Source: a virus (taxonomy: Duplodnaviria; Heunggongvirae; Uroviricota; Caudoviricetes). Taken from it: a stretch of DNA of 64,000 nucleotides. How positions within the stretch are numbered: position 1 is the first letter of the stretch; every line of letters starts with the position of its first letter. The notes under the pieces were generated by a model. That model had not been told where the DNA came from, searched no databases, and saw only the letters and a list, made by a program, of their open reading frames with translations. Shown in pieces: positions 1-64,000 of the stretch. The stretch is taken from positions 1 to 64,000 of the IMG/VR virus record IMGVR_UViG_3300042914_003231. The stretch is one strand, 5' to 3'. A program made the translations under genes and the position numbers.

Positions 1-87
1 TTGGCAACTCCAGTATTACTTGAACATTGCTTGCAGTACCTTTTCCCATCCACATTCTTCCAGATATAGGCATCTTCCCCGCATCCA

Positions 88-318
88 TCACACTTTTTTT
101 TCTTCGGTTGTATTCCCATCTCCTTCGTTTTTACCTATATTTTTTTTACTTATTAACAATCCATTACCGAATGACTTGTTTAGGATAACAACTGTTGATC
201 TTACCTGAGTCAGATCGTTTTCTTGTTTTGCTAGAGCCTTCAGTATTTCTTCCTCCATTGGAGTCTCTGGACATATTAATAGGGATACTCCTTCGTTGCA
301 GATTGTTTCTACTCTCAT
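88..318 (-). CDS. hypothetical protein, 76 aa; overlaps the 3' end of 164..718 in another frame
   Basis: ORF track. The sequence looks natural (MRVETICNEGVSLLICPETPMEEEILKALAK). Its ATG lies inside the upstream ORF. Confidence 0.4.
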   Translation of the reverse strand: MRVETICNEGVSLLICPETPMEEEILKALAKQENDLTQVRSTVVILNKSFGNGLLISKKNIGKNEGDGNTTEEKKV

Positions 319-718
319 GTGTAATAGTATTTAACTCATAGAAAACTTTAGGTAATACTTTTGTTTCAATGAGTTTGTCAATAATTTGTTTTTTTGTGAT
401 TTTTAGCATTTTGAAGCTCATGTTATTCACATACTCCGGGTCCCCAGCAATACCATAATGTTTTATAAAACATTTTGTTATTTCCATATCTGGAAACCAG
501 TTCATAAAGAATTTATTGGCCAGTATATTAACTATCTCTTGCTTCCACAGATTAATCACCTTCTGTGCTTTTTTGTAGAGTTTTATAACTCTTTGTTTTT
601 TTTCTAATGACATCTCTTGTAATTCTTTCTCTGAGTACACACTTAGGCCATAAAGGGCTCTGTTGTACAGAAAGTTTTGATGATCATTGTAATTGTTTTT
701 TTCATAATGTTTTTGCAT
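164..718 (-). CDS. hypothetical protein, 184 aa
   Basis: ORF track. The last ~50 aa, which overlap 88..318, are low-complexity and look like out-of-frame translation. Confidence 0.5.
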   Translation of the reverse strand: MQKHYEKNNYNDHQNFLYNRALYGLSVYSEKELQEMSLEKKQRVIKLYKKAQKVINLWKQEIVNILANKFFMNWFPDMEITKCFIKHYGIAGDPEYVNNMSFKMLKITKKQIIDKLIETKVLPKVFYELNTITHESRNNLQRRSIPINMSRDSNGGRNTEGSSKTRKRSDSGKINSCYPKQVIR

Positions 719-760
719 AAGGGTTAAGAAGAGGGAATAGCATTGGTTAGAAAATAAGAA

Positions 761-788
761 AAAGGGTAAAGTATAAACCTTACCCTTT
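761..788 (-). terminator. rho-independent terminator after 800..1288
   Basis: 9-bp stem AAAGGGTAA/TTACCCTTT with a 10-nt loop. On the minus strand it is followed by TTCTTATTTT. Confidence 0.7.
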
Positions 789-799
789 TTCTTTACTTA

Positions 800-1288
800 T
801 TATAGATCAGCAGGATTGTTAGATTTGCTAGAAATACCAATAGAAATCTCATCGACCTTCTCTTTATTCTTAGCATATGCTTCTTTAATCGCGTCACCAT
901 TATTATGAGCTACTGAAATATCTTCAGAAGACATGTTAGTGGTGTAGAAAGTTTTACGATAGATAGGCTGCCCATCTTGACAGCATACTATGTTAGTCTT
1001 TCCTGCGATCTTGTAGTCGCGTTCAGGATCACTAGCATTGAATGGTTCAAGACTTTCCTTGAATATAATCTTACCAGGAAGTTCCTGATCTTTTTTCCAA
1101 CCGAAAGATTTTAGATCTTCTACTGTTCCATGCACTAAAGCACTGATTGTTTTTCTACGAGCAAAGCCATTGTCGTCAACAACAATACGATTTTGCTCTA
1201 CTCTTATGTGAGCCCATTCTGGGTTGTTCTTTGATACGATGACAACATTTCCTGCATCATCAGATGTTACTTTTACTTTTGAGTCCAT
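800..1288 (-). CDS. hypothetical protein, 162 aa
   Basis: ORF track; flanked by terminators on both sides. No family recognised. Confidence 0.7.
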   Translation of the reverse strand: MDSKVKVTSDDAGNVVIVSKNNPEWAHIRVEQNRIVVDDNGFARRKTISALVHGTVEDLKSFGWKKDQELPGKIIFKESLEPFNASDPERDYKIAGKTNIVCCQDGQPIYRKTFYTTNMSSEDISVAHNNGDAIKEAYAKNKEKVDEISIGISSKSNNPADL

Positions 1289-1352
1289 GATTTTTTGATT
1301 TTTGATTGTTAAACATTGATTTGATTGTTGAGTTAAATATAGTACAAATGCA

Positions 1353-1377
1353 AAAACCGAGTAACTCTCTCGGTTTT
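1353..1377 (-). terminator. rho-independent terminator after 1406..1717
   Basis: 9-bp stem AAAACCGAG/CTCGGTTTT with a 7-nt loop. Confidence 0.65.
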
Positions 1378-1405
1378 ACATATATGCTGTCATGGCCACT
1401 AACAG

Positions 1406-1717
1406 CTAATCTTGTTCTTCTGATTCTTGTAATTCTTCACTCTCTTCAGTGATTCCTACATCATCTACTGTTATTATTGCAATAGTAGTAGTGACTTGCA
1501 TAGGAATTTCTTCACTCTCTTCCTGATAGTCAATACTCTTATCATGAGTAACTTCAGTTTTCTTTTTGGGCTTTCTGATGGCTGATTCTTGCCAATGAGA
1601 CTCTGGATATTCACCAACATTACCTGCCATAAGATCTTGAATATCTTGATCTGTCATATCAAGATATTGCTCTGTAGATATATGTACAATTTTTCCGTTA
1701 GGTAGTTGGTAAATCAT
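1406..1717 (-). CDS. acidic hypothetical protein, 103 aa
   Basis: ORF track; Glu/Asp-rich C-terminus (EESEELQESEEQD). Confidence 0.65.
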   Translation of the reverse strand: MIYQLPNGKIVHISTEQYLDMTDQDIQDLMAGNVGEYPESHWQESAIRKPKKKTEVTHDKSIDYQEESEEIPMQVTTTIAIITVDDVGITEESEELQESEEQD

Positions 1718-1721
1718 TTTA

Positions 1722-1910
1722 TTATCTCAATAGGCTAATAAGAACAATCCCTAATGCTACACAGGCAAAAAAGATATCTCTTCTTTTAATGTTCTGCTGC
1801 AGAGTGGCAATCTGTTTCTCTAAAGCTGCTACCTTCTCTTCATATTTGTCAAGGTATACATACTTTTTCTTTTTCGGCCAACCCATTCTTCTTTCTTCTT
1901 GTTCTTGCAT
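1722..1910 (-). CDS. small protein with a C-terminal transmembrane anchor, 62 aa
   Basis: ORF track; hydrophobic tail FFACVALGIVLISLL. Confidence 0.55.
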   Translation of the reverse strand: MQEQEERRMGWPKKKKYVYLDKYEEKVAALEKQIATLQQNIKRRDIFFACVALGIVLISLLR

Positions 1911-1940
1911 AGTTATTCTTTACACAAATATACACCTTTT

Positions 1941-2453
1941 TTAAAAAGGTTGATCATCTGCTGGGATAATAGGAGTTTGTTCACTTAAGGCATCCAAAAG
2001 ATCTAAAAAGGATTCTTCTTTATATGCTATGACATACTCTAATGCCTGATAAGTCACCTGTTTTATTGCTCCACTATCCATAAATGTGAAGCTAAGCACA
2101 TAAGGAGAACTATGATAAAGATTTACGTCCTCAATCTGACAAAGTAATAATCCTTCTTTATCATAAGAGGCTCCTTCTTTCCAGTGTGGCATTTTCTTAG
2201 TTTCCCGTTTATCTACCTTCCAAGATGGTAAATGACCAAACTTAACCCAGACCATATCACCCTTCTTATACTTGACTGTAGGATATATGCCTACCAAGGC
2301 TTTCATAAGCCCCGGTAAAGCATGATCTATAGTGTTTAAATAACCCACAATAACTTCTGCCAGCTTTTCATCACTAGGATCTTTTAGCCTAGTCATCAAA
2401 GCTTCTTTCACTTGATCAGGAGAGCATTCGATCATTATTTTCTTTTCACTCAT
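1941..2453 (-). CDS. hypothetical protein, 170 aa
   Basis: ORF track; 4-nt overlap with the next gene. Confidence 0.7.
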   Translation of the reverse strand: MSEKKIMIECSPDQVKEALMTRLKDPSDEKLAEVIVGYLNTIDHALPGLMKALVGIYPTVKYKKGDMVWVKFGHLPSWKVDKRETKKMPHWKEGASYDKEGLLLCQIEDVNLYHSSPYVLSFTFMDSGAIKQVTYQALEYVIAYKEESFLDLLDALSEQTPIIPADDQPF

Positions 2454-2797
2454 TGTGTTTCCATAAACCAGGTTATGTATTCGCGATAAAGACCGTTAGG
2501 TCTTCTGTTCTTAAACCTGTTGCTACTAATAAAGTGGAACCATACTCCAAATAGGAATATGCTACTAAATAGGACCGCATCTACCTTTAAGTTAAACCCA
2601 TTGTCAAGGGCACTTACATAAGGTACTATAGCCGGTCTTGGATTTAGTATTCCAAATATGATGAAAACCAAGGTCTCCATCACTAGTACAGGTATCAAGG
2701 ATTGCATTAGTATCCTGAATGCTATCCTCACAAAGTTTGTTGTCTTCATACTTATAATATAAATTATTGGTGATAACATCCAGTAACGAGTTATCAA
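2450..2797 (-). CDS. integral membrane protein, 115 aa
   Basis: ORF track; several hydrophobic segments. Confidence 0.6.
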   Translation of the reverse strand: MITRYWMLSPIIYIISMKTTNFVRIAFRILMQSLIPVLVMETLVFIIFGILNPRPAIVPYVSALDNGFNLKVDAVLFSSIFLFGVWFHFISSNRFKNRRPNGLYREYITWFMETQ

Positions 2798-2802
2798 CAG
2801 AC

Positions 2803-3027
2803 CTATGTTGATAATTTCTCATTCACTATAGTGATTTTTACCACATCATGGTGATAATGCAACCAGGCTTTTGCCTTCTTAATGTCTTCATCCGTGTGAT
2901 GACTTTCTTTAAATAGCTGGTAAGCACATCCTCCTGGACCTGCTAGATCTTCTCGGTAGAGCATATCATTGATATCTCCACCAGTTGCCCCATTGGGTCT
3001 TAGTTCTTTTAGAGTTAGAGTACTCAT
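2803..3027 (-). CDS. hypothetical protein, 74 aa
   Basis: ORF track. Confidence 0.6.
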   Translation of the reverse strand: MSTLTLKELRPNGATGGDINDMLYREDLAGPGGCAYQLFKESHHTDEDIKKAKAWLHYHHDVVKITIVNEKLST

Positions 3028-3188
3028 TTTGTAGAATTATTATCCACAAAATAAGTATCGGCTTCTTTTCCTACTACCAATTTAAACCTGAATGTACAGG
3101 TCAATATGGCTATTAGGATCAAGAAAGCACATGCCTTAGGATGGCTTTCTATTGCTGCTAGGAATGTTTCCATGCTGAATTCCTCCAT
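3024..3188 (-). CDS. small membrane protein, 54 aa (below the track cut-off)
   Basis: Manual translation: MEEFSMETFLAAIESHPKACAFLILIAILTCTFRFKLVVGKEADTYFVDNNSTK. Start and stop overlap the neighbouring genes (ATGA-type junctions), filling an otherwise empty gap. Confidence 0.4.
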   Translation of the reverse strand: MEEFSMETFLAAIESHPKACAFLILIAILTCTFRFKLVVGKEADTYFVDNNSTK

Positions 3189-3421
3189 TATGTTCTTTTT
3201 TTAATGCCGAACGCTATACCTATTTGTGAGGTATAGATGAATCGGTCTGATTGTTCTGTATCTATGTGTGCCCATGGTGGTACTATCTCCTTAACCAGAG
3301 TATCAAAGTCTGAGGGTTCCATAATAACCAACAGTCTAAGATTCTCTGGCATCGGGGATAGTCTATACACATGATGGGCAAACAATTCGATATCAGCTTG
3401 TGTTTTTAGGTTGTTTTCCAT
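3188..3421 (-). CDS. hypothetical protein, 77 aa
   Basis: ORF track. Confidence 0.6.
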   Translation of the reverse strand: MENNLKTQADIELFAHHVYRLSPMPENLRLLVIMEPSDFDTLVKEIVPPWAHIDTEQSDRFIYTSQIGIAFGIKKRT

Positions 3422-4755
3422 TAGAATGGTAATTCTGCAAAATCTGTTACTGGAGCCTTGTCTCCTAATGCACTTCTATAATCCAGTAAGTGCTGGGTGA
3501 TCATATCTCTCAATTCCTGTGGTGGATTGTGACCTTCTCTTCCATTACGGAAGCCTTGAAGTTGGTGCATGCGTAAGCTCTTACCTACTTCCAGAGTATA
3601 CCGGATATCCTTGTATACCATAGAGAATATACCACAGTCTCCATTGTTTATTCTGCTTGCATATGTTGCTACACAATGTTCTTGTTCAATACTTTCCTGA
3701 AGCAATCGCTTCTTGCTATCAACCTCTTCTACAGGTATAGCGAAGTCCTTGAACAGACCTTTGTAATTTTTGTGCATTTTCACATGCTTCACACCCTTTA
3801 AAATTCTTTCCCTGCTAAGCTTGCTGTGTTCATCTCGCATTCTCTTGTCTGAGGTGATCTTTAAGGAGAGCTTTTTGTCCAGCTCATAGTGGTCATTCAA
3901 CCAGTCTTCTACTAACCATGACAATTCATCCTTACCAAAGCACATCTCAGAGATGAGACAACCCAGACTATACTTACTTTTAGATCCTCCTGTAAGACCG
4001 TCTAAAAAAGATATGCGAGTCTCACGAGTCTCTTCAGCTTGTTTCTTTTCTTTTTCCAGGATAAACTGACAAACTCTGTTCATCTCTCCTGGATTCTGAA
4101 GTACTTTGCAAAGAACATCTAAACCCTTTATGCTTAACTTTTCAATAAGCAGTTTAGGTATCTTTACATTGTACATCTTCTCAATGACTTCAGCCTCATT
4201 TTTAGTGTTCATAAAGTTTCTGGTAAGAACTTTATCTAATACTGGCTGGTAGTCAATGTTAAGAACTGTTTTCAAGATCTGAGGACCATATGTATGAGGA
4301 ATGCGACCACCCTTCATTATTCTCGGGCCTCTGTATCTTCTGCTGGCTATGAACACATACAATTGTTTACTGTAACAAAAGATAGGATGGTTTTTCTTAA
4401 AAGGATAGAATCGGTTCTTTTTGTAAGCATAAGCATATCCATGCTCAAACTCGGCAATACTGATGCGATCTTTTTCTTTGTTGTAGAGTATAGAAAGAAC
4501 TGTTTTAACAGGCCTAGACCTATATCCATTGACTGCTTTCATGTATATCTCTGAGTCTGGTTCATGTTTCCAACCATGCTCTTTGAAATAGTTCTTACAG
4601 TACTCAATTGCTTTTAAGTTATCAGGAGAGGTCATGTCAAAGTAATAGGAGATGAATTGCTCATTCTCTATTACCTTAACCTCCCTTTCATCAGACTGTG
4701 GACGGTATAGATCCTTTACAGTCTCTATTATCCGGTTGAATATTTCTCTTTTCAT
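3421..4755 (-). CDS. PcfJ-like protein, 444 aa
   Basis: The C-terminal segment EQEHCVATYASRINNGDCGIFSMVYKDIRYTLEV...LQGFRNG resembles the PcfJ-family signature (HCV..Y...I..G). Assigned from memory, not searched. Confidence 0.55.
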   Translation of the reverse strand: MKREIFNRIIETVKDLYRPQSDEREVKVIENEQFISYYFDMTSPDNLKAIEYCKNYFKEHGWKHEPDSEIYMKAVNGYRSRPVKTVLSILYNKEKDRISIAEFEHGYAYAYKKNRFYPFKKNHPIFCYSKQLYVFIASRRYRGPRIMKGGRIPHTYGPQILKTVLNIDYQPVLDKVLTRNFMNTKNEAEVIEKMYNVKIPKLLIEKLSIKGLDVLCKVLQNPGEMNRVCQFILEKEKKQAEETRETRISFLDGLTGGSKSKYSLGCLISEMCFGKDELSWLVEDWLNDHYELDKKLSLKITSDKRMRDEHSKLSRERILKGVKHVKMHKNYKGLFKDFAIPVEEVDSKKRLLQESIEQEHCVATYASRINNGDCGIFSMVYKDIRYTLEVGKSLRMHQLQGFRNGREGHNPPQELRDMITQHLLDYRSALGDKAPVTDFAELPF

Positions 4756-4784
4756 GTGGGTTGGTTTTTGAGTTGGTTAATTTT

Positions 4785-5084
4785 TTATTCATTTACCCAT
4801 AACTCAACAGTCATGGTAGACATACTGATAAGTTTTACTACAAGATTCTTCTTGTGTTTGGTCAACAAGTAGTTGTAAAGGTCAAAGTATGGTTGTTTAA
4901 GATCATGTGCACCAAAGCCACTGCTCTGTGATAGTTTCTCCTCATAATGCTCTCTTTCAAACTTGAAAAGGAATCTTTGCACTTTACTGCCTTTATAATT
5001 TTCTTGAGCCTGCTTTTTCAAGCTGGCCAGAGTAGGAGCAGAAGCCTTTGCTTCTGCCCTTTTCTTGGTTGTTTTTTTTGCCAT
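4785..5084 (-). CDS. small basic protein, 99 aa
   Basis: ORF track; Lys/Ala-rich N-terminus MAKKTTKKRAEAKAS. Confidence 0.6.
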   Translation of the reverse strand: MAKKTTKKRAEAKASAPTLASLKKQAQENYKGSKVQRFLFKFEREHYEEKLSQSSGFGAHDLKQPYFDLYNYLLTKHKKNLVVKLISMSTMTVELWVNE

Positions 5085-5486
5085 TTATTTATTTGCTAAT
5101 GGTTTATTTGTTAGAGGAGTCAGACTATAGCCATTTTTTGTTAGCTTTAGTACAGCATCATATTCCTTATAGAAGTCTACATCTATAGTAAATGAACCGG
5201 ATTGTGTGACATCAAGCATAAGAAACTTAACATTCTGGTTCTTATCTTGGAACCTTATTAAGTACTTTGCACCTAGATCACAAGCTATGGAATAATACTT
5301 CCTAGCCTTTGTACGGTATTCACTTACAAATGTACCTTCATGATTCATCTTGTAAACAGTGAAGTTTACATTTTTCTGATGGAGAAACTCTCCTTCAAGA
5401 ATAAGATGATACGGATCTTTTGTTTTTCCTTGTACTGATATGGTACATAACAGTACCACAATTAGTGAGTTGATTAACTTTTTCAT
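5085..5486 (-). CDS. secreted protein with signal peptide, 133 aa
   Basis: N-terminus MKKLINSLIVVLLCTISVQG is signal-peptide-like. Confidence 0.65.
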   Translation of the reverse strand: MKKLINSLIVVLLCTISVQGKTKDPYHLILEGEFLHQKNVNFTVYKMNHEGTFVSEYRTKARKYYSIACDLGAKYLIRFQDKNQNVKFLMLDVTQSGSFTIDVDFYKEYDAVLKLTKNGYSLTPLTNKPLANK

Positions 5487-5530
5487 TTTGAGTTGATATT
5501 AGATTGTTGCACCAACTGCCCGGTGCCGGC

Positions 5531-6514
5531 TTATTTCATGTTGAACATTGCTGAAGTATTCCCACCCAACATGGTGGTAGGATACTTACCATCCCAGTTA
5601 GAAGCTCTGATGTAATCGATATACTGTTGGCTTAACTGTGCTTGCTTAAGCTTCATAGCCTTAGATTCTGCATCTGCTTCTACTAACATGGCTTGTGCTC
5701 TACCTGAAGCTGTAATAACGGCTTTGGCTGAATCACCTCTAGCTAGGGCAATCTTGGTTTTGGCTTGTGCATCTGCAACAATAGCCTTTTGTATTTCCCC
5801 TTGAGCTAGCTGTACAGCCTTAGTCTTTTCTTCGATCGCGTTTCTTAATGCTTCTGGTGGAACAATATTAGTTCTAAGCTGAGATATGACAAACCATTTA
5901 CTAGTCCTCTTATTACATTCTGTAACAATCTCTGCTTCAAACTGCTCTCTCTTATTAAAGATGTCATCTACAGACCATCTATTTGCCACATCATTTACTG
6001 ATCCCACAATAGCTGTCATTAACCATCCTTGTTCTATATCCTTCACTCCGAGTCTTAGAGCTTCAAACATATCTCCGACTGCATCTGCTTTTAAGGAATA
6101 GTTGAAGGTTGGTTTAATAACTGCTGAGAATCCTCCCTTTGTTATGACACCCTGATCACCATATTCAATATGTTGCTGGTAAGTAGGAAATTCATACAGT
6201 TTTTCTACCCATGTATTATAAGCTACCCAACCGGTTTTATACTGGTAGTCACTGACCCCGCGTTCATCACCTGATAGTTTAACTTTAATACCTACATGAC
6301 CAGCATCTACCCTCTCAAGGGTGTAAGGTTGAAATATGGCAACAAGCATACCTATAATGAGGATCAATAAAGGCTTAATTAGCCATGCCGGATTAGTTTT
6401 TTCAACCAAGTCATTGTACCGATCCTTAGTTTTGATTTTTGCATTTTCGCGGGTGCTAAATAGCATACCGATTACAAATAGGAGCACTGCTCCAAAAATT
6501 ATCCATGAAATCAT
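5531..6514 (-). CDS. SPFH/band-7 (prohibitin/HflC-like) membrane protein, 327 aa
   Basis: N-terminal TM segments, then VDAGHVGIKV... and an Ala/Gln/Lys-rich coiled tail (AIEEKTKAVQLAQGEIQKAIVADAQAKTKIALARG) typical of SPFH domains. Confidence 0.75.
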   Translation of the reverse strand: MISWIIFGAVLLFVIGMLFSTRENAKIKTKDRYNDLVEKTNPAWLIKPLLILIIGMLVAIFQPYTLERVDAGHVGIKVKLSGDERGVSDYQYKTGWVAYNTWVEKLYEFPTYQQHIEYGDQGVITKGGFSAVIKPTFNYSLKADAVGDMFEALRLGVKDIEQGWLMTAIVGSVNDVANRWSVDDIFNKREQFEAEIVTECNKRTSKWFVISQLRTNIVPPEALRNAIEEKTKAVQLAQGEIQKAIVADAQAKTKIALARGDSAKAVITASGRAQAMLVEADAESKAMKLKQAQLSQQYIDYIRASNWDGKYPTTMLGGNTSAMFNMK

Positions 6515-6729
6515 TTTTCTTCTTCTTTTTTAGGGTTATTAATGTTTAAAATTTTCTGTAGCAATCTTACTATATACCATACATAGGCTACAACCATGAT
6601 GATATAAATTACAGTAGCCATTGAAAATAGTGGTATTGGGAAAAGAGGCCTTGAGATAAGCTCAAAGTAACTATCACTTGCTCCTATTACTACCATAGTA
6701 ACAAACAGGAATATGATCAGATTCTTCAT
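6511..6729 (-). CDS. small membrane protein, 72 aa, translationally coupled to the SPFH gene
   Basis: Two to three hydrophobic segments; 4-nt overlaps on both sides. Confidence 0.6.
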   Translation of the reverse strand: MKNLIIFLFVTMVVIGASDSYFELISRPLFPIPLFSMATVIYIIMVVAYVWYIVRLLQKILNINNPKKEEEK

Positions 6730-7112
6730 TCTTTAGGTCCTCCCATTCCACCACCTCCTAGTATTCTTACTATTGGGTGGTTCATTTGAGATCTCATGTC
6801 AGAAATCACATACATTACATAAGCTAACTCATTTGCGTGCTTGCAGAATGTAGATGCTTCTACCATTGCTGCGGTCAGTTTATCAGTTGCTATGAATGCT
6901 TTTCTTGCATAAGACTCAAGTTCGATAAGCCTTTCTTCAGTGATACCTAGAGCCTCAAATATTTTCTCTGAGTCAGGATTGATACATTTAACATGAAGAT
7001 GTTCGGCCTTATCTACTGTACTTACATCCATCAATGTGATAGATACTTTTGTTCTTTTTACAGGAGCTTTTTTCTTTGCCGGAGCTTTTTTCTTTGTAGG
7101 TGTTTTTGCCAT
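6726..7112 (-). CDS. protein with a histone-H1-like basic N-terminus, 128 aa
   Basis: MAKTPTKKKAPAKKKAPVKRTK...; ends ILGGGGMGGPKE. Confidence 0.65.
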   Translation of the reverse strand: MAKTPTKKKAPAKKKAPVKRTKVSITLMDVSTVDKAEHLHVKCINPDSEKIFEALGITEERLIELESYARKAFIATDKLTAAMVEASTFCKHANELAYVMYVISDMRSQMNHPIVRILGGGGMGGPKE

Positions 7113-7122
7113 ACTAATGGAT

Positions 7123-7153
7123 TGTTTAAATGTTTAATGTTTAAATGTTTAAA
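7123..7153. repeat. tandem TGTTTAA(A) x4, 11-41 nt upstream of the 7112 start codon
   Basis: Read directly: tgtttaaa tgtttaa tgtttaaa tgtttaaa. Confidence 0.9.
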
Positions 7154-7225
7154 TAATAAAGTCACCCAGTAAAAGAACTGATATAGACTATGGTACTGTT
7201 AAAATTAAGGTCAAAGACCTTCCCT

Positions 7226-7671
7226 TGTTATAAAGGCAAAGGTGAAAACCAAGTCTTGTTTATACTATCACAAGGGCCAAGCCTCTACTCTCATAGGGCA
7301 AACAAAGGTCCTCTTAATGTGATAGAGTGATCCAATTATCTCCTTTCGGAGTAACCTGTTCACTGGTTGATACTTTTTATGAAAGCTCAAAAACAATAGG
7401 GGGTTTCACAAGGGAAGCGGTTGATGGGCACACCAGGTACCCGTTTAATTTAACATGATCCAAATTCATGTCTCCATTAGCAGTGGAGTGCTATTTTTCA
7501 GATAGCGAATAATAGTTTATATGTATAGTTCTTTTACCAAGCATAAAGATCTGCAGATATCAGCTTCTGCTTCTTCTACAGATCACCTTTAGGGGAGCTC
7601 TCCCAGCGTCACCTTCCTCACAGGACCGTATGCTTAACACTTAAGTTGGTAGGACTGGTAACAGGAGAGCA
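7226..7671. ncRNA. candidate structured RNA or long leader (ORF-free, GC-enriched)
   Basis: No ORF of 60 aa or more in six frames. Contains a UUUC-looped hairpin CTCC-TTTC-GGAG, long-range pairs ACTATCAC/GTGATAG and GCTCTCC/GGAGAGC, and the palindrome ATCTGCAGAT. No family recognised. Confidence 0.3.
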
Positions 7672-7718
7672 TAATAAAATGTGGGAGGGGCCGGGTCTTC
7701 GAAGCCCCTTTATCCCAC
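7672..7718 (-). terminator. terminator after 7728..8648
   Basis: Two-tier hairpin GTGGGA-GGGGC...GCCCC-TTTA-TCCCAC, followed on the minus strand by ATTTTATTA. Confidence 0.7.
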
Positions 7719-7727
7719 TAGAGTGTA

Positions 7728-8648
7728 TTAGACCTCAGGTTCTAGTCCTTTTAAGAACTGATCAATAGTTGCCTGAAATCTAGGATCGATCTGAATACGC
7801 ATTGCTGCAGTAGTCTTGATTTGCTCCTGGCGGTCAGCTTCGAATGACTCCTTCTCTACCTTAATGGCATCAGAGTATTCATCCATAGCTTTATTCCACT
7901 CATTACGCAACTTCTCATTGCGATTGTTCACCTCAGCTTGCTTTACAGCATTCTCTTTAGCAATGCGAGCATTCTCCTCAGTCACAAGGTTCTTAACCTT
8001 GGCTTTGTAGTAGTTCACGCGTTGCTCATACTTGCGGTGAAGAGTGGCTAAAGTCTCATGATGAGCTAATAACTCTTCAGATGTGTGATGTACTTCTACC
8101 TTAATAGGTGTGCGCTCTCCATCCTTGATAGTTATCCAATCAAGAGCTTTTACCTTAGGTAATTCTTTTCTCAAGCCATCCAATATGGAGTCCTTGTGAA
8201 TGAACTGACCGATGTGAGCAGCATATGCCTCTGCTTCTATATACTCTGCATATTCTGCAGAAGTAAGTTTGTCCCAGCCCCAGTCCTCACCAATAGCTTT
8301 TGCAGCAACAAACTTTTCATAGCTTGGTTGCTCTGGAGCATCTTTTGGTGCTACATAAGACTTCATTCTCAGTTCAATAAGAAGATGGTCTTTAGCCTTA
8401 ATGTTTACCATTAAGAAAGCCTGGGTTGCATGAAGTTTTGCTTTCTCTTGCAACAAGTCAGCAACATCCTTTGGCATAGGTTTACCTACCTCTTGAGTAT
8501 AGGTATCTCCACCAATTTTGAATGTCTTAGTAGCATTATTGATACCACTTAACTTGTTGTTGATCTCTAATGCGCGCTGGTAGCACAAGTTAGAAATACT
8601 TTGAGCCTGAGAAAGGCTTAATCCGGTTTTAGACAAATGATGTCTCAT
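7728..8648 (-). CDS. hypothetical protein with a coiled-coil C-terminus, 306 aa
   Basis: ORF track; family not recognised. Confidence 0.7.
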   Translation of the reverse strand: MRHHLSKTGLSLSQAQSISNLCYQRALEINNKLSGINNATKTFKIGGDTYTQEVGKPMPKDVADLLQEKAKLHATQAFLMVNIKAKDHLLIELRMKSYVAPKDAPEQPSYEKFVAAKAIGEDWGWDKLTSAEYAEYIEAEAYAAHIGQFIHKDSILDGLRKELPKVKALDWITIKDGERTPIKVEVHHTSEELLAHHETLATLHRKYEQRVNYYKAKVKNLVTEENARIAKENAVKQAEVNNRNEKLRNEWNKAMDEYSDAIKVEKESFEADRQEQIKTTAAMRIQIDPRFQATIDQFLKGLEPEV

Positions 8649-8680
8649 GATCTTTATGGTTTCCTATACACCATTAGGTT

Positions 8681-9718
8681 TTAAGTTGTTTTATTTTCTT
8701 TCCATTGAATTCCTGGACAGTAGTTCTCTTTAACAGTCATAATATACTGCCAAAAGAATTTGAAGAACTGACCTAAGCCAGATCCTATAACTATAAAGAA
8801 TTTAGCAAATGCTACAGCTGCTTTACCAAAGGTTCTTCCAAACCATGAGTTGCATATACATACAGCACATTTAGTAAATATTCTAGCAAACATCCATACT
8901 ATAAGCACTATAATTCCTACAAATACTAAAATAATTCCAGCATTTCTTAAGAATCTCCAAAGCTTATCTGGATAAAAGTGGGCCCAAGCATAGTCAATAA
9001 CTAACCATACACCGTATGCTATAATTATTAAGAGAGCTATTGCAATAATATAACCTATCCATTTAGTATACTTTACTATATTAGTAAACATCTGTTGTGT
9101 TCTTTTCTTAGCAACTTCTCTAGCTTCCCATTCTTGTTTTTCTTTAAGAGCTAACTCTTCTTGTAGTTTTTTTCTATCTTCAGCAGCTTTTAACCAGCTA
9201 TCTTTTATTTTTTGTCTCATCTCTTTAAGCTTAAGTTCCCAATCAGGATTATCTTGCTTCCAAAGATCAAACTTCTTTCTCATAGCTTTTTTCTTATACT
9301 CTTTTGTACCATAGATAGGATCTTTACCATCTTTATCTAAGAAGTATTCATCTCTCATGAAATGATAATATTCCCAGTCAGCTTCTGAATTACTTCCACG
9401 AGTCCATTCATGATTATAGTTAACTACCCATGCTTTCATAATATCATCCTCTCCCATAATTCTAGCAGCTTGTCTAACTAAAGGTTCACAGATCTTCTGA
9501 TCAAACCAGTCTGTAGACTTCTCTATAAACCAGACAAATCCCTTAACTATTAATAGAATAAGCTTTACTAATGGTACAATAGGTATGATAAAAGTTACTA
9601 GTATACAAAAATTTGTAAGCCAGAAGTAAGGACAGAAGTTGTTGAATCTAGGCGGGTTATTAAAGACAAACCTCTGTAGTCTTCTATGCCATCCATTAGA
9701 ATTTAATGTTATTTCCAT
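8681..9718 (-). CDS. multi-pass membrane protein with a central coiled coil, 345 aa
   Basis: Hydrophobic N- and C-terminal blocks flank the Lys/Glu-rich KLKEMRQKIKDSWLKAAEDRKKLQEELALKEKQEWEAREVAKK. Confidence 0.7.
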   Translation of the reverse strand: MEITLNSNGWHRRLQRFVFNNPPRFNNFCPYFWLTNFCILVTFIIPIVPLVKLILLIVKGFVWFIEKSTDWFDQKICEPLVRQAARIMGEDDIMKAWVVNYNHEWTRGSNSEADWEYYHFMRDEYFLDKDGKDPIYGTKEYKKKAMRKKFDLWKQDNPDWELKLKEMRQKIKDSWLKAAEDRKKLQEELALKEKQEWEAREVAKKRTQQMFTNIVKYTKWIGYIIAIALLIIIAYGVWLVIDYAWAHFYPDKLWRFLRNAGIILVFVGIIVLIVWMFARIFTKCAVCICNSWFGRTFGKAAVAFAKFFIVIGSGLGQFFKFFWQYIMTVKENYCPGIQWKENKTT

Positions 9719-9730
9719 ATTTGTTTTTAA

Positions 9731-9759
9731 TTTTAAAGTTTAAATATTTTAAAGTTTAA
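9731..9759. repeat. direct repeat TTTTAAAGTTTAA x2 (16-nt period) upstream of the 9718 start
   Basis: Read directly at 9731-9743 and 9747-9759. Confidence 0.85.
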
Positions 9760-9884
9760 CTATCAGCAGTCCTTGTACTGTATCTGCTGTTTTATAAGGA
9801 AATAGTTAATAGGTATTGACTGTCTAGTAAGGGCTCCATATAAAGCACTCTCGAGAACTCTGTTACGTATGCACCAAGAGACAG

Positions 9885-9916
9885 TCAAAAAGATGGGCTA
9901 GGAGATTGCTCTCCTA
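9885..9916 (-). terminator. terminator-like hairpin after 9949..10404
   Basis: 7-bp stem TAGGAGA/TCTCCTA with a GCAA tetraloop (minus strand); T-run 6 nt downstream. Confidence 0.5.
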
Positions 9917-9948
9917 TTGGCTGGTATGAGACAGCTCAATGCCCAATG

Positions 9949-10404
9949 TTATTTGTGTAAATAGTATCTCCATTCACTGGATCCTCCAGCTTCAGAGAAT
10001 ACAAACTTTGTACTGGTCAGTTGAATAATAGGAAAAGTGGAAGTGCTAAGTTCAAAATACCCGGCATTAGGTGCTTTCCAAGAATACTTTTTTAAGTTAC
10101 ACCATATATGTCCATCATCTACATTGTAAAAACCGGTTGAGTTGTTTATATAATCAGTATCATAAAACTGCATCCTACAAGAGGTTGTATTACTTGATAC
10201 AGATACACTCTGCCTTATGTTATTGTCATACCTTACAACAGAGTCCAATAACCATAAACCTAATAAGCTTTGTTCTTGAGCTGTTAGATTGTTATTACTG
10301 TTGTTCTGATTGGTAGAAGGTGATGGATTAGTAGTCGGTGCTGGTGAGTTCTTATTGCAGGCCATCATTACAATCAGGCTTAGCAAGCAAAATAGTTTTT
10401 TCAT
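9949..10404 (-). CDS. lipoprotein, 151 aa
   Basis: MKKLFCLLSLIVMMAC has a lipobox-like motif (MAC), followed by an Asn/Ser/Thr/Pro linker. Confidence 0.7.
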   Translation of the reverse strand: MKKLFCLLSLIVMMACNKNSPAPTTNPSPSTNQNNSNNNLTAQEQSLLGLWLLDSVVRYDNNIRQSVSVSSNTTSCRMQFYDTDYINNSTGFYNVDDGHIWCNLKKYSWKAPNAGYFELSTSTFPIIQLTSTKFVFSEAGGSSEWRYYLHK

Positions 10405-10424
10405 TTGAGTTGTTGTTTAATTGG

Positions 10425-10643
10425 TTAATAAATTACTCCACATTTCTTACACTTAGTATGTCCGTGATTGGATTCACCCCATTCATGTACACATGTAGAA
10501 GGAGCTGGTGTATCTTGTTTAAGTTCATAGTTCTCATTTATTAGACTGATAATTACATCAGCTGAGGCTTCTGGAGTTCTGTCTCCATTCTCCACGGCTC
10601 TTAATAGCTTGCGAAGATAGTCTCTTTGAATATGTGTTGCCAT
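10425..10643 (-). CDS. small protein with a C-terminal zinc-ribbon-like motif, 72 aa
   Basis: C-terminus CVHEWGESNHGHTKCKKCG. Confidence 0.6.
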   Translation of the reverse strand: MATHIQRDYLRKLLRAVENGDRTPEASADVIISLINENYELKQDTPAPSTCVHEWGESNHGHTKCKKCGVIY

Positions 10644-10667
10644 AGTTTGAGTTGATTTTAGAGTTGA

Positions 10668-10704
10668 TTAATAAAATGAGAGGGCTTTCTTTCGGTACCC
10701 TCTC
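10668..10704 (-). terminator. terminator-like hairpin 25-60 nt upstream of the 10643 start codon
   Basis: 7-bp stem GAGAGGG/CCCTCTC, followed on the minus strand by ATTTTATTAA. Confidence 0.5.
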
Positions 10705-11021
10705 TGACTTTACCTGCTTGCTAAGACTTTACTGTTGGCTCTCACATCCCAAAGCTATAAGGGAAAGGCACATGTTGTGTGTTTTCATACCTGGTCTTAA
10801 CCTGTTGATAGTACAACAGTGGTAGGCCCCAGTACACGCCTACTCTAATTCCGGTTATTGTATCAGCCGGTAGATTGTTAATAGATAGGTTCCCCATAAA
10901 GGGTTGGAAGTCAAAACGCTACACTTCCCGCCAGGGTGCGACCCTGTGTTTTCATCGAATGCCATGCTAAAGACCTAGAGGCGACCACCGTTACTAGATC
11001 TAGAGTTGATGCTAGAGTATA
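10705..11021. ncRNA. candidate structured RNA or long leader (ORF-free, GC-enriched)
   Basis: No ORF in the track. Hairpins CAGGGT-gcg-ACCCTG and CCGG...CCGG. A possible TAGCTTTG -7 box on the minus strand at 10753-10760. Confidence 0.3.
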
Positions 11022-11576
11022 TTAGAGTTCAAGTAATTTGTTGATATACAATACCATCTCCTTGTAAGTGATCAAGTGATTACCCAAGTATCTTTTGATC
11101 TTAGGCCACTCAGCCTTATACTTCTCATACATAGAGGAATTCTCTAGTAATGAGTACTTTATGTTTGCGATGATATCGCAGAGCTTAACAAACACAGCTA
11201 GTTCATTCTCGACTAGTGTCCGGTAGAACTCTTCATTCTTTCTTTCGGCCCTGTTCCTACCCCTCATCTCAGTACATAAGAAAATGATCTCGGCTAATTC
11301 TTCAGCCTCCTGTTGTGCCATTCCCTTCTTCCTACCTATCTCTATGATATCATTGTATGTAACCCGAGCATCTTCGATCATATCATGACCATAGCAAGCT
11401 GCCTTGACTAAGAACAGTTTATCTCCCGGTATTAGATGACTGAACTTTTTAGCTTGTGCATGCACATAGTGCAAGTGTTGGGAATAAGGTAGAACCTTAG
11501 CATACTTCTGGTTACATACCTCATCATGCCGGCTCATACACCAGTCCCTAAAGTATTCAAATGTTATAATATCCAT
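11022..11576 (-). CDS. HD-domain phosphohydrolase, RelA/SpoT-hydrolase-like (HD_4-like), 184 aa
   Basis: His...His-Asp...Asp pattern: PYSQHLHYVH, AACYGHDMIEDARVTYNDI, VKLCDIIANIKY. Confidence 0.65.
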   Translation of the reverse strand: MDIITFEYFRDWCMSRHDEVCNQKYAKVLPYSQHLHYVHAQAKKFSHLIPGDKLFLVKAACYGHDMIEDARVTYNDIIEIGRKKGMAQQEAEELAEIIFLCTEMRGRNRAERKNEEFYRTLVENELAVFVKLCDIIANIKYSLLENSSMYEKYKAEWPKIKRYLGNHLITYKEMVLYINKLLEL

Positions 11577-11642
11577 GACTAATGGTTTTAGTAGTTAAAC
11601 AATGGGATGATATGGTATAGGCTCTATGAGAGCTCGTGTTAG

Positions 11643-11858
11643 TTAGTAATTATCAGCCATAGAAGCTAGTATAAGTATTGCACCAATGACTATTAGTATG
11701 ATGGCCAGTGGGAAACATAAGTTCCACCAGCTTAATACAGCTATGGTGACTAGCATAACTCTTGGTTTGATTTCGGTGGCGGTCTCTATATCATATAGAA
11801 TACCTGCTATTATACCTATAAGAGATAGAATAGCAATTGTTAAAATGATCTTGTCCAT
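11643..11858 (-). CDS. small two-TM membrane protein, 71 aa
   Basis: ORF track; almost entirely hydrophobic. Confidence 0.6.
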   Translation of the reverse strand: MDKIILTIAILSLIGIIAGILYDIETATEIKPRVMLVTIAVLSWWNLCFPLAIILIVIGAILILASMADNY

Positions 11859-12171
11859 GGTTTATAGGTTTAAATGGTTATACAATAAGAGCTGAGTCAG
11901 CCTCGGTTAATATCTTTAAAGCTGTGGTGATCCTTTCCTACCTATATAAGGATATAGTAATAGGTATAGATATAGAGATAGTAGTATATAGGGTAATATC
12001 TTTAAGCAAGTAAACCTATTAGGTTTATTAGCTATATGGTGCACGCTCGCCTAAAGGGTGATTGAGGGCTTATTGATCATGGTATCAAAGTGTTGTAGGG
12101 AGTTCACCCCACCTCATGCACACTCTTTTCTTACACATTATCAACTAGTTAGCTGGTTTTTTGTTTGCTTT

Positions 12172-12420
12172 AGACCTGATGAGATCTATTCAACCGGTGT
12201 TATTCTCCCTATATATAGAGATAAGATAACCACCAAGTACTAAACCTGACACAACTATGCGAAGAAATATTCAAAGTGTTTGTCCTATATATAGGGAAAC
12301 ATCTACCAACTATACCATAGACCTGATAAGACTATGCGAAGACTATTTAAAAACACAGTAGATACCAAGAAAAGAAAAAGAAAAGGAACATAGGGATATT
12401 ACTCCCTATATTCCTCTGTC
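12172..12420. repeat. three degenerate tandem modules of about 70-77 bp (starts 12172, 12242, 12319), each with A(G/A)ACCTGA and a CCTATATATAG(G) core
   Basis: Exact 12-mer ACTATGCGAAGA at 12254 and 12331. CCTATATATAG at 12208 and 12284. TAGGGA/TCCCTA hairpin at 12391-12409. Confidence 0.8.
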
Positions 12421-12433
12421 CCCTCTTTATCTC

Positions 12434-12883
12434 CTACATTTTGTCAACACCGCCTTTAACAGCCGCATTCTTTGCTTGCAACTTGGCAATGTTAGCTGAG
12501 CGATTGCTAGCCAATGTGCCTGCAAAACGCTTTAGTTCAGCAAGCTTATCTTGTGCATAAGCTGCTTTGGTAGCCTCATCAGCACCGCTGATTAAGTCGG
12601 CCAATTGCTTCTCTACTGAGTTATCAGTAAACCAGATGATTTCTCCTGAAGCACTTACTGTACGCTCCAATGTTGCCGAAGTACCATACTTAACAGCGGC
12701 TTTTGCTGTGAAGTGGATTAATGGGTTGCCCTCATCGTCCTGACTGTCAATACCTTTAGCCAATTGGTCTTGGCGGTATTGTTCTGCACCCTCGCCAGTT
12801 ACCTTGTAACTAACCATTGGTGTTCCTGTTTCCTTAGCTTTGTAAGGATTTGGGTTGCTGATTGTGATTGTTTTCTTTTCCAT
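12434..12883 (-). CDS. hypothetical protein, 149 aa, GC-richer codon usage
   Basis: ORF track. Codon usage is visibly richer in G/C-ending codons than in neighbouring genes. Confidence 0.7.
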   Translation of the reverse strand: MEKKTITISNPNPYKAKETGTPMVSYKVTGEGAEQYRQDQLAKGIDSQDDEGNPLIHFTAKAAVKYGTSATLERTVSASGEIIWFTDNSVEKQLADLISGADEATKAAYAQDKLAELKRFAGTLASNRSANIAKLQAKNAAVKGGVDKM

Positions 12884-12931
12884 TTTGAGTTGGTTTTTAA
12901 GTTATGACATTATTGTCAAGGTAGTTAATGG

Positions 12932-12963
12932 GATACAAGAGAAAGAAGATACAAGAGAAAGAA
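12932..12963. repeat. tandem 16-mer GATACAAGAGAAAGAA x2, followed by degenerate copies
   Basis: Read directly. Confidence 0.9.
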
Positions 12964-13213
12964 TACACACAGAAGAATGCACACAGGTAGCCATTGCTAT
13001 CCCATGTGCATGTCCATGACAACAAAGAACGATCACCTCAAGTCGAGGCAAATAGACCCATTGATCTTAACCACTGATTTCTTCAGTGATCTGGCCAGTG
13101 TGGTGGCTGAGTCTAATGATGGATATTGTGCTATATATTGTAGCACATGTTTGCTACTAGCCTTATCCCACACTTGTTTAAATACCTGATACATAAGCCT
13201 TTATTTAAGTTAG

Positions 13214-13348
13214 TTAATGTGATACTACAGCCATAACTATGGCCGAGTCAATAACAGCAAGCCAAAGCATTGCTATTATTTTTTTGATTACTGTCCAGTC
13301 CTTTGCATCAGATAATGCAACACCTAGACCTAATGATAGTGTTATCAT
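13214..13348 (-). CDS. small membrane peptide, 44 aa (below the track cut-off)
   Basis: Manual translation: MITLSLGLGVALSDAKDWTVIKKIIAMLWLAVIDSAIVMAVVSH. Confidence 0.35.
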   Translation of the reverse strand: MITLSLGLGVALSDAKDWTVIKKIIAMLWLAVIDSAIVMAVVSH

Positions 13349-13375
13349 AGCTTTAAGTTTTTGAATAACAGTGGA

Positions 13376-13579
13376 TTATTCTCCACTGTTATTTGAGTTA
13401 TCTTTATCCCAAGCATTGTGTCCTGCAATGCTGTTAGAGATGGTGCCGTCTATATTTCTATAGAATGACTGTTTACCTGTGTATCCTTCTTTAGGAGTGA
13501 ATGCTGGTCTTTGCTTTACAGGAGACTTGGTCTCTACTGATGGCACTTGCATGAAGCCGATTACTGGTACATTTCTCAT
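13376..13579 (-). CDS. hypothetical protein, 67 aa
   Basis: ORF track; first gene of the leftward block. Confidence 0.5.
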   Translation of the reverse strand: MRNVPVIGFMQVPSVETKSPVKQRPAFTPKEGYTGKQSFYRNIDGTISNSIAGHNAWDKDNSNNSGE

Positions 13580-13606
13580 ATGATGTTGGTTTGTGTTAAA
13601 ATAATG

Positions 13607-13742
13607 ATCAAGTGCTACAGGGTGTACATTCCCTGCTCACTATTCTAGGACTCCCTCTCGTAGGTGTATTAAGTAGTAGCCACGACTGGCCTTACTCCCC
13701 CGAATAGTCTCTCAGGATTTCTCCTGTCTTGAGCACTTGATC
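13607..13742. other. structured module A: 11-bp perfect inverted repeat closing about 114 nt
   Basis: GATCAAGTGCT (13607-13617) pairs with AGCACTTGATC (13732-13742). Confidence 0.6.
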
Positions 13743-13937
13743 AATCAAGTTGATGGGATAAAGAAGAAAGAATAGAGTAAGGTGATGAGTGGATCTCTCC
13801 ACTCGCGGCCTTATATAGTTTGTCGTTGCCCTACACATGCAACTATTAAGTATGCAGGGATCGTCCTTGGTTGGCTACATGCTCAAGGATGCATGGATGA
13901 CATGATACCATCTCATCAATCAAGTTCATGGGATAAA
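13741..13937. repeat. 22-mer direct repeat TCAATCAAGTT(G/C)ATGGGATAAA, one copy after each structured module
   Basis: 13741-13762 and 13916-13937 differ by one mismatch and are 175 bp apart. Confidence 0.85.
13783..13918. other. structured module B: inverted repeat TGATGAG(T)GG / CC(AT)CTCATCA
   Basis: 13783-13792 pairs with 13908-13918. An internal hairpin GAGTGGA-tctc-TCCACTC lies at 13787-13804. Confidence 0.5.
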
Positions 13938-14012
13938 AAAAGACAGAACTTTTTCTCCAAGGAAAAAAGTTTCTTACCAGGCTGAATTAGGAAAATGTTT
14001 TTTTCAGACCCT

Positions 14013-14058
14013 GGGGGTAGGGGGTACTATGAAACACGGGGGGAGGTTGTTGGGGAGG
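14013..14058 (+). other. G-run cluster (possible G-quadruplex)
   Basis: GGGGG ta GGGGG ... GGGGGG a GG ... GGGG a GG, within an otherwise AT-rich genome. Confidence 0.4.
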
Positions 14059-14146
14059 ACCCAATCCACAAACACTATTATGTAAAATACCCACCCCGGG
14101 ATATTATATTCTATTGATCAGGTATTGCTTATCTTAGAATTTGAGT

Positions 14147-14154
14147 TATATTTG
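14147..14154 (+). promoter_or_regulatory. Bacteroidota-type -7 box TATATTTG, 4 nt before ATG 14159
   Basis: Matches the TAnnTTTG consensus. Confidence 0.5.
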
Positions 14155-14158
14155 TCCT

Positions 14159-14902
14159 ATGAAAAAAAGTACAATATGGGTTATTGTGGGACTGATAGGA
14201 GTCTTGCTTATTACCCTGGCTTGGATTATGATTTATTCTAAGCCTAAACCTATTCCGGATATAAAAAATGGAGTAACCTATCATAAGATTTATAATCATA
14301 CTAAGGATTCGGTATTGGTATGGGTTACTTTGGGGGCAACCCCGGGGTGTCTGCAGGATGTGACTAAGATACCTTTTGTTACTTCTGGATCAGGGTTAGT
14401 AGGATCCTTCTACCTAGCAGCTGGTGATTCTACTATTTGGTATGCACCGGACTCAGTTGGATTCAATGGAGTATTTAGCTTTAATTATCAGCCAGATAAC
14501 TGCCCAGCTCCTACGTATCCTAACGGTATTAACCAGTATGAGTTTATAGTGAACAATGCATTCCAAGCAGGACAACCTCAAGAGAGTATCAATATCTCAT
14601 GTGTTCATGGGGTGAACTGTGTTATTCGTGTAGATATAATTACTAGTAATCCATTTAATGCCGGCTCTAAAGTTCCTGTTGTGGAAAGCTTTGCTAATAC
14701 ACTTGATCGGAATCAACTTGGTATCCCTGGTGTATACCCGTATGCGTGCACACATTGTACAGACTACATAGGAGCCCCCGGCTGTATCTCTACTCCTCAG
14801 CCTGTTTCTAAAGAACAAATCTGCCAGGTACAAAGACCAGCTAACCAATCAGGAGGAATGATAAAAGTTATATATTTAGGAAATGAAGAACCTGCAAAAT
14901 AA
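14159..14902 (+). CDS. membrane-anchored or secreted Cys-containing protein, possibly thaumatin-like fold, 247 aa
   Basis: N-terminal TM segment. The segment NQYEFIVNN...ESINISCVHGVNCVIRV resembles the thaumatin T.AEF.L...D.YDVSLVDGFN.P pattern. The ATG at 14159 is preferred over the track's TTG at 14141. Confidence 0.6.
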   Translation: MKKSTIWVIVGLIGVLLITLAWIMIYSKPKPIPDIKNGVTYHKIYNHTKDSVLVWVTLGATPGCLQDVTKIPFVTSGSGLVGSFYLAAGDSTIWYAPDSVGFNGVFSFNYQPDNCPAPTYPNGINQYEFIVNNAFQAGQPQESINISCVHGVNCVIRVDIITSNPFNAGSKVPVVESFANTLDRNQLGIPGVYPYACTHCTDYIGAPGCISTPQPVSKEQICQVQRPANQSGGMIKVIYLGNEEPAK

Positions 14903-14903
14903 A

Positions 14904-14935
14904 TTTGCATAATTAAAAAAACTATATTATATTTG
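14904..14935 (+). promoter_or_regulatory. promoter: TTTG (-33) N20 TATATTTG (-7)
   Basis: TTTG at 14904-14907 and TATATTTG at 14928-14935. Same spacing as the promoter at 16511-16542. Confidence 0.6.
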
Positions 14936-14939
14936 TAAC

Positions 14940-15011
14940 ATGAAACTGTTTTTCTTATCGTTTAGTTGTTTATGGTATCTCTCACAAGGAGGCAGCCCGG
15001 GCATTTCATGA
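14940..15011 (+). CDS. leader ORF 1, 23 codons: MKLFFLSFSCLWYLSQGGSPGIS
   Basis: ATG lies 4 nt after the -7 box. Residues 3-15 use only F, L, S, C, W and Y, the amino acids of the next 8 tRNAs. A terminator follows 36 nt after the stop. Confidence 0.5.
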   Translation: MKLFFLSFSCLWYLSQGGSPGIS

Positions 15012-15047
15012 TAGGTTTTTCATAGTTAAACATGATTAATTGACAAA

Positions 15048-15079
15048 ATCCCTGGGCTGATTACCCGGGGATTTTTTTT
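15048..15079 (+). terminator. intrinsic terminator immediately before tRNA-Phe
   Basis: 9-bp stem ATCCCTGGG/CCCGGGGAT with a 7-nt loop and T8. Confidence 0.8.
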
Positions 15080-15151
15080 GGACTCATAGCTCAGTAGGTA
15101 GAGCGCAGGACTGAAAATCCTGCCGCACTGGTTCGATTCCAGTTGAGTCCA
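15080..15151 (+). tRNA. tRNA-Phe (GAA)
   Basis: Acceptor GGACTCA/TGAGTCC; D GCTC/GAGC; anticodon arm CAGGA-CTGAAAA-TCCTG; T arm ACTGG-TTCGATT-CCAGT. Confidence 0.92.
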
Positions 15152-15156
15152 CACAA

Positions 15157-15239
15157 GCCGACACTGTAGAGTGGGAGATCTACACCAGACTGTAAATCTG
15201 GAGTCTTAGACTTTGGGAGTTCGAATCTCTCTGGCGGCA
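15157..15239 (+). tRNA. tRNA-Tyr (GTA), long variable arm
   Basis: Acceptor GCCGACA/TGGCGGC (one mismatch); arm CCAGA-CTGTAAA-TCTGG; T arm GGGAG-TTCGAAT-CTCTC. Confidence 0.85.
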
Positions 15240-15244
15240 CAAAA

Positions 15245-15330
15245 GGAAGGTTGGCAGAGCCTGGCCGATTGCACCAGTCTTGAAAACTGGAGGTCCCTTG
15301 GATCCGTGAGTTCGAATCTCACACCTTCCT
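15245..15330 (+). tRNA. tRNA-Ser (TGA)
   Basis: Acceptor GGAAGGT/ACCTTCC; arm CCAGT-CTTGAAA-ACTGG; long variable arm; T arm GTGAG-TTCGAAT-CTCAC. Confidence 0.9.
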
Positions 15331-15390
15331 CAACATGCATAGAAAAATGCACTTTTCTATACATGTTTTTTGAAAGTGCATAAAAACTAT

Positions 15391-15431
15391 ACATCTCTAG
15401 CTCAACTGGCGGAGCAGCGGTCTCCAAAACC
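15391..15431 (+). pseudogene. truncated tRNA-Trp-like 5' portion (acceptor 5' strand to anticodon loop only)
   Basis: D arm GCTC-AACTGGCG-GAGC and loop CTCCAAA. Shares the 13-mer GGTCTCCAAAACC with the intact tRNA-Trp (15419-15431 versus 15834-15846). No T arm and no 3' acceptor complement. Confidence 0.6.
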
Positions 15432-15464
15432 ATAAAGCAGTTTGGATACTGAAGTAAAAACATG

Positions 15465-15472
15465 TATATTTG
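15465..15472 (+). promoter_or_regulatory. -7 box TATATTTG, 3 nt before ATG 15476
   Basis: Matches TAnnTTTG. Confidence 0.45.
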
Positions 15473-15475
15473 TAC

Positions 15476-15817
15476 ATGCCTTCAAAAAATAAAGAAATAC
15501 TAAAAAAGCATAGAGATGCTTGGTATAAAAAGAATAAAAAAAAACAGATTACTAACCAGCTTGAAAAAAGACAGGAATTAAAGAAATGGTTTCAGGAATA
15601 TAAGAGATCATTATCTTGTAAAGAGTGTGGATTTAGCTTTGAATTATTTCCAGAATGTTGTGATTTCCATCACAGAGATGGAGATACAAAGAAAGATGTA
15701 GTAAGCAGATTGCTACCAATGGGAATAAAAGCACTAAAGAAAGAGATTGAAAAATGTGATCCTCTTTGTGCTAATTGTCATAGAAAGCTCCATGCAAAAT
15801 TAGAATATACAGGTTAG
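15476..15817 (+). CDS. HNH homing endonuclease (free-standing, inside the tRNA array)
   Basis: CKECG...CCDFHHRDGDTKKD...CDPLCANCHRKLH is an HNH/zinc-finger motif. The stop codon lies inside the tRNA-Trp 5' end. Confidence 0.8.
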   Translation: MPSKNKEILKKHRDAWYKKNKKKQITNQLEKRQELKKWFQEYKRSLSCKECGFSFELFPECCDFHHRDGDTKKDVVSRLLPMGIKALKKEIEKCDPLCANCHRKLHAKLEYTG

Positions 15818-15880
15818 CTTATTGGAAGCACCAGGTCTCCAAAACCTCGGATGGAAGGAGTTCGATTCTCTTAACCTGTG
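15809..15880 (+). tRNA. tRNA-Trp (CCA)
   Basis: Acceptor ACAGGTT/AACCTGT; D GCTT/AAGC; loop CTCCAAA; T arm AGGAG-TTCGATT-CTCTT. Confidence 0.85.
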
Positions 15881-15885
15881 CACAA

Positions 15886-15957
15886 GGTACCGTGGGTGAG
15901 GGGTTTAGCCTCAGGTCTGCAAAACCTGCTACGTCTGTTCGAATCAGACCGGTACCT
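15886..15957 (+). tRNA. tRNA-Cys (GCA)
   Basis: Acceptor GGTACCG/CGGTACC; arm CAGGT-CTGCAAA-ACCTG; T arm GTCTG-TTCGAAT-CAGAC. Confidence 0.92.
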
Positions 15958-15958
15958 C

Positions 15959-16174
15959 ATGAAAGAGATAGATGAAGAGTTCAACTTACTTCAGTTGTAC
16001 ATCTATGATTGCATCAACCGGATGTGTTTGAATGCATACATAGATAAGACTAAGTGTTCTCATCACCCTTTGTATACTTTTGAAGAATACAAAACGGCAA
16101 TATGGGATCCTTGGACTGGAGAGACTGTAGCAAGTAGAACAAGATGGGCTTTAAATATTAAGCCTTTATTTTAG
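15959..16174 (+). CDS. hypothetical protein, 71 aa, flush between tRNA-Cys and tRNA-Ser
   Basis: The ATG lies 2 nt after the tRNA-Cys discriminator. The stop TAG (16172-16174) overlaps the tRNA-Ser start (16173). The track ORF 15878.. was trimmed to the first ATG outside the tRNA. Confidence 0.5.
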   Translation: MKEIDEEFNLLQLYIYDCINRMCLNAYIDKTKCSHHPLYTFEEYKTAIWDPWTGETVASRTRWALNIKPLF

Positions 16175-16257
16175 AGAAGTGGCTGAGTGGCTTAAGGCAC
16201 CGCACTGCTAACGCGGAGGATGTAACAGTTCCACCGGTTCGAATCCGGTCTTCTCTG
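16173..16257 (+). tRNA. tRNA-Ser (GCT)
   Basis: Acceptor AGAGAAG/CTTCTCT; loop CTGCTAA; long variable arm; T arm ACCGG-TTCGAAT-CCGGT. Confidence 0.88.
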
Positions 16258-16262
16258 CAAAT

Positions 16263-16343
16263 GCCCATATGGTGGAATGGTAGACGCGCTGGTCTTAGGA
16301 ACCAGTACCGTAAGGTATGTAGGTTCGAGTCCTACTATGGGTA
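16263..16343 (+). tRNA. tRNA-Leu (TAG)
   Basis: Acceptor GCCCATA/TATGGGT; arm CTGGT-CTTAGGA-ACCAG; long variable arm; T arm GTAGG-TTCGAGT-CCTAC. Confidence 0.9.
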
Positions 16344-16348
16344 CATAT

Positions 16349-16431
16349 ACTCCTGTGGTGTAATTGGTAGCCGCGCTAGGCTTAAGACTCAGTGGACTTA
16401 GTCCGTGCCGGTTCGAGTCCGGCCAGGAGTA
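16349..16431 (+). tRNA. tRNA-Leu (TAA)
   Basis: Acceptor ACTCCTG/CAGGAGT; loop CTTAAGA (weak anticodon stem); variable stem GGACT/AGTCC; T arm GCCGG-TTCGAGT-CCGGC. Confidence 0.8.
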
Positions 16432-16474
16432 CTTTGCTCACCTGATTAATAAAGTGACCAAAAATTATTACACT

Positions 16475-16520
16475 GTCTACCAATCAGTTAGACCTTCTGA
16501 AGAAAATATTTTTGGTAGAC
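16475..16520 (+). other. 9-bp stem-loop at the end of tRNA block 1
   Basis: GTCTACCAA (16475-16483) pairs with TTGGTAGAC (16512-16520). The 3' arm overlaps the -33 TTTG of the next promoter. Confidence 0.5.
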
Positions 16521-16542
16521 TCAAACAAACCTATTATATTTG
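16511..16542 (+). promoter_or_regulatory. promoter: TTTG (-33) N20 TATATTTG (-7)
   Basis: TTTG at 16511-16514 and TATATTTG at 16535-16542. Confidence 0.6.
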
Positions 16543-16550
16543 TCTTGCAA

Positions 16551-16652
16551 ATGAAACGCATACAACATATCCAGATGGCCAATACAGGCAGAAATACGGT
16601 GGAGATTAAAGATCCGACCGTGTCCATGGGTGTTGCATGTAGTTTTAGATAA
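16551..16652 (+). CDS. leader ORF 2, 33 codons: MKRIQHIQMANTGRNTVEIKDPTVSMGVACSFR
   Basis: ATG lies 8 nt after the -7 box. Residues 2-24 use only the 14 amino acids served by the 16 downstream tRNAs, and all 14 occur. A terminator follows 28 nt after the stop. Confidence 0.5.
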   Translation: MKRIQHIQMANTGRNTVEIKDPTVSMGVACSFR

Positions 16653-16680
16653 GACATTTTTAGTTAGCTAAACCGCATTA

Positions 16681-16710
16681 AACCCCTGGACAAGTTCTAG
16701 GGGTTTTTTG
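16681..16710 (+). terminator. intrinsic terminator immediately before tRNA-Pro
   Basis: Stem (AA)CCCCTGG/CTAGGGG(TT) with a 7-nt loop and T6. Confidence 0.8.
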
Positions 16711-16718
16711 TTTTACCC

Positions 16719-16791
16719 CGGGATGTAGATCAGTTGGTAGATTGCGTGCTTTGGGAGCATGAGGTCGCAGGTTCGAGCCCTGTCATCCCGA
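16719..16791 (+). tRNA. tRNA-Pro (TGG)
   Basis: Acceptor CGGGATG/CATCCCG; arm CGTGC-TTTGGGA-GCATG; T arm GCAGG-TTCGAGC-CCTGT. Confidence 0.9.
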
Positions 16792-16847
16792 CTAGCAGAA
16801 GTGGTACTCCAGTGCCCGTACTGAAAACCAAACAAAACTGGAGACAT

Positions 16848-16920
16848 GGGGTTCAAGCACAAGCGGACGTGCATTAGCTTTGCAAGCTAGAGGATCTCGG
16901 TTCGAGGCCGAGGAGCTCCA
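16848..16920 (+). tRNA. tRNA-Ala (TGC)
   Basis: Acceptor GGGGTTC/GAGCTCC with a G3:U70 pair; D GCAC/GTGC; arm TTAGC-TTTGCAA-GCTAG; T arm CTCGG-TTCGAGG-CCGAG. Confidence 0.88.
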
Positions 16921-16921
16921 C

Positions 16922-17083
16922 ATGAATGAAGAACTATATAATTGGCTGGAGAAGATGTTTATGTTCTCCAATATCCCTAAGTACAGGAAGTACTTTAAGG
17001 AATGGGTGGACAACATAACTGAAGATCAGATCACCGGTTTTCAGAGAATGATGGGAGCCAACTATAAGATTAAGCAGGAATAG
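16922..17083 (+). CDS. hypothetical protein, 53 aa, flush between tRNA-Ala and tRNA-Gly
   Basis: The ATG lies 2 nt after the tRNA-Ala discriminator. The stop TAG (17081-17083) lies inside tRNA-Gly, which starts at 17074. Confidence 0.5.
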   Translation: MNEELYNWLEKMFMFSNIPKYRKYFKEWVDNITEDQITGFQRMMGANYKIKQE

Positions 17084-17148
17084 CTCATCCTTGGTAGAGC
17101 TCCAGTCTTCCAAACTGGAGGTGGCGAGTTCGAGCCTCGCTTCCTGCT
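17074..17148 (+). tRNA. tRNA-Gly (TCC)
   Basis: Acceptor GCAGGAA/TTCCTGC; arm CCAGT-CTTCCAA-ACTGG; T arm GCGAG-TTCGAGC-CTCGC. Confidence 0.92.
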
Positions 17149-17331
17149 CACAACTGCAGTGCCCATGTACAGTGGGGGTACAATCACTGCAGGTAGAAGA
17201 GTGCTAAGAAATCCGGTGTTGGGTTAGCTCTGGACACTAAGGTAAGGAGTGGGTAAGGACCACAGTCCCCGTCTAACAGGGACAAAGTTTTGCAAAAGCC
17301 TTCCCTGGGATGGAGCACTCTTCATGATATT
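17149..17331 (+). ncRNA. structured non-tRNA spacer RNA (unknown family)
   Basis: 8-bp hairpin CTGCAGTG/CACTGCAG (17154-17192). 10-bp long-range helix GAAGAGTGCT (17196-17205) with AGCACTCTTC (17314-17323). Inner hairpin GTCCC...GGGAC. GC-enriched; no cloverleaf. Confidence 0.4.
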
Positions 17332-17407
17332 GGTCTGTTAGGGGAGTCCGGCCGTCCCTACCTCACTGTCTATGAGGGGATCACGGGTTCGAATCCCGTA
17401 CAGACCG
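17332..17407 (+). tRNA. tRNA-Asp (GTC)
   Basis: Acceptor GGTCTGT/ACAGACC; arm CCTCA-CTGTCTA-TGAGG; T arm ACGGG-TTCGAAT-CCCGT. Position 37 is an unusual T. Confidence 0.78.
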
Positions 17408-17518
17408 CTGGGCGGTAGTCTAATGAGCAGGGTTAGTAGCGTGCTGACTAACTAGTCTTAGGACGATCATCTTATGGGATGATAGATATCAGTAACCATT
17501 CTGATCTGCCCCACCAAT
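17408..17518 (+). ncRNA. second structured non-tRNA spacer (unknown)
   Basis: Hairpins ATCATC-ttatgg-GATGAT and ATCAG-taaccatt-CTGAT; ends ...CTGCCCCACCA; repeated TAGTCT(A/T)A. Confidence 0.3.
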
Positions 17519-17590
17519 TGCCCCTTAGCTCAGCGGTAGAGCAAAACCCTGTTAAGGTTGAGGTCCTAGGTTCAATCCCTAGAGGGGCAG
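17519..17590 (+). tRNA. tRNA-Asn (GTT)
   Basis: Acceptor TGCCCCT/AGGGGCA; loop CTGTTAA; T arm CTAGG-TTCAATC-CCTAG. Confidence 0.9.
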
Positions 17591-17595
17591 CAAAT

Positions 17596-17670
17596 AGACG
17601 AGTAGCTCAGCCTGGTTAGAGCGCCCGCCTGATACGCGGAGGGTCACAGGTTCAAATCCTGTCTTGTCTA
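17596..17670 (+). tRNA. tRNA-Ile (GAT)
   Basis: Acceptor AGACGAG/CTTGTCT; loop CTGATAC; T arm ACAGG-TTCAAAT-CCTGT. Confidence 0.88.
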
Positions 17671-17727
17671 CTTTGGGACCGTTTGGTAGTGACATAGTCT
17701 TGAACTAGATCATAGAAACTATCACAT

Positions 17728-17800
17728 AGGAGTATAGCTCAGTTGGGAGAGCATCCGGTTTACATCCGGACGGTCCAAGGTTCGAGTCCTTGTATTCCTA
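17728..17800 (+). tRNA. tRNA-Val (TAC)
   Basis: Acceptor AGGAGTA/TATTCCT; arm TCCGG-TTTACAT-CCGGA; T arm CAAGG-TTCGAGT-CCTTG. Confidence 0.9.
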
Positions 17801-17884
17801 CAAACTTTAAAGATTTAAACTTATAATGTTTACACTATTAAAATATAAGGTTATAAAGAGAAGGATAAAACCTTAACTCATTAT

Positions 17885-17956
17885 TCCCTCATAGCTTAGT
17901 GGTAAAGCAGTATACTTTTAATATACGGAGCGGCAGTTCGATTCTGCCTGGGGGAA
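17885..17956 (+). tRNA. tRNA-Lys (TTT)
   Basis: Acceptor TCCCTCA/TGGGGGA; arm GTATA-CTTTTAA-TATAC; T arm GGCAG-TTCGATT-CTGCC. Confidence 0.9.
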
Positions 17957-17962
17957 CTTTAA

Positions 17963-18034
17963 ACCCCCGTAGCTCAATGGAAGAGTAAGAGACTTCTAAG
18001 CTCAAGGTTACCAGTTCGAGTCTGGTCGGGGGTT
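17963..18034 (+). tRNA. tRNA-Arg (TCT)
   Basis: Acceptor ACCCCCG/CGGGGGT; loop CTTCTAA (short GAG/CTC stem); T arm ACCAG-TTCGAGT-CTGGT. Confidence 0.82.
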
Positions 18035-18040
18035 CTGAAT

Positions 18041-18114
18041 AGGCCCTTAGCTCAGTTGGTTAGAGCAGTACTCTTATAAGGTAAAGGTCACCGGTTCAAA
18101 CCCGGTAGGGCCTA
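18041..18114 (+). tRNA. tRNA-Ile (TAT), reads ATA
   Basis: Acceptor AGGCCCT/AGGGCCT; loop CTTATAA; T arm ACCGG-TTCAAAC-CCGGT. Confidence 0.85.
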
Positions 18115-18124
18115 CATAATATTT

Positions 18125-18199
18125 AGCGGGGTGACTGGAGTTGGTTCCAGCACAGCCTCATAAACTGTACAGACGCGGGTTCGAGTCCCGCCCCCGCTA
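18125..18199 (+). tRNA. tRNA-Met (CAT), elongator-like
   Basis: Acceptor AGCGGGG/CCCCGCT; loop CTCATAA; T arm GCGGG-TTCGAGT-CCCGC. No 3xG:C initiator signature in the anticodon stem. Confidence 0.85.
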
Positions 18200-18265
18200 C
18201 AATGAGTGCTAATGACACCTGATAAAGGAGGGGATATATTACCAGGTCCCCCGACACTCAGTAAC

Positions 18266-18337
18266 GCTCCCATCATCTAGGGGTCAGGATATCAGGTTTT
18301 CGACCTGAGCACCAGGGTTCGAATCCCTGTGGGAGTA
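18266..18337 (+). tRNA. tRNA-Glu (TTC)
   Basis: Acceptor GCTCCCA/TGGGAGT; arm TCAGG-TTTTCGA-CCTGA; T arm CAGGG-TTCGAAT-CCCTG. Confidence 0.9.
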
Positions 18338-18342
18338 CTTAA

Positions 18343-18415
18343 GCTTGAGTAGCACAATTGGTAGTGCACCTCCCTTGTAAGGAGAAGGTTGTCAGTTCGA
18401 GTCTGACCTCAAGCT
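18343..18415 (+). tRNA. tRNA-Thr (TGT)
   Basis: Acceptor GCTTGAG/CTCAAGC; D GCAC/GTGC; loop CTTGTAA; T arm GTCAG-TTCGAGT-CTGAC. Confidence 0.9.
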
Positions 18416-18417
18416 CT

Positions 18418-18491
18418 GTGTCTGTAGAGGAATTGGTAGACTCCCCGGAATGTGGATCCGGTGCTTGTGGGTTCAAGTCCCATCAGACACC
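18418..18491 (+). tRNA. tRNA-His (GTG)
   Basis: Acceptor GTGTCTG/CAGACAC; arm CCGGA-ATGTGGA-TCCGG; T arm GTGGG-TTCAAGT-CCCAT. The only tRNA followed by an encoded CCA. Base -1 is T, not G. Confidence 0.88.
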
Positions 18492-18497
18492 CCATTA

Positions 18498-18571
18498 GTT
18501 CTCATAGCTCAATTGGATAGAGTCCTTGACTACGGATCAAGAGGTTGAAGGTTCGACTCCTTCTGAGAACA
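18498..18571 (+). tRNA. tRNA-Arg (ACG)
   Basis: Acceptor GTTCTCA/TGAGAAC; arm CTTGA-CTACGGA-TCAAG; T arm GAAGG-TTCGACT-CCTTC. Confidence 0.92.
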
Positions 18572-18576
18572 CATAA

Positions 18577-18647
18577 TGCCCTTTCGTCTAACGGCAGGAC
18601 CTGTGGTTTTGGGCCACATGATCGAGGTTCGAATCCTTGAGGGGCAA
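18577..18647 (+). tRNA. tRNA-Gln (TTG)
   Basis: Acceptor TGCCCTT/AGGGGCA; arm TGTGG-TTTTGGG-CCACA; T arm CGAGG-TTCGAAT-CCTTG. Followed by a T-run. Confidence 0.9.
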
Positions 18648-18680
18648 CTAGTTTTTTATTGTTTGCACATCCAAAGTTTT

Positions 18681-18692
18681 TTTGTATATTAG
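18681..18692 (+). promoter_or_regulatory. candidate late-promoter box TTTGTATATTAG
   Basis: An identical 13-mer TTTTGTATATTAG recurs at 44670-44682, upstream of another structural gene. Confidence 0.4.
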
Positions 18693-18716
18693 CAATAATT
18701 TTCATATATTATTAAT

Positions 18717-19607
18717 ATGGATGTAGTAAACTTTGATGCTCTCAAAGCACAGGGCAAAATTATAAAAATATCAGATGTGAATCCTGATGAGGATTACTTC
18801 ATCATTGGTCATTATGATCCGCGAAGAAGAGAATTTAAAGCTACTGATTACCCTATCTATGCTATAAAAGCACGTGATGTTTTAAATTCTTCAAATGCTT
18901 TTAATAATCCTTTTGATTTCTATTTAGATGGTAATGCTCCTGCAGGAGGGGATGGCTCAGCAAGTAATCCTTTTAATTTATTTTCTCAAGCCGTTGCCTA
19001 TATTAATACACTTCCTTCAGCAACATATACTCTATATGTATTGCCGTACAGTTATACAGAATCATCCCCGGTTATTAATCTACCAAACAATTCTGCTCTA
19101 AATATAATAGGAGTAGTAGCTAATTCTTGTAGCTTTAATTTTAATGTACAATTTACCGCAATACCAGCTTCCTCATATGCTGTATGGTATGAAAATATTG
19201 CTTTTAGTAATTTTGAACTAGATCTTTCTTTAGCATCTTTTGCTTCTATATCCTTTACAGGTTCTAAGGTAGATCTTATAAGAACAGATTCTAATCCTTC
19301 TACTATAGTGACATTACAAGGTGCAATGTTTGCCTCTACCCTTTCCGGTAGAGTTTTATGGTTAAATGGTGTAATGTTTGGTGATATTAATGTTCAAACA
19401 AATGGTGAGTTGTTTTGTAATACGGTATTACAACTACAAGGACAATTTAAGTTAACAGGATCTGCTAAGTTAAAAACTTTAAGTATGCCAAACCCTACAC
19501 CTAATGGTGTAGATGGTATTCCTGTAGGTTTGAATATACCGGTTTGGAGAACTGATGCTGCAAGTGATGAAACTTTTACAGGAACTCTTACAAAAATAAT
19601 ATATTAA
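18717..19607 (+). CDS. tail fibre or receptor-binding protein, 296 aa
   Basis: The N-terminal ~55 aa are paralogous to 19610..20287 (ALKAQGKIIKISD...DYFIIGHY versus LIAQGKILKASE...DYLIIGKY). First gene after the tRNA array. Confidence 0.55.
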   Translation: MDVVNFDALKAQGKIIKISDVNPDEDYFIIGHYDPRRREFKATDYPIYAIKARDVLNSSNAFNNPFDFYLDGNAPAGGDGSASNPFNLFSQAVAYINTLPSATYTLYVLPYSYTESSPVINLPNNSALNIIGVVANSCSFNFNVQFTAIPASSYAVWYENIAFSNFELDLSLASFASISFTGSKVDLIRTDSNPSTIVTLQGAMFASTLSGRVLWLNGVMFGDINVQTNGELFCNTVLQLQGQFKLTGSAKLKTLSMPNPTPNGVDGIPVGLNIPVWRTDAASDETFTGTLTKIIY

Positions 19608-19609
19608 TT

Positions 19610-20287
19610 ATGGAAATTTTAAACATAGAATCTTTAATAGCTCAAGGGAAAATTTTGAAAGCATCAGAATTAGATTCTCAAAATGACTATTTGATAATAG
19701 GAAAGTATCAAACTGGTAACAGAAAAAAGGCTGGTGATTTTAATGCTTATCCTGCTTATGTTATTAAAGCAGGGGATTTTAGCACACCTAAGATTTTTGC
19801 AGAATTTTCTGATAAATTAACACAATCCACTCCTAATGCTAATGAAGCATCGGCTATTGAACTTAACAGTTCTGCATCTTTTAATAGTCCTGAGATTACT
19901 ACTATTTTAGATACAAATAATAAATTAACTATTATAAATTTTAGCAAGCCCGGTATTTATAATGTTGAGTTCAACATTCAGATCGCTAGAGTTTCTACAG
20001 GATTAAGTAATGATAATGTTAGATTATGGATTAGGCAAAATGGTATAAATATATCAAGAACTCTTAGAGTAATTAACATACAAAGAAATGTAGATGAATC
20101 TGAAATTATACTTTCTGGTAATTATTTTATAGAAATACAAAATATTAACGATACTGTTCAGTTAATGTGGAATACTACAGATAGAAATGTTGTATTACAA
20201 CCTATACCTGGAGCATTTGCTCAACCTGATGTTAGAGCTTATCCAGACGGATATTCAGTATTAGTAACTATTAATAAAGTTAATTAA
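19610..20287 (+). CDS. tail fibre protein with a C1q/TNF-like (BclA-C-like) C-terminal domain, 225 aa
   Basis: Shared N-terminus with the previous gene. C-terminus KPGIYNVEFNIQIA...VRLWIRQNGINI...GNYFIEIQNINDTVQLMW fits a jelly-roll C1q-like pattern (from memory). Confidence 0.5.
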   Translation: MEILNIESLIAQGKILKASELDSQNDYLIIGKYQTGNRKKAGDFNAYPAYVIKAGDFSTPKIFAEFSDKLTQSTPNANEASAIELNSSASFNSPEITTILDTNNKLTIINFSKPGIYNVEFNIQIARVSTGLSNDNVRLWIRQNGINISRTLRVINIQRNVDESEIILSGNYFIEIQNINDTVQLMWNTTDRNVVLQPIPGAFAQPDVRAYPDGYSVLVTINKVN

Positions 20288-20622
20288 TGTCAATAGGTAA
20301 TTTAAAAACTAACGGAAATAAGGGGAACAATTTTCCTTATCAACTAGCAGTATTAGAGTTGCTAAGACAAATAGCTTCTGGTACAGGAGGATCTGGTGTT
20401 GCAAGAGCTTCATCTATGATCAGAAGTTCTTCTGCAGGTTCTATTTCTGCAGGTGCAAAATCTGTTTCTTTTTACAATTCAGGAACTGTAAATGCTACAG
20501 TTTTAGGAAGTGCTCTTAAACCAGGTGAACAAGTAACTTTTAGTGTAGAAAATCCAGACACACTTCAAACTATTCCTTATTCAGGTGTAGGAACTGATTT
20601 ATTAATAACTACAATAGTATAA
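20287..20622 (+). CDS. fibre-associated protein, 111 aa; paralogue of 23007..23510
   Basis: N-terminus MSIGNLKTNGNKGNNFPYQLAVLELL is nearly identical to that of 23007..23510. Confidence 0.6.
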   Translation: MSIGNLKTNGNKGNNFPYQLAVLELLRQIASGTGGSGVARASSMIRSSSAGSISAGAKSVSFYNSGTVNATVLGSALKPGEQVTFSVENPDTLQTIPYSGVGTDLLITTIV

Positions 20623-20623
20623 G

Positions 20624-21361
20624 ATGCCAAAAACAGACATAAGACAATTTTGTATACCACCTTATGCAGCTCCGGCATTTACTGGTTTTTCCATACAGGG
20701 ACAGCCTAGTATTATTGAAGTAGGTGTTCCTTTATCAGGTGTAAAAACTTTTTTATGGTCTACAAGTAATAGTAGTAATGTACAACCAAATACTAATGTT
20801 ATTAGGGATGTAACAAACAATATTATACTAGCTTCTGGTTTACCTAATACCGGATCTTCTATTCAGAATATAGGTACTATAGTTAATACTGCTCCTATGA
20901 GTCACTCTTGGAGAGGTGAGGCTGTAGATACACAATCTACTTTATTTATATCATCAAACTTTACAATATCTAGTATCTATCCTTATTTTTGGGGAAAGGT
21001 TTCTAGTGGTGGAGCAGCTCCAGGAGTTAATAGACCTGTTTCTAATCAAGCACTAATTAATAGTGGAAACAAGGTTGTTGCCAGTTCGGCAGGAACAATA
21101 ACTATAAACTTTAATACCACTTCTGATGATTATTTTTGGTTTGCTGTACCGGCTAGCATGCCTATAAAAACAAATTGGTATGTTAATGTGATTAACAACG
21201 GTAGTATTGGTGGTCCTGTTTCTTTGGGGGGTAATTTGTTTCCGGCACCTGATTCTGTAATTATAAATAGTCCTTCCGCTTTATGGAACAATATATTATA
21301 CAACATATATGTAACAAACTATCAAAGTGCAATAACTGTTCCTATGAATCTTAACAATTAG
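20624..21361 (+). CDS. virion or fibre protein, 245 aa
   Basis: ORF track; Ser/Asn/Thr-rich; tight gene packing. Confidence 0.55.
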   Translation: MPKTDIRQFCIPPYAAPAFTGFSIQGQPSIIEVGVPLSGVKTFLWSTSNSSNVQPNTNVIRDVTNNIILASGLPNTGSSIQNIGTIVNTAPMSHSWRGEAVDTQSTLFISSNFTISSIYPYFWGKVSSGGAAPGVNRPVSNQALINSGNKVVASSAGTITINFNTTSDDYFWFAVPASMPIKTNWYVNVINNGSIGGPVSLGGNLFPAPDSVIINSPSALWNNILYNIYVTNYQSAITVPMNLNN

Positions 21362-21364
21362 ACA

Positions 21365-22756
21365 ATGGCAATATTATTAAGTGATAATTTACAAAACAAT
21401 AGTCCAAAACCTTTAGATGCAAAATATCTAAATGGAGTTACTCCTTGGGCATCTGTTGCTGCAGCTAATGCCGGTATAGCTCTTACTGAAAGATCTATAG
21501 GTTTAACAGTTAATATAAACAATGTAGAATATTGGTATGCTGCAGGAATCACTAATAGTGATCTTGTTATTAAATCAGGAGGTTCTGGATCACTACCAAT
21601 TGTAAGATATGTATATCTAGTACAAGATGCTTCTGATGCAACTAAAATGGGTGGTACTTTAAACAACGTGTATACTACATTTCAATCAGCTTATAATGCT
21701 GCAAATGTTTTACAAGTGTCGTTGGGAGGCTCTAATATTGTTGTTGTTCAAGTAGGAAATATTACAGCAGCTGCTGCTGGAGATTTAACATTAACCAGTA
21801 ATTATAATAGATTTGTGCAGTTTTCTGGAATAAGTATTGTTTCTTCTGTATTAGGAAATATAATTGCAACAAATTCTTCTGGAAATGGGTATACTGTAGG
21901 TAACGGTACCTTACAACCAGTTTTTTTTACTAATATAAGAATAGGAAACATAAATACAAACGCTACCGGCATTAGTGGTAATTCTGGAAATGTTTCTTTA
22001 AGAGTTAATAGTGTTCAGGTTGGAAACATAGATACTTCAATAACAAACGTAACTAACACAACAGGAAATGGAGGTTCTTTCACTTATAATGTAAATACAA
22101 ATAATTTTGCTGTTTTCGGAAATATAACTACATCAAGTCAAGGTTCTCTTAGTAGTGCTGGAAGTGTAAGCATATCATCTTCTAATTTTGTTTTTTCTAA
22201 CATAACTACTAGCAACGGAAATCAAGGTGGAGTAATCTCAATAGATGCTTCTTCTGGAAGATTTTTAGGAACTTCAATAACTATAAATACTACAAGTACA
22301 GTAAGTGCTAATATATTGACTTTGAGAAATGGAAATGTTAATAATATAAATGTAACAAGTGATAAAAATATAAACATTACAAATTGCACTTTAATATCAG
22401 CAACTTTCTCTAATTCAATAATTCAAAATACTTTAAATATAGTCAGTTCAATTATTAGTGGAGTTTTAACAACTAATCCTTTAACAAAATCAATAATTAA
22501 ATTATCTTCTTTGTCTAATATTATTAATTTAGGAGATGATTCTTTTATTGTAAATACTGTAGTTGATTTTCAAAATACAGTTACACCTGCTATAAACGGA
22601 ATAGGTTCAAACTGTACAATAGTAAATTCATCTATATTAGGTGGTAGTTTAAGTATAGATAATAGCACTCCTCAAATAGTTCAAATAAGCGGAGTATCTT
22701 CAACTCCATTAATTTATATTCAAAACACAATAGGAGTAAATATAACCTTAGCTTAA
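21365..22756 (+). CDS. beta-helix-like tail fibre or spike, 463 aa
   Basis: Long run of degenerate Asn/Ile/Thr/Ser/Gly repeats (GNINTNATGISGNSGNVSL, VGNIDTSITNVTNTTGNGG, FGNITTSSQGS...). Confidence 0.55.
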   Translation: MAILLSDNLQNNSPKPLDAKYLNGVTPWASVAAANAGIALTERSIGLTVNINNVEYWYAAGITNSDLVIKSGGSGSLPIVRYVYLVQDASDATKMGGTLNNVYTTFQSAYNAANVLQVSLGGSNIVVVQVGNITAAAAGDLTLTSNYNRFVQFSGISIVSSVLGNIIATNSSGNGYTVGNGTLQPVFFTNIRIGNINTNATGISGNSGNVSLRVNSVQVGNIDTSITNVTNTTGNGGSFTYNVNTNNFAVFGNITTSSQGSLSSAGSVSISSSNFVFSNITTSNGNQGGVISIDASSGRFLGTSITINTTSTVSANILTLRNGNVNNINVTSDKNINITNCTLISATFSNSIIQNTLNIVSSIISGVLTTNPLTKSIIKLSSLSNIINLGDDSFIVNTVVDFQNTVTPAINGIGSNCTIVNSSILGGSLSIDNSTPQIVQISGVSSTPLIYIQNTIGVNITLA

Positions 22757-22767
22757 AAACAAAGTTT

Positions 22768-23010
22768 ATGAAAATAACATTTAACATAAAAACAATAAAA
22801 ATAAAACCAGCTACTGAAGCAGAAATTGCTGAAGTTTCTGAAGCTGAATTAATTTCAATATCTGACATGCCAACTGAAAAAAAAATAGTAGCTTTAGTAA
22901 ATGTGCTAGGAATAGATAGAGTTATTACGTTATGGGAAGATGAAGCTTATGATAAAGTAGGAGATTGGAGTCAAGAACAAGCAAACCAAAAAATAATAGA
23001 ATTATTATGA
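22768..23010 (+). CDS. hypothetical protein, 80 aa
   Basis: ORF track; ATGA overlap with the next gene. Confidence 0.5.
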   Translation: MKITFNIKTIKIKPATEAEIAEVSEAELISISDMPTEKKIVALVNVLGIDRVITLWEDEAYDKVGDWSQEQANQKIIELL

Positions 23011-23510
23011 GTATAGGAAACTTAAAAAATAATGGTAATAAAGGTAACAATTTTCCTTATCAATTAGCGGTCTTAGAATTGCTTAATAGTATAGCAAATT
23101 CTGGATCAAATCCTTGTTGCCCTACTGCTGCCACAGAAGCTACACTTTTAACTAGATTAAGTAAAGCAGACTTTGAAGCAAGGATTAATACTCTTGGTCA
23201 AAAGACTATGAATGAATCTACTCCAGTAACTTTAGCTATTGATCAATCTTCTATTCCGGTTACCCTACCTGCAGGTGTATCTCTTACTCCAAGTCTTGTA
23301 CTTGTTCCTGCTAATACAGCACTTACAAATACAGTAGCTGGTAAGAAGCAGGTGAGTATGCGCGCTAGTGGAGGAAATGTAACAATAGGGGGTGTAGCTG
23401 TACCTAACGGAACTACTCTTACTTATACAGCTGAAGGAAATAATACTATAGGATCTATATCTTATCAAACTGGTGCAGGCTCAACAATATTAATCTCTTA
23501 TTTGACATAA
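23007..23510 (+). CDS. fibre-associated protein, 167 aa; paralogue of 20287..20622
   Basis: MSIGNLKNNGNKGNNFPYQLAVLELL. Start moved to ATG 23007, in frame with the track ORF 22965... Confidence 0.6.
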   Translation: MSIGNLKNNGNKGNNFPYQLAVLELLNSIANSGSNPCCPTAATEATLLTRLSKADFEARINTLGQKTMNESTPVTLAIDQSSIPVTLPAGVSLTPSLVLVPANTALTNTVAGKKQVSMRASGGNVTIGGVAVPNGTTLTYTAEGNNTIGSISYQTGAGSTILISYLT

Positions 23511-23511
23511 C

Positions 23512-24375
23512 ATGGTAGGAATAGAACAACAACTTGACGGTAATATTGTAGATGGATTATATGCAGCTAATACGCCATCTACAAGTAATCCTGTAGCAAC
23601 AATGGCTGATGTTGGACAAGGTATACCTCCTTTTGCAGATCAAAGACAATATGTTCAAGTTACAAATTTTGATACTGGTAGTTTACCAGTTGGATGGACA
23701 GGTAGTGTTACTGGAACAGGTGCTTCAATAGTATATACTCAAGTAAGCGACTCAGGAGTATCACCAGGTTTAGCTTTAGCCACTCTAGGTACAGCAGTAA
23801 ATGCAAGAGTATCTATTCTAACTGGTTCTGGTTTTCAGTACATGAGAACCTTTACAGATGGTCCTGAGTCAACTTGTTTTATTCAAATGAGGTGGAGTGG
23901 TGTGCCAAGCCCTACTAATTGCGCCCAAATTCTTGGGTGGATAAATTCAAATAGTTTTTCGCCATTACCTACAATGGGAAATGCACTTGCCATTATGTAC
24001 GACCCATCAAACGCAAGTACATTTAATCCAGGGCTTATAACTAATTTATTCCTTATTGCAAGATCAAATTATAATGGTCCAACAGCAAATACTATTGTTG
24101 ATTTAGGTTTTACTTTCGATGCTTCTAATTGGCATTCTTACAAAATCACATATAACACTGTTTTAAATCAAGTAGAAGTTTATAGAGATAATATTCTAAT
24201 AACAACATTAACAAATTTGAATAATGTTCCAGGTGGATCTATAAGAGGTGTAATTCCTACAGGAGCTACTAACGGTTTACAAGCTGGTTTTTATATAGGA
24301 AATGGAGCCGTTGCCCCTGCAACAGGAACAGCAATAAGAGTGTCAAAGATTAGCGTATTTAAAAGATATTCATAA
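23512..24375 (+). CDS. fibre-tip protein, possibly a concanavalin/LamG-like jelly roll, 287 aa
   Basis: C-terminal half FTFDASNWHSYKITYNTVLNQVEVYRDNILITTL resembles a LamG-type pattern. Weak assignment. Confidence 0.45.
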   Translation: MVGIEQQLDGNIVDGLYAANTPSTSNPVATMADVGQGIPPFADQRQYVQVTNFDTGSLPVGWTGSVTGTGASIVYTQVSDSGVSPGLALATLGTAVNARVSILTGSGFQYMRTFTDGPESTCFIQMRWSGVPSPTNCAQILGWINSNSFSPLPTMGNALAIMYDPSNASTFNPGLITNLFLIARSNYNGPTANTIVDLGFTFDASNWHSYKITYNTVLNQVEVYRDNILITTLTNLNNVPGGSIRGVIPTGATNGLQAGFYIGNGAVAPATGTAIRVSKISVFKRYS

Positions 24376-24920
24376 TGGACTTAAAGATATTTCAGATAAA
24401 CTCAGTAATGAATAGTGGTATAGCCACTGTCCAACTTATTAACTATAGACACATTGGCTTGTTTAAAAAGACAATCCAGGATAAAGGACTTGATGTAAAA
24501 ACTGAGTTCTATCAGTACTATGACAACAATGTCTACAGCAATCTTATTGTTGAAGAAGTCTATACCTACATAGAGCAAAATCCTTTGTATTTAGGAATCA
24601 CTACGCAGGTTAACTGGTATGATCTTATTGACACTATAGGAGAAACACAGTCTTTTACTTACATGTTCTTACCAAATGAGATCATTGAGTTTGGTATCAA
24701 GAAGAGAGGAAATATGCTTTCTAATGCTAAGTTGTACGCGTTCCAGCAACTTGGAGTTAATGCTTATACCTTGTTGGATAACTGTGCTGTGGAGATGTCG
24801 ATCTATGTACAAGGTAATACCGCACCTCTTGTAGCTAAGGTAAATACTCAAGTAGGTGTTATACCCGGATTTACTCAACAATTAGCAAATAACATTAATA
24901 ACATATTAACAAATTTATGA
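24375..24920 (+). CDS. hypothetical protein (fibre assembly?), 181 aa
   Basis: ORF track; call is by position only. Confidence 0.5.
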   Translation: MDLKIFQINSVMNSGIATVQLINYRHIGLFKKTIQDKGLDVKTEFYQYYDNNVYSNLIVEEVYTYIEQNPLYLGITTQVNWYDLIDTIGETQSFTYMFLPNEIIEFGIKKRGNMLSNAKLYAFQQLGVNAYTLLDNCAVEMSIYVQGNTAPLVAKVNTQVGVIPGFTQQLANNINNILTNL

Positions 24921-25384
24921 AAGAATTAGCAATAGGTATATGGAGCCTTTTATGGGCAATAATAGTAAGTATTCTGATGTTTAGTATTGGTACATTATAT
25001 TCTTTAATGTATTCTATTTACATGTCTATAACATTTAAAAACAAATGGATGTTTTTTAAATTTTGGTGGAGATTAATTGATGGTTTTGCAGCGGCTATCG
25101 GACATGCTCTTTATGAAATAGCTTATGCTTTGGACCTAGGGTGGAATGTAAATGGAGAAATTTTAGAAGATATGATTACTGCCAAGGAGAATACAAATTT
25201 CTCACATAAAAATATTTCTGTATCAGCAACTACTGGAAAGTTGGAAATTGATGAAGATCTTAATACCTTTGGTAAAGGATTTAGCAAAGCATTGAACTTT
25301 TTCTTTGGTCAAAAACAACATGCTAAAGATGCTTGGTTGTATACTAAAGCCAAAAAAGAATTAAAAGAAGAGTATTTTAAATAA
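24917..25384 (+). CDS. membrane protein, 155 aa
   Basis: Two N-terminal TM segments; immediately upstream of the holin. Confidence 0.55.
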   Translation: MKELAIGIWSLLWAIIVSILMFSIGTLYSLMYSIYMSITFKNKWMFFKFWWRLIDGFAAAIGHALYEIAYALDLGWNVNGEILEDMITAKENTNFSHKNISVSATTGKLEIDEDLNTFGKGFSKALNFFFGQKQHAKDAWLYTKAKKELKEEYFK

Positions 25385-25388
25385 AATT

Positions 25389-25796
25389 ATGAATACATCA
25401 ATATTAGGACAAAAATCAAATATGGAAATACTTAAATTTTATTTATTTACTTTTTTTTACTGGTTATTAATATACTTTCAACCTACTCTCGAGTTTGTAT
25501 TATTAGTAGGATTTTTTGTAGTTATGGATACTATTACTGGAATAGCTGGTGCAATAAAAACTGAACAAGCTATTACATCAAAAAAATTTAGAGCCATATT
25601 CCCTAAATTTATAGTATATGGAGCAGCCGTACTTACAGCTCATGTTTTACAAAAGCAATTTTTTCCTGATTTTCCGGCTATGAAAATAGTAGCCGGATTT
25701 GTTGCTTATAGTGAACTCATGTCTATAGATGAGAACATTCAAAAGATTACCGGTTTCAGTGTATTTAAATTCTTTATCAAAAAACTTAAAAAATAA
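25389..25796 (+). CDS. holin (phage_holin_4-like), 135 aa
   Basis: Three to four TM segments; motif VMDTITGIAGAIK...ITSKKF; directly precedes the endolysin. Confidence 0.65.
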   Translation: MNTSILGQKSNMEILKFYLFTFFYWLLIYFQPTLEFVLLVGFFVVMDTITGIAGAIKTEQAITSKKFRAIFPKFIVYGAAVLTAHVLQKQFFPDFPAMKIVAGFVAYSELMSIDENIQKITGFSVFKFFIKKLKK

Positions 25797-26287
25797 TGGA
25801 TAAAATAACTTTAGATAGAATAGCTTTATTACATCCTCAACTGAGAGATGAAGCTTTAGAAATGTACAAAGAGATATGTGACAGATTAGGTAAAAATGTA
25901 ATCTGCAGATTTTCTCATACTTTAAGAACTTTTAAAGAGCAAAATGATCTTTATGCTCAAGGAAGAAGTAAACCTGGAAAAATTGTAACCTTTGCTAAAG
26001 GAGGTCAAAGTTACCATAACTATGGTCTTGCTATTGATATTGTATTTCTTATAGATAAAGATGGCAATGGATCTTATGAAACAGCTTCTTGGGATATATC
26101 AACAGATTGGGATAAAGATGGTACTACTGATTGGAAAGAAGTAGATTTTGTTTTCAACATGTATGGATGGAAAGGTTTGTATAAAGATGGTAAAAGATGG
26201 GACTTCCCGCATTTTCAAAAAGACTTTGGTCTAAATATTGTTAAATTACAAAAACTACCTTTAGTAGGTGGTTATCCTAAACTATAA
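25796..26287 (+). CDS. endolysin, peptidase M15 (L-alanyl-D-glutamate peptidase/VanY-like), 163 aa
   Basis: RTFKEQNDLYAQGR...GQSYHNYGLAIDIV...WDFPHFQ, i.e. the SxHxxGxAxD plus distal His zinc-ligand pattern. Confidence 0.85.
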   Translation: MDKITLDRIALLHPQLRDEALEMYKEICDRLGKNVICRFSHTLRTFKEQNDLYAQGRSKPGKIVTFAKGGQSYHNYGLAIDIVFLIDKDGNGSYETASWDISTDWDKDGTTDWKEVDFVFNMYGWKGLYKDGKRWDFPHFQKDFGLNIVKLQKLPLVGGYPKL

Positions 26288-26298
26288 AAACACAGATT

Positions 26299-26547
26299 AT
26301 GAAATTACTGAAACAGTATTATTTACCTACTCCTGCTAAATGGAGAAGAATCGGAGATGCATTATTAGCTTCTGCTGGTGTAGTAGGTGGTGGTGGATTA
26401 TTAGCTTTTGATGAGTTAAAAGAAATCTTTGATGCTCATGAACTCAAATTAATTATTGGTGGAGTACTTATCTTAGGTATTAGCGGTAAATTTATTACAA
26501 ACTTCTTTGGCCCAGAGAAAAAAGAAGATCAGACACCAAATGCCTAA
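26299..26547 (+). CDS. small two-TM protein (second holin or antiholin?), 82 aa
   Basis: Hydrophobic and Gly-rich segments; located in the lysis cassette. Confidence 0.5.
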   Translation: MKLLKQYYLPTPAKWRRIGDALLASAGVVGGGGLLAFDELKEIFDAHELKLIIGGVLILGISGKFITNFFGPEKKEDQTPNA

Positions 26548-26884
26548 GAAAGTTAGTAATATGACCTGGGCATTTCTAGGTGCAATGGGTGTTATTCTGA
26601 TCCTTGTCCTTATTCTGATATTTAGGAATCCGGAGGTAATTATGCAAGGGCCTGACCGAACTAAAGCACTTCGAGACAGTATCAATTTATTGACCGAACA
26701 GATTAAGGATGAGAAAAGCTACACAGAAAGATATAAGTACATGGCCGATAGTGTTATGAACTTGCCTCCAAAAGTAAAAGTATTCTACTATGAAAAAAAA
26801 CAGTTTGTTACTCGTGCTACTATTAGCCAATTGGACAGTATTATTCGGACAGGTTCCAAACTTCCAATACGGACCACCTATTAA
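26540..26884 (+). CDS. type-II membrane protein, i-spanin-like, 114 aa
   Basis: N-terminal TM segment WAFLGAMGVILILVLILIF followed by a soluble coiled region. Start set at ATG 26540. Confidence 0.45.
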   Translation: MPKKVSNMTWAFLGAMGVILILVLILIFRNPEVIMQGPDRTKALRDSINLLTEQIKDEKSYTERYKYMADSVMNLPPKVKVFYYEKKQFVTRATISQLDSIIRTGSKLPIRTTY

Positions 26885-27209
26885 AGATAGTCTAACTTGT
26901 TATACTCCTACAGAACTTCGAGCTGTAGCTTTAACTATTGTTAATGGCCAAGAGTGTGATACCTTATTAAAAATTGCTCACCAGGCTATCTCATATAAAG
27001 ACACTATTATAAGTTCCCAAGGAAGAACTATTGAAAAACAAGAAGTTAAACAGTTTACTACCCAATTGTTAGCTGACCAGTACAAATTCCAAAAGGAAGC
27101 AGCTGAAAGTGCACTAAAAGATGAAAAGACAAAAAAGAAGTGGCTCTTAGCCGGTTGGGGAGGAACTACAGTTTTTCTTACTGTCATAACTATTTTAGCA
27201 CTTTTATAA
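26790..27209 (+). CDS. spanin-like protein with N-terminal signal and C-terminal TM, 139 aa
   Basis: MKKNSLLLVLLLANWTVLFG...; C-terminal LLAGWGGTTVFLTVITILALL. Overlaps the previous ORF by 95 nt in another frame. Confidence 0.45.
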   Translation: MKKNSLLLVLLLANWTVLFGQVPNFQYGPPIKDSLTCYTPTELRAVALTIVNGQECDTLLKIAHQAISYKDTIISSQGRTIEKQEVKQFTTQLLADQYKFQKEAAESALKDEKTKKKWLLAGWGGTTVFLTVITILALL

Positions 27210-27226
27210 ATAAATTTGGTAAGTTT

Positions 27227-27294
27227 AAACTATACACCTTTTAAATACTACTAGTCTGCAAAATAAATATTTAACATTTAAACTTGTATAGTTT
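27227..27294. repeat. 10-bp inverted repeat AAACTATACA / TGTATAGTTT with four (G/A)TTTAAAC copies nearby
   Basis: 27227-27236 pairs with 27285-27294. TTTAAAC occurs at about 27224, 27277, 27315 and 27322. Confidence 0.75.
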
Positions 27295-27306
27295 ATAGAA
27301 AAACAT

Positions 27307-27314
27307 TATATTTG
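27307..27314 (+). promoter_or_regulatory. -7 box TATATTTG upstream of 27330
   Basis: Matches TAnnTTTG. Confidence 0.5.
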
Positions 27315-27329
27315 TTTAAACTTTAAACT

Positions 27330-27614
27330 ATGTCAGAAGAAACCAACACTGAAGAACAAGGTAAAAAACTTACCTCAGAGGAATTAGCTGAGAGACGCAA
27401 AAACCTCATCACTTTCTACAAGAGCCAAGTAGAACTTCTTAAGCACCAAGAATCTTACGAAAAACTAGTAGCTGATATTGAAGAGCACAAGCTTCGCGGT
27501 CTAGTTGCTATGGTCCGTCAGGGTCAGATCATGAGCCCTCCAGATAAAACCGATAACCCGGATACACATGCTGAAAATGAAGAGAAAAAAGAAAGAACCT
27601 TAAAAAAATCATAA
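27330..27614 (+). CDS. hypothetical coiled-coil protein, 94 aa
   Basis: ORF track. Confidence 0.6.
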   Translation: MSEETNTEEQGKKLTSEELAERRKNLITFYKSQVELLKHQESYEKLVADIEEHKLRGLVAMVRQGQIMSPPDKTDNPDTHAENEEKKERTLKKS

Positions 27615-27631
27615 GCCAAAAATAAACCAAC

Positions 27632-28054
27632 ATGGCTCAGTTTAAAATAGTAGATAAAAAAGTGCAAATGTCACAGGAACAGATTATCAAGTTCCAACTA
27701 ATTACATATTGCTATCTTAACAAGATCAGCATCAGTGAATCTGATCTTGCTTGCCTTACTCTTCTTGCTCTTAATGAGAAAGCAGAATTATCTGACTTTT
27801 GCAATGCTTGTTGCTTATCTGAGTTTCGCGATAAAGACACAAGTCTTACTTATACAAAAGTTATTTTTAAAACTCCACAGACTGTAAGAAACTGTCTTAC
27901 TAAGATGGTCAATTACAACATTATTACTAAAGAAGGTCTTGGTCATGGAAAGCTTATTGAACTTAATCCGGAGATAAAGCTTCAGGCTAAAGGTAATGTA
28001 TTGTTAAACTATAAAATGTTCAGCATTGGTACCGAAGAAAGCCAAGGAGTTTAA
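27632..28054 (+). CDS. hypothetical protein, possible winged-helix DNA binder, 140 aa
   Basis: TVRNCLTKMVNYNIITKEGLGHG is wHTH-like. Weak assignment. Confidence 0.5.
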   Translation: MAQFKIVDKKVQMSQEQIIKFQLITYCYLNKISISESDLACLTLLALNEKAELSDFCNACCLSEFRDKDTSLTYTKVIFKTPQTVRNCLTKMVNYNIITKEGLGHGKLIELNPEIKLQAKGNVLLNYKMFSIGTEESQGV

Positions 28055-28448
28055 GAAAGAAGTCGCTGAAGAACTAGGCCTTTCCGAAGAAATGGTCAGT
28101 CATGTAATAGACTTCTACTGGGAAACATTAAGAAAAAAAATGTCCAGTTTATCAGAACCTGCAATAGAGATCCCAAATTTTGGTATCTTTAGGATCAAGC
28201 ACTGGGGAATTGATGGGGAGATAGAAAAGCTTAAGAGAATTATTGCAAGCTATGAAGGAAACTTTAAACACTACGCTCGCAGAAAAGATCTTGAAGATAA
28301 GATATCAGCTTTAGAAAAGATTAAGGCTTTAGTAACAGAAGAGAAAACAAAATTTAAAGAAATAAGAGAAAAAAGATATGTTAAATATAAAAACGATTTG
28401 GAACAACAGAAAGCTAATCTGGGAGGGTCTGAAGAACAAGATCTTTAG
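28026..28448 (+). CDS. HU/IHF-like DNA-binding protein (TTG start), 140 aa
   Basis: KEFKKEVAEELGLSEEMVSHVIDFYWETLRKKM...EIPNFGIFRIK resembles the HU-fold N-terminus and arm. Confidence 0.45.
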   Translation: MVPKKAKEFKKEVAEELGLSEEMVSHVIDFYWETLRKKMSSLSEPAIEIPNFGIFRIKHWGIDGEIEKLKRIIASYEGNFKHYARRKDLEDKISALEKIKALVTEEKTKFKEIREKRYVKYKNDLEQQKANLGGSEEQDL

Positions 28449-28662
28449 AACCGACATGGTAGAGGATGTATATCAAATGCGGATGAAGATCTGCAAGAAA
28501 TGCCCGAGCATTGATCCTGAAGGAAGCAAATGTATGGTAGCTGGAACTAAACCATGCTGTGGAGTTTGTGGTTGTAGCCTTTCTTTAAAACTCCGCTCTA
28601 TGGATTCATCATGTCCACATCCAGATGGTCCTAAGTGGAAGGAGGTACAAATTGAGCAATGA
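28378..28662 (+). CDS. Cys-rich metal-binding protein, 94 aa
   Basis: CKKCPSIDPEGSKCMVAGTKPCCGVCGCSLSLKLRSMDSSCP. Confidence 0.6.
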   Translation: MLNIKTIWNNRKLIWEGLKNKIFRTDMVEDVYQMRMKICKKCPSIDPEGSKCMVAGTKPCCGVCGCSLSLKLRSMDSSCPHPDGPKWKEVQIEQ

Positions 28663-28870
28663 TGTAACACTAGTATCAGGGATTATCCTACCTAGTTATC
28701 CAAACAAGGAACAAATGGTCCTAGCTCAAGTAGTAAATTATTATGTTGATCAAAAGACTATAGAATCAGAAGAAGGAGATAAGCTCATAAATATGATTAA
28801 GTCTCCAGATGAAGAAAATGTAGAACTGGCAAAAGTCATATTACAAACTAAATACCAGGTATTGAAATGA
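28625..28870 (+). CDS. small protein, member 1 of a triplicated family
   Basis: Motif LINMIKSPDEENVELAKVIL. Exact start uncertain. Confidence 0.5.
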   Translation: MVLSGRRYKLSNDVTLVSGIILPSYPNKEQMVLAQVVNYYVDQKTIESEEGDKLINMIKSPDEENVELAKVILQTKYQVLK

Positions 28871-29175
28871 GTGAATTGATGGATGAAATAGAAAGCAAAG
28901 GTCTTTCAGTAGGTTATGTGAAATTAACTACTTATAGTATTAGAGAACTTATGGTAAATGTTGCTAAAAATACACACATGCAAGGAAGAGAGTTTGTGTT
29001 ACTGTCCGGAGGAGAGCTTACTGACTCTATAGAAAAAGAAGCTTTCTCGATGATGCTTGAAACATCTAGGACTAAATATTCTATTGAAGAATATGTAAGA
29101 CTTAAAGGTATGATTGAATCCCCAGACCGGGAAAACTTTGAGATTGCCAAACTTATAATAAAGAATAAGAAATGA
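28867..29175 (+). CDS. small protein, member 2 of a triplicated family
   Basis: Motif LKGMIESPDRENFEIAKLII. Confidence 0.55.
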   Translation: MSELMDEIESKGLSVGYVKLTTYSIRELMVNVAKNTHMQGREFVLLSGGELTDSIEKEAFSMMLETSRTKYSIEEYVRLKGMIESPDRENFEIAKLIIKNKK

Positions 29176-29366
29176 ATTCAGAGTTTGAGTTATATAAGAG
29201 AAACTGCATAGATCTTCTTGAGTTCTTAGAAGCTAAAGGAGAAGTATCAGAAAATGAGAAAGCTACTGCACTAACAATGCTTAACTCATCAGATGATGAA
29301 AATGTGTACTTAGGTATTACAATTGTAAATGAGATACAGAAAAAGTTTAAGATCCGGAGAGTGTAG
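29172..29366 (+). CDS. small protein, member 3 of a triplicated family
   Basis: Motif LTMLNSSDDENVYLGITIV. Confidence 0.55.
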   Translation: MNSEFELYKRNCIDLLEFLEAKGEVSENEKATALTMLNSSDDENVYLGITIVNEIQKKFKIRRV

Positions 29367-29419
29367 TATTAGCTCAAGAGATCATAAAAGTAAAACTACA
29401 GGAAGTAAAATTATAAAAC

Positions 29420-30238
29420 ATGTCAGTAATATTTAAAGCAGAGAACCACAAGTATGAAAGCCTAGATCCTAATGATAGGATAGACTGGGTGAGTGTAACA
29501 AAATTTGTAAGCCAATTCAAACAACCATTTGATCCAGTAAAGCAGTCTATTAAGTCTTCAAAAAATCCTAGATCAAAATGGTATGGTATGAAGCCTGAGG
29601 ATATACAAGCTCAATGGGTTAAAGAAGCAGACCGTGCTGTAACAGCTGGTTCCTTCTACCATGATCAAAGAGAGTCTGATCTTACAAGCATTGAGACTAT
29701 TCAAAGATCCGGAGTAAATATCCCTATTATTAAACCTATATGGGAAGGTGGAGTAAAACATGCTCCTGATCAAAAGCTTACTGAAGGAATCTATCCTGAG
29801 CACTTTGTCTTCCTTAAGTCTGCAGGTATCTGTGGACAATCCGATCGGGTGGAAGTAATAAAAGACACTGTGGATATTATTGACTACAAAACCAATAAGG
29901 AGATTAAGATAGCCGGCTTTACAAACTGGGAAGGTAAGGTTACAAAAATGCTGGGACCATGTGAGCACCTAGATGATTGTAACTTTAATCACTATGCTCT
30001 ACAGCTTAGTACATATATGTACATTATTTTAAAACACAACCCAAGATACCGTGCAGGAAAAATGTGGTTACATCACATCATCTTCGAAAAAGAAGGAGAA
30101 GATAAGTTTGGTAATCCAATTAACAAGAAAGATGCTAGAGGAGAACCTATAGTTAAAACTGTGGTACCATATGAAGTACCTTATCTGAAGTCTGAAGTTA
30201 TTGCAATGATTGATTATACTAAAACTAATAAAAAATGA
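29420..30238 (+). CDS. PD-(D/E)XK nuclease (RecB/Cas4/exonuclease-like), 272 aa
   Basis: GQSDRVEV...VDIIDYKTNK (D...D-x-K) and HYALQLSTYMYI (QxxxY). Confidence 0.7.
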   Translation: MSVIFKAENHKYESLDPNDRIDWVSVTKFVSQFKQPFDPVKQSIKSSKNPRSKWYGMKPEDIQAQWVKEADRAVTAGSFYHDQRESDLTSIETIQRSGVNIPIIKPIWEGGVKHAPDQKLTEGIYPEHFVFLKSAGICGQSDRVEVIKDTVDIIDYKTNKEIKIAGFTNWEGKVTKMLGPCEHLDDCNFNHYALQLSTYMYIILKHNPRYRAGKMWLHHIIFEKEGEDKFGNPINKKDARGEPIVKTVVPYEVPYLKSEVIAMIDYTKTNKK

Positions 30239-30552
30239 GTCATCCAAAATTAAAAGGTATAAGATGGTTAGATGATGAGTTACCTGACTTAATAGCCATT
30301 AAAATAACCTTAGTAAACAAAAGCATTCAAGATTTAGATATTCCAGGAATGGAAATTCCAGAAACCTATGCTGAAATGAAAGTAGATCTTTCTAAGCTAG
30401 CTGCTGTAAGTCCTTGGTATCCTAAAGGTTCGGATGACCCCGCTGAAAATGCGTGTTTAGTAGACATTGAAGGTGTAGCAAATTTTGTAGCTGATACAAG
30501 TGAAAAAGATATTATTCAAGCTTGGATTTATTATAAAAGATGTAAGAAATGA
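30235..30552 (+). CDS. hypothetical protein, 105 aa
   Basis: ORF track. Confidence 0.6.
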   Translation: MSHPKLKGIRWLDDELPDLIAIKITLVNKSIQDLDIPGMEIPETYAEMKVDLSKLAAVSPWYPKGSDDPAENACLVDIEGVANFVADTSEKDIIQAWIYYKRCKK

Positions 30553-30743
30553 GTAGTACTGATGTATACCAACAGAAACACTTCTTTGAAGAAGATCCTT
30601 TTCCCGCTCGGTGTGTGCAAAGAGATGAACAAGGAAACTGTTTAATGAGCATGAAATGGGTGATTATTGATTTTAGTGAGCCTTTTTGTAAACAAGTAAA
30701 AGATAAGAAAAATGATAAAGCTATTAGACCTGCAGAACGGTAA
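30549..30743 (+). CDS. hypothetical protein, 64 aa
   Basis: ORF track. Confidence 0.5.
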   Translation: MSSTDVYQQKHFFEEDPFPARCVQRDEQGNCLMSMKWVIIDFSEPFCKQVKDKKNDKAIRPAER

Positions 30744-31227
30744 GGTTGTTCCTACAGAACACTGTCACACCTTAGCATTCCTTAAAGATATCATGGATGC
30801 TTACCCGGAGAATCATATTCCTATCTATGGATACTTGTTCTATATGACATGTCCTAATGATGAGCTTAACCCATTCTTCAACATGCCGGCCGATGATAAG
30901 GAAGAGATGATCTTGAAAGAACTGAATGCTGACTTCAGCACAGAAGATGATCTCATACATAGAGCTCTTGAAATGTGTGAGAAGCTTTATGAAACTCCTA
31001 CAGTAAGAGCTTATCGAGGTATTAGTAACATGTTAGATAGATTAGGTATTTACATGGAGAAAACTCCAATTTCTCATGGTAGAGATGGTAACATCAACTC
31101 TCTGGTGTCTGCTGCTAAAAACTTTGAAGGTATTAGAAACTCCTTCAAGGGTGTATACAAAGATCTTAAAGAAGAACAAAATGCTAGAACCCGCGGTGGT
31201 GGAGAGCTAGCTTATGACCAAAAATAA
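30712..31227 (+). CDS. hypothetical protein, 171 aa; small terminase subunit candidate by position only
   Basis: Lies two genes upstream of the large terminase. No motif recognised. Confidence 0.35.
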   Translation: MIKLLDLQNGKVVPTEHCHTLAFLKDIMDAYPENHIPIYGYLFYMTCPNDELNPFFNMPADDKEEMILKELNADFSTEDDLIHRALEMCEKLYETPTVRAYRGISNMLDRLGIYMEKTPISHGRDGNINSLVSAAKNFEGIRNSFKGVYKDLKEEQNARTRGGGELAYDQK

Positions 31228-31232
31228 AAACT

Positions 31233-31442
31233 ATGGATGCATTATATGACTGGTTGTTTCATTACAACCCACACACAAAATCATGGGCAGCTTTTAGAAG
31301 AGAGCACATGCAAAATTACTTTAATGGTGATCATGAGAATGTAGTAAAAAGCAAGTCTCAAAAAACTTTAGAAGAGCTTATCATTTCTAATGAGGGAGAT
31401 CTTGAAAGAATTCATAAATTTGTAAGTAAGCTAAAAAGCTAA
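31233..31442 (+). CDS. hypothetical protein, 69 aa
   Basis: ORF track. Confidence 0.55.
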   Translation: MDALYDWLFHYNPHTKSWAAFRREHMQNYFNGDHENVVKSKSQKTLEELIISNEGDLERIHKFVSKLKS

Positions 31443-33649
31443 TGAATTCTTTTTTCTATACTGACATACCTACCTGGGATAATGGTGAATGGAAAACCAC
31501 CAGCTTTGGCAGCCATGAAGATTTTCGGGTCTTCATAAAAAGTGTGTTCAAAGAACCCGGTAAGTATGAGTTTGATGAGACTTCAAAACTATTTAATGCT
31601 GAGGCCACTAAGTGGAATCAACAAAAGTTTTATTGTGCTGCCCCTAGGAATACTAAGGACTACATTCTTTATTGGGATGATCAAAAAGCTAAGTGTAGAA
31701 AAGGAGTTATTTTCACCCAGAAAGGAAAGACTTGGTTTCTCCCGCGCGAGTACTACATGTGGTTGAATTTCCTACCTATCAACAACAAAGAGAAAAGATT
31801 ATTTTCTTTCCCGGATATAAGAGATGCTCAGTATCACATGGCCTTGTATAATCTATTGGCTGAGTTATTCTACAAGCATTCTGCTATCCTTAAAAAACGT
31901 CAGATAGCCTCTTCTTACTATCATGCCGCCAAACTAATCAACTACTTATGGTTTGAAGAAACTCCTATCTTAAAAATGGGAGCTTCTCTAAAAGCTTATG
32001 TATTGGATACCTGGAGATTTGTAGTAGAGTACAAGAACTTTTTGGATGAACACACAGCATGGTACCGTGATATGAATCCTAAAAAACCTTTGGATTGGCA
32101 GCAACAAGTTGAGACTGAGATTCCAGGTACCACCAGAAAGATCTTAAAAGGTTTAAAGGGAGTTCTTAAAGGAACTTCTTTTGAACAAGAACCTACGGCA
32201 GGTGTAGGTGGACCTTGTACCTACTTCTTCCATGAAGAAGCTGGTGTAGCTCCTGATATGATGGAGACTTTTGGTTACATGAAACCCGCCTTAAAATCAG
32301 GTATGATCACAACTGGTACATTTATTGCTGCAGGATCTGTAGGTGACTTAGATCAGTGTGAGCCATTACGCGAGATGATCATGAGACCCGATGCCAATGA
32401 TATTTATCCTGTAACCACTAATCTTCTTGATGATAGAGGTACAGTTGGTGAATCAGGTCTTTTTATTCCTGAGCAATGGTCGATGCCTCCTTGTATAGAT
32501 GAGTTTGGAAACTCACTTGTAGAGGATGCATTAAAAATGCTGGATGATTACTTTGCCGATCTTAAGAAAAAGCTTTCTCCAGAATCATACCAGTTAGAAG
32601 TATCTCAGCATCCGCGTAACATTGAAGAAGCTTTTGCAGCCAGAACTGTTTCAATATTCCCTACTCACTTGGTTGCTTCTCAAAAGAGAAGAATCTTGGA
32701 TAAAGAATATAGCATAGAGTATGTAGATCTTGCAAGAGGAGTTGATGGTAAATGGTTGGTGGATAAATCTAAGAAAATACCTATTTCAGAGTTCCCTGTT
32801 AGCAAAGCCACAGAAGATAAAACAGGAGTAATTTGTGTATATGAAAGACCTGATCCTAAAGCTGAGTGGGGTACATACTATGCTTCTATTGACCCGGTCG
32901 CTCAAGGTAAGACAAATACTTCAGAATCTCTATGCTCTATTTATGTTTACAAAATTCCTATTGAAGTAACAAGAATCGATGGTGAAGAAGTGAAAACTTA
33001 CATAGAAGAGGATAAGATTGTTTGTTCTTGGACTGGCCGATTTGATGATATAAACAAAACCTACAAGAGACTAGAAGATATCATTGAGTGGTACAATGCA
33101 TGGACTTTAATAGAAAACAACGTACCTGGTTTCATCACCTACATGATCAGTAAGAGAAAACAAAAGTATCTGGTACCAAAAAGTCAGGTAACCTTCCGTA
33201 AAGATGTGGAGTATGTGCAACATGGTCCAGAAGAATATGGTTGGAGAAACACCGGTACTCTTTTCAAGACTTACATCCTACCTTACCTGGTAGACTATTG
33301 TAAAGAAGAAATAGATGTTATCAAAAAACAGGACAGCGAAGATATTGTAAAGATCAAGTATGGTATTGAGAGGATTCCGGATATCATGGCCATGAAAGAA
33401 ATGGAGATGTATAGAGAAGGGTTGAACGTTGACCGCTTGACAGCTCTGGGAGCTTTAATTGCTTTTGCTAAAGTGCAGGAAGCTAACAGAGGTATACGAA
33501 AAAGGATAGACCGGACAACAGATAAGAAACAGTTGCAAAAGTCAGAAAAAATCAGTACATTTACTAATAGTCCCTTTAGACATATTGGAATGAATAACGG
33601 GTCATCAGGAAAAAGACCTCCTAGAAACCCTTTTAAAAATATACGATGA
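31442..33649 (+). CDS. terL: terminase large subunit, 735 aa
   Basis: Walker-B-like TYFFHEEAG; NIEEAFAAR; nuclease motifs YYASIDPVAQGK and TLIENNVPG; precedes the portal gene. The classical GxxxxGK[ST] P-loop is not obvious (candidates KKRQIASS and QKGKT). Confidence 0.82.
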   Translation: MNSFFYTDIPTWDNGEWKTTSFGSHEDFRVFIKSVFKEPGKYEFDETSKLFNAEATKWNQQKFYCAAPRNTKDYILYWDDQKAKCRKGVIFTQKGKTWFLPREYYMWLNFLPINNKEKRLFSFPDIRDAQYHMALYNLLAELFYKHSAILKKRQIASSYYHAAKLINYLWFEETPILKMGASLKAYVLDTWRFVVEYKNFLDEHTAWYRDMNPKKPLDWQQQVETEIPGTTRKILKGLKGVLKGTSFEQEPTAGVGGPCTYFFHEEAGVAPDMMETFGYMKPALKSGMITTGTFIAAGSVGDLDQCEPLREMIMRPDANDIYPVTTNLLDDRGTVGESGLFIPEQWSMPPCIDEFGNSLVEDALKMLDDYFADLKKKLSPESYQLEVSQHPRNIEEAFAARTVSIFPTHLVASQKRRILDKEYSIEYVDLARGVDGKWLVDKSKKIPISEFPVSKATEDKTGVICVYERPDPKAEWGTYYASIDPVAQGKTNTSESLCSIYVYKIPIEVTRIDGEEVKTYIEEDKIVCSWTGRFDDINKTYKRLEDIIEWYNAWTLIENNVPGFITYMISKRKQKYLVPKSQVTFRKDVEYVQHGPEEYGWRNTGTLFKTYILPYLVDYCKEEIDVIKKQDSEDIVKIKYGIERIPDIMAMKEMEMYREGLNVDRLTALGALIAFAKVQEANRGIRKRIDRTTDKKQLQKSEKISTFTNSPFRHIGMNNGSSGKRPPRNPFKNIR

Positions 33650-34278
33650 GTAATAACTATGTATACAGACATATTCGGCTAGATAAGAATGAGCCTTTTT
33701 ACATAGGTATAGGTTCTGGAGATTCCTATAAGAGAGCACATTCTAAAAGAGGTAGAAGTAGGTTTTGGACAGCTATTTCTAAAAAAGGATATGTTGTGCA
33801 GATCTTAGCTGAAAATCTAATTAGAGAAGAAGCTTCTATAAAGGAAAAAGAGTTTATAGAGCTATATGGAAGATTGGATTTAAAAACCGGAAGCTTGTGC
33901 AACTTTACAACAGGTGGTGATAATAATTATTCTCTATCTTGTTTGACAAAGGAAAAAATGAGAAAAGCTCACACCGGTCTTAAGCAATCTACAGGCTGTG
34001 TAGAAAAAAGAGTGGAAAAATTAAAAGGTAAGAAAAGAACACCAGAGTTTTGTGAAAGAATAAGGCTTATAAAGTTAGGATCTAAACTTCCTTCTTTAAG
34101 GAGAAAAAGACCTGAGATAAGTATAGCAAAGCAACAAAAAGTTATGAATACAGATACTCATGAAATATATGAATCTGTTAATGATATGGCTAAAGCTCTT
34201 CATATTCATCCTTTAACTGCTACTAGATGGTTGAAAAATCCAGACAAGCCTTTCATAAAAGTTAAAAATATAAGATAA
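33646..34278 (+). CDS. GIY-YIG homing endonuclease (free-standing), 210 aa
   Basis: YVYRHIRLDKNEPFYIGIG...R...EKEFIELYG...N, plus NUMOD-like C-terminal repeats. ATGA overlap with the terL stop. Confidence 0.85.
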   Translation: MSNNYVYRHIRLDKNEPFYIGIGSGDSYKRAHSKRGRSRFWTAISKKGYVVQILAENLIREEASIKEKEFIELYGRLDLKTGSLCNFTTGGDNNYSLSCLTKEKMRKAHTGLKQSTGCVEKRVEKLKGKKRTPEFCERIRLIKLGSKLPSLRRKRPEISIAKQQKVMNTDTHEIYESVNDMAKALHIHPLTATRWLKNPDKPFIKVKNIR

Positions 34279-34279
34279 T

Positions 34280-37048
34280 ATGCAAGTATTAAATGCCTTA
34301 CAACTAAAAGGTGGAAAAAAAGCAGAATATAATAGGATGGGATCGATCACCCAACCTCTGCAATTTCTTCCCAGAAAAGATAAAGATCCTGAGTGGAGAG
34401 CTTGGAATATTGACTGGTTAGAATGGAATGGTCTTAAGCAAATCCGTAGAAATGCAAGAAGACTTAGTAAAAACTACAAGCTTGCTAAAGGCGTAATTGA
34501 TAAAACCGACTATATTGTTGAGGATGACAATGAGATGAGAGATCTTGTTGACACTCTTATGAAAGAAGATGTAAGTGCATTGGAACTAAAATTTTACCCT
34601 ATTATACCGAATGTAATCAATGTATTGGTTTCTGAATTTGCAAAAAGAAATAGCAAGATCACTTTCCAGGCAAAAGATGAATACTCCTACAATGAAATGC
34701 TGGAGCAAAAGCGTTCTCAAATAGAGCAAGTGCTTTATTCGCGTGCTGAACAAAAACTCTTAGCAAAGATGTTAGAACAGGGTTTGGACCCTAATGATCC
34801 AGAAGTACAGGAACAGATGCAACAGCAGACTTCTCCGGAAGCTATGAAAACTCTTCCTGAAATCCAGGAATTCTTTGATAAGAGTTATAGAAGTTTAGCT
34901 GAGCAATGGGCTACTCACCAGTTTAAGATCGATGAAGAAAGATTTAGAATGGATGAGCTTGAAGAAAGAGCCTTCCGAGACATGCTTATCACCGATCGCG
35001 AGTTCTGGCACTTTAAGATGAATGATGATGACTATGATATTGAGCTTTGGAATCCAATGCTTACTTTCTACCACAAGTCTCCTGATGCGCGTTATATCTC
35101 TCAGGGTAACTGGGTAGGTAAGATCGATATGATGACTGTGGCCGATGTTGTGGATAAGTACGGCTACATGATGACTGAAGAACAATTGGCATCTCTTGAA
35201 GCTATTTATCCGGTAAGATCTGCAGGTTATCCGTTAGCTGGTTATCAGAATGATGGTTCTTACTATGATGCTACTAAGTCTCATGAGTGGAATACCAATA
35301 TGCCAGGCTTAGCCTACAGACAGTTTGTTTCCATGTATGATAACTTCATCTACAATGGTGGAGATATTATTAACTGGATCATGGCTGAAGGTGAAGACTA
35401 TGCTCCTATGGGGTCTGCTTTTTTACTTCGTGTAACAACAGCTTACTGGAAGTCTCAAAGAAAAGTTGGGCACCTAACAAAAGTAAATGAAAGTGGAGAT
35501 GTAGAAACTGATATTGTAAGTGAAGAATACAAAGTAACTGACAAGCCTATCTATGACACTACTCTTATCAAGAATAAAACTAAGGACACTCTAGTATTTG
35601 GAGAGCACATTGACTGGATCTGGATCAACCAGGTTTGGGGTGGTGTAAAGATTGGCCCTAACCATCCTTCCTTCTGGGGTATGAACAATCCGGGTGGTAT
35701 TAATCCTATGTATTTAGGTATTGATCAGAATCAGATCGGTCCTCTTAAGTTCCAGTTCAAAGGTGACAATACTCTCTATGGATGCAAACTTCCTGTAGAA
35801 GGTGCTGTATTCAATGACAGAAATACAAGATCTACTGCGATGGTAGACTTAATGAAACCTTTTCAAATTGGCTATAATATTGTAAATAACCAAATAGCAG
35901 ATATCTTGGTAGATGAACTCGGTACCGTGATTATGCTTGATCAAAATGCTCTTCCTAAACATTCATTGGGAGAAGACTGGGGTAAGAACAACTTCCAAAA
36001 GGCTTATGTAGCCATGAAGAATTTCCAGATGCTTCCTTTAGATACTACTATTACCAACACTGAGAATGCATTAAACTTCCAGCACTTCCAGGTAATGAAC
36101 CTTGAGCAAACACAAAGAATGCTATCAAGGGTTCAATTGGCCAACTTCTTTAAGCAGCAATGTTTTGAAGTGATCGGTATCACTCCTCAAAGACTTGGTC
36201 AACAGATTGGACAAACTGATACTGCAAAAGGTATTGAGCAGGCTATAATTGGATCATATGCTCAGACTGAGACATACTTTATCCAGCACTCTGATTACTT
36301 AATGCCTCGCGTACATCAGATGAGAACTGACTTAGCTCAGTACTACTGTTCTAAAAAGCCGTCACTAAGACTTCAGTACATGCTTTCCACAGATGAAAAA
36401 GTTAACTTTGAGATGAATGGTACAGAACTTCTTTTAAGAGACATTAATGTATATGCTACAACAAAAGCTAACCAGCGCGCTATTCTAGAGCAAATGAAAC
36501 AACTTGCTGTAGGTAACAATACAACCGGTGCCACTATCTATGATCTTGGTGAGGTTATGCAATCCGAATCTCTTGGTGAACTTACCAACAAGCTTAAAGG
36601 TCTTGATAAGAAAGCACAAGCTCTTCGTCAAGAACAAATGCAGCATGAGCAACAACTTCAAAAGCAAGCTGATGACAGCCGTCTTAAGGAGAAACAACTT
36701 GAGCTTGACTACAAAGCACAAGAAGCTGAGAAAGATCGTAGAAAAGATATCCTTATTGCTGAGATCAAGTCTGCCGGCTATGGAGCTATGCAAGATATTA
36801 ACCAGAACCAACAGTCTGATTACTTGGATGCTTTAGCACAAATAAAGTCTTCTGAAGAGTTTCAGGAGTCTATGAATCTGCAGAACACTAAAGAGAACAA
36901 CCGTATGGCTGCAGACCGTGATAAAGCTCAGATAGAGCGCGAGAAAATGCAAGCTGCCATGAGAATGAAAGAAATGGATGTGGCAATAGCCAGAGAAAAT
37001 AAGAATAAATATGATGCAAAGAAAAAAGATGAGAAAAAGAAAAAGTAG
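34280..37048 (+). CDS. portal protein, 922 aa
   Basis: Position between terminase and scaffold/capsid, and size. Gln/Glu/Lys-rich coiled C-terminal tail. Confidence 0.7.
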   Translation: MQVLNALQLKGGKKAEYNRMGSITQPLQFLPRKDKDPEWRAWNIDWLEWNGLKQIRRNARRLSKNYKLAKGVIDKTDYIVEDDNEMRDLVDTLMKEDVSALELKFYPIIPNVINVLVSEFAKRNSKITFQAKDEYSYNEMLEQKRSQIEQVLYSRAEQKLLAKMLEQGLDPNDPEVQEQMQQQTSPEAMKTLPEIQEFFDKSYRSLAEQWATHQFKIDEERFRMDELEERAFRDMLITDREFWHFKMNDDDYDIELWNPMLTFYHKSPDARYISQGNWVGKIDMMTVADVVDKYGYMMTEEQLASLEAIYPVRSAGYPLAGYQNDGSYYDATKSHEWNTNMPGLAYRQFVSMYDNFIYNGGDIINWIMAEGEDYAPMGSAFLLRVTTAYWKSQRKVGHLTKVNESGDVETDIVSEEYKVTDKPIYDTTLIKNKTKDTLVFGEHIDWIWINQVWGGVKIGPNHPSFWGMNNPGGINPMYLGIDQNQIGPLKFQFKGDNTLYGCKLPVEGAVFNDRNTRSTAMVDLMKPFQIGYNIVNNQIADILVDELGTVIMLDQNALPKHSLGEDWGKNNFQKAYVAMKNFQMLPLDTTITNTENALNFQHFQVMNLEQTQRMLSRVQLANFFKQQCFEVIGITPQRLGQQIGQTDTAKGIEQAIIGSYAQTETYFIQHSDYLMPRVHQMRTDLAQYYCSKKPSLRLQYMLSTDEKVNFEMNGTELLLRDINVYATTKANQRAILEQMKQLAVGNNTTGATIYDLGEVMQSESLGELTNKLKGLDKKAQALRQEQMQHEQQLQKQADDSRLKEKQLELDYKAQEAEKDRRKDILIAEIKSAGYGAMQDINQNQQSDYLDALAQIKSSEEFQESMNLQNTKENNRMAADRDKAQIEREKMQAAMRMKEMDVAIARENKNKYDAKKKDEKKKK

Positions 37049-37166
37049 CCTGTAGCCATATATTGCCAAATATTTTTATAGGCCCCTTACAAAGTTTCAA
37101 ATCTATTAAGTTTATTTCATTATTTTTGTTATATTATAATAAGTCAGTCAATAAACCAACCAACAT

Positions 37167-38468
37167 ATGAGTGATACAAAAGATACCACAGTAATTCAAA
37201 CAGCAGACATAGATCTGAATGAACTACTTGGAACACCAGGAGGAGACAATGTAATGCTTCCTGAAGGCCAACAGGCAAAACCTAGTTTATTTACTAGAAA
37301 ACCTGAAGACCTATCGTTCCTTGACAAACCTGAAAAAAATGATACAGCAGCTGCTCAAGCTAAGCCAGCTGAAGAAACTGATCCTGCTAAAAAAGAGAAA
37401 AGTAATAATCCGAACCCAGAAGGTACCCCCAATCCAGAAGGAAAGAAAGATGACATCCTTGATGAAATCATTCAAAACACTCCTGAAGGTGGTGCTAAAC
37501 AAGATGCAGATGATGGTAAAAAAAGTGGTCGTCCTACAGGTCTTGTAGAGCTTGGAACTAAACTTATTGAAAAAGGCATCATTACTCCTTTCGAAGGAGA
37601 AGAAGATGTTAGTAAATACACCCTTAAAGACTGGGAAGAACTTTTTGAAGCTAATGAAAAAGAGAAAGCTAAGAAACTTGAAGAACAAGTATCTGCCGGT
37701 TTTTTTGAATCATTGCCTGAAGAACTTCAGGTTGCTGCCCAATATGTAGCAAATGGCGGACAAGATCTTAAGTCTTTATTTCAGTCATTAGCTGCGGTAG
37801 AAGAAATTCGCCAGTTGGACACTAAGACTGAAGAAGGTCAGGAACAAATTGTAAGAAGCTATCTTCATGCAACTCGTTTTGGTACTCCAGAAGAAATCGA
37901 AGCAGAGTTAGAAGATTGGAAAGATCGTGATCAACTAGAAGCTAAAGCTAACCAGTTTAAGCCAAAACTTGATGCTATGCAAGAACAGATTGTTCAAAGA
38001 AAACTTCAAGAACAAGAAAAGATGCGTGCTGCTCAGCAAAAGCAAGCTAAAGTATACACTGATAATATCTACAAAACCCTTGAGCCAGGTGAATTAAATG
38101 GTCTTAAGTTAGACAAAAAAACCCAGAACATGTTGTTTGCTGGTTTAACTCAAGGTAACTATCCATCAATATCAGGGCGTTCTACCAATTTACTAGGTCA
38201 CTTATTAGAAAAGTACCAGTATCAAGAACCGAATCATGCATTAATAACTGAAGCTCTTTGGTTATTAGCTGATCCAGAAGGATACCGTGCTAAAGTAAAA
38301 GAAGGCGGAAAGAAAGAAGTTGTAGCAAATACAGTGCGTACATTAAAACAGGAACAAAGTAACAGAATTGCATCAGGATCTCAAGAGGACGATGATGATT
38401 CATCAAGAGGTGGTAAGAAGACCAGTGGTATTCCTAGACCTAGTGGTGGAAATTTCTTTAAAAGATAA
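37167..38468 (+). CDS. scaffolding protein, 433 aa
   Basis: Acidic, Lys/Glu-rich and coiled-coil-like; lies between the portal and capsid genes. Confidence 0.6.
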   Translation: MSDTKDTTVIQTADIDLNELLGTPGGDNVMLPEGQQAKPSLFTRKPEDLSFLDKPEKNDTAAAQAKPAEETDPAKKEKSNNPNPEGTPNPEGKKDDILDEIIQNTPEGGAKQDADDGKKSGRPTGLVELGTKLIEKGIITPFEGEEDVSKYTLKDWEELFEANEKEKAKKLEEQVSAGFFESLPEELQVAAQYVANGGQDLKSLFQSLAAVEEIRQLDTKTEEGQEQIVRSYLHATRFGTPEEIEAELEDWKDRDQLEAKANQFKPKLDAMQEQIVQRKLQEQEKMRAAQQKQAKVYTDNIYKTLEPGELNGLKLDKKTQNMLFAGLTQGNYPSISGRSTNLLGHLLEKYQYQEPNHALITEALWLLADPEGYRAKVKEGGKKEVVANTVRTLKQEQSNRIASGSQEDDDDSSRGGKKTSGIPRPSGGNFFKR

Positions 38469-38507
38469 TAACATTAACAATTATAAACTAAAAACAAAAA
38501 ACAAAAA

Positions 38508-40133
38508 ATGGCAACTCCAGTATTAAACAATGGTATATTCTTGCGCGACACGAATTACCATGCTACATCACATGTAGACAGTTATCACCTTCAGAACATG
38601 TTAAAAGATGCTGAACCAATGGATATGGGACCGGTAGATATTTGGGCAATGACTCAAAAGGTAGAAATGCCTCTTTACCAGTTATCATCTTTTGGTGGTA
38701 AAAATATCATCATGGTTGATAATGTCCGTGGTGAATATAAATGGCAAACTCCTGTATCACAGGATTTACCTTACATTATTGAGGACATCGAGCCTACAAA
38801 CTTAGCTAAAGGTCAGGATGGCACAACCTTCCGTATCAAGATTAACAAGCGTGAGTTTGGTCATGGTGATATCATCACTTATGACAAATACAATGGTGTC
38901 GAGTTATACATTACTGCTGATGATATCTTACCTATGGGTGACGGTTTCATCTACACTGTGCAGTTGGTAAACAATGACAACTACAAATTCTTAGACAACA
39001 AGTATTTAGTTCCTCAAACCAAATTATTCCGTAAAGGTTCTGCCCGCGGTGAGTATGGAGAAAGATTCTCTGACATCCAAACTCGCTCTGGCTTCCGTGA
39101 GTTCTACAACTTCGTAGGAGGAGCAGAAGCACATGTTCACTACTCTATCAGCTCTCGTGCTGACTTACAAATCAAGGGTGGTATGAATGCAGATGGTACA
39201 GTTCCTGTAACTGAGATCTGGAGAAACTTTGATAAACAATTAGACCCTTCAATCAGTAAGATCGAAGACATCGCTTCAAAGATGGGTAAAGACTACTTGA
39301 AGCGTGCAGTGGGTAATGGTACCTTAACCCGTACCTTCTTAACCTCTATGGAGGCTGCTCACTTAACTAAGATTTCTACTGACATTGAGACCTATTTAAT
39401 GTGGGGTCATGGTGGACGCGTTAAGCAAGATGGACCAGATGACATCCGTATGTCAGTGGGTCTATGGAAACAGCTTGACAACTCTTACAAGCGCGTATAC
39501 AACAAGTCAAGCTTTAGCTTAGAATTGTTCCGTGCTGAGTTATACAACTTCTATGCAGGTCGTGTTGAGTTCCAAGGTCCGGATCCAAAACGCTCATTGA
39601 TTGTACAAACAGGTATGGGTGGTATGCGCTTAGTAAATGAGGCTATCAAGCGTGAAGCTGTAAACTCAGGTTTAGTTATCCAAGCTGCTAGCAACAATGG
39701 TATTGGTGCTATCACAGGTCAAGGTATGGACTTAAACTATGGCTTTGCATTCACAAGCTATGTAATTCCATTCTTAGCAAATGTTAAGTTTGTGTTAAAC
39801 CCTGCGTTTGACAACTTACATACTAATGACATTGAGAACCCAATCATTGATGGTAACCCATTATCATCATACAGCTTTGTGATCTTCGACATCACAGACA
39901 CTGGTAACGACAACATCTACATGTTGAAGTTATCTTGGGATAACCAATTAAAATGGTGGTACCAGAATGGTACAATGGACTACATGGGACGTACCCAAGG
40001 CTTCCAGTCTTCTGGACAGTTTAACGGTTACCGTGTATACATGAGCCAAACTATGCCAGCTATCTGGGTGAAAGACCCTACCAAAGTGTTGAAGATTGTT
40101 ATGCGCAATCCGATCACTGGTGGTTCTTTCTAA
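38508..40133 (+). CDS. major capsid protein, 541 aa
   Basis: Position after the scaffold gene; codon usage shifts to CGT, G/C-ending codons; a GC-rich stem-loop follows. Confidence 0.65.
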   Translation: MATPVLNNGIFLRDTNYHATSHVDSYHLQNMLKDAEPMDMGPVDIWAMTQKVEMPLYQLSSFGGKNIIMVDNVRGEYKWQTPVSQDLPYIIEDIEPTNLAKGQDGTTFRIKINKREFGHGDIITYDKYNGVELYITADDILPMGDGFIYTVQLVNNDNYKFLDNKYLVPQTKLFRKGSARGEYGERFSDIQTRSGFREFYNFVGGAEAHVHYSISSRADLQIKGGMNADGTVPVTEIWRNFDKQLDPSISKIEDIASKMGKDYLKRAVGNGTLTRTFLTSMEAAHLTKISTDIETYLMWGHGGRVKQDGPDDIRMSVGLWKQLDNSYKRVYNKSSFSLELFRAELYNFYAGRVEFQGPDPKRSLIVQTGMGGMRLVNEAIKREAVNSGLVIQAASNNGIGAITGQGMDLNYGFAFTSYVIPFLANVKFVLNPAFDNLHTNDIENPIIDGNPLSSYSFVIFDITDTGNDNIYMLKLSWDNQLKWWYQNGTMDYMGRTQGFQSSGQFNGYRVYMSQTMPAIWVKDPTKVLKIVMRNPITGGSF

Positions 40134-40141
40134 GAACTCGT

Positions 40142-40230
40142 GCTCTAGAGGGAGTCTTCCATGCTCCCTCTTACATGAGCACCTTGCCCGGGGATGCGTT
40201 CACCACAGAGCTCGCAACTCTGCCCGGGAA
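40142..40230 (+). other. GC-rich structured spacer after the capsid gene
   Basis: 8-bp stem AGAGGGAG/CTCCCTCT (40147-40171) extended by GCTC/GAGC, then direct repeat TGCCCGGG at 40185 and 40221. No T-run. Confidence 0.5.
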
Positions 40231-40261
40231 CAAAACTTTACAACTTTTAAAAACTAAAACA

Positions 40262-41053
40262 ATGAAACTATTCACTAATCAGATTGCCAATACATTTTCT
40301 ACTGTAAAACAATTTGTAACATTTGTCGGTGGAAACCGTGCATATGCAACTGTAGCACAGCTTAATGAAATTATCACTAAGCTTTCTCCTATGTATAAAG
40401 TCACAACTTATCCTAATAACATTGTTGCTAAAGATTTTTCTTTAAACAATCCAGTTCTTTCAAGTAGAGAAAAATTTGTTTATAATACAGTTTTTAAACC
40501 TTCTGTTTTTACAGCTTTAAATCCTGGTTTTAAATTGAATATTATTGACATAGAAAATCAATCAGAGTTAACATCTGTTGAAAGACTTGAAGTTGTAATA
40601 GGATATGAAGGCTTAAATAATTGGGATGGTGGAGATTTTCAACTTTGGTTAGGAAATTCTCTTGTTGCAACTATTCCTTCAGCTACTATGACTAATACTA
40701 GTGGAACACCTAATTATTCAAAATCATTACTTGTACCTATTACAAATGTTATAGAACTAGCTACTGGTACTTATACAGCAGGAGTTTCTGGAAGAGGTAT
40801 TCAATTTAACAATCCTAAAACAATGTTTAACATCAGATTAACTTCTAAAACTACTAGTTTTATAGGAGCTGTAGGATTAAATATGATTGTTGCAAAACAA
40901 AATAATGCGGGATGTGGTACATGGTGTGAAACAACTTGTAATTTTAATGATCCTGCTAGTACTGTTTATTGTAGTATTATAGCAGGTAATAAATGTAGCT
41001 ATTGCAAAATTCCAAATGGAGCTTGGGATTCAGGTGATGTAAATCCTGTATAA
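40262..41053 (+). CDS. virion protein with a Cys-rich C-terminus, 263 aa
   Basis: Start moved to ATG 40262, after the structured spacer. C-terminus GCGTWCETTCNF...YCSIIAGNKCSYCKIP. Confidence 0.6.
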   Translation: MKLFTNQIANTFSTVKQFVTFVGGNRAYATVAQLNEIITKLSPMYKVTTYPNNIVAKDFSLNNPVLSSREKFVYNTVFKPSVFTALNPGFKLNIIDIENQSELTSVERLEVVIGYEGLNNWDGGDFQLWLGNSLVATIPSATMTNTSGTPNYSKSLLVPITNVIELATGTYTAGVSGRGIQFNNPKTMFNIRLTSKTTSFIGAVGLNMIVAKQNNAGCGTWCETTCNFNDPASTVYCSIIAGNKCSYCKIPNGAWDSGDVNPV

Positions 41054-41081
41054 CCTTATAAACCAACAATAAACCAACAAT

Positions 41082-42101
41082 ATGAGTACAGTAACAATCG
41101 TCTCTACTGCAGAGACAGCAAAATCAGGTGGTATATCCATCAAACCGTTCTTTGATCCAAACAAACAAAATATGGGCCTTGAAAAATACGGCCTTGCTTT
41201 GTTTGATGGCATTTTTCATGAAGAGCAATTAGCTTGCCTTGAAAGAAATGGTCAAAAAAGATACTTAACCGGACTTAATGAGTTTTCTCCAGATGTAAAA
41301 AACATCCCTAATCCTGAAGACAGGGAAGCAAAGATCAAAGAGATTCGTACTGTAGTAGCTCAACTTGAGAGAGAATTGGCTTCTAATGTTATTGATCCTA
41401 AAGATCCCGAGTTCTGGAACAAGGTTCAGTTACTTAGACCAGATAATGATGATTTGTGGTCTAAGATCACAATTCGTTGTGGTAATGAACCAGTAATTCT
41501 TGATCCTTCTAGAGAACCGTATGATCTTATCAAAATCTATGCTATTGAAGCCGGTGGATTTTCTCTTGTAGCTAAAAGCTATGAGGATGCGCGTAGCAGA
41601 GCTGTATCACCAAAATTCTTTTTGGATAAATACACAGAAACTGTATCTACCAAAACAGAAGTTACCAAGATCCGTAACAAAGCCTTGGCTGAGCTTATCA
41701 AGTTATTTGATAAGAACCAGAACAAGTTATTCTTAGTTGCAAAAGTTGTGGATGGTAATAGTGTTCAGTACAAGAAGTCTACTCCTAATGATATTGTTTA
41801 TGATAACATGGACCGCTTCATTACAGGACAAGGTGTTGAGAAAAACATGAAGCGTGCTGCTCAGAGCTTTATCGATGCTTGTGCTATGAGCATGGAAGAA
41901 TTAAAGATCAAAGCCTTGATCAAAGATTCTACCTACTACAAGTTTATTCAGTTAAAAGCTGATGGCTTTATCTACCACACAGACACTTCTACTCTAATGG
42001 GTAAGAATGTATCAGACTGTTTTGAGTTCTTGAAGAATCCTTTACACGATGCAGTGTTACTGGATCTTACTCAAAAGGTAGAAAAGTACTGGAATGTGTA
42101 A
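41082..42101 (+). CDS. hypothetical structural-module protein, 339 aa
   Basis: ORF track. Confidence 0.65.
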   Translation: MSTVTIVSTAETAKSGGISIKPFFDPNKQNMGLEKYGLALFDGIFHEEQLACLERNGQKRYLTGLNEFSPDVKNIPNPEDREAKIKEIRTVVAQLERELASNVIDPKDPEFWNKVQLLRPDNDDLWSKITIRCGNEPVILDPSREPYDLIKIYAIEAGGFSLVAKSYEDARSRAVSPKFFLDKYTETVSTKTEVTKIRNKALAELIKLFDKNQNKLFLVAKVVDGNSVQYKKSTPNDIVYDNMDRFITGQGVEKNMKRAAQSFIDACAMSMEELKIKALIKDSTYYKFIQLKADGFIYHTDTSTLMGKNVSDCFEFLKNPLHDAVLLDLTQKVEKYWNV

Positions 42102-42119
42102 TAAGAAAAACAACATACA

Positions 42120-42338
42120 ATGGCAACAAAAAAAATGAAAACTGGTGGGATGACAAATCCTAATAAAGCAGTAACAGTGAGCAAGACTCCTACTAAGTAT
42201 ACTGGCGGAAAGAATGCTTCGGCTTCGGTACAAAAAGTTACTCCTAAAGCAAGTGTAACTAAAGGCTCTAATGCTTCGGCAAAAGTGTCTCCATCTAAGA
42301 AGATGGGTGGTTCTACAAAAAGTAAGAAAAGTTGTTAA
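42120..42338 (+). CDS. tiny Lys-rich protein, 72 aa, ends KKMGGSTKSKKSC
   Basis: ORF track; C-terminus paralogous to that of 42753..42980. Confidence 0.6.
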   Translation: MATKKMKTGGMTNPNKAVTVSKTPTKYTGGKNASASVQKVTPKASVTKGSNASAKVSPSKKMGGSTKSKKSC

Positions 42339-42387
42339 ACCAGAAATGGCCCCAGAGAAATCTGGGGTCTTTCTATAAACCAAACAC

Positions 42388-42591
42388 ATGGCAAAAATAA
42401 CAAATAAAGTAGATAAAGAGTACCAAGCTAAATGGGATCTTGATACGCTAAGACAAGCTAAAGAAATTCAAAGCAATACTGCTAGAATGAAAGCTGCTCA
42501 AAACTATGCTAAAGAACAAGTAAAAATGTTAGGTGGTATTGTATCTGACAAAGGTAAAGCACCCGCAAGAAAATCTTCTAGGAAGAAATAA
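42388..42591 (+). CDS. tiny basic protein, 67 aa
   Basis: ORF track. Confidence 0.6.
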   Translation: MAKITNKVDKEYQAKWDLDTLRQAKEIQSNTARMKAAQNYAKEQVKMLGGIVSDKGKAPARKSSRKK

Positions 42592-42592
42592 T

Positions 42593-42751
42593 ATGTCTGA
42601 TAAAAAATGGATCCAAAAAGCCACAGCTTCCATCAAACGTAGAGGAACTGAAGGCAAATGTACTCCTATTACAAAACCAGGATGTACAGGTAAAGCAAAA
42701 GCTTTAGCAAAAACTTTTAAAAAAATGGCAGCAGCCAGAAAAGGAAAATAA
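42593..42751 (+). CDS. tiny basic protein, 52 aa
   Basis: MSDKKWIQKATASIKRRGTEGKCTPITKPGCTGKAKALAKTFKKMAAARKGK. Start set at ATG 42593, in frame with the track ORF. Confidence 0.55.
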   Translation: MSDKKWIQKATASIKRRGTEGKCTPITKPGCTGKAKALAKTFKKMAAARKGK

Positions 42752-42752
42752 C

Positions 42753-42980
42753 ATGGCAAAGAAATTAATAAAAAAACAAACTGGTGGAGTAAGTTCCGGA
42801 CAAAGAGCTCAACAAAAAATGGATTCCTTGTACAATGCTAATAAAGCAAGAACAAAGGCTATGTATGATTCTATGATGAAAAGCGTACCTAAAGCACAAG
42901 CTCCGAAAGCTAAAGATAGTACAAAAGTCACAATAACCAAGAAAAAAATGGGTGGTTCAAGTAAATCTAAAAAATGTTAG
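42753..42980 (+). CDS. tiny Lys-rich protein, 75 aa, ends KKMGGSSKSKKC
   Basis: ORF track. Confidence 0.6.
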   Translation: MAKKLIKKQTGGVSSGQRAQQKMDSLYNANKARTKAMYDSMMKSVPKAQAPKAKDSTKVTITKKKMGGSSKSKKC

Positions 42981-42981
42981 C

Positions 42982-43266
42982 ATGGCAAAAAAAACACCAG
43001 CATGGACAAGAAAAGAAGGTAAGAATCCTTCTGGAGGCTTGAATAAAAAAGGAGTAGCTTCATACAGAAAAGAAAATCCAGGTAGTAAATTGCAAACTGC
43101 AGTAACTACTAAACCTTCAAAATTAGATCCTGATAGTAAGGATGCTAAAAGAAGAAGCTCTTTTTGTTCTAGAATGGAAGGTATGAAGAAAAAACTTACT
43201 TCATCTAAAACAGCAAAAGATCCTAACTCAAGAATTAACAAGTCATTAAGAAAATGGAATTGTTAA
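42982..43266 (+). CDS. small basic protein, 94 aa
   Basis: MAKKTPAWTRKEGKNPSGGLNKKG...SFCSRMEGMKKK...RINKSLRKWNC. Start set at ATG 42982. Confidence 0.6.
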   Translation: MAKKTPAWTRKEGKNPSGGLNKKGVASYRKENPGSKLQTAVTTKPSKLDPDSKDAKRRSSFCSRMEGMKKKLTSSKTAKDPNSRINKSLRKWNC

Positions 43267-43340
43267 ATTTAAGATTTATGAATACACTTTATTAAAGGTG
43301 GTAAAAACAAGTAGTAAAATAAAATTTAAAAAGAAATAAC

Positions 43341-43520
43341 ATGTCCGGATTAAAAAAAGGCTCTAAGAGCACAGGTGGTATAGATGCTACAAACCTTAAA
43401 GTGATCAAGCACTATAATGATACATTTGAGGACAATAACAAAAAAAGAAATCAACCTCGAGTAGAGGTGATGCAAGAATTCTTTCCTAATGGGAAAGCTC
43501 CTAAAGCTAAAAGAAAATAA
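43341..43520 (+). CDS. tiny basic protein, 59 aa (below the track cut-off)
   Basis: Manual translation: MSGLKKGSKSTGGIDATNLKVIKHYNDTFEDNNKKRNQPRVEVMQEFFPNGKAPKAKRK. Its stop overlaps the next ATG. Confidence 0.5.
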   Translation: MSGLKKGSKSTGGIDATNLKVIKHYNDTFEDNNKKRNQPRVEVMQEFFPNGKAPKAKRK

Positions 43521-44224
43521 TGCAAAATTCCGCTATACTCATAAAGGTTCAGGAAAGGTTGAACAAGATCTCTAGCAGTGACTATGATAACATAGAACCG
43601 TGGCAGATTATTGAAGCCTTCTGTAAGGCCCAAGTCGATTGGTGCCGTAGAAATCTTCATGGTTTGAACATTAAAAAAGAAGGTGATGAACAGTCAACTA
43701 GAAGAATAGATGACCTTCAGAAATTGTTGATTGCATCTCCTATAATAATGAATAACAAGCAAACCTATTATGAGAGTGTAACCTTTCCTGCTGATTACTT
43801 ACAATGGAAAAGAGTATCTTGTCAAGCAACAAGTGAATGCTGCTCTAGTCCTAAACCTATGGTTGTTTATTTAGCTGAAGTAGCTAATGAAGATGAACTT
43901 TTAAGAGATCTTAATAAACAACCTAGTTTTGAGTGGGGAGAAACATTTGCTACTCTATTAAATAATACTTTAAGAATCTACACTAATGGTTTATTTACTC
44001 CGGTTCAGGTAGAGTTTTACTATTACCGTCAACCAAGAAGAATTCAAATAGCCGGTGTTGTAGATCCTTACACAGGAAATACATCTGCTACAGATGTTAT
44101 ATCAGAATTCAAAGATGACCTAGTAGAGGTTATGATCGATGAAGCTGTTAAGATCTTAGCTGGTGATATAGAGTCAATGACTCAATACCAAAGAGCAAGT
44201 CAATCTGTAGAAAACAATAATTAA
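43520..44224 (+). CDS. head-completion or head-tail adaptor candidate, 234 aa
   Basis: Call is by position; C-terminus DEAVKILAGDIES is adaptor-like. Weak assignment. Confidence 0.4.
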   Translation: MQNSAILIKVQERLNKISSSDYDNIEPWQIIEAFCKAQVDWCRRNLHGLNIKKEGDEQSTRRIDDLQKLLIASPIIMNNKQTYYESVTFPADYLQWKRVSCQATSECCSSPKPMVVYLAEVANEDELLRDLNKQPSFEWGETFATLLNNTLRIYTNGLFTPVQVEFYYYRQPRRIQIAGVVDPYTGNTSATDVISEFKDDLVEVMIDEAVKILAGDIESMTQYQRASQSVENNN

Positions 44225-44226
44225 CA

Positions 44227-44649
44227 ATGACAATAACTAGACCATTAAAAGGAACAAACAATAAGGAATCTCTTGAAGGTTCTGTTGCAAATTGTGTAAC
44301 TGAGCTAATGAATGCAGCTACAACATTTCATAAATTGCATCTTAAAGTAAGAGGTACTGGAGCATATGCTGCTCACAAAGCTCTTAATGAACTTTATACC
44401 GCATTACCCGAGCATGCAGATGCATTAGCTGAAGGATTCCAAGGAGCTTGTGAAAAGCTATTAGAGTGTTCAGATATGATCCCAAGAAAGGTTGAATCAG
44501 TAGATGAGGCAATAACTTACATAAGAGATCTTACTACTATGGTGAATAATCTTCAGAGTAAAATGCCATATTCAGAAATAGTGAATGAACTTGACACAGT
44601 TAAGGATACTTTTAACTCTGCCAAGTACAAATTATTATTTTTAAAATAA
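44227..44649 (+). CDS. Dps/ferritin-like four-helix-bundle protein, 140 aa
   Basis: FHKLHLKVRGTGAYAAHKALNELYTALPEHADALAEGF resembles the Dps H..vkG..F..lH..l.e.y......D.iAE pattern. Confidence 0.5.
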   Translation: MTITRPLKGTNNKESLEGSVANCVTELMNAATTFHKLHLKVRGTGAYAAHKALNELYTALPEHADALAEGFQGACEKLLECSDMIPRKVESVDEAITYIRDLTTMVNNLQSKMPYSEIVNELDTVKDTFNSAKYKLLFLK

Positions 44650-44670
44650 ATTTGCACAAAAGATAAAGAT

Positions 44671-44682
44671 TTTGTATATTAG
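44671..44682 (+). promoter_or_regulatory. candidate late-promoter box TTTGTATATTAG
   Basis: Same 13-mer as at 18680-18692. Confidence 0.4.
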
Positions 44683-44719
44683 TATTATTATTTATTTATA
44701 AACCTAAAAAAGAAAAAAA

Positions 44720-46114
44720 ATGAGTTATTTTAACCATGCCTTCTCCAAGCAATTTCTTGGAACCGGCCCAACCCGCAACCTGGTTAGTACTGGCGCAGCT
44801 GCTTCAGTAACCAACCCTTTTTCAAACGGTGGTTTCATCTTGACCCCTGGTACAAGCACAACCACTTTATCAAATCTTCCAGCAGGTACTACTAACTTGC
44901 CTAAATCAGGTTACTTTGGATTTTTTGATCCAAACACTTACCTGTCTATTGATCCAACATTGACGACTTACAACTGTTGTCCTTTAGTGTTAGCTTCGGC
45001 TTCATTATTGACTAATGACAAGATTGGTCCTTTTCACGGTGGTTACCGCGAGACTAACAAATCTAAGGTAATTAATCCTAAGTATGTACAAAAAGCATAC
45101 AAGGTTACTACTTGCGTTCCTCAACAAACTGTAGTTTCTGTAGGTAGCACTCCTCAAACTCTTTTACCAACTGTTCCTGAAAAATTCCAAGGTGGTACAA
45201 CTTCTGCAACATGTTGTTTTACTTTCCTTTGTGGTGAAACATACTACTTACGCGTAGATATTAAAGGTTCTCCTGCACTTCGTGCTTTGAATCACAATGC
45301 TTACCAAACAGTAGATGCTTATACAGGTTGCTGTGCAGGACCTACTCCAACACCGGTTGACTCTACTTTAGTGTTCATTCAGTGGGCTGAGCAAATCATT
45401 CAAAATAACTACTTAAAGCCTTTTGTGCTTCCAGTAGTATTTGATCAAACTGGTGCTGCATGGTATGCTCCTGGTACTACAGTAGATCCTATTACTTTAG
45501 CTCCAGTATTACCAGCTCAGTGGTGGACTGCTTATGTGTCTCCAGGATATACTACAGGTGCTTGTGGTGGTATGCGTTTATTCGGTGCCTTTGTTGAGAC
45601 AAAGTTTGGTAACTGTACTTTCCAAGTAACTGATTTCTTCGAGAAAGAGCCAATTAAGATTTATGCCTCTATGGTTGACTACACTGGTGATCCTTGTGTA
45701 TTCGAAGGAATTTGTGTGTATAACGACTGCCTTGGCTTACAAGGTATGGGCTTTGGTGAACAAGTTGTTCGTGACTTGATCCTTTCTGAATCATACTTAC
45801 AAAACTTCTTTGCAAGTAATGACTTCCGTGTGAGAGAGATCACTCAAGGTTATGACATCTTGAACTCTGTAAACCGTAATGCATTGTACACTCGTTACTT
45901 CTTGTTACATAGTGTGCCTCGTTTCAACAACCCTACTGGTGTGTTTGATAATGATCGTTACATGCTTGAGATTATTGTTCCTGAGGTTAACCCTCTTGTG
46001 CCGGTAGGAAATCCAGCATTGGATACCTTCTTGACCAACTGGTTAGCAAGTTGTGCAAACTGTGTACCTTTTGAAACACAATCTTGTACATACTGTACTC
46101 CAGAAAACAACTAA
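44720..46114 (+). CDS. abundant structural protein (major tail protein or second shell protein?), 464 aa
   Basis: Own promoter-like box and a strong terminator; capsid-like codon usage; several Cys pairs (NCC, CCF, GCCAG). Confidence 0.7.
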   Translation: MSYFNHAFSKQFLGTGPTRNLVSTGAAASVTNPFSNGGFILTPGTSTTTLSNLPAGTTNLPKSGYFGFFDPNTYLSIDPTLTTYNCCPLVLASASLLTNDKIGPFHGGYRETNKSKVINPKYVQKAYKVTTCVPQQTVVSVGSTPQTLLPTVPEKFQGGTTSATCCFTFLCGETYYLRVDIKGSPALRALNHNAYQTVDAYTGCCAGPTPTPVDSTLVFIQWAEQIIQNNYLKPFVLPVVFDQTGAAWYAPGTTVDPITLAPVLPAQWWTAYVSPGYTTGACGGMRLFGAFVETKFGNCTFQVTDFFEKEPIKIYASMVDYTGDPCVFEGICVYNDCLGLQGMGFGEQVVRDLILSESYLQNFFASNDFRVREITQGYDILNSVNRNALYTRYFLLHSVPRFNNPTGVFDNDRYMLEIIVPEVNPLVPVGNPALDTFLTNWLASCANCVPFETQSCTYCTPENN

Positions 46115-46134
46115 AATTATAAGCCTAGAAAGAA

Positions 46135-46161
46135 GGGGAGGGGGGAACTCCTCCCTTTTTT
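46135..46161 (+). terminator. strong intrinsic terminator
   Basis: 8-bp stem GGGAGGGG/CTCCTCCC with a GGAA loop and T6. Confidence 0.8.
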
Positions 46162-46167
46162 GTTAAT

Positions 46168-46488
46168 ATGCAGTCTATTCTTAGATGTAAAAAGCCGAGT
46201 TGCTCAAATAGTTTCGAGCAAACTAGAAAAGACAGAGTCTATTGTTCTAGACACTGTAAGACTACGCATAAGACTAACAAAAGCAAGAAGAAAAAGCAAA
46301 AGCCCTATACAATTTTTAAAAAAGATATTTGTGAAAATTGTAAATTTGTACCTATCCATTCTTGCCAGTTAGATGTAGATCATATTGATGGTGATAATAA
46401 TAACAATCAGCCATACAATCTGAGAACCTTATGTGCAAACTGTCATAGGCTAAAAACATTTATGAGTGAGGATTGGAAAAAAGTTTAA
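46168..46488 (+). CDS. HNH homing endonuclease, 106 aa
   Basis: CQLDVDHIDGDNNNNQPYNLRTLCANCHRLKT. Begins 7 nt after the terminator. Confidence 0.8.
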   Translation: MQSILRCKKPSCSNSFEQTRKDRVYCSRHCKTTHKTNKSKKKKQKPYTIFKKDICENCKFVPIHSCQLDVDHIDGDNNNNQPYNLRTLCANCHRLKTFMSEDWKKV

Positions 46489-46499
46489 TAAATTTCATC

Positions 46500-47063
46500 A
46501 TGTCAAGACACGTTTTAAGTCTGGAAATACCAGACACACTCAATAAGTGTATTCTAAGGGTAGTTGACACTAGTGTCTATGACCCAAACATAGCTGTTAC
46601 TTGTCCTCTGTTACAAGTAACTACACCTGGTTTTATACATCCTGTTAATTTTTCTGAGCCTCAAATTTTTCCCGGATTCATGGCGAACTTAACAGCTTGT
46701 GATCTAGGCCTTCAAACAGCAGATTGTAATACTGTGTTCTTTGATATTCCTGATGGGATTTATATCATAAAGTATAGTGTTGAACCAAAAAAGTTTGTGT
46801 ATGTTGAATACAATCACTTAAGAACAACTTGTGCTTTAAATCGAATCAATAAGATTCGATGCTCTCTAAACCTTGGAGCTTGTGAACCTCCTACAGATGT
46901 TTTACAAAAGCTTCAACAAATTGGTCTAATTGAACAATACATTAAAGCTGCTAAAGCCTATGTAGAAGATTGTCATGATCCTAAAAAAGGTATGGAAATC
47001 TTTAAGTATGCTGTAAAGCTAATTGATAAGTTATCTTGTTCAACTGGATGTGAAACTTGCTAA
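46500..47063 (+). CDS. Cys-containing virion protein, 187 aa
   Basis: Start set at ATG 46500. Ends CSTGCETC. Confidence 0.6.
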   Translation: MSRHVLSLEIPDTLNKCILRVVDTSVYDPNIAVTCPLLQVTTPGFIHPVNFSEPQIFPGFMANLTACDLGLQTADCNTVFFDIPDGIYIIKYSVEPKKFVYVEYNHLRTTCALNRINKIRCSLNLGACEPPTDVLQKLQQIGLIEQYIKAAKAYVEDCHDPKKGMEIFKYAVKLIDKLSCSTGCETC

Positions 47064-47085
47064 ATAATTTTTAAAACCAACAAAT

Positions 47086-47277
47086 ATGAATTGTACAAAC
47101 TGTGGAGCTAAATTAGGATGTGGTTGTCAAAAAAGAATTGCTAGTGATGGCAGATCTTGTTGTGCTAACTGCATTTCAGCATACGAAGCCGGTCTTAAAA
47201 AAACCAATTTAAGTATGCCAGGAACTAAACCTTCTAATGTAAGTGTGTTTTACACAGCTCCAAAAAAGACAAACTAA
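47086..47277 (+). CDS. small Cys-rich protein, 63 aa
   Basis: MNCTNCGAKLGCGCQKRIASDGRSCCANC. Confidence 0.6.
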   Translation: MNCTNCGAKLGCGCQKRIASDGRSCCANCISAYEAGLKKTNLSMPGTKPSNVSVFYTAPKKTN

Positions 47278-47280
47278 CAA

Positions 47281-50200
47281 ATGGCATGTTACGAAATACA
47301 AAATTGTCAGACTAATACTACTAGTATAATTAGTTATGCAGGACCTAGTTTAACACTTGGGGATATTATTAAACCTACACCTTCTATCGATCCGCCAAAT
47401 GTTAGTGCTGATTGCTGGACGGTTATTGGGGGTCCTATCCCTTGTGACAGTTTGCCTTTTGTAACAGTTACCAGTGTTGTTATTTATAATAGTTGCTCAC
47501 CTTGTATTGCAACACAACTTCCTACTTGTTATGAACTTACTGATTGTTCAGGAACTGTTGTATACTATACTAATGATAATCTATCATCTTTTGTAGGTAA
47601 CTATGTTTCTAGCCCTCTTTATCCGGGATATTGCTTTTATGTAGCAGTATCTCAAACTTGTACTAATCCTGTAGCTTTTAGTAATCCTGTTGCTTGTACT
47701 TGTACTTGTTATACTTTAACTGATTGTGAAGGAATTATTCCCCCATTTAATACATTCTCTAACTTAGCAGCTTATTTTGGTCAGGTAATTCAAATTAATG
47801 AAAATGGTGGATGTGCTGGACCATGTTTCTTTGTTAGTGTTAACACTGGAACATGTGGTGAACCTCGTGCTGCTACTGTTACACTTAATTGTCAACCGTG
47901 TCCTCCTTGTAATGATTGTTATGTACTACTTGACTGTACTACAAGACAACCGTTTCTCACTCTTTCAAACCCTACAGCAAATGGTATTGACTTATCTACT
48001 CTTATTGGTCAAGTTATTGGTCAAGTTTGTCTTGGCCCTAATAATACGCAATGTACAAATGGTTGTTGGGAAATTCAACAAGCTTCATCATGTGCTGGAT
48101 CAGTAAATGCTTATGTATATAACATATTCCAAGATTGTGTATCATGTAATGCAGTATGTTATAAGTTTACAAATTGTCAAACCTTACAAGAGATACTTGT
48201 TACTTACACTGTTCCGAATATTACTCTACCGAATCCATCAACTCTTTTAGGTAATACATTAGGTTCTTTATGTTTTAAACCTCCTACAAATTGTTTATCT
48301 GGGTGCTGGAATGTATCACTTAATGATACTGCAGATTGTTCAGGAGCTATTGATTGGACCGCTGCTCTTAGTTACACAGAGTTTGCAAATTGTACTCAGT
48401 GTCAGCCTGCGTGTTACCTTCTTACTGAATGTGCTCCGGCAATTACTCCTCCTTTTATTGTGAGTAATGACTTGAGTCTTTATGTAGGAAATGTTGTTAA
48501 AATATGTGACTCTCAAGGTAATTGTAATTGCTATAATGTAGAACTTGCACAAACTTGTGATGGATCTATTGTTATAGATAATGCTAATGCAAGCTTTACT
48601 ACTTGTGAAGAATGTAATTCTTGTGATTGTCCTCCAGGTTATACTAAGATTGATGACTATTGTCAAAAAATTACTAGTGTTCCTGCTATCTTAAATCCTT
48701 CTATTTATAACTCAGCTCCAGGAAGTATTAATGATAACTACGGTAGTCTTGGTACAAGATTCTATCCGAATGTTACAAGTCTTCCTTATCCTTTAACAGC
48801 TGTTACTGGACCAGATAGATTTGTTGATTTTGCTAATGTTAATGTTTCTTATACATCAAGTGTAGTAGGTATATGGGGTGGTCCTGTCGGATCAAGATTA
48901 AGTACGGTTGGTATATGGACATCTGTTGCTCCTAATCCTATAAACGAATGGATCGGTTTTGCACAGTGTATTAATATTCCTACAACCGGAACTTATTGTG
49001 TAGGTATTGGTGGTGATGATTGTGTAAGAGTAAAACTTGACGGAGTTATTATTGCAGAGGCTTGTATAGGATTTTTTGATTTTAGATACTGGCATGTATT
49101 TGAGTTAAATCTTACAGCAGGAACTCATGTGATTGTTGTTGAAGGAAATAGTGGAGGTGGACCTGCAGCCTTTGGTGCTGAAATTTATCAAACTAACATT
49201 GTTGCTTTACAAGCAATAACTACTGTCCCAGCTTTACAAGCTATTACTGTGTTTAGTACTTTCCCAATGAGAAGTACTCCAACACCATTCCAAACCGGTC
49301 AAACATCTGGTTACTCTTGTCCTCCAGGTTCAACACTTAATTTGTGTGGAACACCTAGTTGTACAATTATTGAAACTATTCCTTTTGTTTCTTGTGCTCC
49401 AACATTCAGAGTAACTGATTGTGCAGGTATTATGGAACCTTTTATTACTAATACAGATCTTTCTTCTTACCTAACAGGTATTCATAAAACTTGTATTACA
49501 ACTGCTAATTATAGTACTACTTGTTACTTATTAAGAGACTGTAACCGATTAGTAGATGAAGTTATTACAACAAGTAATATGGAGTCTTATCTATGGACTT
49601 CTGTTTCTCTTAATGAATATCCGGGATCATGCTTTTTAGTATTACCTTTACCTTCAAATACCACATGTGTAACTAATCCTGTAACATTAAGTTCTAATCC
49701 TTGTGTTTGCCCTAATGCTCAACAGCCTTGGCCAAATGGTTGCTATTGTGTTACAGTAGAAGAAATACTTATACCAGAAGTAGCTCCAGATTTTCTTGGA
49801 GTATTCCAAAATCAACTTTATAACTGCTGTGAGGACTGTCTTCGCGTGTGCTATTTACTTACAGATTGTCAAGGAGCCCTTGACCCAGTAGTAGTATGTA
49901 ATGATCTAGAACTATATATAGGAAAAATAATTCAGATTGAAGGTTGTGGTGATACTTGTTGGCAAGTTGCAACATCAAACAATTGTAATAGCAATACAAT
50001 CTTTGCTGGAGCTATTACCAGTTTCGAAACATGTGAAGATTGTCTTCCGCCAATTCCTCCAGCTCCACTTTTAGAGTTGCACCCAAGAAGAATTAAACCA
50101 GGGTACTTCAGCCCTAACTGTAAGATTCCTTTAGAATATATTGAAAAAGTAAACTGTACTTTTGCTAGACAAGTTTATGACAGTATGCTTATATTAAGAT

Positions 50201-51525
50201 ATGGTATAACAGTTTGTTGTGATCATGACTTACCTCTTTGGGCCAATCGAAAAGCAATTCTTGATTATGAGATGTTAATCGATCCTAGCTTATGTAAGTC
50301 TACATTATGTTATTGTCCAAAACCTTGTCTCATCAGTGTGGAAATTGTATTACTTCCTACATGTGTTGCTCCTGTAATAGTAAATACTTTGATAGATTTT
50401 GTATGTCCTGCTCCAGTAGTTATTGATGCAGTAATTGAATACAATCCAGTTACGGCTGATTGTAATTGCTATACAATAACTCCTCTGGAACAACCTATAG
50501 AAATGTTGTATTTGGATTGCTGTTGTGCTTTACAAAGAATAATAATTGATAATTTAGAACCAATAAATATTTGTGCTAGTACAACTCCTGCTATTTATCC
50601 ACAATCAGGTAGTGCTACTGTAGTACTTAATGGTGATTGTAACGATCTTGGTCCATGTAATCCTCCAATATGTTATTGTTGGAAGGTAACTAATACTAAT
50701 TCTCCAGGTTCACCTGATGGTGAAGCTTCATTTGATGCATGCTCTACAGGGCCATCCCAAACAAGTGTGTCTGCTTTTGTATCTGCTGGAAGCTTTATTT
50801 CTAATTGTGCATTTAACCCACCTACAGTTAGTTCAGGATTAGTTGTTGAAAACATGGGGCCGTGTGTTAATGGTCGTTGTGTACCTCCTCCATGTCAGTG
50901 TTATGAAGTAACATCTATGGTATCATGCCTATACAATTATACAAACTGTGATGGACAACCTGCTACTATACTAACAACTCCTGGTATTTCATACATCTGT
51001 TCTCAGACTTTACCATTTCCAGATGCTATTTGTTCAAACGAAAGTTCAGTAATTCTTACATCTTACCCTTGTGATCCACTACTTGGTACTTGTGGTCCAC
51101 CTCCTCCATGTGTTTGTTATATTGTAACAATTCAAACTCCGGGTGGTCAAGGTTGTAGTATAGATTATACTCCGTGTGGAGAATCACCTAGATCACAAAT
51201 ATTCCCTGATGGCCTAAACTATATCTGTTCACAAACTCCTCCTGTGCAAAGCGTTGGATCAACTTGCACAGTAACTATTCAGTCTACATCACTGAATTGT
51301 GGTTTAGGAGAATGTAATGATTTTGTATTACCTTGTAATTGTTATACATTTACAGTTCAAGGTAGTAATTTTGCATTCCAAAGTATAATAGACTGTTCAG
51401 GAAATCCTGGTGAAATAGGAGGTGCACCTGGAACAGTAGGTGTTGCTTGTGTACAAAATTTTGGGCCACCTAACCCTAATATTATTATATCCGCTACACC
51501 AGGAGCTTGTGGATCAACCTGCTAA
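47281..51525 (+). CDS. giant Cys-rich repeat protein with a central PA14-like domain (adhesin/receptor-binding candidate), 1414 aa
   Basis: At least 9 copies of a ~60-85-aa CY.LTDC module, about 5 C-terminal C.CY..T modules, and a PA14-like segment TGTYCVGIGGDDCVRVKLDGVII...LTAGTHVIVVEGNSGGGPAAFGAEIY (about nt 48706-49191). Confidence 0.75.
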   Translation: MACYEIQNCQTNTTSIISYAGPSLTLGDIIKPTPSIDPPNVSADCWTVIGGPIPCDSLPFVTVTSVVIYNSCSPCIATQLPTCYELTDCSGTVVYYTNDNLSSFVGNYVSSPLYPGYCFYVAVSQTCTNPVAFSNPVACTCTCYTLTDCEGIIPPFNTFSNLAAYFGQVIQINENGGCAGPCFFVSVNTGTCGEPRAATVTLNCQPCPPCNDCYVLLDCTTRQPFLTLSNPTANGIDLSTLIGQVIGQVCLGPNNTQCTNGCWEIQQASSCAGSVNAYVYNIFQDCVSCNAVCYKFTNCQTLQEILVTYTVPNITLPNPSTLLGNTLGSLCFKPPTNCLSGCWNVSLNDTADCSGAIDWTAALSYTEFANCTQCQPACYLLTECAPAITPPFIVSNDLSLYVGNVVKICDSQGNCNCYNVELAQTCDGSIVIDNANASFTTCEECNSCDCPPGYTKIDDYCQKITSVPAILNPSIYNSAPGSINDNYGSLGTRFYPNVTSLPYPLTAVTGPDRFVDFANVNVSYTSSVVGIWGGPVGSRLSTVGIWTSVAPNPINEWIGFAQCINIPTTGTYCVGIGGDDCVRVKLDGVIIAEACIGFFDFRYWHVFELNLTAGTHVIVVEGNSGGGPAAFGAEIYQTNIVALQAITTVPALQAITVFSTFPMRSTPTPFQTGQTSGYSCPPGSTLNLCGTPSCTIIETIPFVSCAPTFRVTDCAGIMEPFITNTDLSSYLTGIHKTCITTANYSTTCYLLRDCNRLVDEVITTSNMESYLWTSVSLNEYPGSCFLVLPLPSNTTCVTNPVTLSSNPCVCPNAQQPWPNGCYCVTVEEILIPEVAPDFLGVFQNQLYNCCEDCLRVCYLLTDCQGALDPVVVCNDLELYIGKIIQIEGCGDTCWQVATSNNCNSNTIFAGAITSFETCEDCLPPIPPAPLLELHPRRIKPGYFSPNCKIPLEYIEKVNCTFARQVYDSMLILRYGITVCCDHDLPLWANRKAILDYEMLIDPSLCKSTLCYCPKPCLISVEIVLLPTCVAPVIVNTLIDFVCPAPVVIDAVIEYNPVTADCNCYTITPLEQPIEMLYLDCCCALQRIIIDNLEPINICASTTPAIYPQSGSATVVLNGDCNDLGPCNPPICYCWKVTNTNSPGSPDGEASFDACSTGPSQTSVSAFVSAGSFISNCAFNPPTVSSGLVVENMGPCVNGRCVPPPCQCYEVTSMVSCLYNYTNCDGQPATILTTPGISYICSQTLPFPDAICSNESSVILTSYPCDPLLGTCGPPPPCVCYIVTIQTPGGQGCSIDYTPCGESPRSQIFPDGLNYICSQTPPVQSVGSTCTVTIQSTSLNCGLGECNDFVLPCNCYTFTVQGSNFAFQSIIDCSGNPGEIGGAPGTVGVACVQNFGPPNPNIIISATPGACGSTC

Positions 51526-51575
51526 TAAGATTTGCTAAATTGATAAAAAATAAGTATATTTAATAAACAAGAATA

Positions 51576-53045
51576 ATGAAGCCACTTAACATAGACAAAA
51601 CCGGTTGCAGTAATATATCATCTAATTGTGTTACATGGCAAGGTCCTGATATTGAGTGTATTAATTTATGTAAGGGTGACTCCGTTACTGAAGTAGTATA
51701 TAAATTAGCCCTTGAATTATGTAATCTTATGGACACTTTTGATCTTAAGAATTATGATCTTAAGTGCTTTTCTACCGGAGTGTGCCAACCTAAAGATTTT
51801 AAAGACTTCTTAAACATTTTAATCACCAAAGTATGTGCACTACAAGATTGCACTGGTTGCGGTGATAATTGTAATCCTTGCCCTACACCAACTATTCCTT
51901 CAACTAATGGGACAAATGGTGATCCTAATCCAGTAATGAAAGTGGCTCCTGCTTTTTACTATACTAATCAGTATGGTGATCAGGTTACTACCATGTCAAT
52001 GCAGGATTATGTAACTACTATTGGCAATCGTGTTTCTACACAAGTAAGCCAGATTCAGAATATTCAGGCTACTTTACTGCAGCAAAATGAGCGTATTACA
52101 AATCTTGAAAATAAACCAGATCCTAGTTTTAGTATGCCTCAAATTGTACAAGATGGGAATTTAGTTAATCTGGATGTTGTTTTACAAACATTAAGCAGTG
52201 AGTTTTCTCAGCTTGAAAATGCAACGGGTGATCCTAATTCCATCTACACAAACATGCAAAAAGTAGATGCTAATTTGTCCAACACGCCTAGTTTAGCTAC
52301 CCCTGGTGCTACTATGGGATCTTTACCAGGATGGACAGTAAATCCTTCTAACCAAGCTGAAAGCTTTGGTAACATGTGGAAAACTATCTTAGATATAAGA
52401 AATGCTGTTCAAAACTTAATCAATAATTATGTTCCAAATATCTGCTCTAGTATCTCTATTAGCTTAGTTGCTACTTATGACTCTAATGTTAACCAAGTAA
52501 CTCTTTACTTTACTGGTGCTATTCCTACAGATTTTGTTAACACAATCCCTGGAGGAACAACTTTTACAATAGCTGACGTATATAATAATACTACAACAGT
52601 ATTGATTGATATTCAAAGTGTAATTAATAATGTAGCTGGTTATGTTGTTCCTCTTGGAGGAACTCGTTTAAATACAGCAGGTAACTTGATTATATCAGCT
52701 AGTCCTTCTTATAATAGCAGATCAACAGGTTCTCAGTGTGTATCTACTCTAAACTTTACTATTGTAAATACAGGAGCCTGCCCTTCTGCAACTTACACTC
52801 CTACTAACAACTCTATTGAGTATTCATTTACTACAGAGTCAGGAACAAGAACATATACTGTTGAATTATCAAATAGTGGCGGTGGCCTACCTCCTACTAT
52901 ACAAACATTCACAACTACTAGTGTACAAAACATTACAAGTGTGTTTGCAGGATTAACTTCATTGACTAATTACACAGTAAGAATAACAGTAACTGTAAAT
53001 GGTGTATCAACAGCTTGTCCAATTACAGCAGTAACAACATTATAA
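51576..53045 (+). CDS. virion protein, 489 aa, with an N-terminal Cys module shared with 53057..54271
   Basis: SSNCVTWQGPDIECINLCKGDSVTEVVYKL aligns with DSKCVIYTGEDLPCIGVEQGNSIEQVILAL in the next gene. Confidence 0.65.
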   Translation: MKPLNIDKTGCSNISSNCVTWQGPDIECINLCKGDSVTEVVYKLALELCNLMDTFDLKNYDLKCFSTGVCQPKDFKDFLNILITKVCALQDCTGCGDNCNPCPTPTIPSTNGTNGDPNPVMKVAPAFYYTNQYGDQVTTMSMQDYVTTIGNRVSTQVSQIQNIQATLLQQNERITNLENKPDPSFSMPQIVQDGNLVNLDVVLQTLSSEFSQLENATGDPNSIYTNMQKVDANLSNTPSLATPGATMGSLPGWTVNPSNQAESFGNMWKTILDIRNAVQNLINNYVPNICSSISISLVATYDSNVNQVTLYFTGAIPTDFVNTIPGGTTFTIADVYNNTTTVLIDIQSVINNVAGYVVPLGGTRLNTAGNLIISASPSYNSRSTGSQCVSTLNFTIVNTGACPSATYTPTNNSIEYSFTTESGTRTYTVELSNSGGGLPPTIQTFTTTSVQNITSVFAGLTSLTNYTVRITVTVNGVSTACPITAVTTL

Positions 53046-53056
53046 AATAAACTAAA

Positions 53057-54271
53057 ATGAGCGATTGTACAAAATGTGGAAAATGTCAAGAAGACTGCGG
53101 GTGCATTCCTAGAGGTATGACAACTCCTAACTATTGCCCTGGAGATCTTCCGCCTTGTCCTGAGCCTTCACCATGTAATGAAACATTTGATAGCAAGTGT
53201 GTTATCTATACAGGAGAAGATCTTCCTTGTATTGGAGTAGAACAGGGTAATTCGATAGAGCAAGTTATTCTTGCTTTAAATGAAAAACTGTCTCCTCTGT
53301 TTTGTTTAGAGTGTCCTAGTTTAAATATCCCGGCTAATAATGCTGTGAATATCCCTTATGATCAAACTCTAAACTGGAATGCTGTTCCAGGAGCTACATC
53401 TTATGATGTGTACTTTGGAACAACTGCTGTTAATCCTCCTCTTGTATCAGCTGGTCAAATTTCAACAGCATATACTTATCCGTATCCGTTGCTTCCAGGA
53501 ACTGATTATTACTGGAAAGTAGTACCTAAGAATGCTACAAGTGCTGCACAAAATTGTGCTACTTACCAATTCAAGACTAAAGAAGTTACTTGTGTAAATC
53601 CTTTATCTTACATGCTTGAGTATGTAATGAGTGAGCAACCTTTAAACAGTGTGTTTAATCCTGGAACTTTAGTTGACTCTATAGTTGATTTTTTGAATAA
53701 TGGTGAGTTAATCACTAACTGTAATTTTTGTTGTCCTGATTGTAAAGATACTAACAGATATGTATTAGCTTCTGCTCCTTTGTACGCGTTACACTATAGC
53801 CAATTCTATAGTCTTCCTAATTGTCCTCCAATATGCTGTACAGAAGTAGATGCTTCTTTAACAGCTATGATTGCTACATTCAATAATGCTTCTCCATCTT
53901 TATCTGAAGCCTTTAAAGATATTCCTCCTGTGACAAACTGTTGTGGAACAAACTTCAGCGAATGTGCTGATTCTTTAAAAGTTTCTTTAGGTACATCACG
54001 GGATGCTATTTTCAAATTATTAGGTGTAGTAGAAGAATCTACAATTAGTAATACAACGCAGCTTTGTGTACTATCTACATTCTTAAACTCATTACCGCCA
54101 GCAGTTACTGATGCTCAAAAAGCTTCAATTATTGCTGCAATTCTTAACAATGGATTTGTTGTAGATTGCCGTCCAGAGGGTACTATTATTTCAGGAATTC
54201 AGAAATACAAACAATACATAACAGCTGTTCAAGATGGCTGCTTATGTTATAAACCATGTATAACACCATAA
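53057..54271 (+). CDS. Cys-rich virion protein with an FN3/Ig-like segment, 404 aa
   Basis: LNWNAVPGATSYDVYFGTT...GTDYYWKVVPKN is FN3-like. Many CxxC/CC pairs. Confidence 0.65.
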   Translation: MSDCTKCGKCQEDCGCIPRGMTTPNYCPGDLPPCPEPSPCNETFDSKCVIYTGEDLPCIGVEQGNSIEQVILALNEKLSPLFCLECPSLNIPANNAVNIPYDQTLNWNAVPGATSYDVYFGTTAVNPPLVSAGQISTAYTYPYPLLPGTDYYWKVVPKNATSAAQNCATYQFKTKEVTCVNPLSYMLEYVMSEQPLNSVFNPGTLVDSIVDFLNNGELITNCNFCCPDCKDTNRYVLASAPLYALHYSQFYSLPNCPPICCTEVDASLTAMIATFNNASPSLSEAFKDIPPVTNCCGTNFSECADSLKVSLGTSRDAIFKLLGVVEESTISNTTQLCVLSTFLNSLPPAVTDAQKASIIAAILNNGFVVDCRPEGTIISGIQKYKQYITAVQDGCLCYKPCITP

Positions 54272-54282
54272 ACCAATAAAAC

Positions 54283-55014
54283 ATGCTAACACCAGCAACA
54301 TTAACAGTAACATTCACAGCTAACTATGCAGGACCACACAGAATCTGTTGGAGAATCCAAGGATCTACAGGACCATATGTGTGCACTAATATAGTAAACT
54401 GCGCGGGAGGGGGAAACGTCTGCCAAGCAGTGGTATCCATAATGGTGGATCCTGAAAGTTGTGATCCAGTTACCTACGAAGGATATATTCAAGCAACTTG
54501 TAATCCGGAAGGATCTCCTGTAGATCAAGTACCTTGGGTGGCTACTTTTACACCTAATCCAGTATGTAAAATGTATAGTATTAGATCTACACCTAATGTG
54601 CTTTGTACAACTCCTCCACAATTGCTTCCGTTAATTCCTGCTACCACAATGGGTCTGAACTGTAATGGTACAGCTAGACCAGCTGTTCAGCTTTTTTGTG
54701 CTAAACCTGTTTATTTGTGTGCAGTAGGTATCATCCCTAATTTACCTCCAGAGTATGTTATGACATTATTTGATGGTTGCTGTTATGATTGTACTGAATA
54801 TGATGTTACTATTTCACCAGCTTGTCCTGGTTGTGTACTTAATGGATCAAGCATATATTACATAGATTGCAATACAAAAGAATTAATAAGACAAGACTTT
54901 ACTGGTAATACTGCTGTAACAATTTCCGGTATTTGTGCTGTTACTGGTTCTGTATCTTTACAAACGACTGAGGAAGCTAATGGTGTAATTACACCAATCG
55001 GACCTTGTTCATAA
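54283..55014 (+). CDS. Cys-rich virion protein, 243 aa
   Basis: ORF track; Cys residues throughout. Confidence 0.65.
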   Translation: MLTPATLTVTFTANYAGPHRICWRIQGSTGPYVCTNIVNCAGGGNVCQAVVSIMVDPESCDPVTYEGYIQATCNPEGSPVDQVPWVATFTPNPVCKMYSIRSTPNVLCTTPPQLLPLIPATTMGLNCNGTARPAVQLFCAKPVYLCAVGIIPNLPPEYVMTLFDGCCYDCTEYDVTISPACPGCVLNGSSIYYIDCNTKELIRQDFTGNTAVTISGICAVTGSVSLQTTEEANGVITPIGPCS

Positions 55015-55059
55015 TATTATGATGTCACGGTTTGTTGGTTTCAACGTGGCTGACAAGCA

Positions 55060-55097
55060 AAGTCCCTGGTTAAATTATACTGGGGACTTTTGCATTT
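55060..55097 (+). terminator. terminator after the Cys-rich block
   Basis: 7-8-bp stem AAGTCCC(T)/(G)GGGACTT followed by TTGCATTT. Confidence 0.5.
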
Positions 55098-55161
55098 AAA
55101 GAATTGTACTTTACACTATAAAAGTTTATTTTTAAACTTTCAAAAAAATGTGTATATTTAT

Positions 55162-55764
55162 ATGGGAGATATGATGTTAAAAAAATTTAGAAAACCTGAC
55201 GTTAAGGCTCCTAGATGTAGACCTGGAGCAAGTAGACTAGTTAACAAAACTTTTCTAGATGAGCTTGCTAGTTGCCATCCTGAAACAAAAGACTTAGGAA
55301 TAGCCGATGTAAATAAAATATTACAAACAATGCATGGTAAAATGTGGGACCATGCTGCTAACTATCGAGATGGAATAGAGCTTTTTGAACAGCTTGGTTT
55401 TGTATTTGTTGGTACCTGCAATTCTCCAAAGAAGTACAATGTGGATTATGGTAACTCTATTAAGAATGGATCTACTCTAAGACACAGAAATTTTGAGTCT
55501 GATAATTATTTAGCTAAGATCTTCTATACAAACTTTGCTTCTAAGTATAAGTTTAAAAATAGAGATATGTGGATGTTTGAACCAACGCGTGCATTTCAAA
55601 GAACTGTATCTAAGATATATCCTGAGAAGTGGAAGATTTTTGTTCAAGTAGAGAACAACAGAAATATCTCAAGATACATAGAAAAAGCTATGAAATCTTC
55701 TTTTATAAAAAAGAGATCTATGCTGCCAGTAGATGATAACTATGATGAATTCAATTTGGACTAA
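55162..55764 (+). CDS. hypothetical protein, 200 aa
   Basis: Start set at ATG 55162, just after the TATATTTA box at 55153-55160. Confidence 0.6.
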   Translation: MGDMMLKKFRKPDVKAPRCRPGASRLVNKTFLDELASCHPETKDLGIADVNKILQTMHGKMWDHAANYRDGIELFEQLGFVFVGTCNSPKKYNVDYGNSIKNGSTLRHRNFESDNYLAKIFYTNFASKYKFKNRDMWMFEPTRAFQRTVSKIYPEKWKIFVQVENNRNISRYIEKAMKSSFIKKRSMLPVDDNYDEFNLD

Positions 55765-56435
55765 TGACAACAATAGGTGATTCAATATCAAGGGTTAGAA
55801 ACCTAGTTAAAGGTGTTAAGGAAGATGCTTTCCTTACTGACCGACTTATCTTTTCTCTAATCGAGAAGTATGGTAAGCTTCTTATTAAAAGACAAGATGA
55901 TCAGAACAAGATCATGAAGTTTCAGTCTTTGTTTGAGAAACTACCTTGTGTAGAACTTATTGAAGTAGATAAAATAGAAGCTTGTTGTGCTGGCATAAAA
56001 TCCGGTTGTACAATTCGAAGAACTAAAGAAAAATTACCTACAGTCCTTGAAGGAGCATATGGTCCATTGTTTAGAACAATATCATCTATTGATGGCTCTA
56101 TTGAGTTTTTTAAAACTTATCCTACTACTTATGTAGCAATGACACATAGTACTAATTTTAAGTACAATAAAAATAAGTATTATTGGTATTTAGGTGGGCA
56201 TCTTTATTTTCCAAATATCGATTGGGATTCTGTTTCTGTAGAAGGCTTATGGGATGGAAGTATTCAAAGATATATTTGTGGTGGAGATGTTTGCTTGCCA
56301 AGACAACAACAAAAAATTCCTCTTCCGGAATACATGTTTGCTGACATAGAAAATATGGTTATTAAAGATCTTCTTACTACTATACAGTTACCGGTTGAAA
56401 ATAATGATGATAATCAAAACATCTTAAGAACATAA
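55764..56435 (+). CDS. hypothetical structural protein, 223 aa
   Basis: ORF track; ATGA-type junction. Confidence 0.6.
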   Translation: MTTIGDSISRVRNLVKGVKEDAFLTDRLIFSLIEKYGKLLIKRQDDQNKIMKFQSLFEKLPCVELIEVDKIEACCAGIKSGCTIRRTKEKLPTVLEGAYGPLFRTISSIDGSIEFFKTYPTTYVAMTHSTNFKYNKNKYYWYLGGHLYFPNIDWDSVSVEGLWDGSIQRYICGGDVCLPRQQQKIPLPEYMFADIENMVIKDLLTTIQLPVENNDDNQNILRT

Positions 56436-56439
56436 TATC

Positions 56440-57462
56440 ATGAGTTACAACTATACCCTGAAATATAAGACATTCAACCAGTTGCTAGAAGAAATACATG
56501 TGGATTTTCAGAATTACAACTTAGAATCTTTTATCGAACCTCAACAATTAATTAAGGTTGCTAAGCGTGTTAGTTATGAACTCGGCTTAAGAGTTCTTAT
56601 GACAAAAGAAGCTCTAGTAGAAATTCATAATGGAAAAGTAAGACTACCTGATGATTTTTATGTTCTTAACTACGCTTTGGTGTGTGATCATCTTACTATT
56701 AATGAGCCGGTGATTCAAGGAACTAATATGCAAGAAATTCCTTTAGCTCCTCCTCGTTATGAAACTTCTGCTATTATTGATCCTTGTACAGATGCTATTC
56801 CAAATTGCCAAACTTGTGGGGTACCTACATATCCATGCGCATGTCCTAGTCCGTCTAATTGCCTACCTCCGCCTCCTAATGAAGTAAATTGCACTAAGCC
56901 TAGAATAGTACTTACTTGTAAAGGTAATAATTATGAGCTAGTTCAAGTTGTGAAGACTCAAACTAGAACTTTTAGAAGATTATGGGCTTTACAATTTCTT
57001 GCTAATGATCAGACTATTGCTTGCAACTGTCCAAATCTTTATGTGAAGAGTCCTAACCATGCTTGGATACGAGATGGTTTTTTGTTTACTAATTTAGAAA
57101 ATGCTAATATATACATTAGTTATCAAGGAATGTTAGAAGATGATGAAGGAAACCTTTTAGTTCCGGACCATGATCTTATCAATGAATACTATGAGTATGC
57201 TCTTAAAAAAAGAATTCTTGAAAATCTTATCATGAATGATGAGAATGTTTCTCAGGCAAAGATTCAACTTATTGAAAATGGTTATAGAACATCTAGAAAT
57301 TTAGCTATGAGTGTTGTAAATACTCCTAACTTTGCTGAAATGAAAGAAATGTGGTGGCAAAATAGAAAAGCTCAGTATGGTAAATATTATGATATGTTTT
57401 CTAGCTATCCATGGAATCAAGCTTTCAATATTAATGTTCAAGGACAAATGAACCAATACTAA
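56440..57462 (+). CDS. structural protein with a Cys/Pro-rich insert, 340 aa
   Basis: CQTCGVPTYPCACPSPSNCLPPPPNEVNC. Confidence 0.6.
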   Translation: MSYNYTLKYKTFNQLLEEIHVDFQNYNLESFIEPQQLIKVAKRVSYELGLRVLMTKEALVEIHNGKVRLPDDFYVLNYALVCDHLTINEPVIQGTNMQEIPLAPPRYETSAIIDPCTDAIPNCQTCGVPTYPCACPSPSNCLPPPPNEVNCTKPRIVLTCKGNNYELVQVVKTQTRTFRRLWALQFLANDQTIACNCPNLYVKSPNHAWIRDGFLFTNLENANIYISYQGMLEDDEGNLLVPDHDLINEYYEYALKKRILENLIMNDENVSQAKIQLIENGYRTSRNLAMSVVNTPNFAEMKEMWWQNRKAQYGKYYDMFSSYPWNQAFNINVQGQMNQY

Positions 57463-60400
57463 TGGCACAAGAACAGAATACAAGCAATAATCAAGTAAGA
57501 ACTTTTGATAAGTCTCTTAATGAAGATGTTAATGACTTTCATTTGCCATCCAATGAATGGACTCATGGTAGAAATGTGATCAATAACTCTGTAACTGGTG
57601 ACTTAGGTAAACTTGGAAACGAGCCTGCAAACATTCTTTGTGTTCAAGCACCTTATCCTATTATCGGGTTTATTCATATTATTGAAGATCGATGGGCAGT
57701 TTTCTCTACTGATGGAACTAACTCCGAGATTGGTCTGTTTATAGAAGGTAATTGTGGTACTTTGGAGCCAGCATATTATACTATTGTAAATGCTCCGTGC
57801 TTAAAGTTCAATATAGAAAAGCTAATCATTGGTGTTTCCCGTCCTACAAGTACTTGTACTTACAAGTTATATTGGGATGATGGTATCAATCCTTCACGCG
57901 TTCTTGAGATAGACATAGATAATCCTAGCAGAAACTGGTATACTGATCCTAATAGTACTCTTCCTTGGGTACAGAATTGTGTAGATAGTAATGGTCCTTC
58001 TCCTGGTGGATGTATCATTTGTACTAATACTCCGGTGTTAGACTGTGATAAGATCAGACTAGCATTATTTATCAATCCTATTTGTCCTCGCGTAGAGAAT
58101 GGGACACAAGGTGGAAACCTTCTTAATGGTTCTTACATGGTTGCTATGGCCTATGCAATAAAGGGTCAGAAGATATCTGATTGGTATGTTTCCAATGTAC
58201 AGTCATTATGGACTCATCAGAATTCATCAGGCTCTATTGATGTGTTCATCGATAGTATTGATCCTGATTTTGATGAAGTAATTGTTACTGTGATCTCTGT
58301 TACTAACCAGCAAACTGTTGCAAGACAAGCTGGAGTATACAGCACGCGTCAAACTCGCTTAGGCTTTGATATTATATCAGACACATGGCCGGCTGTCCCT
58401 ATTGAACAGCTTCCTCTAATGACTCCTATTATTGATAAGTCAGATGCTATGTACAATGTTGGTGACTATCTTATTCGTGTAGGACCAACATCAAAAGAAG
58501 ATTTCAATTATCAGCCTCTGGCAAATCAGATTGTTTCTAAGTGGCAATCTGTAGAATACCCAGCTGACTACTATTATAAAGGAAACAATAAGACCGGTTA
58601 CATGAGAGATGAGGTTTATCCTTTTTTCATTGTGTGGGAATATGATACAGGTGATGAATCTGCAGCATATCACATTCCTGGCCGTCCTGCTTTTTCTTCA
58701 GATCTTACACCTCCTGCAGGTAATGTGATTGCTGGAGAAACACAAACTTGGCAAGTATACAATACAGCAACTCAAACTGCTACTCCTGGTACTGTATTAC
58801 CGGATGGTGGTGTAGTTATTGCTGAAGGCTTAATGGGCTACTGGCAATCAACAGAATACTATCCTGATAAAAAGCCTCAAGTATGGAATGCAAGCGCACA
58901 TTGTTGGTCATCTCTGAACCCGGGCTCGATCCCAGGATGCTTAGAACCAACTCCACCTATACCGTATACAGGTACTGCTTCAGGCCTAGCATCATTCGAT
59001 TTATGTGGTACTCCAATACGACATCATAAGTTTCCTGAAGATAGTCTTACAACTCAAACAAACCGTTTTAATGCTGGTGTAGGAAACAAGATTAGAATTA
59101 TGGGTGTGAAGTTTGAAAACATCAGAGCTCCTAGAAGAAGTGATGGAAGTCTTATTCCTGGTATTATAGGATACAAGATCATGCGTGGTACTCGTAATGG
59201 TAACAAAACTGTTATTGCTAAGGGTATGATCAATAACACACATGAGTATGATATTCCTGGAGCACCGGGCACTAAAGGCTATTATCCTAACTACCCATTT
59301 AATGATCTTAGAGATGATCCATTTTTAAGTACTACTCAGACAAGTACAGCATCTATTTTAAATCCTGCTTTACCAGGAGGAGATATAAAAAATTACAATG
59401 CTATGCCTGGAGGATTTGGTACAGGTAGATTCAGTCCTAATCTAGTAACATTTCATTCACCAGAAACTAACTTCAACAATCCTTATTTAGCTACAAAAGA
59501 GCTAAGGATCTATCAAGGTATTAATGGTAATGTGAAAGGCAAGTTTGAAATATCAGAACAGCATCCTAAAGAAAAACTTATTACTGATATGGCTTTTATC
59601 ATAGCTTCTATTGGAGGTTTAGGTGTTGCTGCTTTGGCTACAAATGGTAATAGAAGAGTTCATAGAGAATATCCTAACTATCAAGGTTTCTCACAAGAGC
59701 CTAATTACTTTACTAAGAATACTTATAACTTAAATGAGAATGGTTCAATAAATGGTACTGACACTTCTACTCAAGCTCCTTATCCAGAAGCAGGTACTGA
59801 AACCGGTGGTCCTTTACCTACACCTGTTGCAACAGCCAATCTGATAACACCTACTCCGATCATTACTACTTTAAATGAAACAACTACTAATAATGTAAAT
59901 GGGACTACTGATTTGAGTGTTCCTCAGAAAACTAATATAATATCTCAGCCAGCACCAACTCATTTACCTATTATGAGTCCTGCTTTAGTTGCAGTGTTTT
60001 CAGCTTTTACAGGATATGATGCAGTTAAAAATTCAGGAGCCTCTTTAGCTTTAACTATTGTTCCAGGAACTACAGATGATGTAGCTCAAGAAGCCGGAAT
60101 GAATACAGCAAATACAGCAGCTACAAGTTCACTTACAGGTGTATCAAGTGCTCAGATAACTATTGAAAATGAAGATGGTGATTACCAAGGTATCCCGCAA
60201 CCATTTAGAACAATAAGTTCTTTTCCATTATTCTTAAACTACTATAGTGATGGTACAGACAGTTTGATAAGACTTATCCGTGCTATCATCCGTTACAAGG
60301 ATTATGTAGTAAGATATCATTCACATGGTTTCTACAACAGAACAGAAAACAGACCTGTTACTTTTAGAACAGCTTTATCTGATCAGCAATATATTGATCC

Positions 60401-62831
60401 TGAGATTGTGGATTATAGTTCTTCTATACGAATCAATAACTTATATAGACAAAGAACTGTTGCCTTAGCTACTATTACTCCGTTTGGATCAGGTATAGGT
60501 TTACCGACAGTAGCTGATAAAACTCGTTATGATTATGCAGGATTGGCTCCTAGCTTCTGGCCTACAGGTATTTTAGGTTCTAATTGGACTCACACAGCAG
60601 AAGCTCTTTGTTCAAAATGGATCGATGGATCTAGCACTGTAGATGGGGCTAACAATGGCCAAGTTGCTTCTTCATGGTATGGTGCTCTTAAAGTAAGAAT
60701 TGACAATCAGTATGGACAATTAAACAATATTGTTCAGGTACCAATCAGTCATTGCTTTACACCAGTGACTATTAATAGAGTAACTAAACAGATTACTAGT
60801 GGATCTTCTACTGGACCATTATTTGGTGGAGACATTTATGTAAACAGATATACTGAGAAGAATACTTTCTTGTTTTTCTATGACTGGCTTTATGGTCAGC
60901 TAGATGGAGCTCAGTTAGATTATCTACAACATCAGATGATTCCTTATCCTAAGTACTGGTGTAACTTCAATCAATTCCAGACTAATGATTTTACTTCTAC
61001 TATCTTCCAAAACTTAATAACTTGGAACTGGCCTTCAGGTACTGTTTTTACTCCAAGTAGTTATTATGCTGTAGACGGTCCAGGTAATGTACCATTAGCA
61101 GGATGGAATATTTTAGCAAACATTGCTAATGCTTTCTTCTTAGATAAAAAAGGCTGGATGTATCTATCTAACTGTGGAGTGAGAGACTTCTTTGTAGAGA
61201 GTGAGATAAACTTAGCTCAACGCGATTATGGTGATATACCTGAGCAAAAATTTTACAATCCATATAATGGAGGAAGTACTAAAGACTTATTCAGCACTGG
61301 TATTATCAAGTCTGGTAATTACTACAAGTATGATCAGTCTTTAAGTATCTCTAAGTTGTTCATCAATTATGCATCTTGGTCTTCTACTCAGTCTCCAAGT
61401 TATGATCCTTATATTGCAGAGACATGTTTTGTGTATCGACCTACAAGAGTAATATATTCTTTACCAGCGCAGTTTGAAGGGCTTAGAGATGGTTGGATGG
61501 TATTTTTACCTAATAACTATTATGACTTTATTAATTTGGTCACATGCATTAAACCCGTGAATAAAAACGGTGCTATGATATTCTTTAATGCTGCTAGTCC
61601 AGTTCAATTCCAAGGATTAGATCAGCTTCAGACAGATCTTGGTACCAAGCTTACTATTGGAGATGGTGGCTTATTCTCACAGCCTTTACAACAAATTATA
61701 AATGTAGATGCTTCTCATGAGTATGCTTCTTGTCAAAATAGAATGAGTGTGATCAATACTCCAGCCGGCTTATATTGGATAAGTCAGAACCAGGGTAAGA
61801 TTTTTAATTATGCAGGAGGTCTTAAAGAGATTTCTAACATTGATCTTAAGTGGTGGTTTGCTCAATACTTACCTTATACTCTTACAAAAGATTTCCCATC
61901 TTTTGAACTAGTAGATAATCCGGTTATGGGTATAGGATGTCAGTCAGTATATGATAATGAAAACAGTTTAGTATATTTCTCTAAGAGAGATTTCAGACTT
62001 AAGCTAGAATATACTCCTGATCAATTTGAGTATTTAGGCGGCTATCAATTCAGATATCTTGTAACAGGTCTTTTAATTGACCTTGGTGACCCTGATTTTT
62101 TTGATGATACATCTTGGACAGCTAGTTTTGATCCTAAAACTAATGCTTGGTTAGGATGGCATGATTGGCATCAAACATTAAATATGCCAGGTAAAAATAC
62201 TTTCATGACTGTAAATCCGATAGACAAAAGAGGTATCTGGATTCATAATGAAAGATGTGATCTTTATTGCAACTACTATGGAGTAGATTATCCTTTTGAA
62301 GTAGAATTCAAAGTTAATACAGGAGGTACTGTAAATACTTTAAGAAGTATTGAGTATATCATGGAAGTGTACAAGTATGCATTAAATTGCTATGATCGAT
62401 TCCATGTATTAGACTTCAACTTCGATGAGGCTATTGTTTATAATACAGAGCAAGTATCTGGATTATTGAGATTGAACCTTAAGCCTAAACAAGATCCAAG
62501 TCAGATCTTGCAATACCCTATTGTCAATCTTACAAACATTGATATTATCTTTTCTAAGGAAGAGAACAAGTATAGATTCAACCAGTTCTGGGATATTACT
62601 GCAGATCGCGGTGAGTACAATCCGGCTGCACAAAGAGTGATTTGGGATACTGCTCCTAATGGTTATGCTGCAGTACTCAATCCATTCAACTTAGATTATG
62701 CTAAACCTCCTATGCAAAGAAAGAAATTCAGACATTATACGGTCACAATCCGTCTGAGAAGAAATGTATCTGGAGATAGAAAGATGTTAGTAATGCTAGC
62801 TGATATTAAAAATCTTTATTCACCAAGATAA
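57462..62831 (+). CDS. giant virion protein, 1789 aa, function unknown
   Basis: Uninterrupted ORF. No coiled-coil tape-measure character; no motif recognised. Confidence 0.7.
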   Translation: MAQEQNTSNNQVRTFDKSLNEDVNDFHLPSNEWTHGRNVINNSVTGDLGKLGNEPANILCVQAPYPIIGFIHIIEDRWAVFSTDGTNSEIGLFIEGNCGTLEPAYYTIVNAPCLKFNIEKLIIGVSRPTSTCTYKLYWDDGINPSRVLEIDIDNPSRNWYTDPNSTLPWVQNCVDSNGPSPGGCIICTNTPVLDCDKIRLALFINPICPRVENGTQGGNLLNGSYMVAMAYAIKGQKISDWYVSNVQSLWTHQNSSGSIDVFIDSIDPDFDEVIVTVISVTNQQTVARQAGVYSTRQTRLGFDIISDTWPAVPIEQLPLMTPIIDKSDAMYNVGDYLIRVGPTSKEDFNYQPLANQIVSKWQSVEYPADYYYKGNNKTGYMRDEVYPFFIVWEYDTGDESAAYHIPGRPAFSSDLTPPAGNVIAGETQTWQVYNTATQTATPGTVLPDGGVVIAEGLMGYWQSTEYYPDKKPQVWNASAHCWSSLNPGSIPGCLEPTPPIPYTGTASGLASFDLCGTPIRHHKFPEDSLTTQTNRFNAGVGNKIRIMGVKFENIRAPRRSDGSLIPGIIGYKIMRGTRNGNKTVIAKGMINNTHEYDIPGAPGTKGYYPNYPFNDLRDDPFLSTTQTSTASILNPALPGGDIKNYNAMPGGFGTGRFSPNLVTFHSPETNFNNPYLATKELRIYQGINGNVKGKFEISEQHPKEKLITDMAFIIASIGGLGVAALATNGNRRVHREYPNYQGFSQEPNYFTKNTYNLNENGSINGTDTSTQAPYPEAGTETGGPLPTPVATANLITPTPIITTLNETTTNNVNGTTDLSVPQKTNIISQPAPTHLPIMSPALVAVFSAFTGYDAVKNSGASLALTIVPGTTDDVAQEAGMNTANTAATSSLTGVSSAQITIENEDGDYQGIPQPFRTISSFPLFLNYYSDGTDSLIRLIRAIIRYKDYVVRYHSHGFYNRTENRPVTFRTALSDQQYIDPEIVDYSSSIRINNLYRQRTVALATITPFGSGIGLPTVADKTRYDYAGLAPSFWPTGILGSNWTHTAEALCSKWIDGSSTVDGANNGQVASSWYGALKVRIDNQYGQLNNIVQVPISHCFTPVTINRVTKQITSGSSTGPLFGGDIYVNRYTEKNTFLFFYDWLYGQLDGAQLDYLQHQMIPYPKYWCNFNQFQTNDFTSTIFQNLITWNWPSGTVFTPSSYYAVDGPGNVPLAGWNILANIANAFFLDKKGWMYLSNCGVRDFFVESEINLAQRDYGDIPEQKFYNPYNGGSTKDLFSTGIIKSGNYYKYDQSLSISKLFINYASWSSTQSPSYDPYIAETCFVYRPTRVIYSLPAQFEGLRDGWMVFLPNNYYDFINLVTCIKPVNKNGAMIFFNAASPVQFQGLDQLQTDLGTKLTIGDGGLFSQPLQQIINVDASHEYASCQNRMSVINTPAGLYWISQNQGKIFNYAGGLKEISNIDLKWWFAQYLPYTLTKDFPSFELVDNPVMGIGCQSVYDNENSLVYFSKRDFRLKLEYTPDQFEYLGGYQFRYLVTGLLIDLGDPDFFDDTSWTASFDPKTNAWLGWHDWHQTLNMPGKNTFMTVNPIDKRGIWIHNERCDLYCNYYGVDYPFEVEFKVNTGGTVNTLRSIEYIMEVYKYALNCYDRFHVLDFNFDEAIVYNTEQVSGLLRLNLKPKQDPSQILQYPIVNLTNIDIIFSKEENKYRFNQFWDITADRGEYNPAAQRVIWDTAPNGYAAVLNPFNLDYAKPPMQRKKFRHYTVTIRLRRNVSGDRKMLVMLADIKNLYSPR

Positions 62832-63370
62832 TGAGTAAGAATGGTCAAGATATAAGACGAGCAATGCAGGATGCAAAGCTTGAGCCTGAAAAGAAAAATC
62901 CTTTCAGAAAGGATGTTATTGTTGATCCTATGGGTCAGTGGAAGTACCCTGGTCAAGTGACTAAGATACCTTCTAACCAGATCACAATGCAAGGAGTTCC
63001 TTATCCGGTCCTTGGAGTGGATGACTTAGGTAACCAACAGATGATGTTTCCTGGTATGGAATATCAGTTTGCCGGTCAGCATGTGACTGAGTATCCTATG
63101 CCTTTTGGCGGCCAGAATTCTAAGACGGGTACCCATTTTGAAGGAGGTGGTTGGCTAGATGAGTTTGAAGAAGAGTTTAAAAGAGGTGGTATGACAAATC
63201 CTTTAATGAGATCTCGAAGTAAAAGAGCTACAACTAAGAAAAATATACAGTCCTCTATAAACAAGATATTCTTAAGAAATAAAGATATATTTGGTCCAGG
63301 AGGAAAAAATGTATATGACCCTAAATCAAAGTACCAAATGGGTGGTGGTTGGCTTGATAATCTCGAGTAA
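62831..63370 (+). CDS. hypothetical protein, 179 aa, with two GGGWLD motifs
   Basis: HFEGGGWLDEFEEEF and YQMGGGWLDNLE. KRGGMTNP resembles KTGGMTNP in 42120..42338. Confidence 0.6.
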   Translation: MSKNGQDIRRAMQDAKLEPEKKNPFRKDVIVDPMGQWKYPGQVTKIPSNQITMQGVPYPVLGVDDLGNQQMMFPGMEYQFAGQHVTEYPMPFGGQNSKTGTHFEGGGWLDEFEEEFKRGGMTNPLMRSRSKRATTKKNIQSSINKIFLRNKDIFGPGGKNVYDPKSKYQMGGGWLDNLE

Positions 63371-63376
63371 TTTTAG

Positions 63377-63384
63377 TATATTTG
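63377..63384 (+). promoter_or_regulatory. -7 box TATATTTG, 4 nt before ATG 63389
   Basis: Matches TAnnTTTG. Confidence 0.45.
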
Positions 63385-63388
63385 TAAT

Positions 63389-64000
63389 ATGACCAAAGAA
63401 GATATCTTAAACGGCATGTCAGAAGATGAGTTCTACCAACTCTATCCGACAAAGGAAGCCTGGGAGCAAGCTACTCAAATGAAGCTTGGAGGCCTGAGTG
63501 GTGCGCCTCATAATGGTCAGCCTACTGCTGATCAATTCTTTAACTATGGCTCACATGCCTTAGATAAGTTCAATATTCCTTTTGGTCATTTTGCTTATGG
63601 CGGTGGTCCTATTTATCCGGCTAAGCTTGGAGGTCTTCCCTGTCATGAATGTGGAGGAATGCACAAAGCTCAGTATGGATTCAACAGTGGAGTGAACTAT
63701 GGTTCATTTACGGTACCTATGCAGGTAGGAGGAGATCCTACATCTGTATGGTTAGCTGGAGAACAAATGGCTCTTCAGAAAAAAACTAAGGCTGCTATTC
63801 CTTCTGATGTAAAACCTACAGGTACAAATCCTTTATACTATAATCCTTTTTTAAAAGGAAGTGATATTGCTAAACCAGATTCAATGCATACAAGTCCTTA
63901 TGATCCTAACATTGCTGCTTATTTTAAAGGTGATAAGGTAATTGCGGGACCGGCTACAGATACTGGTAAAGCTAAGCAAGCTGCGATGAAGCTTAATAAA
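63389..64000 (+). CDS. hypothetical Gly-rich protein, partial (runs off the window)
   Basis: Manual translation: MTKEDILNGMSEDEFYQLYPTKEAWEQATQMKLGGLSGAPHNGQ... Open to the last base; absent from the track because it is incomplete. Confidence 0.6.
   Translation, partial: MTKEDILNGMSEDEFYQLYPTKEAWEQATQMKLGGLSGAPHNGQPTADQFFNYGSHALDKFNIPFGHFAYGGGPIYPAKLGGLPCHECGGMHKAQYGFNSGVNYGSFTVPMQVGGDPTSVWLAGEQMALQKKTKAAIPSDVKPTGTNPLYYNPFLKGSDIAKPDSMHTSPYDPNIAAYFKGDKVIAGPATDTGKAKQAAMKLNK

Follow-up and report, generated by a model that had tools for sequence, protein, structure and literature searches.

Organization of the tRNA locus

The window analyzed here, a 64-kb stretch of phage DNA (64,000 nt), carries two blocks of tRNA genes encoded on the plus strand, each preceded by a leader in which a promoter, a short ORF and an intrinsic terminator follow one another (Table 1). 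ARAGORN reproduced exactly the list of 16 tRNAs 3′ of leader 2 that a preliminary description of this DNA had given. The positions proposed there for the −33-type TTTG, the −7-type box and the ATG of leader 2 were all verified, and the terminator lies directly before tRNA-Pro as described. Its stem has 11 pairs followed by TTTGTTTT (hairpin ΔG −16.0 kcal/mol), and it ends 2–12 nt upstream of the first tRNA nucleotide.

Table 1. Features of the two leaders and tRNA blocks, in window coordinates.
Feature	Position	Strand	Description
Leader-1 promoter	14904–14935	+	TTTG 14904–14907; TATATTTG 14928–14935, 4 nt before ATG
Leader ORF 1	14940–15011	+	translation MKLFFLSFSCLWYLSQGGSPGIS, containing LFFLSFSCLWYLS
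Leader-1 codon run	14946–14984	+	exclusively F, L, S, C, W, Y
Leader-1 region 2	14995–15002	+	predicted antiterminator segment (GCCCGGGC)
Leader-1 intrinsic terminator	15047–15079	+	abuts tRNA-Phe directly
tRNA block 1	15080–16432	+	Phe, Tyr, Ser-UGA, Trp, Cys, Ser-GCU, Leu-UAG, Leu-UAA
Leader-2 −33-type TTTG	16511–16514	+	read in sequence; 20 nt 5′ of −7 box
Leader-2 −7-type box	16535–16542	+	TATATTTG, 8 nt before ATG 16551; compare Bacteroidota sigma-A consensus TAnnTTTG
Leader ORF 2	16551–16652	+	33 codons and stop; translation MKRIQHIQMANTGRNTVEIKDPTVSMGVACSFR
Leader-2 regulatory codon run	16554–16622	+	codons 2–24; exclusively block-2 amino acids, 14/14 present
Leader-2 region 1	16566–16595	+	predicted anti-antiterminator, within codon run; pairs with region 2 without ribosome (terminator-less MFE)
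Leader-2 region 2	16622–16632	+	predicted antiterminator strand GUCCAUGGGUG; ORF tail, complementary to terminator 5′ arm
Leader-2 intrinsic terminator	16680–16716	+	regions 3:4; stem-loop 16680–16706 and U-tract
tRNA block 2	16719–18648	+	Pro, Ala, Gly, Asp, Asn, Ile-GAU, Val, Lys, Arg-UCU, Ile-UAU, Met, Glu, Thr, His, Arg-ACG, Gln (ARAGORN, Rfam)
Candidate internal mini-leader	17826–17876	+	MFTLLKYKVIKRRIKP; Val–Lys gap, turned up by the unbiased scan

Sigma-A (σABfr) promoters of Bacteroidota combine a −7 element (TAnnTTTG) with a −33 element (TTTG) (PMC7366714). A TAnnTTT[G/A] box is located 4–34 nt before the ATG in all 27 leaders that we collected (classes A to E), as against 7% when ATGs of the window are picked at random. 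The distance is 4–18 nt except in two leaders (19 and 34 nt). A −33-type TTG/TTTG is present in 21 of the 27, with AATTTG/TTTG positioned 20 nt 5′ of the −7 box in most. The gap between box and ATG is 4 nt in every class-A leader (9/9), a constancy that argues for a nearly leaderless mRNA. The TAnnTTTG 8-mer is not enriched across the whole window, so support for these promoters comes from position and conservation.

The terminase large subunit (TerL), portal and capsid proteins of the window have PHROG matches. All TerL matches are to crAss-like phages, those of Bacteroides, Flavobacterium, Cellulophaga and Azobacteroides, at about 24% identity, which suggests that the window phage is at best a distant relative of the Crassvirales.

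Leader codons match the downstream tRNAs

Residues 2–24 of the leader-2 peptide form an unbroken run of 23 residues drawn solely from the amino acids of block 2, and 14 of 14 are covered, in agreement with the preliminary description. For 14 of the 16 tRNAs a strictly cognate codon lies inside the run. The cognate GCA of Ala-UGC occurs solely in the ORF tail, outside the run, and for Gly-UCC the leader offers GGC/GGT alone; the earlier count of cognate codons for 15 of 16 anticodons thus holds when the whole ORF is considered. Isoacceptors are sampled separately, again as proposed (CGC and AGA; ATA and ATC/ATT). The leader-1 run supplies a strictly cognate codon for each of the eight block-1 tRNAs, the two Ser and the two Leu isoacceptors among them.

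A single unbroken run containing only, and all, amino acids of the leader's own block was found in 25 of the 27 leaders (five classes). Class A leaders sample both Ser and both Leu families. Class B leaders sample ATA and ATY, and all except L012 contain CGN and AGA. Over the six frames of the window, leader 2 is the sole instance of a pure and complete run of the 14-amino-acid set, and four pure F/L/S/C/W/Y runs occur, in T-rich frames of an AT-rich genome. A random peptide would carry such a run with a probability of 6e−5 for class A, 7e−5 for class B, 4e−5 for class D, 1e−3 for class E and 1.5e−2 for class C; at the length of leader 2 the value is about 7e−5, and for leader 1 it is about 6e−5.

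We also scanned, without selection, all short ORFs 5′ of tRNAs in 21 non-redundant loci and compared the outcome with 300 permutations of the amino-acid labels. The scan returned 20 matches among 234 ORFs, versus a mean of 0.25 (maximum 4) under label permutation. This permutation control speaks against chance as the source of the composition match claimed in the preliminary description, and the correspondence between leader codons and downstream tRNA set is far above chance.

Leaders of related phages

Counterparts of leader 2 are present in six relatives from metagenomes (L001, L012, L074, L089, L092 and L166); the residue order differs among them and the 14 amino acids are covered in all. 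Class B peptides hold the same set in differing order (KRIQHIQMANTGRNTVEIKDPTV, KHVQHINIQVAKAMITRRGDEP, KNTIHIQPVMKNTQRGDEA, KQVKHINQPAMITRRGDEQ and KHIINIMQVGKTAERDPRT). Leader 1 of L001 contains CLYWSLFS, eight codons for eight tRNAs, one each. Variation within the cores is third-position and synonymous (TGT/TGC, TTA/TTG, CTC/CTG/CTA, CCC/CCG, CAA/CAG). The promoter-ORF-terminator architecture, which had been proposed as the signature to look for in relatives, was found in 27/27 leaders; in class D the terminator is separated from the first tRNA by 100–335 nt.

A sister lineage partitions its tRNAs differently, into Pro-Phe-Gln, then a 13-amino-acid block that includes Trp and Cys, then His and onward. 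The leader of the Pro-Phe-Gln block reads FFPQQPFF / FPQPQQPF, that of the 13-amino-acid block (NRKNIVINNNRTTNMWIERTAGKDCIRVG) covers 13/13 with W and C included, and that of the His block reads SLHSLSYLYL. In the class-E block, His is confirmed and Ser, Leu and Tyr are presumed, as the contigs end at tRNA-His. The expectation that leader codon sets track tRNA content is upheld by the partition in this lineage and holds only in part for L092, where the Ile2, Met and Glu tRNAs are absent, yet the leader retains ATA, ATG and GAG. In two leaders of class D, codons for P, H, Q or S occur as well, and the N-terminal residues of class A and class C leaders fall outside the block amino-acid set. Together with L092, these deviations make the tracking imperfect.

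The feature appears to be restricted to one clade, delimited by a marker-protein identity of at least about 50%. The unbiased scan found no such leaders in relatives that are distant and carry other arrays (L044, L083, L084, L065, L029). Five further contigs carry the marker gene without a tRNA array (L090, L095, L099–L101) and one contains the array start only (L102). Pattern scans of IMG/VR with class A, B, C and E leader cores recovered one true relative, L166, the remaining matches being chance occurrences without tRNAs, and a search with the conserved inter-tRNA motif matched the L001 contig alone. In a scan of GTDB genomes, none of 37 loci had a tRNA array. Megablast of positions 14900–18700 against GenBank phages gave isolated tRNA matches only; the marker protein had no match among GenBank phages, and the protein encoded downstream (18717–19607) had no relative in IMG/VR.

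The preliminary description also proposed that the two leaders of the window are paralogous, from blocks shared after their stop codons. The post-stop regions align better than shuffled sequences (p < 0.0005), and the signal comes mainly from the terminators; the spacer alone gives p = 0.06. A common origin of the two elements is accordingly no more than plausible.

Predicted competing RNA pairings

The pairing proposed between a segment of ORF 2 and the terminator 5′ arm (CCATGGGT/ACCCCTGG) was recovered as the best duplex, GUCCAUGGGUG with AAACCCCUGGA (16622–16632, ΔG −11.6 kcal/mol). Region 2 of leader 2 ranks its own terminator arm best when compared with 22 non-cognate arms. Across leaders, duplexes between ORF tail and terminator 5′ arm average −10.8 kcal/mol for cognate versus −8.0 kcal/mol for non-cognate pairs (Wilcoxon p = 2.6e−5), and the cognate arm is top-ranked in 10 of 25 leaders. 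By this computed measure the proposed antiterminator segment covaries with its terminator. Weak antiterminators are predicted for the class-A leader of L074 (p = 0.41) and the class-D leaders of L007 and L011 (p about 0.4–0.5).

When the terminator is left out of the folding, 21 of the 27 leaders have half or more of region 2 base-paired in the MFE structure, with partners in the codon run or 5′ of it. The full MFE structure of leader 2 pairs the 5′ part of the ORF with the ORF tail (z = −3.8), and the leader folds are more stable than shuffled sequences (z = −3.8 and −3.1). The predicted pairings thus give the classical 1:2/2:3/3:4 layout of an attenuator. In leader 2, no more than about 12 nt separate the last codons of the run (Asp, Pro) from region 2, and a ribosome stalled on them would probably mask it. 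Region 2 ends 15–30 nt before the stop codon in classes B–D, and the stop codon lies 21–36 nt 5′ of the terminator arm.

Masking the footprint of a ribosome at mid-run switches the MFE structure from terminator to antiterminator in both window leaders, in the class-B leader of L012 and in the class-C leader of L096. In most relatives the terminator remains the MFE structure in this equilibrium folding. The 2:3 duplexes (−6.5 to −19 kcal/mol) are outweighed by the terminator hairpins (−12 to −20 kcal/mol), and an attenuation model therefore needs co-transcriptional kinetics. A cmscan search of 14800–18800 (E ≤ 0.1) detected neither an Rfam leader family (His, Leu, Thr, Trp or Phe) nor a T-box family; its matches were tRNAs and, at tRNA positions, sub-threshold tmRNA, Plastid-ycf2 and YrlA-like hits.

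A proposed model of tRNA-gene attenuation

On these features, leader 2 is likely to be a transcription attenuator of the ribosome-mediated, leader-peptide kind, standing before a phage tRNA block. In this model, RNA synthesis would start at the Bacteroidota-type promoter, which lies a few nucleotides 5′ of the ATG. A ribosome would then enter the 33-codon leader, where codons 2–24 would list, as a checklist, the codons that the 16 tRNAs downstream can read. Were any checklist tRNA short in its charged form, possibly through depletion of host tRNAs or high codon demand in infection, the ribosome would pause in the run and cover region 1. Region 2, freed in this way, could pair with the nascent 5′ arm of the terminator, no terminator would form, and RNA polymerase would enter the tRNA block. 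With all checklist tRNAs plentiful, the ribosome would cross region 2 towards the stop codon, letting the terminator form and ending transcription before tRNA-Pro. If no ribosome loaded, pairing of region 1 with region 2 would allow the terminator to form as well. The net effect would be an OR-gated negative feedback matching the supply of each phage tRNA block to need, with leader 1 playing the same role for the other eight tRNAs.

The anatomy, the codon match with its conservation and tracking across lineages, and the covarying complementarities are computed results; translation of the ORF, read-through caused by stalling and the physiological trigger are inferred parts of the model. Each regulatory codon is used 1–3 times per leader. 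In hisL and pheL the regulatory codons stand in tandem runs; by comparison with these, the sensitivity of the phage leaders is uncertain.

Several other explanations of the leaders have to be weighed against this model. An open frame may arise by chance in a spacer flanking tRNAs and its composition be picked out afterwards, and the limits of the run (residues 2–24) were set after the sequence had been viewed, in a window that holds four pure F/L/S/C/W/Y runs. We judge this explanation extremely improbable, given that the 14-set run is unique in six frames (P about 7e−5 per peptide), that the property is found again in independent relatives and in a lineage with another partition, and that the permutation control contradicts chance; the comparative data reject it unless the related loci are assembly artefacts of a single sequence. 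That the ORFs encode functional micropeptides whose match to the tRNA set is incidental would suit leader 1 as a small hydrophobic peptide, with LFFLSFSCLWYLS resembling a hydrophobic segment and the SFSCLWYL core kept in close relatives. A peptide function hardly accounts for scrambled residue order with the set retained (CLYWSLFS in L001 and five orders in class B), and on this ground we reject it. The tails moreover vary freely but covary with the terminators, a different tRNA partition comes with different leaders, and the scan gave 20 matches where permutation gave 0.25; the micropeptide reading is very unlikely. We regard as just as unlikely a multi-specifier analogue of the T-box, in which codon-like triplets of an RNA that is not translated would bind tRNAs directly. 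Control of a terminator by tRNA status does recall T-box logic, and complementarity to anticodons is present by construction in any such codon set. This explanation is rejected by frame conservation, the triplets running in one frame from ATG to stop behind a promoter box in 27/27 leaders, and by the missing match to T-box or any other Rfam cis-regulatory family in 14800–18800 (E ≤ 0.1). Substitutions in the core are third-position synonymous, and no T-box-like acceptor-binding bulge was seen.

The alternative that keeps translation at its center assumes another logic, in which the leader would measure the overall capacity for translation, or read-through would be promoted by efficient translation itself, whether by ribosome-RNA polymerase coupling through the terminator or by exclusion of Rho. 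The low repetition of each codon (1–3 times), the persistence of the terminator as MFE in most relatives when a stalled ribosome is masked, and the re-exposure of region 2 once a ribosome has reached the stop codon in classes B–D all fit such a scheme. It has no need of block-specific codon sets, yet these are exact and follow block content. The distance of 21–36 nt from stop codon to terminator arm would leave the ribosome unable to melt the terminator directly, and the complementarity of the ORF tail to the terminator arm, their covariation and the sequestration of the tail by the codon run together have the geometry of antitermination by stalling. We therefore consider general-capacity control unlikely and favor attenuation by stalling at scarce codons.

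Relation to known regulatory systems

The phage leaders resemble the trpL, hisL, pheL, leuL, thrL and ilvL leaders of Enterobacteria (modelled in PMC1183508) in having a promoter, a short ORF with regulatory codons and an intrinsic terminator, with mutually exclusive 1:2/2:3/3:4 pairings, region 1 inside the regulatory codons and stalling predicted to give read-through. They differ in being viral elements that would control tRNAs instead of enzymes, and in sampling 6–14 amino acids (8–16 tRNAs) 1–3 times each where the enterobacterial leaders repeat one or two. Their promoter is Bacteroidota-type, the mRNA is near-leaderless and there is no match to an Rfam leader family.

The ilvGMEDA leader contains Leu, Val and Ile codons and the thr leader Thr and Ile codons. 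As in these operons, one phage leader would integrate several amino-acid shortages as an OR gate; unlike them, it extends from two or three amino acids to as many as 14, and its codon list equals the gene list of the controlled operon. With E. coli pheST, whose pheM leader senses Phe-tRNA, the element would share leader attenuation of a component of the translation apparatus in place of biosynthesis, pheST differing in being bacterial, in its aminoacyl-tRNA synthetase target and in its single amino acid. T-box riboswitches (RF00230) likewise let tRNA status select terminator or antiterminator 5′ of translation-related genes, but they bind uncharged tRNA without a ribosome, through a specifier loop and T-box motif, whereas the phage element has a translatable ORF. 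The tRNA cluster itself is large and phage-encoded, like the arrays of T4-like phages, mycobacteriophages and crAss-like phages.

In the attenuators known to us, the regulated genes are always amino-acid biosynthesis enzymes or aminoacyl-tRNA synthetases. The first genes after both window leaders are tRNAs and belong to neither group, which places the element outside the described attenuator families. We know of no feedback control of phage tRNA arrays, and our full-text literature search revealed neither such control nor an earlier description of such leaders. We think it likely that these phages, an uncultured Bacteroidota clade, control their tRNA genes block by block through checklist-ORF attenuation, each block being switched on by shortage of any one of its tRNAs and off by sufficiency.

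Phage tRNA arrays are common, and codon-usage matching, replacement of degraded host tRNAs and evasion of anticodon nucleases have been proposed as reasons for them. To our knowledge, the tuning of their expression is essentially unknown, and the debate over why phages carry tRNAs has lacked a direct read-out. If the model is correct, the phage encodes a sensor of its own, and the leader sequence is a readable record of the tRNAs expected to run short. It would be the first ribosome-mediated attenuation of tRNA genes, the first described viral feedback sensor of tRNA supply and, with up to 14 amino acids and 16 tRNAs per leader, the most multivalent attenuator known. A checklist ORF of this kind would mean that attenuation can integrate many inputs within one short ORF, and the element could be used as a small, transferable part that reports how available selected tRNAs or codons are. 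The combination of short ORF, terminator, tRNA block and matching set offers a signature for surveys of other viruses and bacteria.

A candidate mini-leader within block 2

The unbiased scan also pointed to a candidate mini-leader in the gap between tRNA-Val and tRNA-Lys (Table 1), where neither a U-tract terminator nor a promoter of its own was seen. Its second half consists exclusively of AAA/AAG, AGA/AGG and ATA codons, those of the next three tRNAs (Lys-UUU, Arg-UCU and Ile-UAU). A mini-leader with the identical codon restriction is retained in L001, L012, L074, L092 and L166.

Leader ORFs preceding the two tRNA blocks

ARAGORN identified 24 tRNA genes on the + strand (15080–18648), which represent all 20 amino acids and fall into two blocks. 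The promoter, ORF and terminator that the preliminary description had placed in the 286 nt inter-block spacer are all present where it had located them, and all leader-2 features lie in this spacer; block 1 is preceded by the same arrangement.

Features of the tRNA array and its relatives (window positions unless a metagenome locus, L001 etc., is named)
Feature	Position	Strand	Description
Upstream protein gene	14159–14902		directly upstream of leader 1
Leader-1 promoter elements	14904; 14928–14935		TTTG; TATATTTG
Leader ORF 1	14940–15011		product MKLFFLSFSCLWYLSQGGSPGIS
Leader-1 terminator	15047–15073		adjoins tRNA-Phe
tRNA block 1	15080–16432	+	Phe, Tyr, Ser-UGA, Trp, Cys, Ser-GCU, Leu-UAG, Leu-UAA (ARAGORN)
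tRNA-Trp 5′ half	15391–15432		through anticodon CCA
TATATTTG box	15465
HNH endonuclease ORF	15476–15817
Complete tRNA-Trp	15809–15881		divergent
ORF after tRNA-Cys	15960–16174		small, protein-coding, 71 aa
Leader-2 promoter elements	16511–16514; 16535–16542		TTTG; TATATTTG
Leader ORF 2	ATG 16551, stop 16650–16652		33 codons, MKRIQHIQMANTGRNTVEIKDPTVSMGVACSFR
Leader-2 terminator	16680–16706		11 bp G+C-rich hairpin, then T-run; ends a few bases 5′ of tRNA-Pro (16719)
tRNA block 2	16719–18648	+	Pro, Ala, Gly, Asp, Asn, Ile-GAU, Val, Lys, Arg-UCU, Ile-UAU, Met, Glu, Thr, His, Arg-ACG, Gln (ARAGORN)
ORF in tRNA-Ala/tRNA-Gly gap	16923–17083		small, protein-coding, 53 aa
Gly-Asp- and Met-Glu-gap stretches	17150–17331; 18201–18265		non-tRNA, conserved among relatives
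Val-Lys-gap ORF	17826–17876		within block 2, MFTLLKYKVIKRRIKP
tRNA-Ile	18041–18115		UAU anticodon encoded in genome
Region with the marker protein gene	L089 3337–5260		between blocks 1 and 2
Region of the deletion	L092 13762–13990		relative to the window
tRNA-Thr (TGT)	L092 13838–13913		overlooked by ARAGORN
Y-RNA-like element and TROVE gene	L096 9659–11296		3′ of tRNA array

Residues 2–24 of leader 2 form an unbroken run containing all 14 block-2 amino acids and no others, which bears out the composition match first claimed for it, and this is the sole pure and complete run of the 14-amino-acid set in the six frames of the 64-kb window. Residues 3–15 of leader 1 are F, L, S, C, W and Y only, with all six used; four pure and complete runs of this set occur in the same six frames, because the genome is T-rich. 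Given the window's own amino-acid frequencies, a peptide of equal length drawn at random would contain such a run with a probability of 7e-5 for leader 2 and 6e-5 for leader 1. Within the runs, strictly cognate codons are offered to 8/8 block-1 and 14/16 block-2 tRNAs. The 15 of 16 originally claimed for leader 2 is reached by counting GCA for Ala-UGC, found in the tail only, outside the run; the Gly exception stands, as Gly-UCC is offered only GGC/GGT and would need to decode these. Each leader codon is present just 1–3 times.

Conservation of the amino-acid set and tracking of tRNA content

No close relative of the window was found among GenBank phages. The protein encoded directly upstream of leader 1 has 128 metagenome homologues, and the loci around them, retrieved from JGI metagenomes, Logan/ENA assemblies and IMG/VR, represent nine non-redundant phages that share the two-block layout and six that are laid out otherwise. 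Leaders were found in every member of the first group. Leader 1 takes the forms MKTLSSLSFSSCLWYL.., MKNLLSFSCLWYLL.., MKLSLSFSCLWYL.., MKALFSSFSCLWYLS.. and MINFCSSFSCLWYLS..., and in L001 is reshuffled to ..CLYWSLFS... (TGT CTA TAT TGG AGT TTG TTT TCA), one codon for each of the eight block-1 tRNAs. Leader 2 occurs in five residue orders (KRIQHIQMANTGRNTVEIKDPTV, KHVQHINIQVAKAMITRRGDEP, KNTIHIQPVMKNTQRGDEA, KQVKHINQPAMITRRGDEQ, KHIINIMQVGKTAERDPRT), in every one of which all 14 amino acids appear ahead of the first F/L/S/C/W/Y residue. Since coverage is constant across the reordered leaders, it is the set that is conserved, not the peptide. Nucleotide differences in the conserved cores are third-position and synonymous (TGT/TGC, TTA/TTG, CTC/CTG/CTA; CCC/CCG, CAA/CAG), at the sequence level the signature of a translated frame. 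L089, which has a marker protein gene between its blocks, still has a promoter, leader and terminator at each block, showing that the two leader-block units are independent modules.

The second lineage (L006, L007, L010/L011, L014, L096, L097) carries its tRNAs in three blocks: Pro-Phe-Gln; Thr, Met, Ile, Ile2, Asn, Asp, Trp, Glu, Gly, Cys, Met, Ala, Val, Lys, Arg, Arg; and a third that starts with His. Leaders ahead of Pro-Phe-Gln (class C) read ..FFPQQPFF.., ..FFPQQQPF.., ..FPQPQQPF.. and ..FFPFQQPQF.... The leader ahead of block two (class D; e.g. MNRKNIVINNNRTTNMWIERTAGKDCIRVG...) has a 29-residue run of exactly that block's 13 amino acids, with W and C gained and P, Q, H and F absent; two class-D leaders depart from this by including a few non-block codons. 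The leader ahead of His (class E) reads MKNNSLHSLSYLYL..., and the contig stops after tRNA-His; the array is otherwise without Ser, Leu and Tyr tRNAs. Judged by their codons, the leaders of this lineage follow its own tRNA partition.

The proposed tracking of tRNA content holds for this altered partition and fails in L092, a relative in which one deletion takes out Ile2, Met, the Met-Glu element and Glu, and whose leader retains ATA, ATG and GAG and is not adapted to the loss of the three tRNAs. The composition match withstood the permutation test suggested for it. In 21 non-redundant loci we took every ATG ORF of 10–60 codons situated upstream of a tRNA and looked for a pure run in which the amino acids of the following n tRNAs are all represented; 20/234 ORFs matched, compared with a mean of 0.25 and a maximum of 4 when amino-acid labels were permuted (300 trials). 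In distant relatives whose arrays differ (L044, L083, L084, L065, L029), the scan found no matching leader.

Predicted alternative pairings of the leader RNA

Both window leaders are more stable than shuffles (z = −3.8 and −3.1), and in their free MFE structures the 5′ part of the ORF pairs with its tail, alongside a formed terminator. The tail, from run to stop, contains in nearly all leaders a segment that can base-pair with its own terminator's 5′ arm and varies in step with it, including the ORF-internal segment for which this pairing had been claimed in leader 2 of the window.

Tail segments and terminator 5′ arms (A, leader-1 type; B, leader-2 type)
Leader	Tail segment / terminator arm	Energy
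Window B	GUCCAUGGGUG / AAACCCCUGGA
L001 B	GCCCGGAGGGUUUUG / AAAAGCCUCUGGGA	−19.4 kcal/mol
L012 B	GUUAGAGGUUG / GAGCCUCUGA
L089 B	GGGAGGUUA / AAGCCUCCG
L096 C	UGUCAGGGAUUUUA / AAAAAACCCUGACG
L006 D	GGGUGGGUUUCUG / AAGAAACCCCACU
L011 E	GGUUCGGGUG / AAACCCUGAAC

Mean tail-arm duplex energy is −10.8 kcal/mol for cognate and −8.0 kcal/mol for non-cognate pairs (Wilcoxon p = 2.6e-5). With the terminator omitted, at least half of the tail segment pairs with the codon run or with sequence 5′ of it in 21/27 leaders. As modelled, the pairings are the 1:2 / 2:3 / 3:4 arrangement of a classical attenuator, region 1 falling within the regulatory codons, region 2 in the tail and regions 3:4 forming the terminator stem. 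Masking a ribosome mid-run makes the antiterminator the equilibrium structure of L012 B, L096 C and the two window leaders; for most of the remaining leaders the stronger terminator stays the MFE, so the switch would have to be kinetic. In classical attenuator systems the switch is kinetic. Class-D terminators lie 100–335 nt from the first tRNA. The suggested paralogy of leaders 1 and 2 is no more than plausible: their post-stop regions align above shuffles, mainly through the terminators, and the spacer alone gives p = 0.06.

Putative promoter and probable host

TAnnTTT[G/A] occurs 4–34 nt upstream of the ATG in 27/27 leaders versus 7% of random window ATGs, at a distance of exactly 4 nt in 9/9 class-A leaders, and TTG/TTTG (chiefly AATTTG) is found at −33 spacing in 21/27. 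These putative promoter boxes are the Bacteroidota sigma-ABfr consensus, TAnnTTTG at −7 and TTTG at −33 (PMC7366714). The 8-mer by itself is not enriched across the window, and the promoter evidence is therefore positional. The window TerL is distant (~24% identity) and has as relatives only crAss-like phages of Bacteroides, Flavobacterium, Cellulophaga and Azobacteroides, which would fit a Bacteroidota host.

Proposed mechanism and known systems

Computation shows the anatomy, the set match, the way this match persists and follows tRNA content among relatives, and the complementarities that covary; we infer leader translation, the direction of the switch and its physiological trigger as follows. 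When cognate charged tRNA is scarce, the ribosome would pause in the run and cover region 1, region 2 would capture the terminator 5′ arm, and transcription would enter the tRNA block. Rapid translation, or none, would allow the terminator to form. In effect, each tRNA block would have its supply held under negative feedback that is OR-gated. Stalling may be unhelpful late in the run, where the codons (in the window, those for Asp and Pro) are too close to region 2.

As computed from sequence, the phage element would operate like trp/his/phe/leu/thr/ilv leader-peptide attenuation; the multivalent ilv and thr leaders are its nearest likeness, and the pheST attenuator likewise governs a translation component. 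Unlike the described attenuator families, the element is viral, the regulated genes are tRNAs and the leader enumerates 3–14 amino acids. None of the Rfam leader and T-box models matches it, and it lies outside every described attenuator family. A full-text search covering part of the journals turned up no account of tRNA genes or phage tRNA arrays being controlled by a leader peptide.

Other features of the array and its relatives

The Val-Lys gap holds a conserved ORF of 14–16 codons, which in relatives reads MFTLIRYRRSKAKIKS, MFTLLIYKRFKIKR, MFTLLIYRRKFKIKR, MFTLLRYKRKIKIRK and MFTLLIYKRFKIRK. Its second half is nearly all AAA/AAG, AGA/AGG and ATA, codons that belong to the three tRNAs directly following (Lys-UUU, Arg-UCU, Ile-UAU); Ile is always ATA and Arg never CGN. 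The L096 counterpart ends RKRKSK with CGA and AAG, and Lys there precedes Arg-UCU and Arg-ACG. The ORF has a small hairpin at its end without a U-tract and lacks its own promoter; it may serve as a third, internal sensor.

The cut-off tRNA-Trp half, 39/42 identical to the L001 tRNA-Trp, is followed by a promoter-like box, an HNH ORF and a complete tRNA-Trp with a different acceptor stem that scores only 30.8 bits (Rfam). The whole (15391–15881) looks like a homing-endonuclease insertion importing a replacement tRNA-Trp. The Gly-Asp gap has a core of ~60 nt with 90–92% identity in L001 and L074, and the Met-Glu gap shows 93% identity in L001; neither stretch matches an Rfam family, and both may be transcribed together with the tRNAs as small RNAs or processing elements. 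In L096, a gene with a TROVE (Ro60) domain and an element resembling Y RNA (YrlA; 32.9 bits, under the gathering score) would constitute a phage-borne Ro/Y-RNA module adjoining the tRNAs. At the site of the window's tRNA-Ile with UAU anticodon, L001, L012, L089 and L166 encode a CAU tRNA, presumably lysidine-modified Ile2, so two AUA-reading solutions alternate within the clade.

Follow-up and report, generated by a model that had tools for sequence, protein, structure and literature searches.

A conserved structured RNA and a tRNA-like cloverleaf occupy the spacers flanking tRNA-Asp in the tRNA array of an uncultured phage

Ever since T4, phage tRNA clusters have been recognized as sites of structured non-tRNA RNAs; the T4 record annotates rnaC and rnaD (the species 1 and species 2 RNAs) as small, stable RNAs. 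The role of these two RNAs is unknown (PMC3014915). The theta ribozymes are minimal HDV-like ribozymes that lie within 5 nt of phage tRNAs in uncultured phages and have a proposed role in tRNA processing; their matches are mostly beside tRNA-Met, suppressor tRNA, and tRNA-Leu (PMC10879173). One of the arrays retrieved here (L022) carries ROOL, an OLE-like RNA, and tmRNA among its tRNA genes. Some riboswitch aptamers (e.g., the purine and cobalamin classes) have a multi-helix junction with a loop-loop lock. Here we describe two candidate RNAs, RNA 1 and RNA 2, in the spacers on either side of tRNA-Asp in a phage tRNA array, and compare them with these systems.

The sequence analyzed (the window) is a 64,000-nt stretch of an uncultured phage (IMGVR_UViG_3300042914_003231:1-64000) with a G+C content of 36.7% (0.367). 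The large terminase, portal, and major head proteins have distant matches in crAss-like and Flavobacterium/Cellulophaga phage families, the large terminase being ∼24% identical, and we therefore infer a Bacteroidota host. Twenty-four tRNA genes covering all 20 amino acids are encoded on the + strand between 15080 and 18648, with ARAGORN and Rfam in agreement. In all of the array tRNAs the discriminator is followed by a C and the CCA is not encoded; the gap that follows is mostly ∼4 AT-rich nt. The original prediction for this region, made from the sequence alone, was that most spacers are 2 to 10 nt, and this is so for 13 of the 23 inter-tRNA spacers (1 to 9 AT-rich nt) but not for the remaining ten, which span 55 to 477 nt. 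Several of these long spacers are, like the two described below, conserved elements or ORFs, and a homing-endonuclease gene is also present in the array. The Ala-Gly spacer contains a small ORF (16922-17083; MNEELYNW...) with 16 homologues. A near-identical copy of the same phage (L003; 4 differences in 21 kb) carries the array, and the nearest phages identified through a 463-aa protein coded at 21365-22756 (L001, L002, and L004-L014) have no tRNA array whatever. The array is specific to one lineage.

tRNA-Asp(GUC) (17332 to 17408, + strand; 49.7 bits with Rfam) is separated by 182 nt from tRNA-Gly(UCC) upstream (17074 to 17149, + strand) and by 110 nt from tRNA-Asn(GUU) downstream (17519 to 17591, + strand), using the ARAGORN ends of these three tRNAs, all of which are also called by Rfam; the predicted spacer lengths of 183 and 111 nt hold if the post-discriminator C is counted. 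Both spacers are GC enriched as proposed, with a G+C content of 0.49 for the Gly-Asp spacer and 0.45 for the Asp-Asn spacer, compared with 0.367 for the window and 0 to 0.25 for the short spacers. Neither a sigma-70-like promoter nor an intrinsic terminator was found between 17000 and 17600, and the nearest terminator-like site is at 16680-16706, directly before tRNA-Pro. The absence of an ORF also stands, as only mechanical ORFs of 38 to 46 aa overlap the spacers and the substitutions among homologues are compensatory, not codon-like.

Both spacers contain structured RNAs that are unrecognized by any tRNA finder or Rfam model. Scanning with the Rfam covariance models matches neither spacer to a family, at gathering thresholds or even at E ≤ 10, and searches of Rfam 15 at E ≤ 5 to 10 with 17100-17560, 14900-18750, and the RNA 1 homologues of contigs L046 and L047 return only tRNAs and noise. 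ARAGORN with introns, low thresholds, and tmRNA and mitochondrial modes gives only implausible calls on the two spacers, and neither contains a tRNA-Ala-like domain with a tag frame (ARAGORN, Rfam), as expected of tmRNA; the sole ARAGORN call in relaxed mode is an implausible antisense construct across tRNA-Asp. YrlA (RF02553) has no match on either spacer. We note that the only weak YrlA match (25 bits, threshold 69) is on tRNA-Arg and tRNA-Ile at 17982-18097. The best explanation is that the two spacers are two unrelated RNA genes within a single tRNA operon.

The predicted fold of the Gly-Asp spacer has a free energy of -70.5 kcal/mol (z = -4.3), a stability matched by 0 of 200 dinucleotide shuffles. 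RNA 1 (17154-17323, + strand) has two parts, a 5' hairpin that is variable (P0) and a core domain of 128 nt (17196 to 17323, + strand; 95.6 bits with the covariance model R1, below). All coordinates and sequences given in the original prediction are correct, and each helix that it named is present. Its 8-bp hairpin, in which CTGCAGTG at 17154-61 is the perfect complement of 17185-92, is the outer stem of P0 (17154 to 17192, + strand) and surrounds an inner stem-loop. Its long-range helix, in which GAAGAGTGCT at 17196-205 is the perfect complement of AGCACTCTTC at 17314-323, is P1 of the core; a perfect 10-bp helix arises in 2 of 300 mononucleotide shuffles of the spacer. Window P0 begins 4 nt after the C trailing the tRNA-Gly discriminator, which is the exact expected start of the next tRNA under the array layout.

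Within P1, the core has, all on the + strand, P2 (17211-14/17308-11), hairpin A (17215-20/17233-38, loop 17221-32), P3 (17244-47/17299-302), hairpin B (17249-52/17260-63, with a 7-nt loop at 17253-59), hairpin C (17265-69/17279-83, loop 17270-78), and a conserved single strand, GTTTTGCAAAAG (17284-98). The segment GTTAG of loop A (17223 to 17227, + strand) is the 5' side of a loop-loop (kissing) pairing whose 3' side is the segment CTAAC of loop C (17273 to 17277, + strand). An AT-rich linker, ATGATATT (17324 to 17331, + strand), connects P1 to the start of tRNA-Asp.

Homologues of RNA 1 are present in seven further phage contigs, from metagenomes of different samples, representing six distinct sequences (loci L032, L043/L039, L046, L047, L058, L059, and L066-68). 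These were found via tRNA anchors, a degenerate motif pattern, and homologues of the neighboring small ORF. The 3' half of tRNA-Gly(UCC), which is identical among the syntenic arrays, served as the search anchor that identified the IMG/VR contig L032 and the JGI contigs L043 and L039, with the same array gene order as the window; a motif derived from the first alignment identified L046, which is syntenic, and L047, which has another array order and no common flanking genes; and homologues of the small ORF at 16922-17083 identified L058, L059, and L066-68. R1, a covariance model derived from five sequences, scores the homologues at 66.8 to 105.9 bits, including the later-found L058 (96 bits), L059 (75 bits, cut by the contig end), and L066 (67 bits), none of which was in the build. 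Searching ∼440 kb of fetched loci with R1, T4 included, yielded nothing else credible.

Other searches delimit this distribution. Nothing was found in IMG/VR with an exact RNA 1 21-mer, the downstream 296-aa protein, or a tRNA-Asn anchor, and sixteen arrays with a common tRNA-Asp 3' half (L015-L030) contain RNA 1 in no case and RNA 2 in no case. There is no true RNA 1 match in GTDB genomes or GenBank phages; blastn against the latter with the window region and with the RNA 1 of L046 and L047 gave tRNA matches only, or none. Several candidates were set aside. The ∼210-nt insert that follows tRNA-Gly in L015, L021, L024, and L027 is unmatched by R1 and represents a different element, the motif-pattern matches in GTDB genomes (L048-L057) and in IMG/VR L045 are chance occurrences in other sequence, and a weak R1 match in L020/L023 (19.7 bits) has z = +0.9, no better than shuffles, and is coding-like on inspection. 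No protein consistently co-occurs with RNA 1 as a partner, and the upstream small ORF, considered for that part, is absent from L032 and L047. RNA 1 is real and conserved, with no match in Rfam, in GenBank phages, or to T4 rnaC and rnaD.

One architecture is common to all eight RNA 1 sequences. The P0 position is occupied in every one by a hairpin of unrelated sequence that starts 2 to 4 nt past the upstream tRNA (in L047, 9 nt into the folded segment) and ends 0 to 3 nt before P1. P1 is 9 to 10 bp with a purine-rich 5' strand, and is followed by an A-rich joiner and the 4-bp P2; its strands are GGAAAAATAT/GTATTTTTCC in L032, GAAAGACAGA/TCTGTCTTTC in L043, GGAAGATAGA/TCTATCTTCC in L046, TGAGAAGTG/CACTTCTCA in L047, and GAGAGATAAT/GTTATCTCTC in L066. 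Hairpin A has 5 to 6 bp and a 12-nt loop with G-W-TAG, P3 has 4 to 8 bp followed by an invariant A, hairpin B has 4 bp and a 7-nt loop that is mostly TTAAAGG, and hairpin C has 5 bp and a 9-nt loop with CTAWC. A single strand of 14 to 16 nt then carries the conserved run TTTGYAAAAGC (variant in L059 and L066), after which come the 3' strands of P3, P2, and P1. A T-box-like Asp specifier was considered and rejected, as GAC is in loop C of only some members.

Conservation and covariation among relatives are clear for RNA 1 and more modest for RNA 2. The main RNA 1 alignment (A10) comprises eight sequences hand-registered to the structure, with L043 and L058 identical in P1 and hairpin A. Standard pairs account for 99.4% of its 316 pair cells, and in 34 of the 42 pairs both partners have changed in a compensatory way. 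These values were not attained in any of 500 column shuffles, and pairing is 35 to 46% when the 3' partners are slid by 1 to 3 columns. Because A10 was fitted to the structure, we added a run of RNAalifold on a plain MAFFT alignment, which recovered P2, A, P3, B, and C and showed compensatory changes in 25 of its 31 pairs. The loop-loop contact between A and C is paired in 97.5% of cells, as GTTAG/CTAAC in the window, L046, L058, and L059 and as GATAG/CTATC in L032, L047, and L066, with one mismatch in L043; its second pair is T-A in four sequences and A-T in three. A second contact, in which loop B may form 3 bp with the U-run of the single strand, is proposed tentatively: the pairing is possible in all eight sequences, and we grade it so because there is one change event (A-T to G-C in L066). 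G-U pairs are frequent in the RNA 1 helices, and the RNA is therefore assigned to the + strand. Overall, RNA 1 is best explained as a compactly folded RNA of an undescribed family.

RNA 2 is of another kind. The Asp-Asn spacer folded alone has z = -1.9, with 7 of 200 shuffles equally stable. The claim that neither RNA folds as a cloverleaf is right for RNA 1, but RNA 2 (17409 to 17516, + strand) does fold as one, as does its homologue in L058, and the layout of RNA 2 is that of a tRNA-derived body. Positions 1 and 72 are mismatched (U17409/C17512), and there follow, all on the + strand, a 6-bp acceptor stem (GGGCGG/CTGCCC; 17410-15/17506-11), T8-A9 (17416-17), and a 4-bp D stem (GTCT/GGAC; 17418-21/17461-64) around a 39-nt expansion with the conserved D-loop motifs AATGAG (17422-27) and GCTGA (17443-47). 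G26 precedes the anticodon-position arm (17466-83; 6 bp, 6-nt loop TTATGG), and a 4-nt variable region precedes the T-position arm (17488-92/17501-05; 5 bp, 8-nt loop). The tail (17512-16) is the mismatched C17512 and then A-CCA, with A73 and an encoded CCA. The spacer thus ends in CTGCCCCACCA (17506-17516), as predicted, with 2 nt of AT before tRNA-Asn; read as CTGCCCC-A-C and then CAAT, the tail fits the array layout of discriminator and C. The cloverleaf-constrained fold is within 0.2 kcal/mol (≤0.2) of the minimum free energy.

The L058 homologue is 111 nt long and takes the same cloverleaf in an unconstrained fold, with a 7-nt anticodon-position loop without U33 and a near-canonical T arm (GCAGG-TGCGAGT-CCTGT, compared with GCAGGTTCGAGCCCTGT in the tRNA-Pro arm of the window). 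The two sequences are identical at 54 of 106 aligned positions. All 20 of their pairs are intact, and of the 14 pairs outside the acceptor stem, 8 are changed on both sides, in the three other stems; the acceptor stem, CACCA tail, TA, AATGAG, and GCTGA are 100% identical. A model built from these two sequences (R2) aligns genuine tRNAs full-length, the best being tRNA-Pro at 36.2 and 31.5 bits, and RF00005 has no match on RNA 2 at E ≤ 10. The slot itself is variable among relatives, with only 4 nt in L046, an unrelated 51-nt element in L043, and in L032 and L066 a common 84- to 85-nt element that has a canonical T arm and reads as a circularly permuted tRNA body. RNA 2 is absent or replaced in these close relatives, with L058 providing the one homologue, and is therefore dispensable there. 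The pairing of the two RNAs in the original prediction is not borne out by this comparison, RNA 1 being conserved and fixed to tRNA-Asp and the RNA 2 slot being variable. RNA 2 is thus a tRNA derivative selected for its shape and acceptor end, not its anticodon, and decoding ability is unlikely because the canonical anticodon and T loops are lost.

Taking together the sequence, fold, conservation, covariation, strand, and fixed position observed, we consider it about an even prospect that tRNA-processing enzymes excise the two RNAs from the tRNA precursor and that they then act in trans as stable folded RNAs. Both would be cotranscribed with the array tRNAs. RNA 1 would be freed by 3' trimming of tRNA-Gly and an RNase P cut at tRNA-Asp, and RNA 2 by RNase P at its own acceptor stem, with its CCA already encoded; RNase P cleavage at the 5' end of tRNA-Asn and 3' processing of tRNA-Asp would also take part in the release. 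The terminal helices of the two RNAs may then shield them from exonucleases, and the RNA 1 core is predicted to be locked by the A-C loop pairing, possibly also by the 3-bp pairing of loop B with the U-run. Both RNAs would presumably bind a protein or small ligand rather than decode.

For RNA 1, the chief competing explanation is a 5' leader that acts in cis on tRNA-Asp, influences its transcription, folding, or RNase P processing, and may respond to a ligand in the manner of a riboswitch or dock onto the tRNA; we regard this as possible, if somewhat doubtful. In each of the seven complete loci, 7 to 10 AT-rich nt separate the end of RNA 1 from tRNA-Asp(GUC), and the link holds in L047, where array order and flanking genes are unrelated and the upstream neighbor is not tRNA-Gly; the RNA 1-tRNA-Asp unit therefore moves or persists together while its upstream neighbor changes. 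Such strict adjacency fits action in cis at least as well as in trans, and the multi-helix junction, loop-loop lock, and long conserved single strands are typical aptamer traits. However, no expression platform is evident, with no terminator or alternative tRNA pairing seen on inspection, and the linker sequence is not conserved. Moreover, the linked tRNA-Asp genes differ widely, with no feature seen among them that tracks RNA 1, inspection revealed no conserved GAC specifier or other tRNA-Asp complement, and no known riboswitch family in Rfam matches. A self-cleaving ribozyme of a new class, able to trim the tRNA precursor independently of RNase P and RNase Z, is very improbable. The theta ribozymes do provide a precedent for catalytic RNAs beside phage tRNAs (PMC10879173), and RNA 1 is complex for its size, has invariant unpaired nucleotides, and occupies the entire tRNA-to-tRNA gap. 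But its nested P1, P2, and P3 and A-C loop-loop contact, all supported by covariation, are not the HDV nested double pseudoknot, its invariant positions lack hammerhead core motifs, Rfam ribozyme families give no match even at E ≤ 10, and neither RNA 1 boundary has a conserved cleavage-site mark. Interpretation of RNA 1, RNA 2, or the Met-Glu spacer as an HDV-like or hammerhead ribozyme was likewise discarded, the topology being wrong and the core motifs missing.

For RNA 2, the alternative is a decaying tRNA pseudogene, a duplicate (perhaps tRNA-Pro-like) with a D-loop insertion that is now drifting. Its absence from L046 and the unrelated elements in its place in L043, L032, and L066 would fit such decay, as would its rejection by the Rfam tRNA model and ARAGORN, the noncanonical loops that differ between the window and L058, and the folding z of only -1.9. 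We nonetheless think it unlikely, since at ∼50% divergence all of the cloverleaf pairs are kept, with eight double compensatory changes, and the acceptor end and conserved motifs are unchanged, which argues for purifying selection on both the shape and the acceptor end and not drift. Lastly, both spacers could be chance G+C-rich filler with meaningless helices, in keeping with an RNA 2 single-sequence fold only marginally above shuffles. This is scarcely credible: RNA 1 is conserved and covaries among phage contigs of different samples, which refutes the idea for that RNA, and RNA 2 covaries with L058.

The structural constraint on RNA 1, whose 128-nt fold is compact, with covariation in six helices and in the loop-loop contact, and whose position is always directly before tRNA-Asp, is of a type that usually marks specific binding or catalysis, and its carriers are phages distantly related to crAss-like phages. 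In RNA 2, the phage seems to keep a tRNA body and acceptor end and to give up decoding features. This is relevant because tRNAs are now recognized as targets of bacterial defense systems and phage tRNAs as countermeasures (PMC10264068, PMC11464382, PMC11555353). A more specific and rather improbable proposal is that RNA 1 is a new tRNA-dedicated class of RNA (a ligand-sensing aptamer, or a catalytic or chaperone module, governing tRNA-Asp maturation) and RNA 2 a molecule shaped like a tRNA that uses its conserved acceptor end to engage, as a decoy or substrate, a host enzyme or a tRNA-targeting defense; if true, no riboswitch-like or ribozyme-like element known before RNA 1 would control a phage tRNA gene. 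Both RNAs are rare and found only in metagenomes.

Among the known systems, ROOL, GOLLD, OLE, and tmRNA resemble RNA 1 in being structured non-tRNA RNAs among phage tRNA genes, but they are 370 to 640 nt compared with 128 to 170 nt for RNA 1, show no homology to it, and belong to different families. Riboswitch aptamers share with RNA 1 a closing helix, a junction, mutually pairing hairpin loops, and invariant unpaired nucleotides; RNA 1 differs in having no family match, no visible expression platform, and a tRNA rather than an mRNA as the downstream gene. The theta ribozymes are, like RNA 1, small structured RNAs within ∼5 nt of a tRNA end, whereas RNA 1 is about twice as long, is upstream of tRNA-Asp, and is without the HDV nested double pseudoknot. 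On inspection, the RNA 1 topology could not be mapped onto the HDV helix order (P1, P1.1, P2, P3, and P4, with the catalytic C in J4/2), and no Rfam HDV family matches the spacers. RNA 2 compares most directly with canonical tRNA, having in order an acceptor stem, U8-A9, a 4-bp D stem, G26, an anticodon-position arm, a 4- to 5-nt variable region, a 5-bp T-position stem, A73, and CCA, and departing from it in the 39-nt D loop, 6-nt anticodon-position loop, 8-nt T loop, and U1-C72 mismatch.

The likeness to the stable RNAs of T4 that the original prediction drew holds as a description of kind but not as homology. Neither R1 nor R2 matches rnaC or rnaD (1409-1672 of the T4 locus, L031), the two T4 RNAs are in no Rfam family, and blastn and nhmmer with both spacers against the loci retrieved before L031 found nothing. 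The T4 RNAs are together at the cluster end after tRNA-Arg, unlike RNA 1 and RNA 2, and stable accumulation is on record, by annotation, for rnaC and rnaD only; RNA 1, unlike rnaC, is not tRNA-like and is tied to tRNA-Asp. As in T4, however, both RNAs are non-tRNA elements in a tRNA cluster, on the tRNA strand and a few nucleotides from a tRNA, and the T4 cluster, like the window array, contains a homing-endonuclease gene. T4 rnaC is also strongly structured (z = -4.6, compared with -4.3 for RNA 1) and is tRNA-like in the way that RNA 2 is, its 3' end comprising a canonical T arm and then a strand complementary to its own 5' end. RNA 1 is a second, independent, and better-constrained case, after T4, of a structured non-tRNA RNA in a phage tRNA cluster.

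The tRNA array of 24 genes (15080-18648, plus strand) is wholly missing from the closest protein-level relatives of the window phage (L001, L002, and L004-L014), which share 72 to 73% identity with it in the 463-aa protein encoded at 21365-22756, and contigs scattered more widely within this phage group do carry it. It follows that gain or loss of the array occurs en bloc at the strand-switch region, and that RNA 1, the structured RNA (17154-17323) upstream of tRNA-Asp, comes and goes with it.

Other spacers of the array also carry conserved elements. We note a second conserved small RNA between tRNA-Met and tRNA-Glu (18201-18265), with homologues in five metagenomic phage loci that have an RNA 1 homologue (L058 2531-2599; L046 2542-2594; L043 2944-2996, minus strand; L032 9076-9144; and L066 1969-2032). 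Its architecture is that of an H-type pseudoknot enclosed by a closing helix, in the order CCTG-ATAAA-(S2 5' strand)-ATATATTAC-CAGG-N-(S2 3' strand). CCTG/CAGG is without variation in the six sequences, and S2 covaries in all six, with the pairs GGGGA/TCCCC, GGGAGA/TCTCCC, GGAGG/CCTCC, GGTGG/CCACC, GCAGAGA/TCTCTGC, and GATGG/CCATC. This RNA has no match in Rfam, and its topology differs from that of HDV-like ribozymes.

A conserved element of ∼54 nt lies in the tRNA-Pro to tRNA-Ala spacer (window 16793-16847; L058 1202-1256; L046 1327-1380; and L043 4283-4335, minus strand), is nearly identical across these four arrays, and is not present in L032. It is ordered TAGCAGAA...CTCCAG-TGCC...ACTG-AAAA...AAAACTGGAGA, with a small hairpin enclosed by CTCCAG/CTGGAG pairing. 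The Val-Lys spacer (17802-17884) and its homologues are AT rich and contain a conserved block, ATGTTTACACTA, a possible promoter within the array; next comes a hairpin whose sequence varies.

tRNA-like elements occur in several of the related loci. The Asp-Asn spacers of L032 (8352-8435) and L066 (1116-1200) have in common an element of 84 to 85 nt whose layout suggests a circularly permuted tRNA body, with stem covariation between the two loci. The element opens with a closing stem where the anticodon stem would be, then a variable region of 4 to 5 nt and a T arm of canonical form (ATAGGTTCGAATCCTAT or GTGGGTTCGACTCCCAC); after these come an acceptor-like stem capped with GAAA, the dinucleotide TA, and a GG-containing D arm. 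In L047, an RNA 1 locus with a different array order, RNA 1 is preceded by two tRNA-like genes (300-455, minus strand), whose T arms, ATATGTTCGAATCATAT and GTAGGTTCGAATCCTAC, are canonical. Neither is called by ARAGORN; in one of them the D region is reduced and the extra arm is long.

Structured RNAs are also present in phage tRNA arrays that lack RNA 1. A separate family of arrays, with 20 to 26 tRNAs, carries a conserved insert of ∼210 nt immediately 3' of tRNA-Gly(UCC) (L015 1518-1734; L024 2569-2785, part of a 122-kb contig; L027 773-989; and L021 6776-6982), with a long-range closing helix and hairpins showing covariation. This insert is a different element from RNA 1, and it matches neither R1, the RNA 1 covariance model, nor any Rfam family at gathering level. 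On the minus strand of L022, a 136-kb IMG/VR phage contig, a ROOL RNA (3625-4261; 152 bits), a tmRNA (6634-7007), and an OLE-like RNA (11595-11987; 124 bits, truncated at the locus end) are scattered among 22 tRNA genes, one of which is called as tRNA-SeC.

The array also contains open reading frames. A conserved 53-aa ORF (MNEELYNWLEKMFMFSNIPKYRKYFKEWVDNITEDQ...; 16922-17083) in the tRNA-Ala to tRNA-Gly spacer extends into tRNA-Gly; it has no known domain, and has 16 metagenomic homologues, with all those checked being on tRNA-array contigs. The same slot in L032 is occupied by an HNH endonuclease in place of the 53-aa ORF. Between tRNA-Ser and tRNA-Trp, the window array has an ORF (15470-15817) whose product contains the HNH endonuclease motif CDFHHRD...CANCHRKLH, a parallel to the homing endonuclease gene segB in the T4 tRNA cluster.

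Follow-up and report, generated by a model that had tools for sequence, protein, structure and literature searches.

A hypervariable cassette of small polycationic proteins in the head-gene block of an uncultivated crAss-like phage

What might a tailed phage gain from six consecutive genes, lying among those of its head, that each encode a tiny and extremely lysine-rich protein? The question is raised by one locus in a 64,000-nucleotide stretch of viral DNA, here called the window, which was analysed together with the corresponding loci of its relatives.

Six adjacent lysine-rich genes

The window has the gene content of the Crassvirales: its major capsid protein (MCP) is a Crass_capsid protein (PF23898), CrAss_Ring_1 (E 5e-12) and crAss_MUZ (E 4e-27) are both matched, and portal and TerL match PHROGs. 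The features discussed below are as follows.

p339: 41082-42101, + strand, conserved gene forming the left boundary of the slot
s1: 42120-42338, + strand, 72-aa low-complexity polycation
Hairpin: 42348-42369, + strand, G+C-rich hairpin with a T-run, terminator-like, between s1 and s2
s2: 42388-42591, + strand, 67-aa protein with a predicted helix, KMLGG and a Lys tail
s3: 42593-42751, + strand, 52-aa highly conserved basic Cys-loop module, WIQKATASIKRRGTEGKCTPITKPGCTGKAKALAKTFKKMA
s4: 42753-42980, + strand, 75-aa low-complexity polycation, paralogue of s1
s5: 42982-43266, + strand, 94-aa standalone DUF6321 domain
s6: 43341-43520, + strand, 59-aa basic protein with the leader MSGLKKGSKSTGG
p234: 43520-44224, + strand, conserved gene (234 aa) forming the right boundary of the slot
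Dps-like DUF5856 gene: 44227-44649, a separate neighbour
crAss tail ring protein 1: 56440-57462
crAss muzzle protein: 57462-62831

The six ORFs are tightly packed at 42120-43520. Lysine makes up 19-25% of each protein, each pI lies above 10 and the net charges sum to +84; the pooled composition is K 21.5%, A 9.8%, S 9.8%, T 8.1%, and G 7.4%. When the 92 greedy ORFs of the window, where median K is 8.4%, were screened at K ≥ 17% and pI ≥ 10, only s1-s6 qualified, all of them adjacent. Coordinates and composition thus agree with the preliminary description, which reported six consecutive ORFs of 52-94 aa rich in Lys, Ala, Ser, and Thr. Two more of its observations hold: several members (s1, s4, and s5) end in Cys, and two carry paralogous KKMGGS-type tails. 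The latter are s1, which ends in ...SKKMGGSTKSKKSC, and s4, which ends in ...KKKMGGSSKSKKC; their relatedness exceeds what composition explains (local alignment z = 8.0 against shuffles), and three colinear DNA repeats (D1, D3, and D4) recur between them at a spacing of 639-678 nt. By the same pairwise test s4 and s6 are more weakly similar (z = 6.7), and the remaining pairs show no relatedness.

The six are real genes. The JGI/NCBI and Logan callers, which are independent, give identical calls, the spacing is tight, and dN/dS is low for s2, s3, and s5, the only members with a usable orthologue for this measure. For s2 the value is 0.15 and for s5 0.08-0.16; s3 gives 0.06-0.21 against its closest orthologues (81-84% identity) and up to 0.49 against more distant ones. 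These ratios indicate that s2, s3, and s5 are under purifying selection. The opposite view, that chance ORFs in an A-rich stretch or remnants of a decayed longer gene have been called, could point to the AT skew, which peaks at 42-43 kb, higher than anywhere else in the window, and to s4 and s6, which lack detectable homologues. However, selection on three members, thousands of homologues, concordant pipelines, and an ATG of its own for each ORF, 1-2 nt past the preceding stop, make it highly improbable, and for s2, s3, and s5 it is largely refuted. Decay of one longer gene was rejected on dN/dS, on the separate start codons, and because fused forms occur alongside split ones, both under selection. 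ORFs on the minus strand (e.g., 42057-42389) were dismissed as Phe/Leu-rich mirrors of the AAA-rich Lys codons.

The members differ in how far they can be traced. The first, s1, has 16 K and no acidic residue (net +16), opens with the leader MATKKMKTGG and closes with the tail KKMGGSTKSKKSC; it belongs, as a divergent member, to a 'TNPT(R/K)YTGG' family that as a rule occupies the first place in the slot, with s1-like genes in 38 loci at 35-51% identity. The hairpin that follows it (dG -22 kcal/mol) is the top terminator-like site within 37000-47500, although it was ruled out as a conserved operon boundary, being absent from relatives. An Rfam search at E ≤ 1 over 40000-46000 found no structured RNA. 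In s2, a long predicted helix (residues 4-52) leads to an invariant KMLGG and then to a variable, disordered Lys tail. Its 58 homologues are all standalone proteins of 62-72 aa; in the family LG and the preceding VKM are invariant, one G is replaced by N in 3/29, and the tail after KMLGG varies. The AF2 model is a single helix with a disordered tail (pLDDT 66.5). The s3 module matches 495 cluster representatives, most of which are longer proteins that carry it as their last ~50 aa. In deposited phage genomes, s2 and s3 have no homologue beyond one weak match in a 595-kb uncultured phage.

The paralogue s4, with the leader MAKKLIKKQTGG, is an orphan in sequence and matched only itself among 5.8 billion proteins. 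By contrast, s5 covers the whole Pfam profile of DUF6321 (PF19846; positions 1-72 of 72) at 73.8 bits against a cut-off of 28.5, in agreement with a precomputed annotation, and has homologues in at least 7990 metagenomic proteins and 525 phage records. Its conserved cysteines are C62 and C94. The AF2 model of s5 has four helices (pLDDT 69.6), and a Foldseek search with it found no match in the PDB (best E 7.6). Phages carrying s5 infect cyanobacteria, SAR11, and Methylophilales; conservation across such differing hosts would favour a virus-side partner such as DNA. Finally, s6 has no relative in IMG/VR. By eye, it was likened to an 'NPLxxF(N/R)' family that usually comes last in relatives' slots. 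The proposed search for homologues therefore succeeded for s1, s2, s3, and s5, but not for s4 and s6.

Both borders of the array are conserved. To the left, p339 is found at 55-79% identity in ~65/80 relatives, in every case upstream of small genes, and is weakly similar (BLASTP E 9e-4) to gp33 of crAss001, a protein annotated with a dsDNA-binding domain. To the right, p234 (55-74% identity in relatives) matches phrog_29507, 'virion structural protein', at E 5e-14; it has no Pfam match and no similarity to pelagiphage gp75. The placement of the array between capsid-associated genes and an adaptor candidate is right as regards the head block, but the adaptor label for p234 is not supported.

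A slot of changing content and a shared peptide motif

In 43-44 relatives, the slot between these borders holds 2-15 small basic proteins of changing families, while the capsid proteins remain 83-93% identical. Its length ranges from ~170 bp, where it is nearly empty, to 4.2 kb across close relatives, with the 2-15 genes spread over 374-4249 bp, and its proteins fall into 69 sequence clusters in 44 loci. Their character is uniform: pI is at least 9.5 in 96% of 285 slot proteins (44 loci, window included). Across 43 relatives, Lys-rich basic ORFs account for 178/271 ORFs inside the slot versus 4/668 outside it, and three of those four adjoin a capsid gene. Neighbouring slot genes are separated by a median of 2 nt, and 64% of the spacers measure ≤3 nt. 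The repertoire is thus variable, and the polycationic character is confined to the slot, which forms a hypervariable cassette among the head genes of this uncultivated crAss-like lineage, an abundant one with more than 600 contigs in IMG/VR. A set of this size, which the preliminary description called unusual for tailed phages, is indeed so among cultured phages (the cultured relatives crAss001, FpV4, and Lbo-JY46 have no comparable array) but is the rule in its own lineage. Because slot size varies among close relatives, total charge is not conserved and the genes seem dispensable, as would be expected of accessory cargo more than of proteins essential for neutralising DNA.

Otherwise unrelated slot proteins have in common a motif of the approximate form M-K-K-G-G-S-x-K-x-K-K, often at the C-terminus. 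It was counted 161 times versus 16 in shuffles, about ten-fold enriched, and terminates 59/242 proteins versus 2.8 expected. Enrichment is about two-fold for GG itself and about ten-fold for the K/M-K-K-G-G-S context. At the other end, half of the window's members (s1, s4, and s6) have a basic leader ending in GG, and MAK opens 67/242 slot proteins. The motif is kept at the protein level, not the DNA level: a role as a DNA recombination site was rejected, as its Gly, Lys, and Ser codons follow background usage.

Packaging and its rivals

Modules of the slot recur in proteins of other phages. DUF6321 (s5) and DUF5872, the latter from relatives' slots, are both found in the cyanomyovirus multi-module protein T4-GC119, for which 13 peptide counts were obtained in purified S-SM1 virions (PMC3037559 Table S8) and which was not detected in Syn9 virions. 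Similarly, three other crAss-like contigs carry the s3 module within the gene that directly follows the muzzle gene on its 3' side, the position of cargo protein 1; one of these three genes (P0261) scores 30.3 bits on Pfam crAss_CARG1 against a cut-off of 27. In the fused proteins, 'MKKGGS' stands exactly at the point where standalone DUF6321 starts, and in the cargo-position proteins GG lies on one or both sides of the s3 module. In addition, a slot family found in relatives only matches phrog_220, 'minor head protein and DNA pilot', weakly (E 5e-5), and in the unrelated pelagiphage HTVC104P the capsid gene is followed by genes for a 41-aa protein without Lys enrichment, a Lys-rich protein of 43 aa, and DUF6321, in that order. 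Such sharing shows context, not function; nonetheless, it suggests that s1-s6 may travel inside the virus particle with the DNA. Module sharing and the head-block position lend indirect support to the internal, packaged or ejected proteins first proposed for this locus, whereas 'histone-like' or 'protamine-like' expresses a likeness of composition only.

The explanation that we favour, though with less than even confidence, is that the slot is a hypervariable locus of packaged, DNA-associated polycations that would resemble the internal proteins of T4 in their working without being homologous to them. Packaging, DNA contact, ejection, and the role of the motif are what we infer from sequence and gene position. 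The slot would consist of interchangeable mini-genes for small polycationic proteins, of which s1-s6 are the local content, co-expressed and translationally coupled with the capsid genes. Their products would be loaded into the procapsid, possibly aided by the acidic, scaffold-like p433 and the terminal Lys/Gly-Gly motif, would remain as protein counter-ions or 'mini-cargo' amid the packaged DNA, and would exit with it at infection. Two classes may be distinguished: slowly evolving small modules (the Cys-loop s3, the DUF6321 protein s5, and s2 with its helix plus tail), of which s3 and s5 are also found fused into packaged or cargo-position proteins of other phages, and fast-evolving low-complexity polycations (s1, s4, and s6), in which only composition and end motifs are kept. 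Neither a prohead protease nor any other enzyme of processing turned up in Pfam and PHROG scans of ~25 window proteins, which leaves the idea of a cleaved targeting signal unsupported.

It is also conceivable, albeit unlikely, that these are non-virion accessory ('moron'-type) proteins, late or even early, that act in the infected cell, where they might compact or shield replicated phage DNA before packaging, bind host nucleic acids or ribosomes, or counter host defences; on that view the head block would merely offer them a permissive site for insertion. Presence and absence do vary greatly among close relatives, as is typical of accessory and arms-race genes, the block also tolerates an HNH homing endonuclease (46168), p292, and, in relatives, up to 2.9 kb of inserted DNA between MCP and p339, and T4-GC119 lies within a putative mobile metabolic-gene cassette in some cyanophages. 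Yet a permissive site would gather genes of any kind, whereas nearly all slot proteins are strongly basic and have a common peptide motif; moreover, their modules are fused into packaged or cargo-position proteins, and s3 and s5 are highly conserved across phages of different hosts, unlike typical anti-defence genes.

Two further proposals keep the products at the virion and are each improbable. Slot proteins could be precursors, with GG as a cleavage site that frees short Lys-rich peptides (e.g., STKSKKSC) and module cores; this would be a variant of the packaging explanation rather than opposed to it. The enrichment of GG and its Lys context agrees with cleavage, as do the bracketing of modules by the motif in fused proteins (MKKGGS at the DUF6321 start, GG around the s3 module) and the s2 family, in which a near-invariant GG-containing motif precedes a variable tail. 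Against it, no protease was found among the ~25 proteins scanned, a flexible Gly-Gly hinge accounts for the same pattern, and the hydrophobic residue shifts relative to GG (KKMGG versus MKKGG). Alternatively, they would be external capsid peptides serving decoration, cement, or adhesion, whose outward Lys tails and terminal Cys stick to anionic surfaces or cross-link the shell; the targets envisaged are anionic polysaccharides or cell surfaces. The head-block position, a conserved or C-terminal Cys in 39/242 slot proteins, dockerin/EF-hand-like Ca-binding loops in some relatives' slot proteins (Pfam Dockerin_1 weak, E 0.008, below threshold), and the very Cys-rich tail proteins of the window phage, which suggest disulfide chemistry outside the cell, would suit such peptides. 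However, structure prediction gives disorder or a lone helix for most members and shows no capsid-binding fold; relatives differ in which slot proteins they carry and in how many, some having almost none; the proteins into which slot modules are fused are of the internal cargo type rather than decoration proteins; and Pfam and PHROG scans gave no similarity to known decoration families.

The packaging explanation can be widened, more doubtfully, to a common toolkit of tiny Lys/Cys modules that unrelated tailed-phage lineages of aquatic habitats would use as in-capsid DNA counter-ions or mini-cargo and that would be unbundled here. The lineages envisaged are crass-like phages, T4-like cyanophages, and pelagiphages, and the modules DUF6321, DUF5872, a WIQKA...CTPxxKxxC module, and others, joined or terminated by a Lys-Lys-Gly-Gly hinge or cleavage motif. 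On this view, the array next to the capsid gene would have arisen independently as a counterpart of the locus for T-even internal proteins and would use a capsid-targeting or processing signal of its own. Literature searches (DUF6321, DUF5872, and lysine-rich with Crassvirales, virion, or phage) returned nothing relevant and no description of such an array.

More generally, what phage heads contain besides DNA is poorly known outside T4, P22, T7, phiKZ-like phages, and crAss001, and small Lys-rich proteins are almost invisible in standard trypsin-based virion proteomics. If slot proteins are packaged, an abundant environmental crass-like lineage carries a swappable set of DNA-bound polycations, at least two widespread unannotated families, DUF6321 and DUF5872, gain a functional context, phage management of DNA charge and pressure through encoded counter-ions becomes a testable model, and the short motif might serve for targeting foreign proteins into capsids, like the T4 targeting sequence. 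If they are not, the slot is still a striking case of selection for composition, holding small polycations and almost nothing else at one position.

Comparison with known systems

The adenovirus core proteins VII, V, and mu, protamines, and the tails of histone H1 are likewise short, very basic, and largely disordered; they condense DNA and are packaged together with a dsDNA genome. They are, however, Arg-rich rather than Lys-rich, and adenovirus belongs to another virus realm; the likeness to the slot proteins is one of composition only. The adenovirus protease makes the DNA-condensing mu from pX at (M/L/I)XGG-X sites, and this release site resembles the GG motif of the slot; scanning ~25 window proteins revealed nothing like adenain. 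At E ≤ 1, Pfam gave no HU/IHF, Dps, histone H1-like, protamine, or adenovirus pVII/mu match for s1-s6.

Crassvirus cargo proteins belong to the same virus order as the window phage, as its Crass_capsid, muzzle, and ring 1 proteins indicate. In crAss001, gp45 (C1) and gp46 (C2) are stored with the DNA and ejected unfolded (PMC10172136). Such cargo proteins have masses of 60-90 kDa, are not polycationic overall and come from genes that follow the muzzle gene, whereas s1-s6 measure 52-94 aa and their genes follow the capsid gene, the muzzle gene lying ~14 kb downstream. None of the six matches crAss_CARG1 (PF25725), and only the s3 module is common to cargo-position proteins.

T4-GC119 resembles the slot in its parts: its C-terminal DUF6321, DUF5872, and other small Lys/Cys modules correspond to separate mini-genes there. 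It differs in being one fusion protein of 230-500 aa in T4-like phages, whose gene lies either between gp16 and gp17 or within a mobile cassette. It bears the label 'structural protein'; examples are the 427-aa protein of S-B43, PHM1_110 of P-HM1, and the S-SM1 orthologue (PHROG 727 and 3477).

The internal proteins of T4 and other T-even phages offer the comparison in working that the favoured explanation draws. In a T4 head, ~1000 mobile internal proteins touch the phosphates of the DNA through their lysines, and T-even internal proteins are highly diverse, with the targeting sequence alone in common (PMC3012670). Pfam and PHROG revealed no homology of s1-s6 to T4 internal proteins, the sole significant match being DUF6321 for s5. 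In T4, an N-terminal targeting sequence is removed by the gp21 protease, whereas no comparable protease was seen among the ~25 window proteins scanned and no such signal was recognised; the common element of the slot proteins, the Lys/Gly-Gly motif, is mostly C-terminal, and their packaging is something that we infer. The likeness lies in organisation: as with IPI, IPII, IPIII, and the variable IP loci of T-even phages, the slot is a hypervariable locus of small, basic proteins that differs between close relatives, and its products appear dispensable and diverse save for a short common terminal element.

Lysine-rich ORFs in the head-gene block

The window belongs to a crAss-like phage, and the six small ORFs considered here (s1-s6) lie in its head-gene block, in the slot bounded by p339 on the left and p234 on the right.

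Structural genes and small ORFs of the window
31442: TerL (PHROG family match)
34280: portal (PHROG family match)
38508-40133: major capsid protein, MCP (PF23898, Crass_capsid)
41082-42101: p339, weak similarity to crAss001 gp33 (E 9e-4)
42120-42338, +: s1, 72 aa
42388-42591, +: s2, 67 aa
42593-42751, +: s3, 52 aa
42753-42980, +: s4, 75 aa
42982-43266, +: s5, 94 aa
43341-43520, +: s6, 59 aa
43520-44224: p234 (PHROG "virion structural protein" family match)
56440-57462, +: Crass tail ring protein 1 (E 5e-12)
57462-62831, +: muzzle protein (E 4e-27)

The six-ORF, lysine-rich cluster of the preliminary description is borne out: coordinates, composition and gene calls agree, and independent pipelines (JGI/NCBI, Logan) called exactly the same six genes. 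Every ORF is in its own frame, and from s2 to s5 the spacing is a stop codon, 1 nt and ATG. Taken together, the six proteins contain 21.5% K, 9.8% A, 9.8% S, 8.1% T and 7.4% G; Lys is 19-25% and pI 10.1-10.7 in each protein, their 419 residues sum to a net charge of +84, and acidic residues are absent from s1. Of the 92 greedy ORFs that the 64-kb window contains, only these six combine K >= 17% with pI >= 10, and AT skew, compared over the whole window, peaks in the 42-43 kb bin. A terminal Cys is found in s1, s4 and s5; the C-termini of s1 and s4 are KKMGGSTKSKKSC and KKKMGGSSKSKKC, respectively. Minus-strand ORFs at the cluster were dismissed as Phe/Leu-rich mirror images of Lys codons. No Shine-Dalgarno sequences were found upstream of s1-s6, where the DNA is A-rich, which we take to fit a Bacteroidota host. 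The codon AAA accounts for 82% of Lys in the small ORFs vs 61% in large structural genes. At the switch from minus-strand (1-13 kb) to plus-strand genes lies a 24-gene tRNA array (15080-18648, +) that includes tRNA-Lys(ttt). Directly 3' of s1, a hairpin (42348-42369, +; 9-bp stem, 6 GC pairs, dG ~ -22 kcal/mol, T-run) is the strongest terminator-like element in 37-47.5 kb and is not kept in relatives.

The earlier proposal of p234 as an adaptor is unsupported, given that ring and muzzle are encoded ~13 kb downstream. The muzzle gene ends at 62831, so that the cargo protein 1 position, from there onward, falls at the 3' end of the window or past it. Between portal and MCP, p433 (pI 4.9, net charge -20, rich in E, Q and K) has a composition resembling that expected of a scaffold protein.

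Several other genes of this region deserve mention. Two genes past the cluster, inside the structural block, is a Dps/ferritin-like gene (44227-44649, +; Pfam DUF5856, E 1e-14; PHROG "starvation-inducible", Dps-type); the crAss001 structural block holds an HU/IHF-like gene, gp42. Between MCP and p339, p292 (40175-41053, +) has a Cys-rich C-terminus, no match in Pfam or PHROG and a counterpart in 0/80 relatives; its position holds a 263-aa gene in a near-identical Logan contig (L086) and sometimes other inserts, of 0.25-2.9 kb, in relatives. A 1414-aa protein (47281-51525, +; 122 cysteines, 8.6%; pI 4.1; no Pfam match) and its neighbours, likewise rich in Cys (29 in p404, 19 in p243), are candidates for disulfide-rich proteins of the tail or fibres. 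An HNH endonuclease inserted in the structural block (46168-46488, +) and a basic NUMOD1-like 210-aa protein between the TerL and portal genes (33646-34278, +) are probably homing endonucleases, as are crAss001 gp37 and gp41.

The slot and its motif in related phages

Relatives were defined as 80 IMG/VR contigs, out of ~600 matches, whose MCP is 83-93% identical to that of the window; 43 of them hold both p339 and p234, so that 44 loci, including the window, were compared. The interval is hypervariable (374-4249 bp, 2-15 ORFs), with different families and orders, and in a further contig, L031, it is only ~170 bp. The 285 slot proteins of the 44 loci (median length 86 aa, 69 sequence clusters) have pI >= 9.5 in 96% and K >= 15% in 86% of cases, with a median spacer of 2 nt between genes. 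Lys-rich basic ORFs make up 178/271 inside the slot vs 4/668 in the 690 kb outside, and three of these four adjoin the MCP gene. Thus, s1-s6 exemplify a slot that recurs throughout the lineage and admits hardly anything but small polycations. No comparable array was found in the cultured relatives examined (crAss001, Flavobacterium phage FpV4 and Leptolyngbya phage Lbo-JY46).

Otherwise unrelated slot proteins have in common a peptide motif, roughly K-M-K-K-G-G-(S/T/A)-x-K-x-K-K, which occurs 161 times vs 16 in composition-preserving shuffles and forms the protein end in 59/242 (2.8 expected). GG dipeptides number 479 vs 245 expected; the last residue is Lys in 138/242 and Cys in 39/242, and 67/242 start with MAK. 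Codon choice within the motif follows background usage, so the motif is a peptide feature, and a recombination sequence was rejected. In the window, s1 and s4 carry both a GG-ending basic N-terminal leader and the C-terminal motif, s6 carries the leader, and s2 has KMLGG ahead of its tail. KMLGG hardly varies in the s2 family (3/29 sequences have N for one G), unlike the Lys tail beyond it.

Families and modules shared with cargo-type proteins

A homologue search, suggested in the preliminary description, succeeded for s2, s3 and s5, yielded only distant relatives of s1 (35-51% identity), and found none for s6 in IMG/VR or for s4, an orphan among 5.8 billion proteins searched. The 58 homologues of s2 are all standalone (62-72 aa), and s3 matches 495 cluster representatives (50% identity clusters). 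A full-length DUF6321 domain (73.8 bits vs a cut-off of 28.5) constitutes s5, which has at least 7990 homologues in metagenomic proteins; among deposited phage genomes, 525 contain a match, most of them from cyanophages and pelagiphages. Paralogy is found for s1/s4 (z = 8.0, plus colinear DNA repeats); s4/s6 likeness is weaker (z = 6.7), and the remaining pairs are unrelated beyond composition, which rules out tandem duplication as the origin of the cluster. It gathers at least four unrelated families of common composition. AF2 models s5 as a small four-helix protein with moderate confidence (pLDDT 69.6), for which a structure search found no PDB neighbour, and s2 as a single long helix spanning residues 4-52, with a disordered Lys tail behind it; s1, s4 and s6 are of low complexity.

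In T4-like cyanophages, the multi-module protein T4-GC119 has a C-terminal DUF6321, together with DUF5872 and a CWxGY...NCV module, both of which are separate mini-genes in relatives' slots. Its gene lies between gp16 and gp17 in P-HM1, and some genomes carry it in a putative mobile cassette; the protein was detected in purified S-SM1 virions (13 peptide counts) and not in Syn9 (Sullivan et al. 2010, PMC3037559, Table S8). In fused DUF6321 proteins, MKKGGS falls exactly at the standalone start, MAKSPAW.

The s3 module, 76-96% identical, usually makes up the last ~50 residues at the C-terminus of longer proteins rich in Lys; it also lies embedded within proteins 690-925 aa long. Genomic position could be judged for three of the latter with long enough contigs (P0261, P0211 and P0251); each gene is immediately 3' of a crAss_MUZ gene, the position of cargo protein 1 (gp45) in crAss001, and P0261 exceeds the Pfam crAss_CARG1 threshold (30.3 bits vs 27).

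Embedded-s3 genes after the muzzle gene in crass-like contigs
L089, 8001-10778
L093, 8001-10250
L095, 7001-9304

These embedded copies are flanked by Gly-Gly on one or both sides; their presence suggests that small standalone genes and large cargo-type proteins exchange the module. A "KTIRFGQQG" family, present in relatives' slots and absent from the window, weakly matches phrog_220 (E 5e-5), annotated as "minor head protein and DNA pilot". Moreover, the unrelated Pelagibacter phage HTVC104P (L083) repeats this arrangement on a small scale directly after its capsid gene (4712-5270): a 41-aa hydrophobic, non-Lys-rich ORF, a 43-aa Lys-rich ORF with MKYGG and a tail of KKK, and DUF6321 as a standalone gene.

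Candidate functions and known systems

The best-supported reading, to which we give slightly less than an even chance, is that the slot is a hypervariable locus of putative capsid-loaded, DNA-associated small polycations. These would be made together with the head proteins, loaded into the capsid, remain with the DNA there as counter-ions or mini-cargo, and exit with it. The turnover of s1, s4 and s6, which is fast and keeps only composition and end motifs, fits a function in charge. The strong conservation of s3 and s5 among phages whose hosts differ speaks for a partner on the virus side, such as DNA. Several observations speak against a strictly DNA-neutralising function: the content of the slot differs by more than ten-fold, a slot may be nearly empty, and no protease was found among the window proteins scanned. 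Processing at the GG sites, a variant of the packaging reading and not its rival, is improbable; the motif might act as a flexible hinge, mark a cleavage site or serve in targeting, and the data are compatible with each of the three.

That the proteins are accessories acting outside the virion is rather unlikely, and outward-facing capsid peptides are quite improbable. It is scarcely credible that s1-s6 are not genes: dN/dS against orthologues in related contigs is 0.15 for s2 and 0.08-0.16 for s5, and 0.06-0.21 for the closest s3 orthologues.

None of s1-s6 falls into a known family of internal, cargo, histone-like or protamine proteins; s5 alone has a family assignment, DUF6321. Full-text literature searches turned up no account of an array like this one or of the motif, and no function for DUF6321 or DUF5872. 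Among known systems, that of the T-even internal proteins is the closest functional analogue of the putative capsid-loaded polycations: the T4 head contains ~1000 mobile basic proteins, diverse apart from a short targeting sequence, whose lysines contact DNA phosphates (PMC3012670). As a rough plausibility check, a ~120 kb genome would carry ~240,000 phosphate charges, of which ~285 copies of each of s1-s6 (~13 MDa) would neutralise ~10%, an estimated load of the same order of magnitude as that of T4 internal proteins. The array may represent a variation on phage internal or cargo proteins, with packaging as its putative feature.
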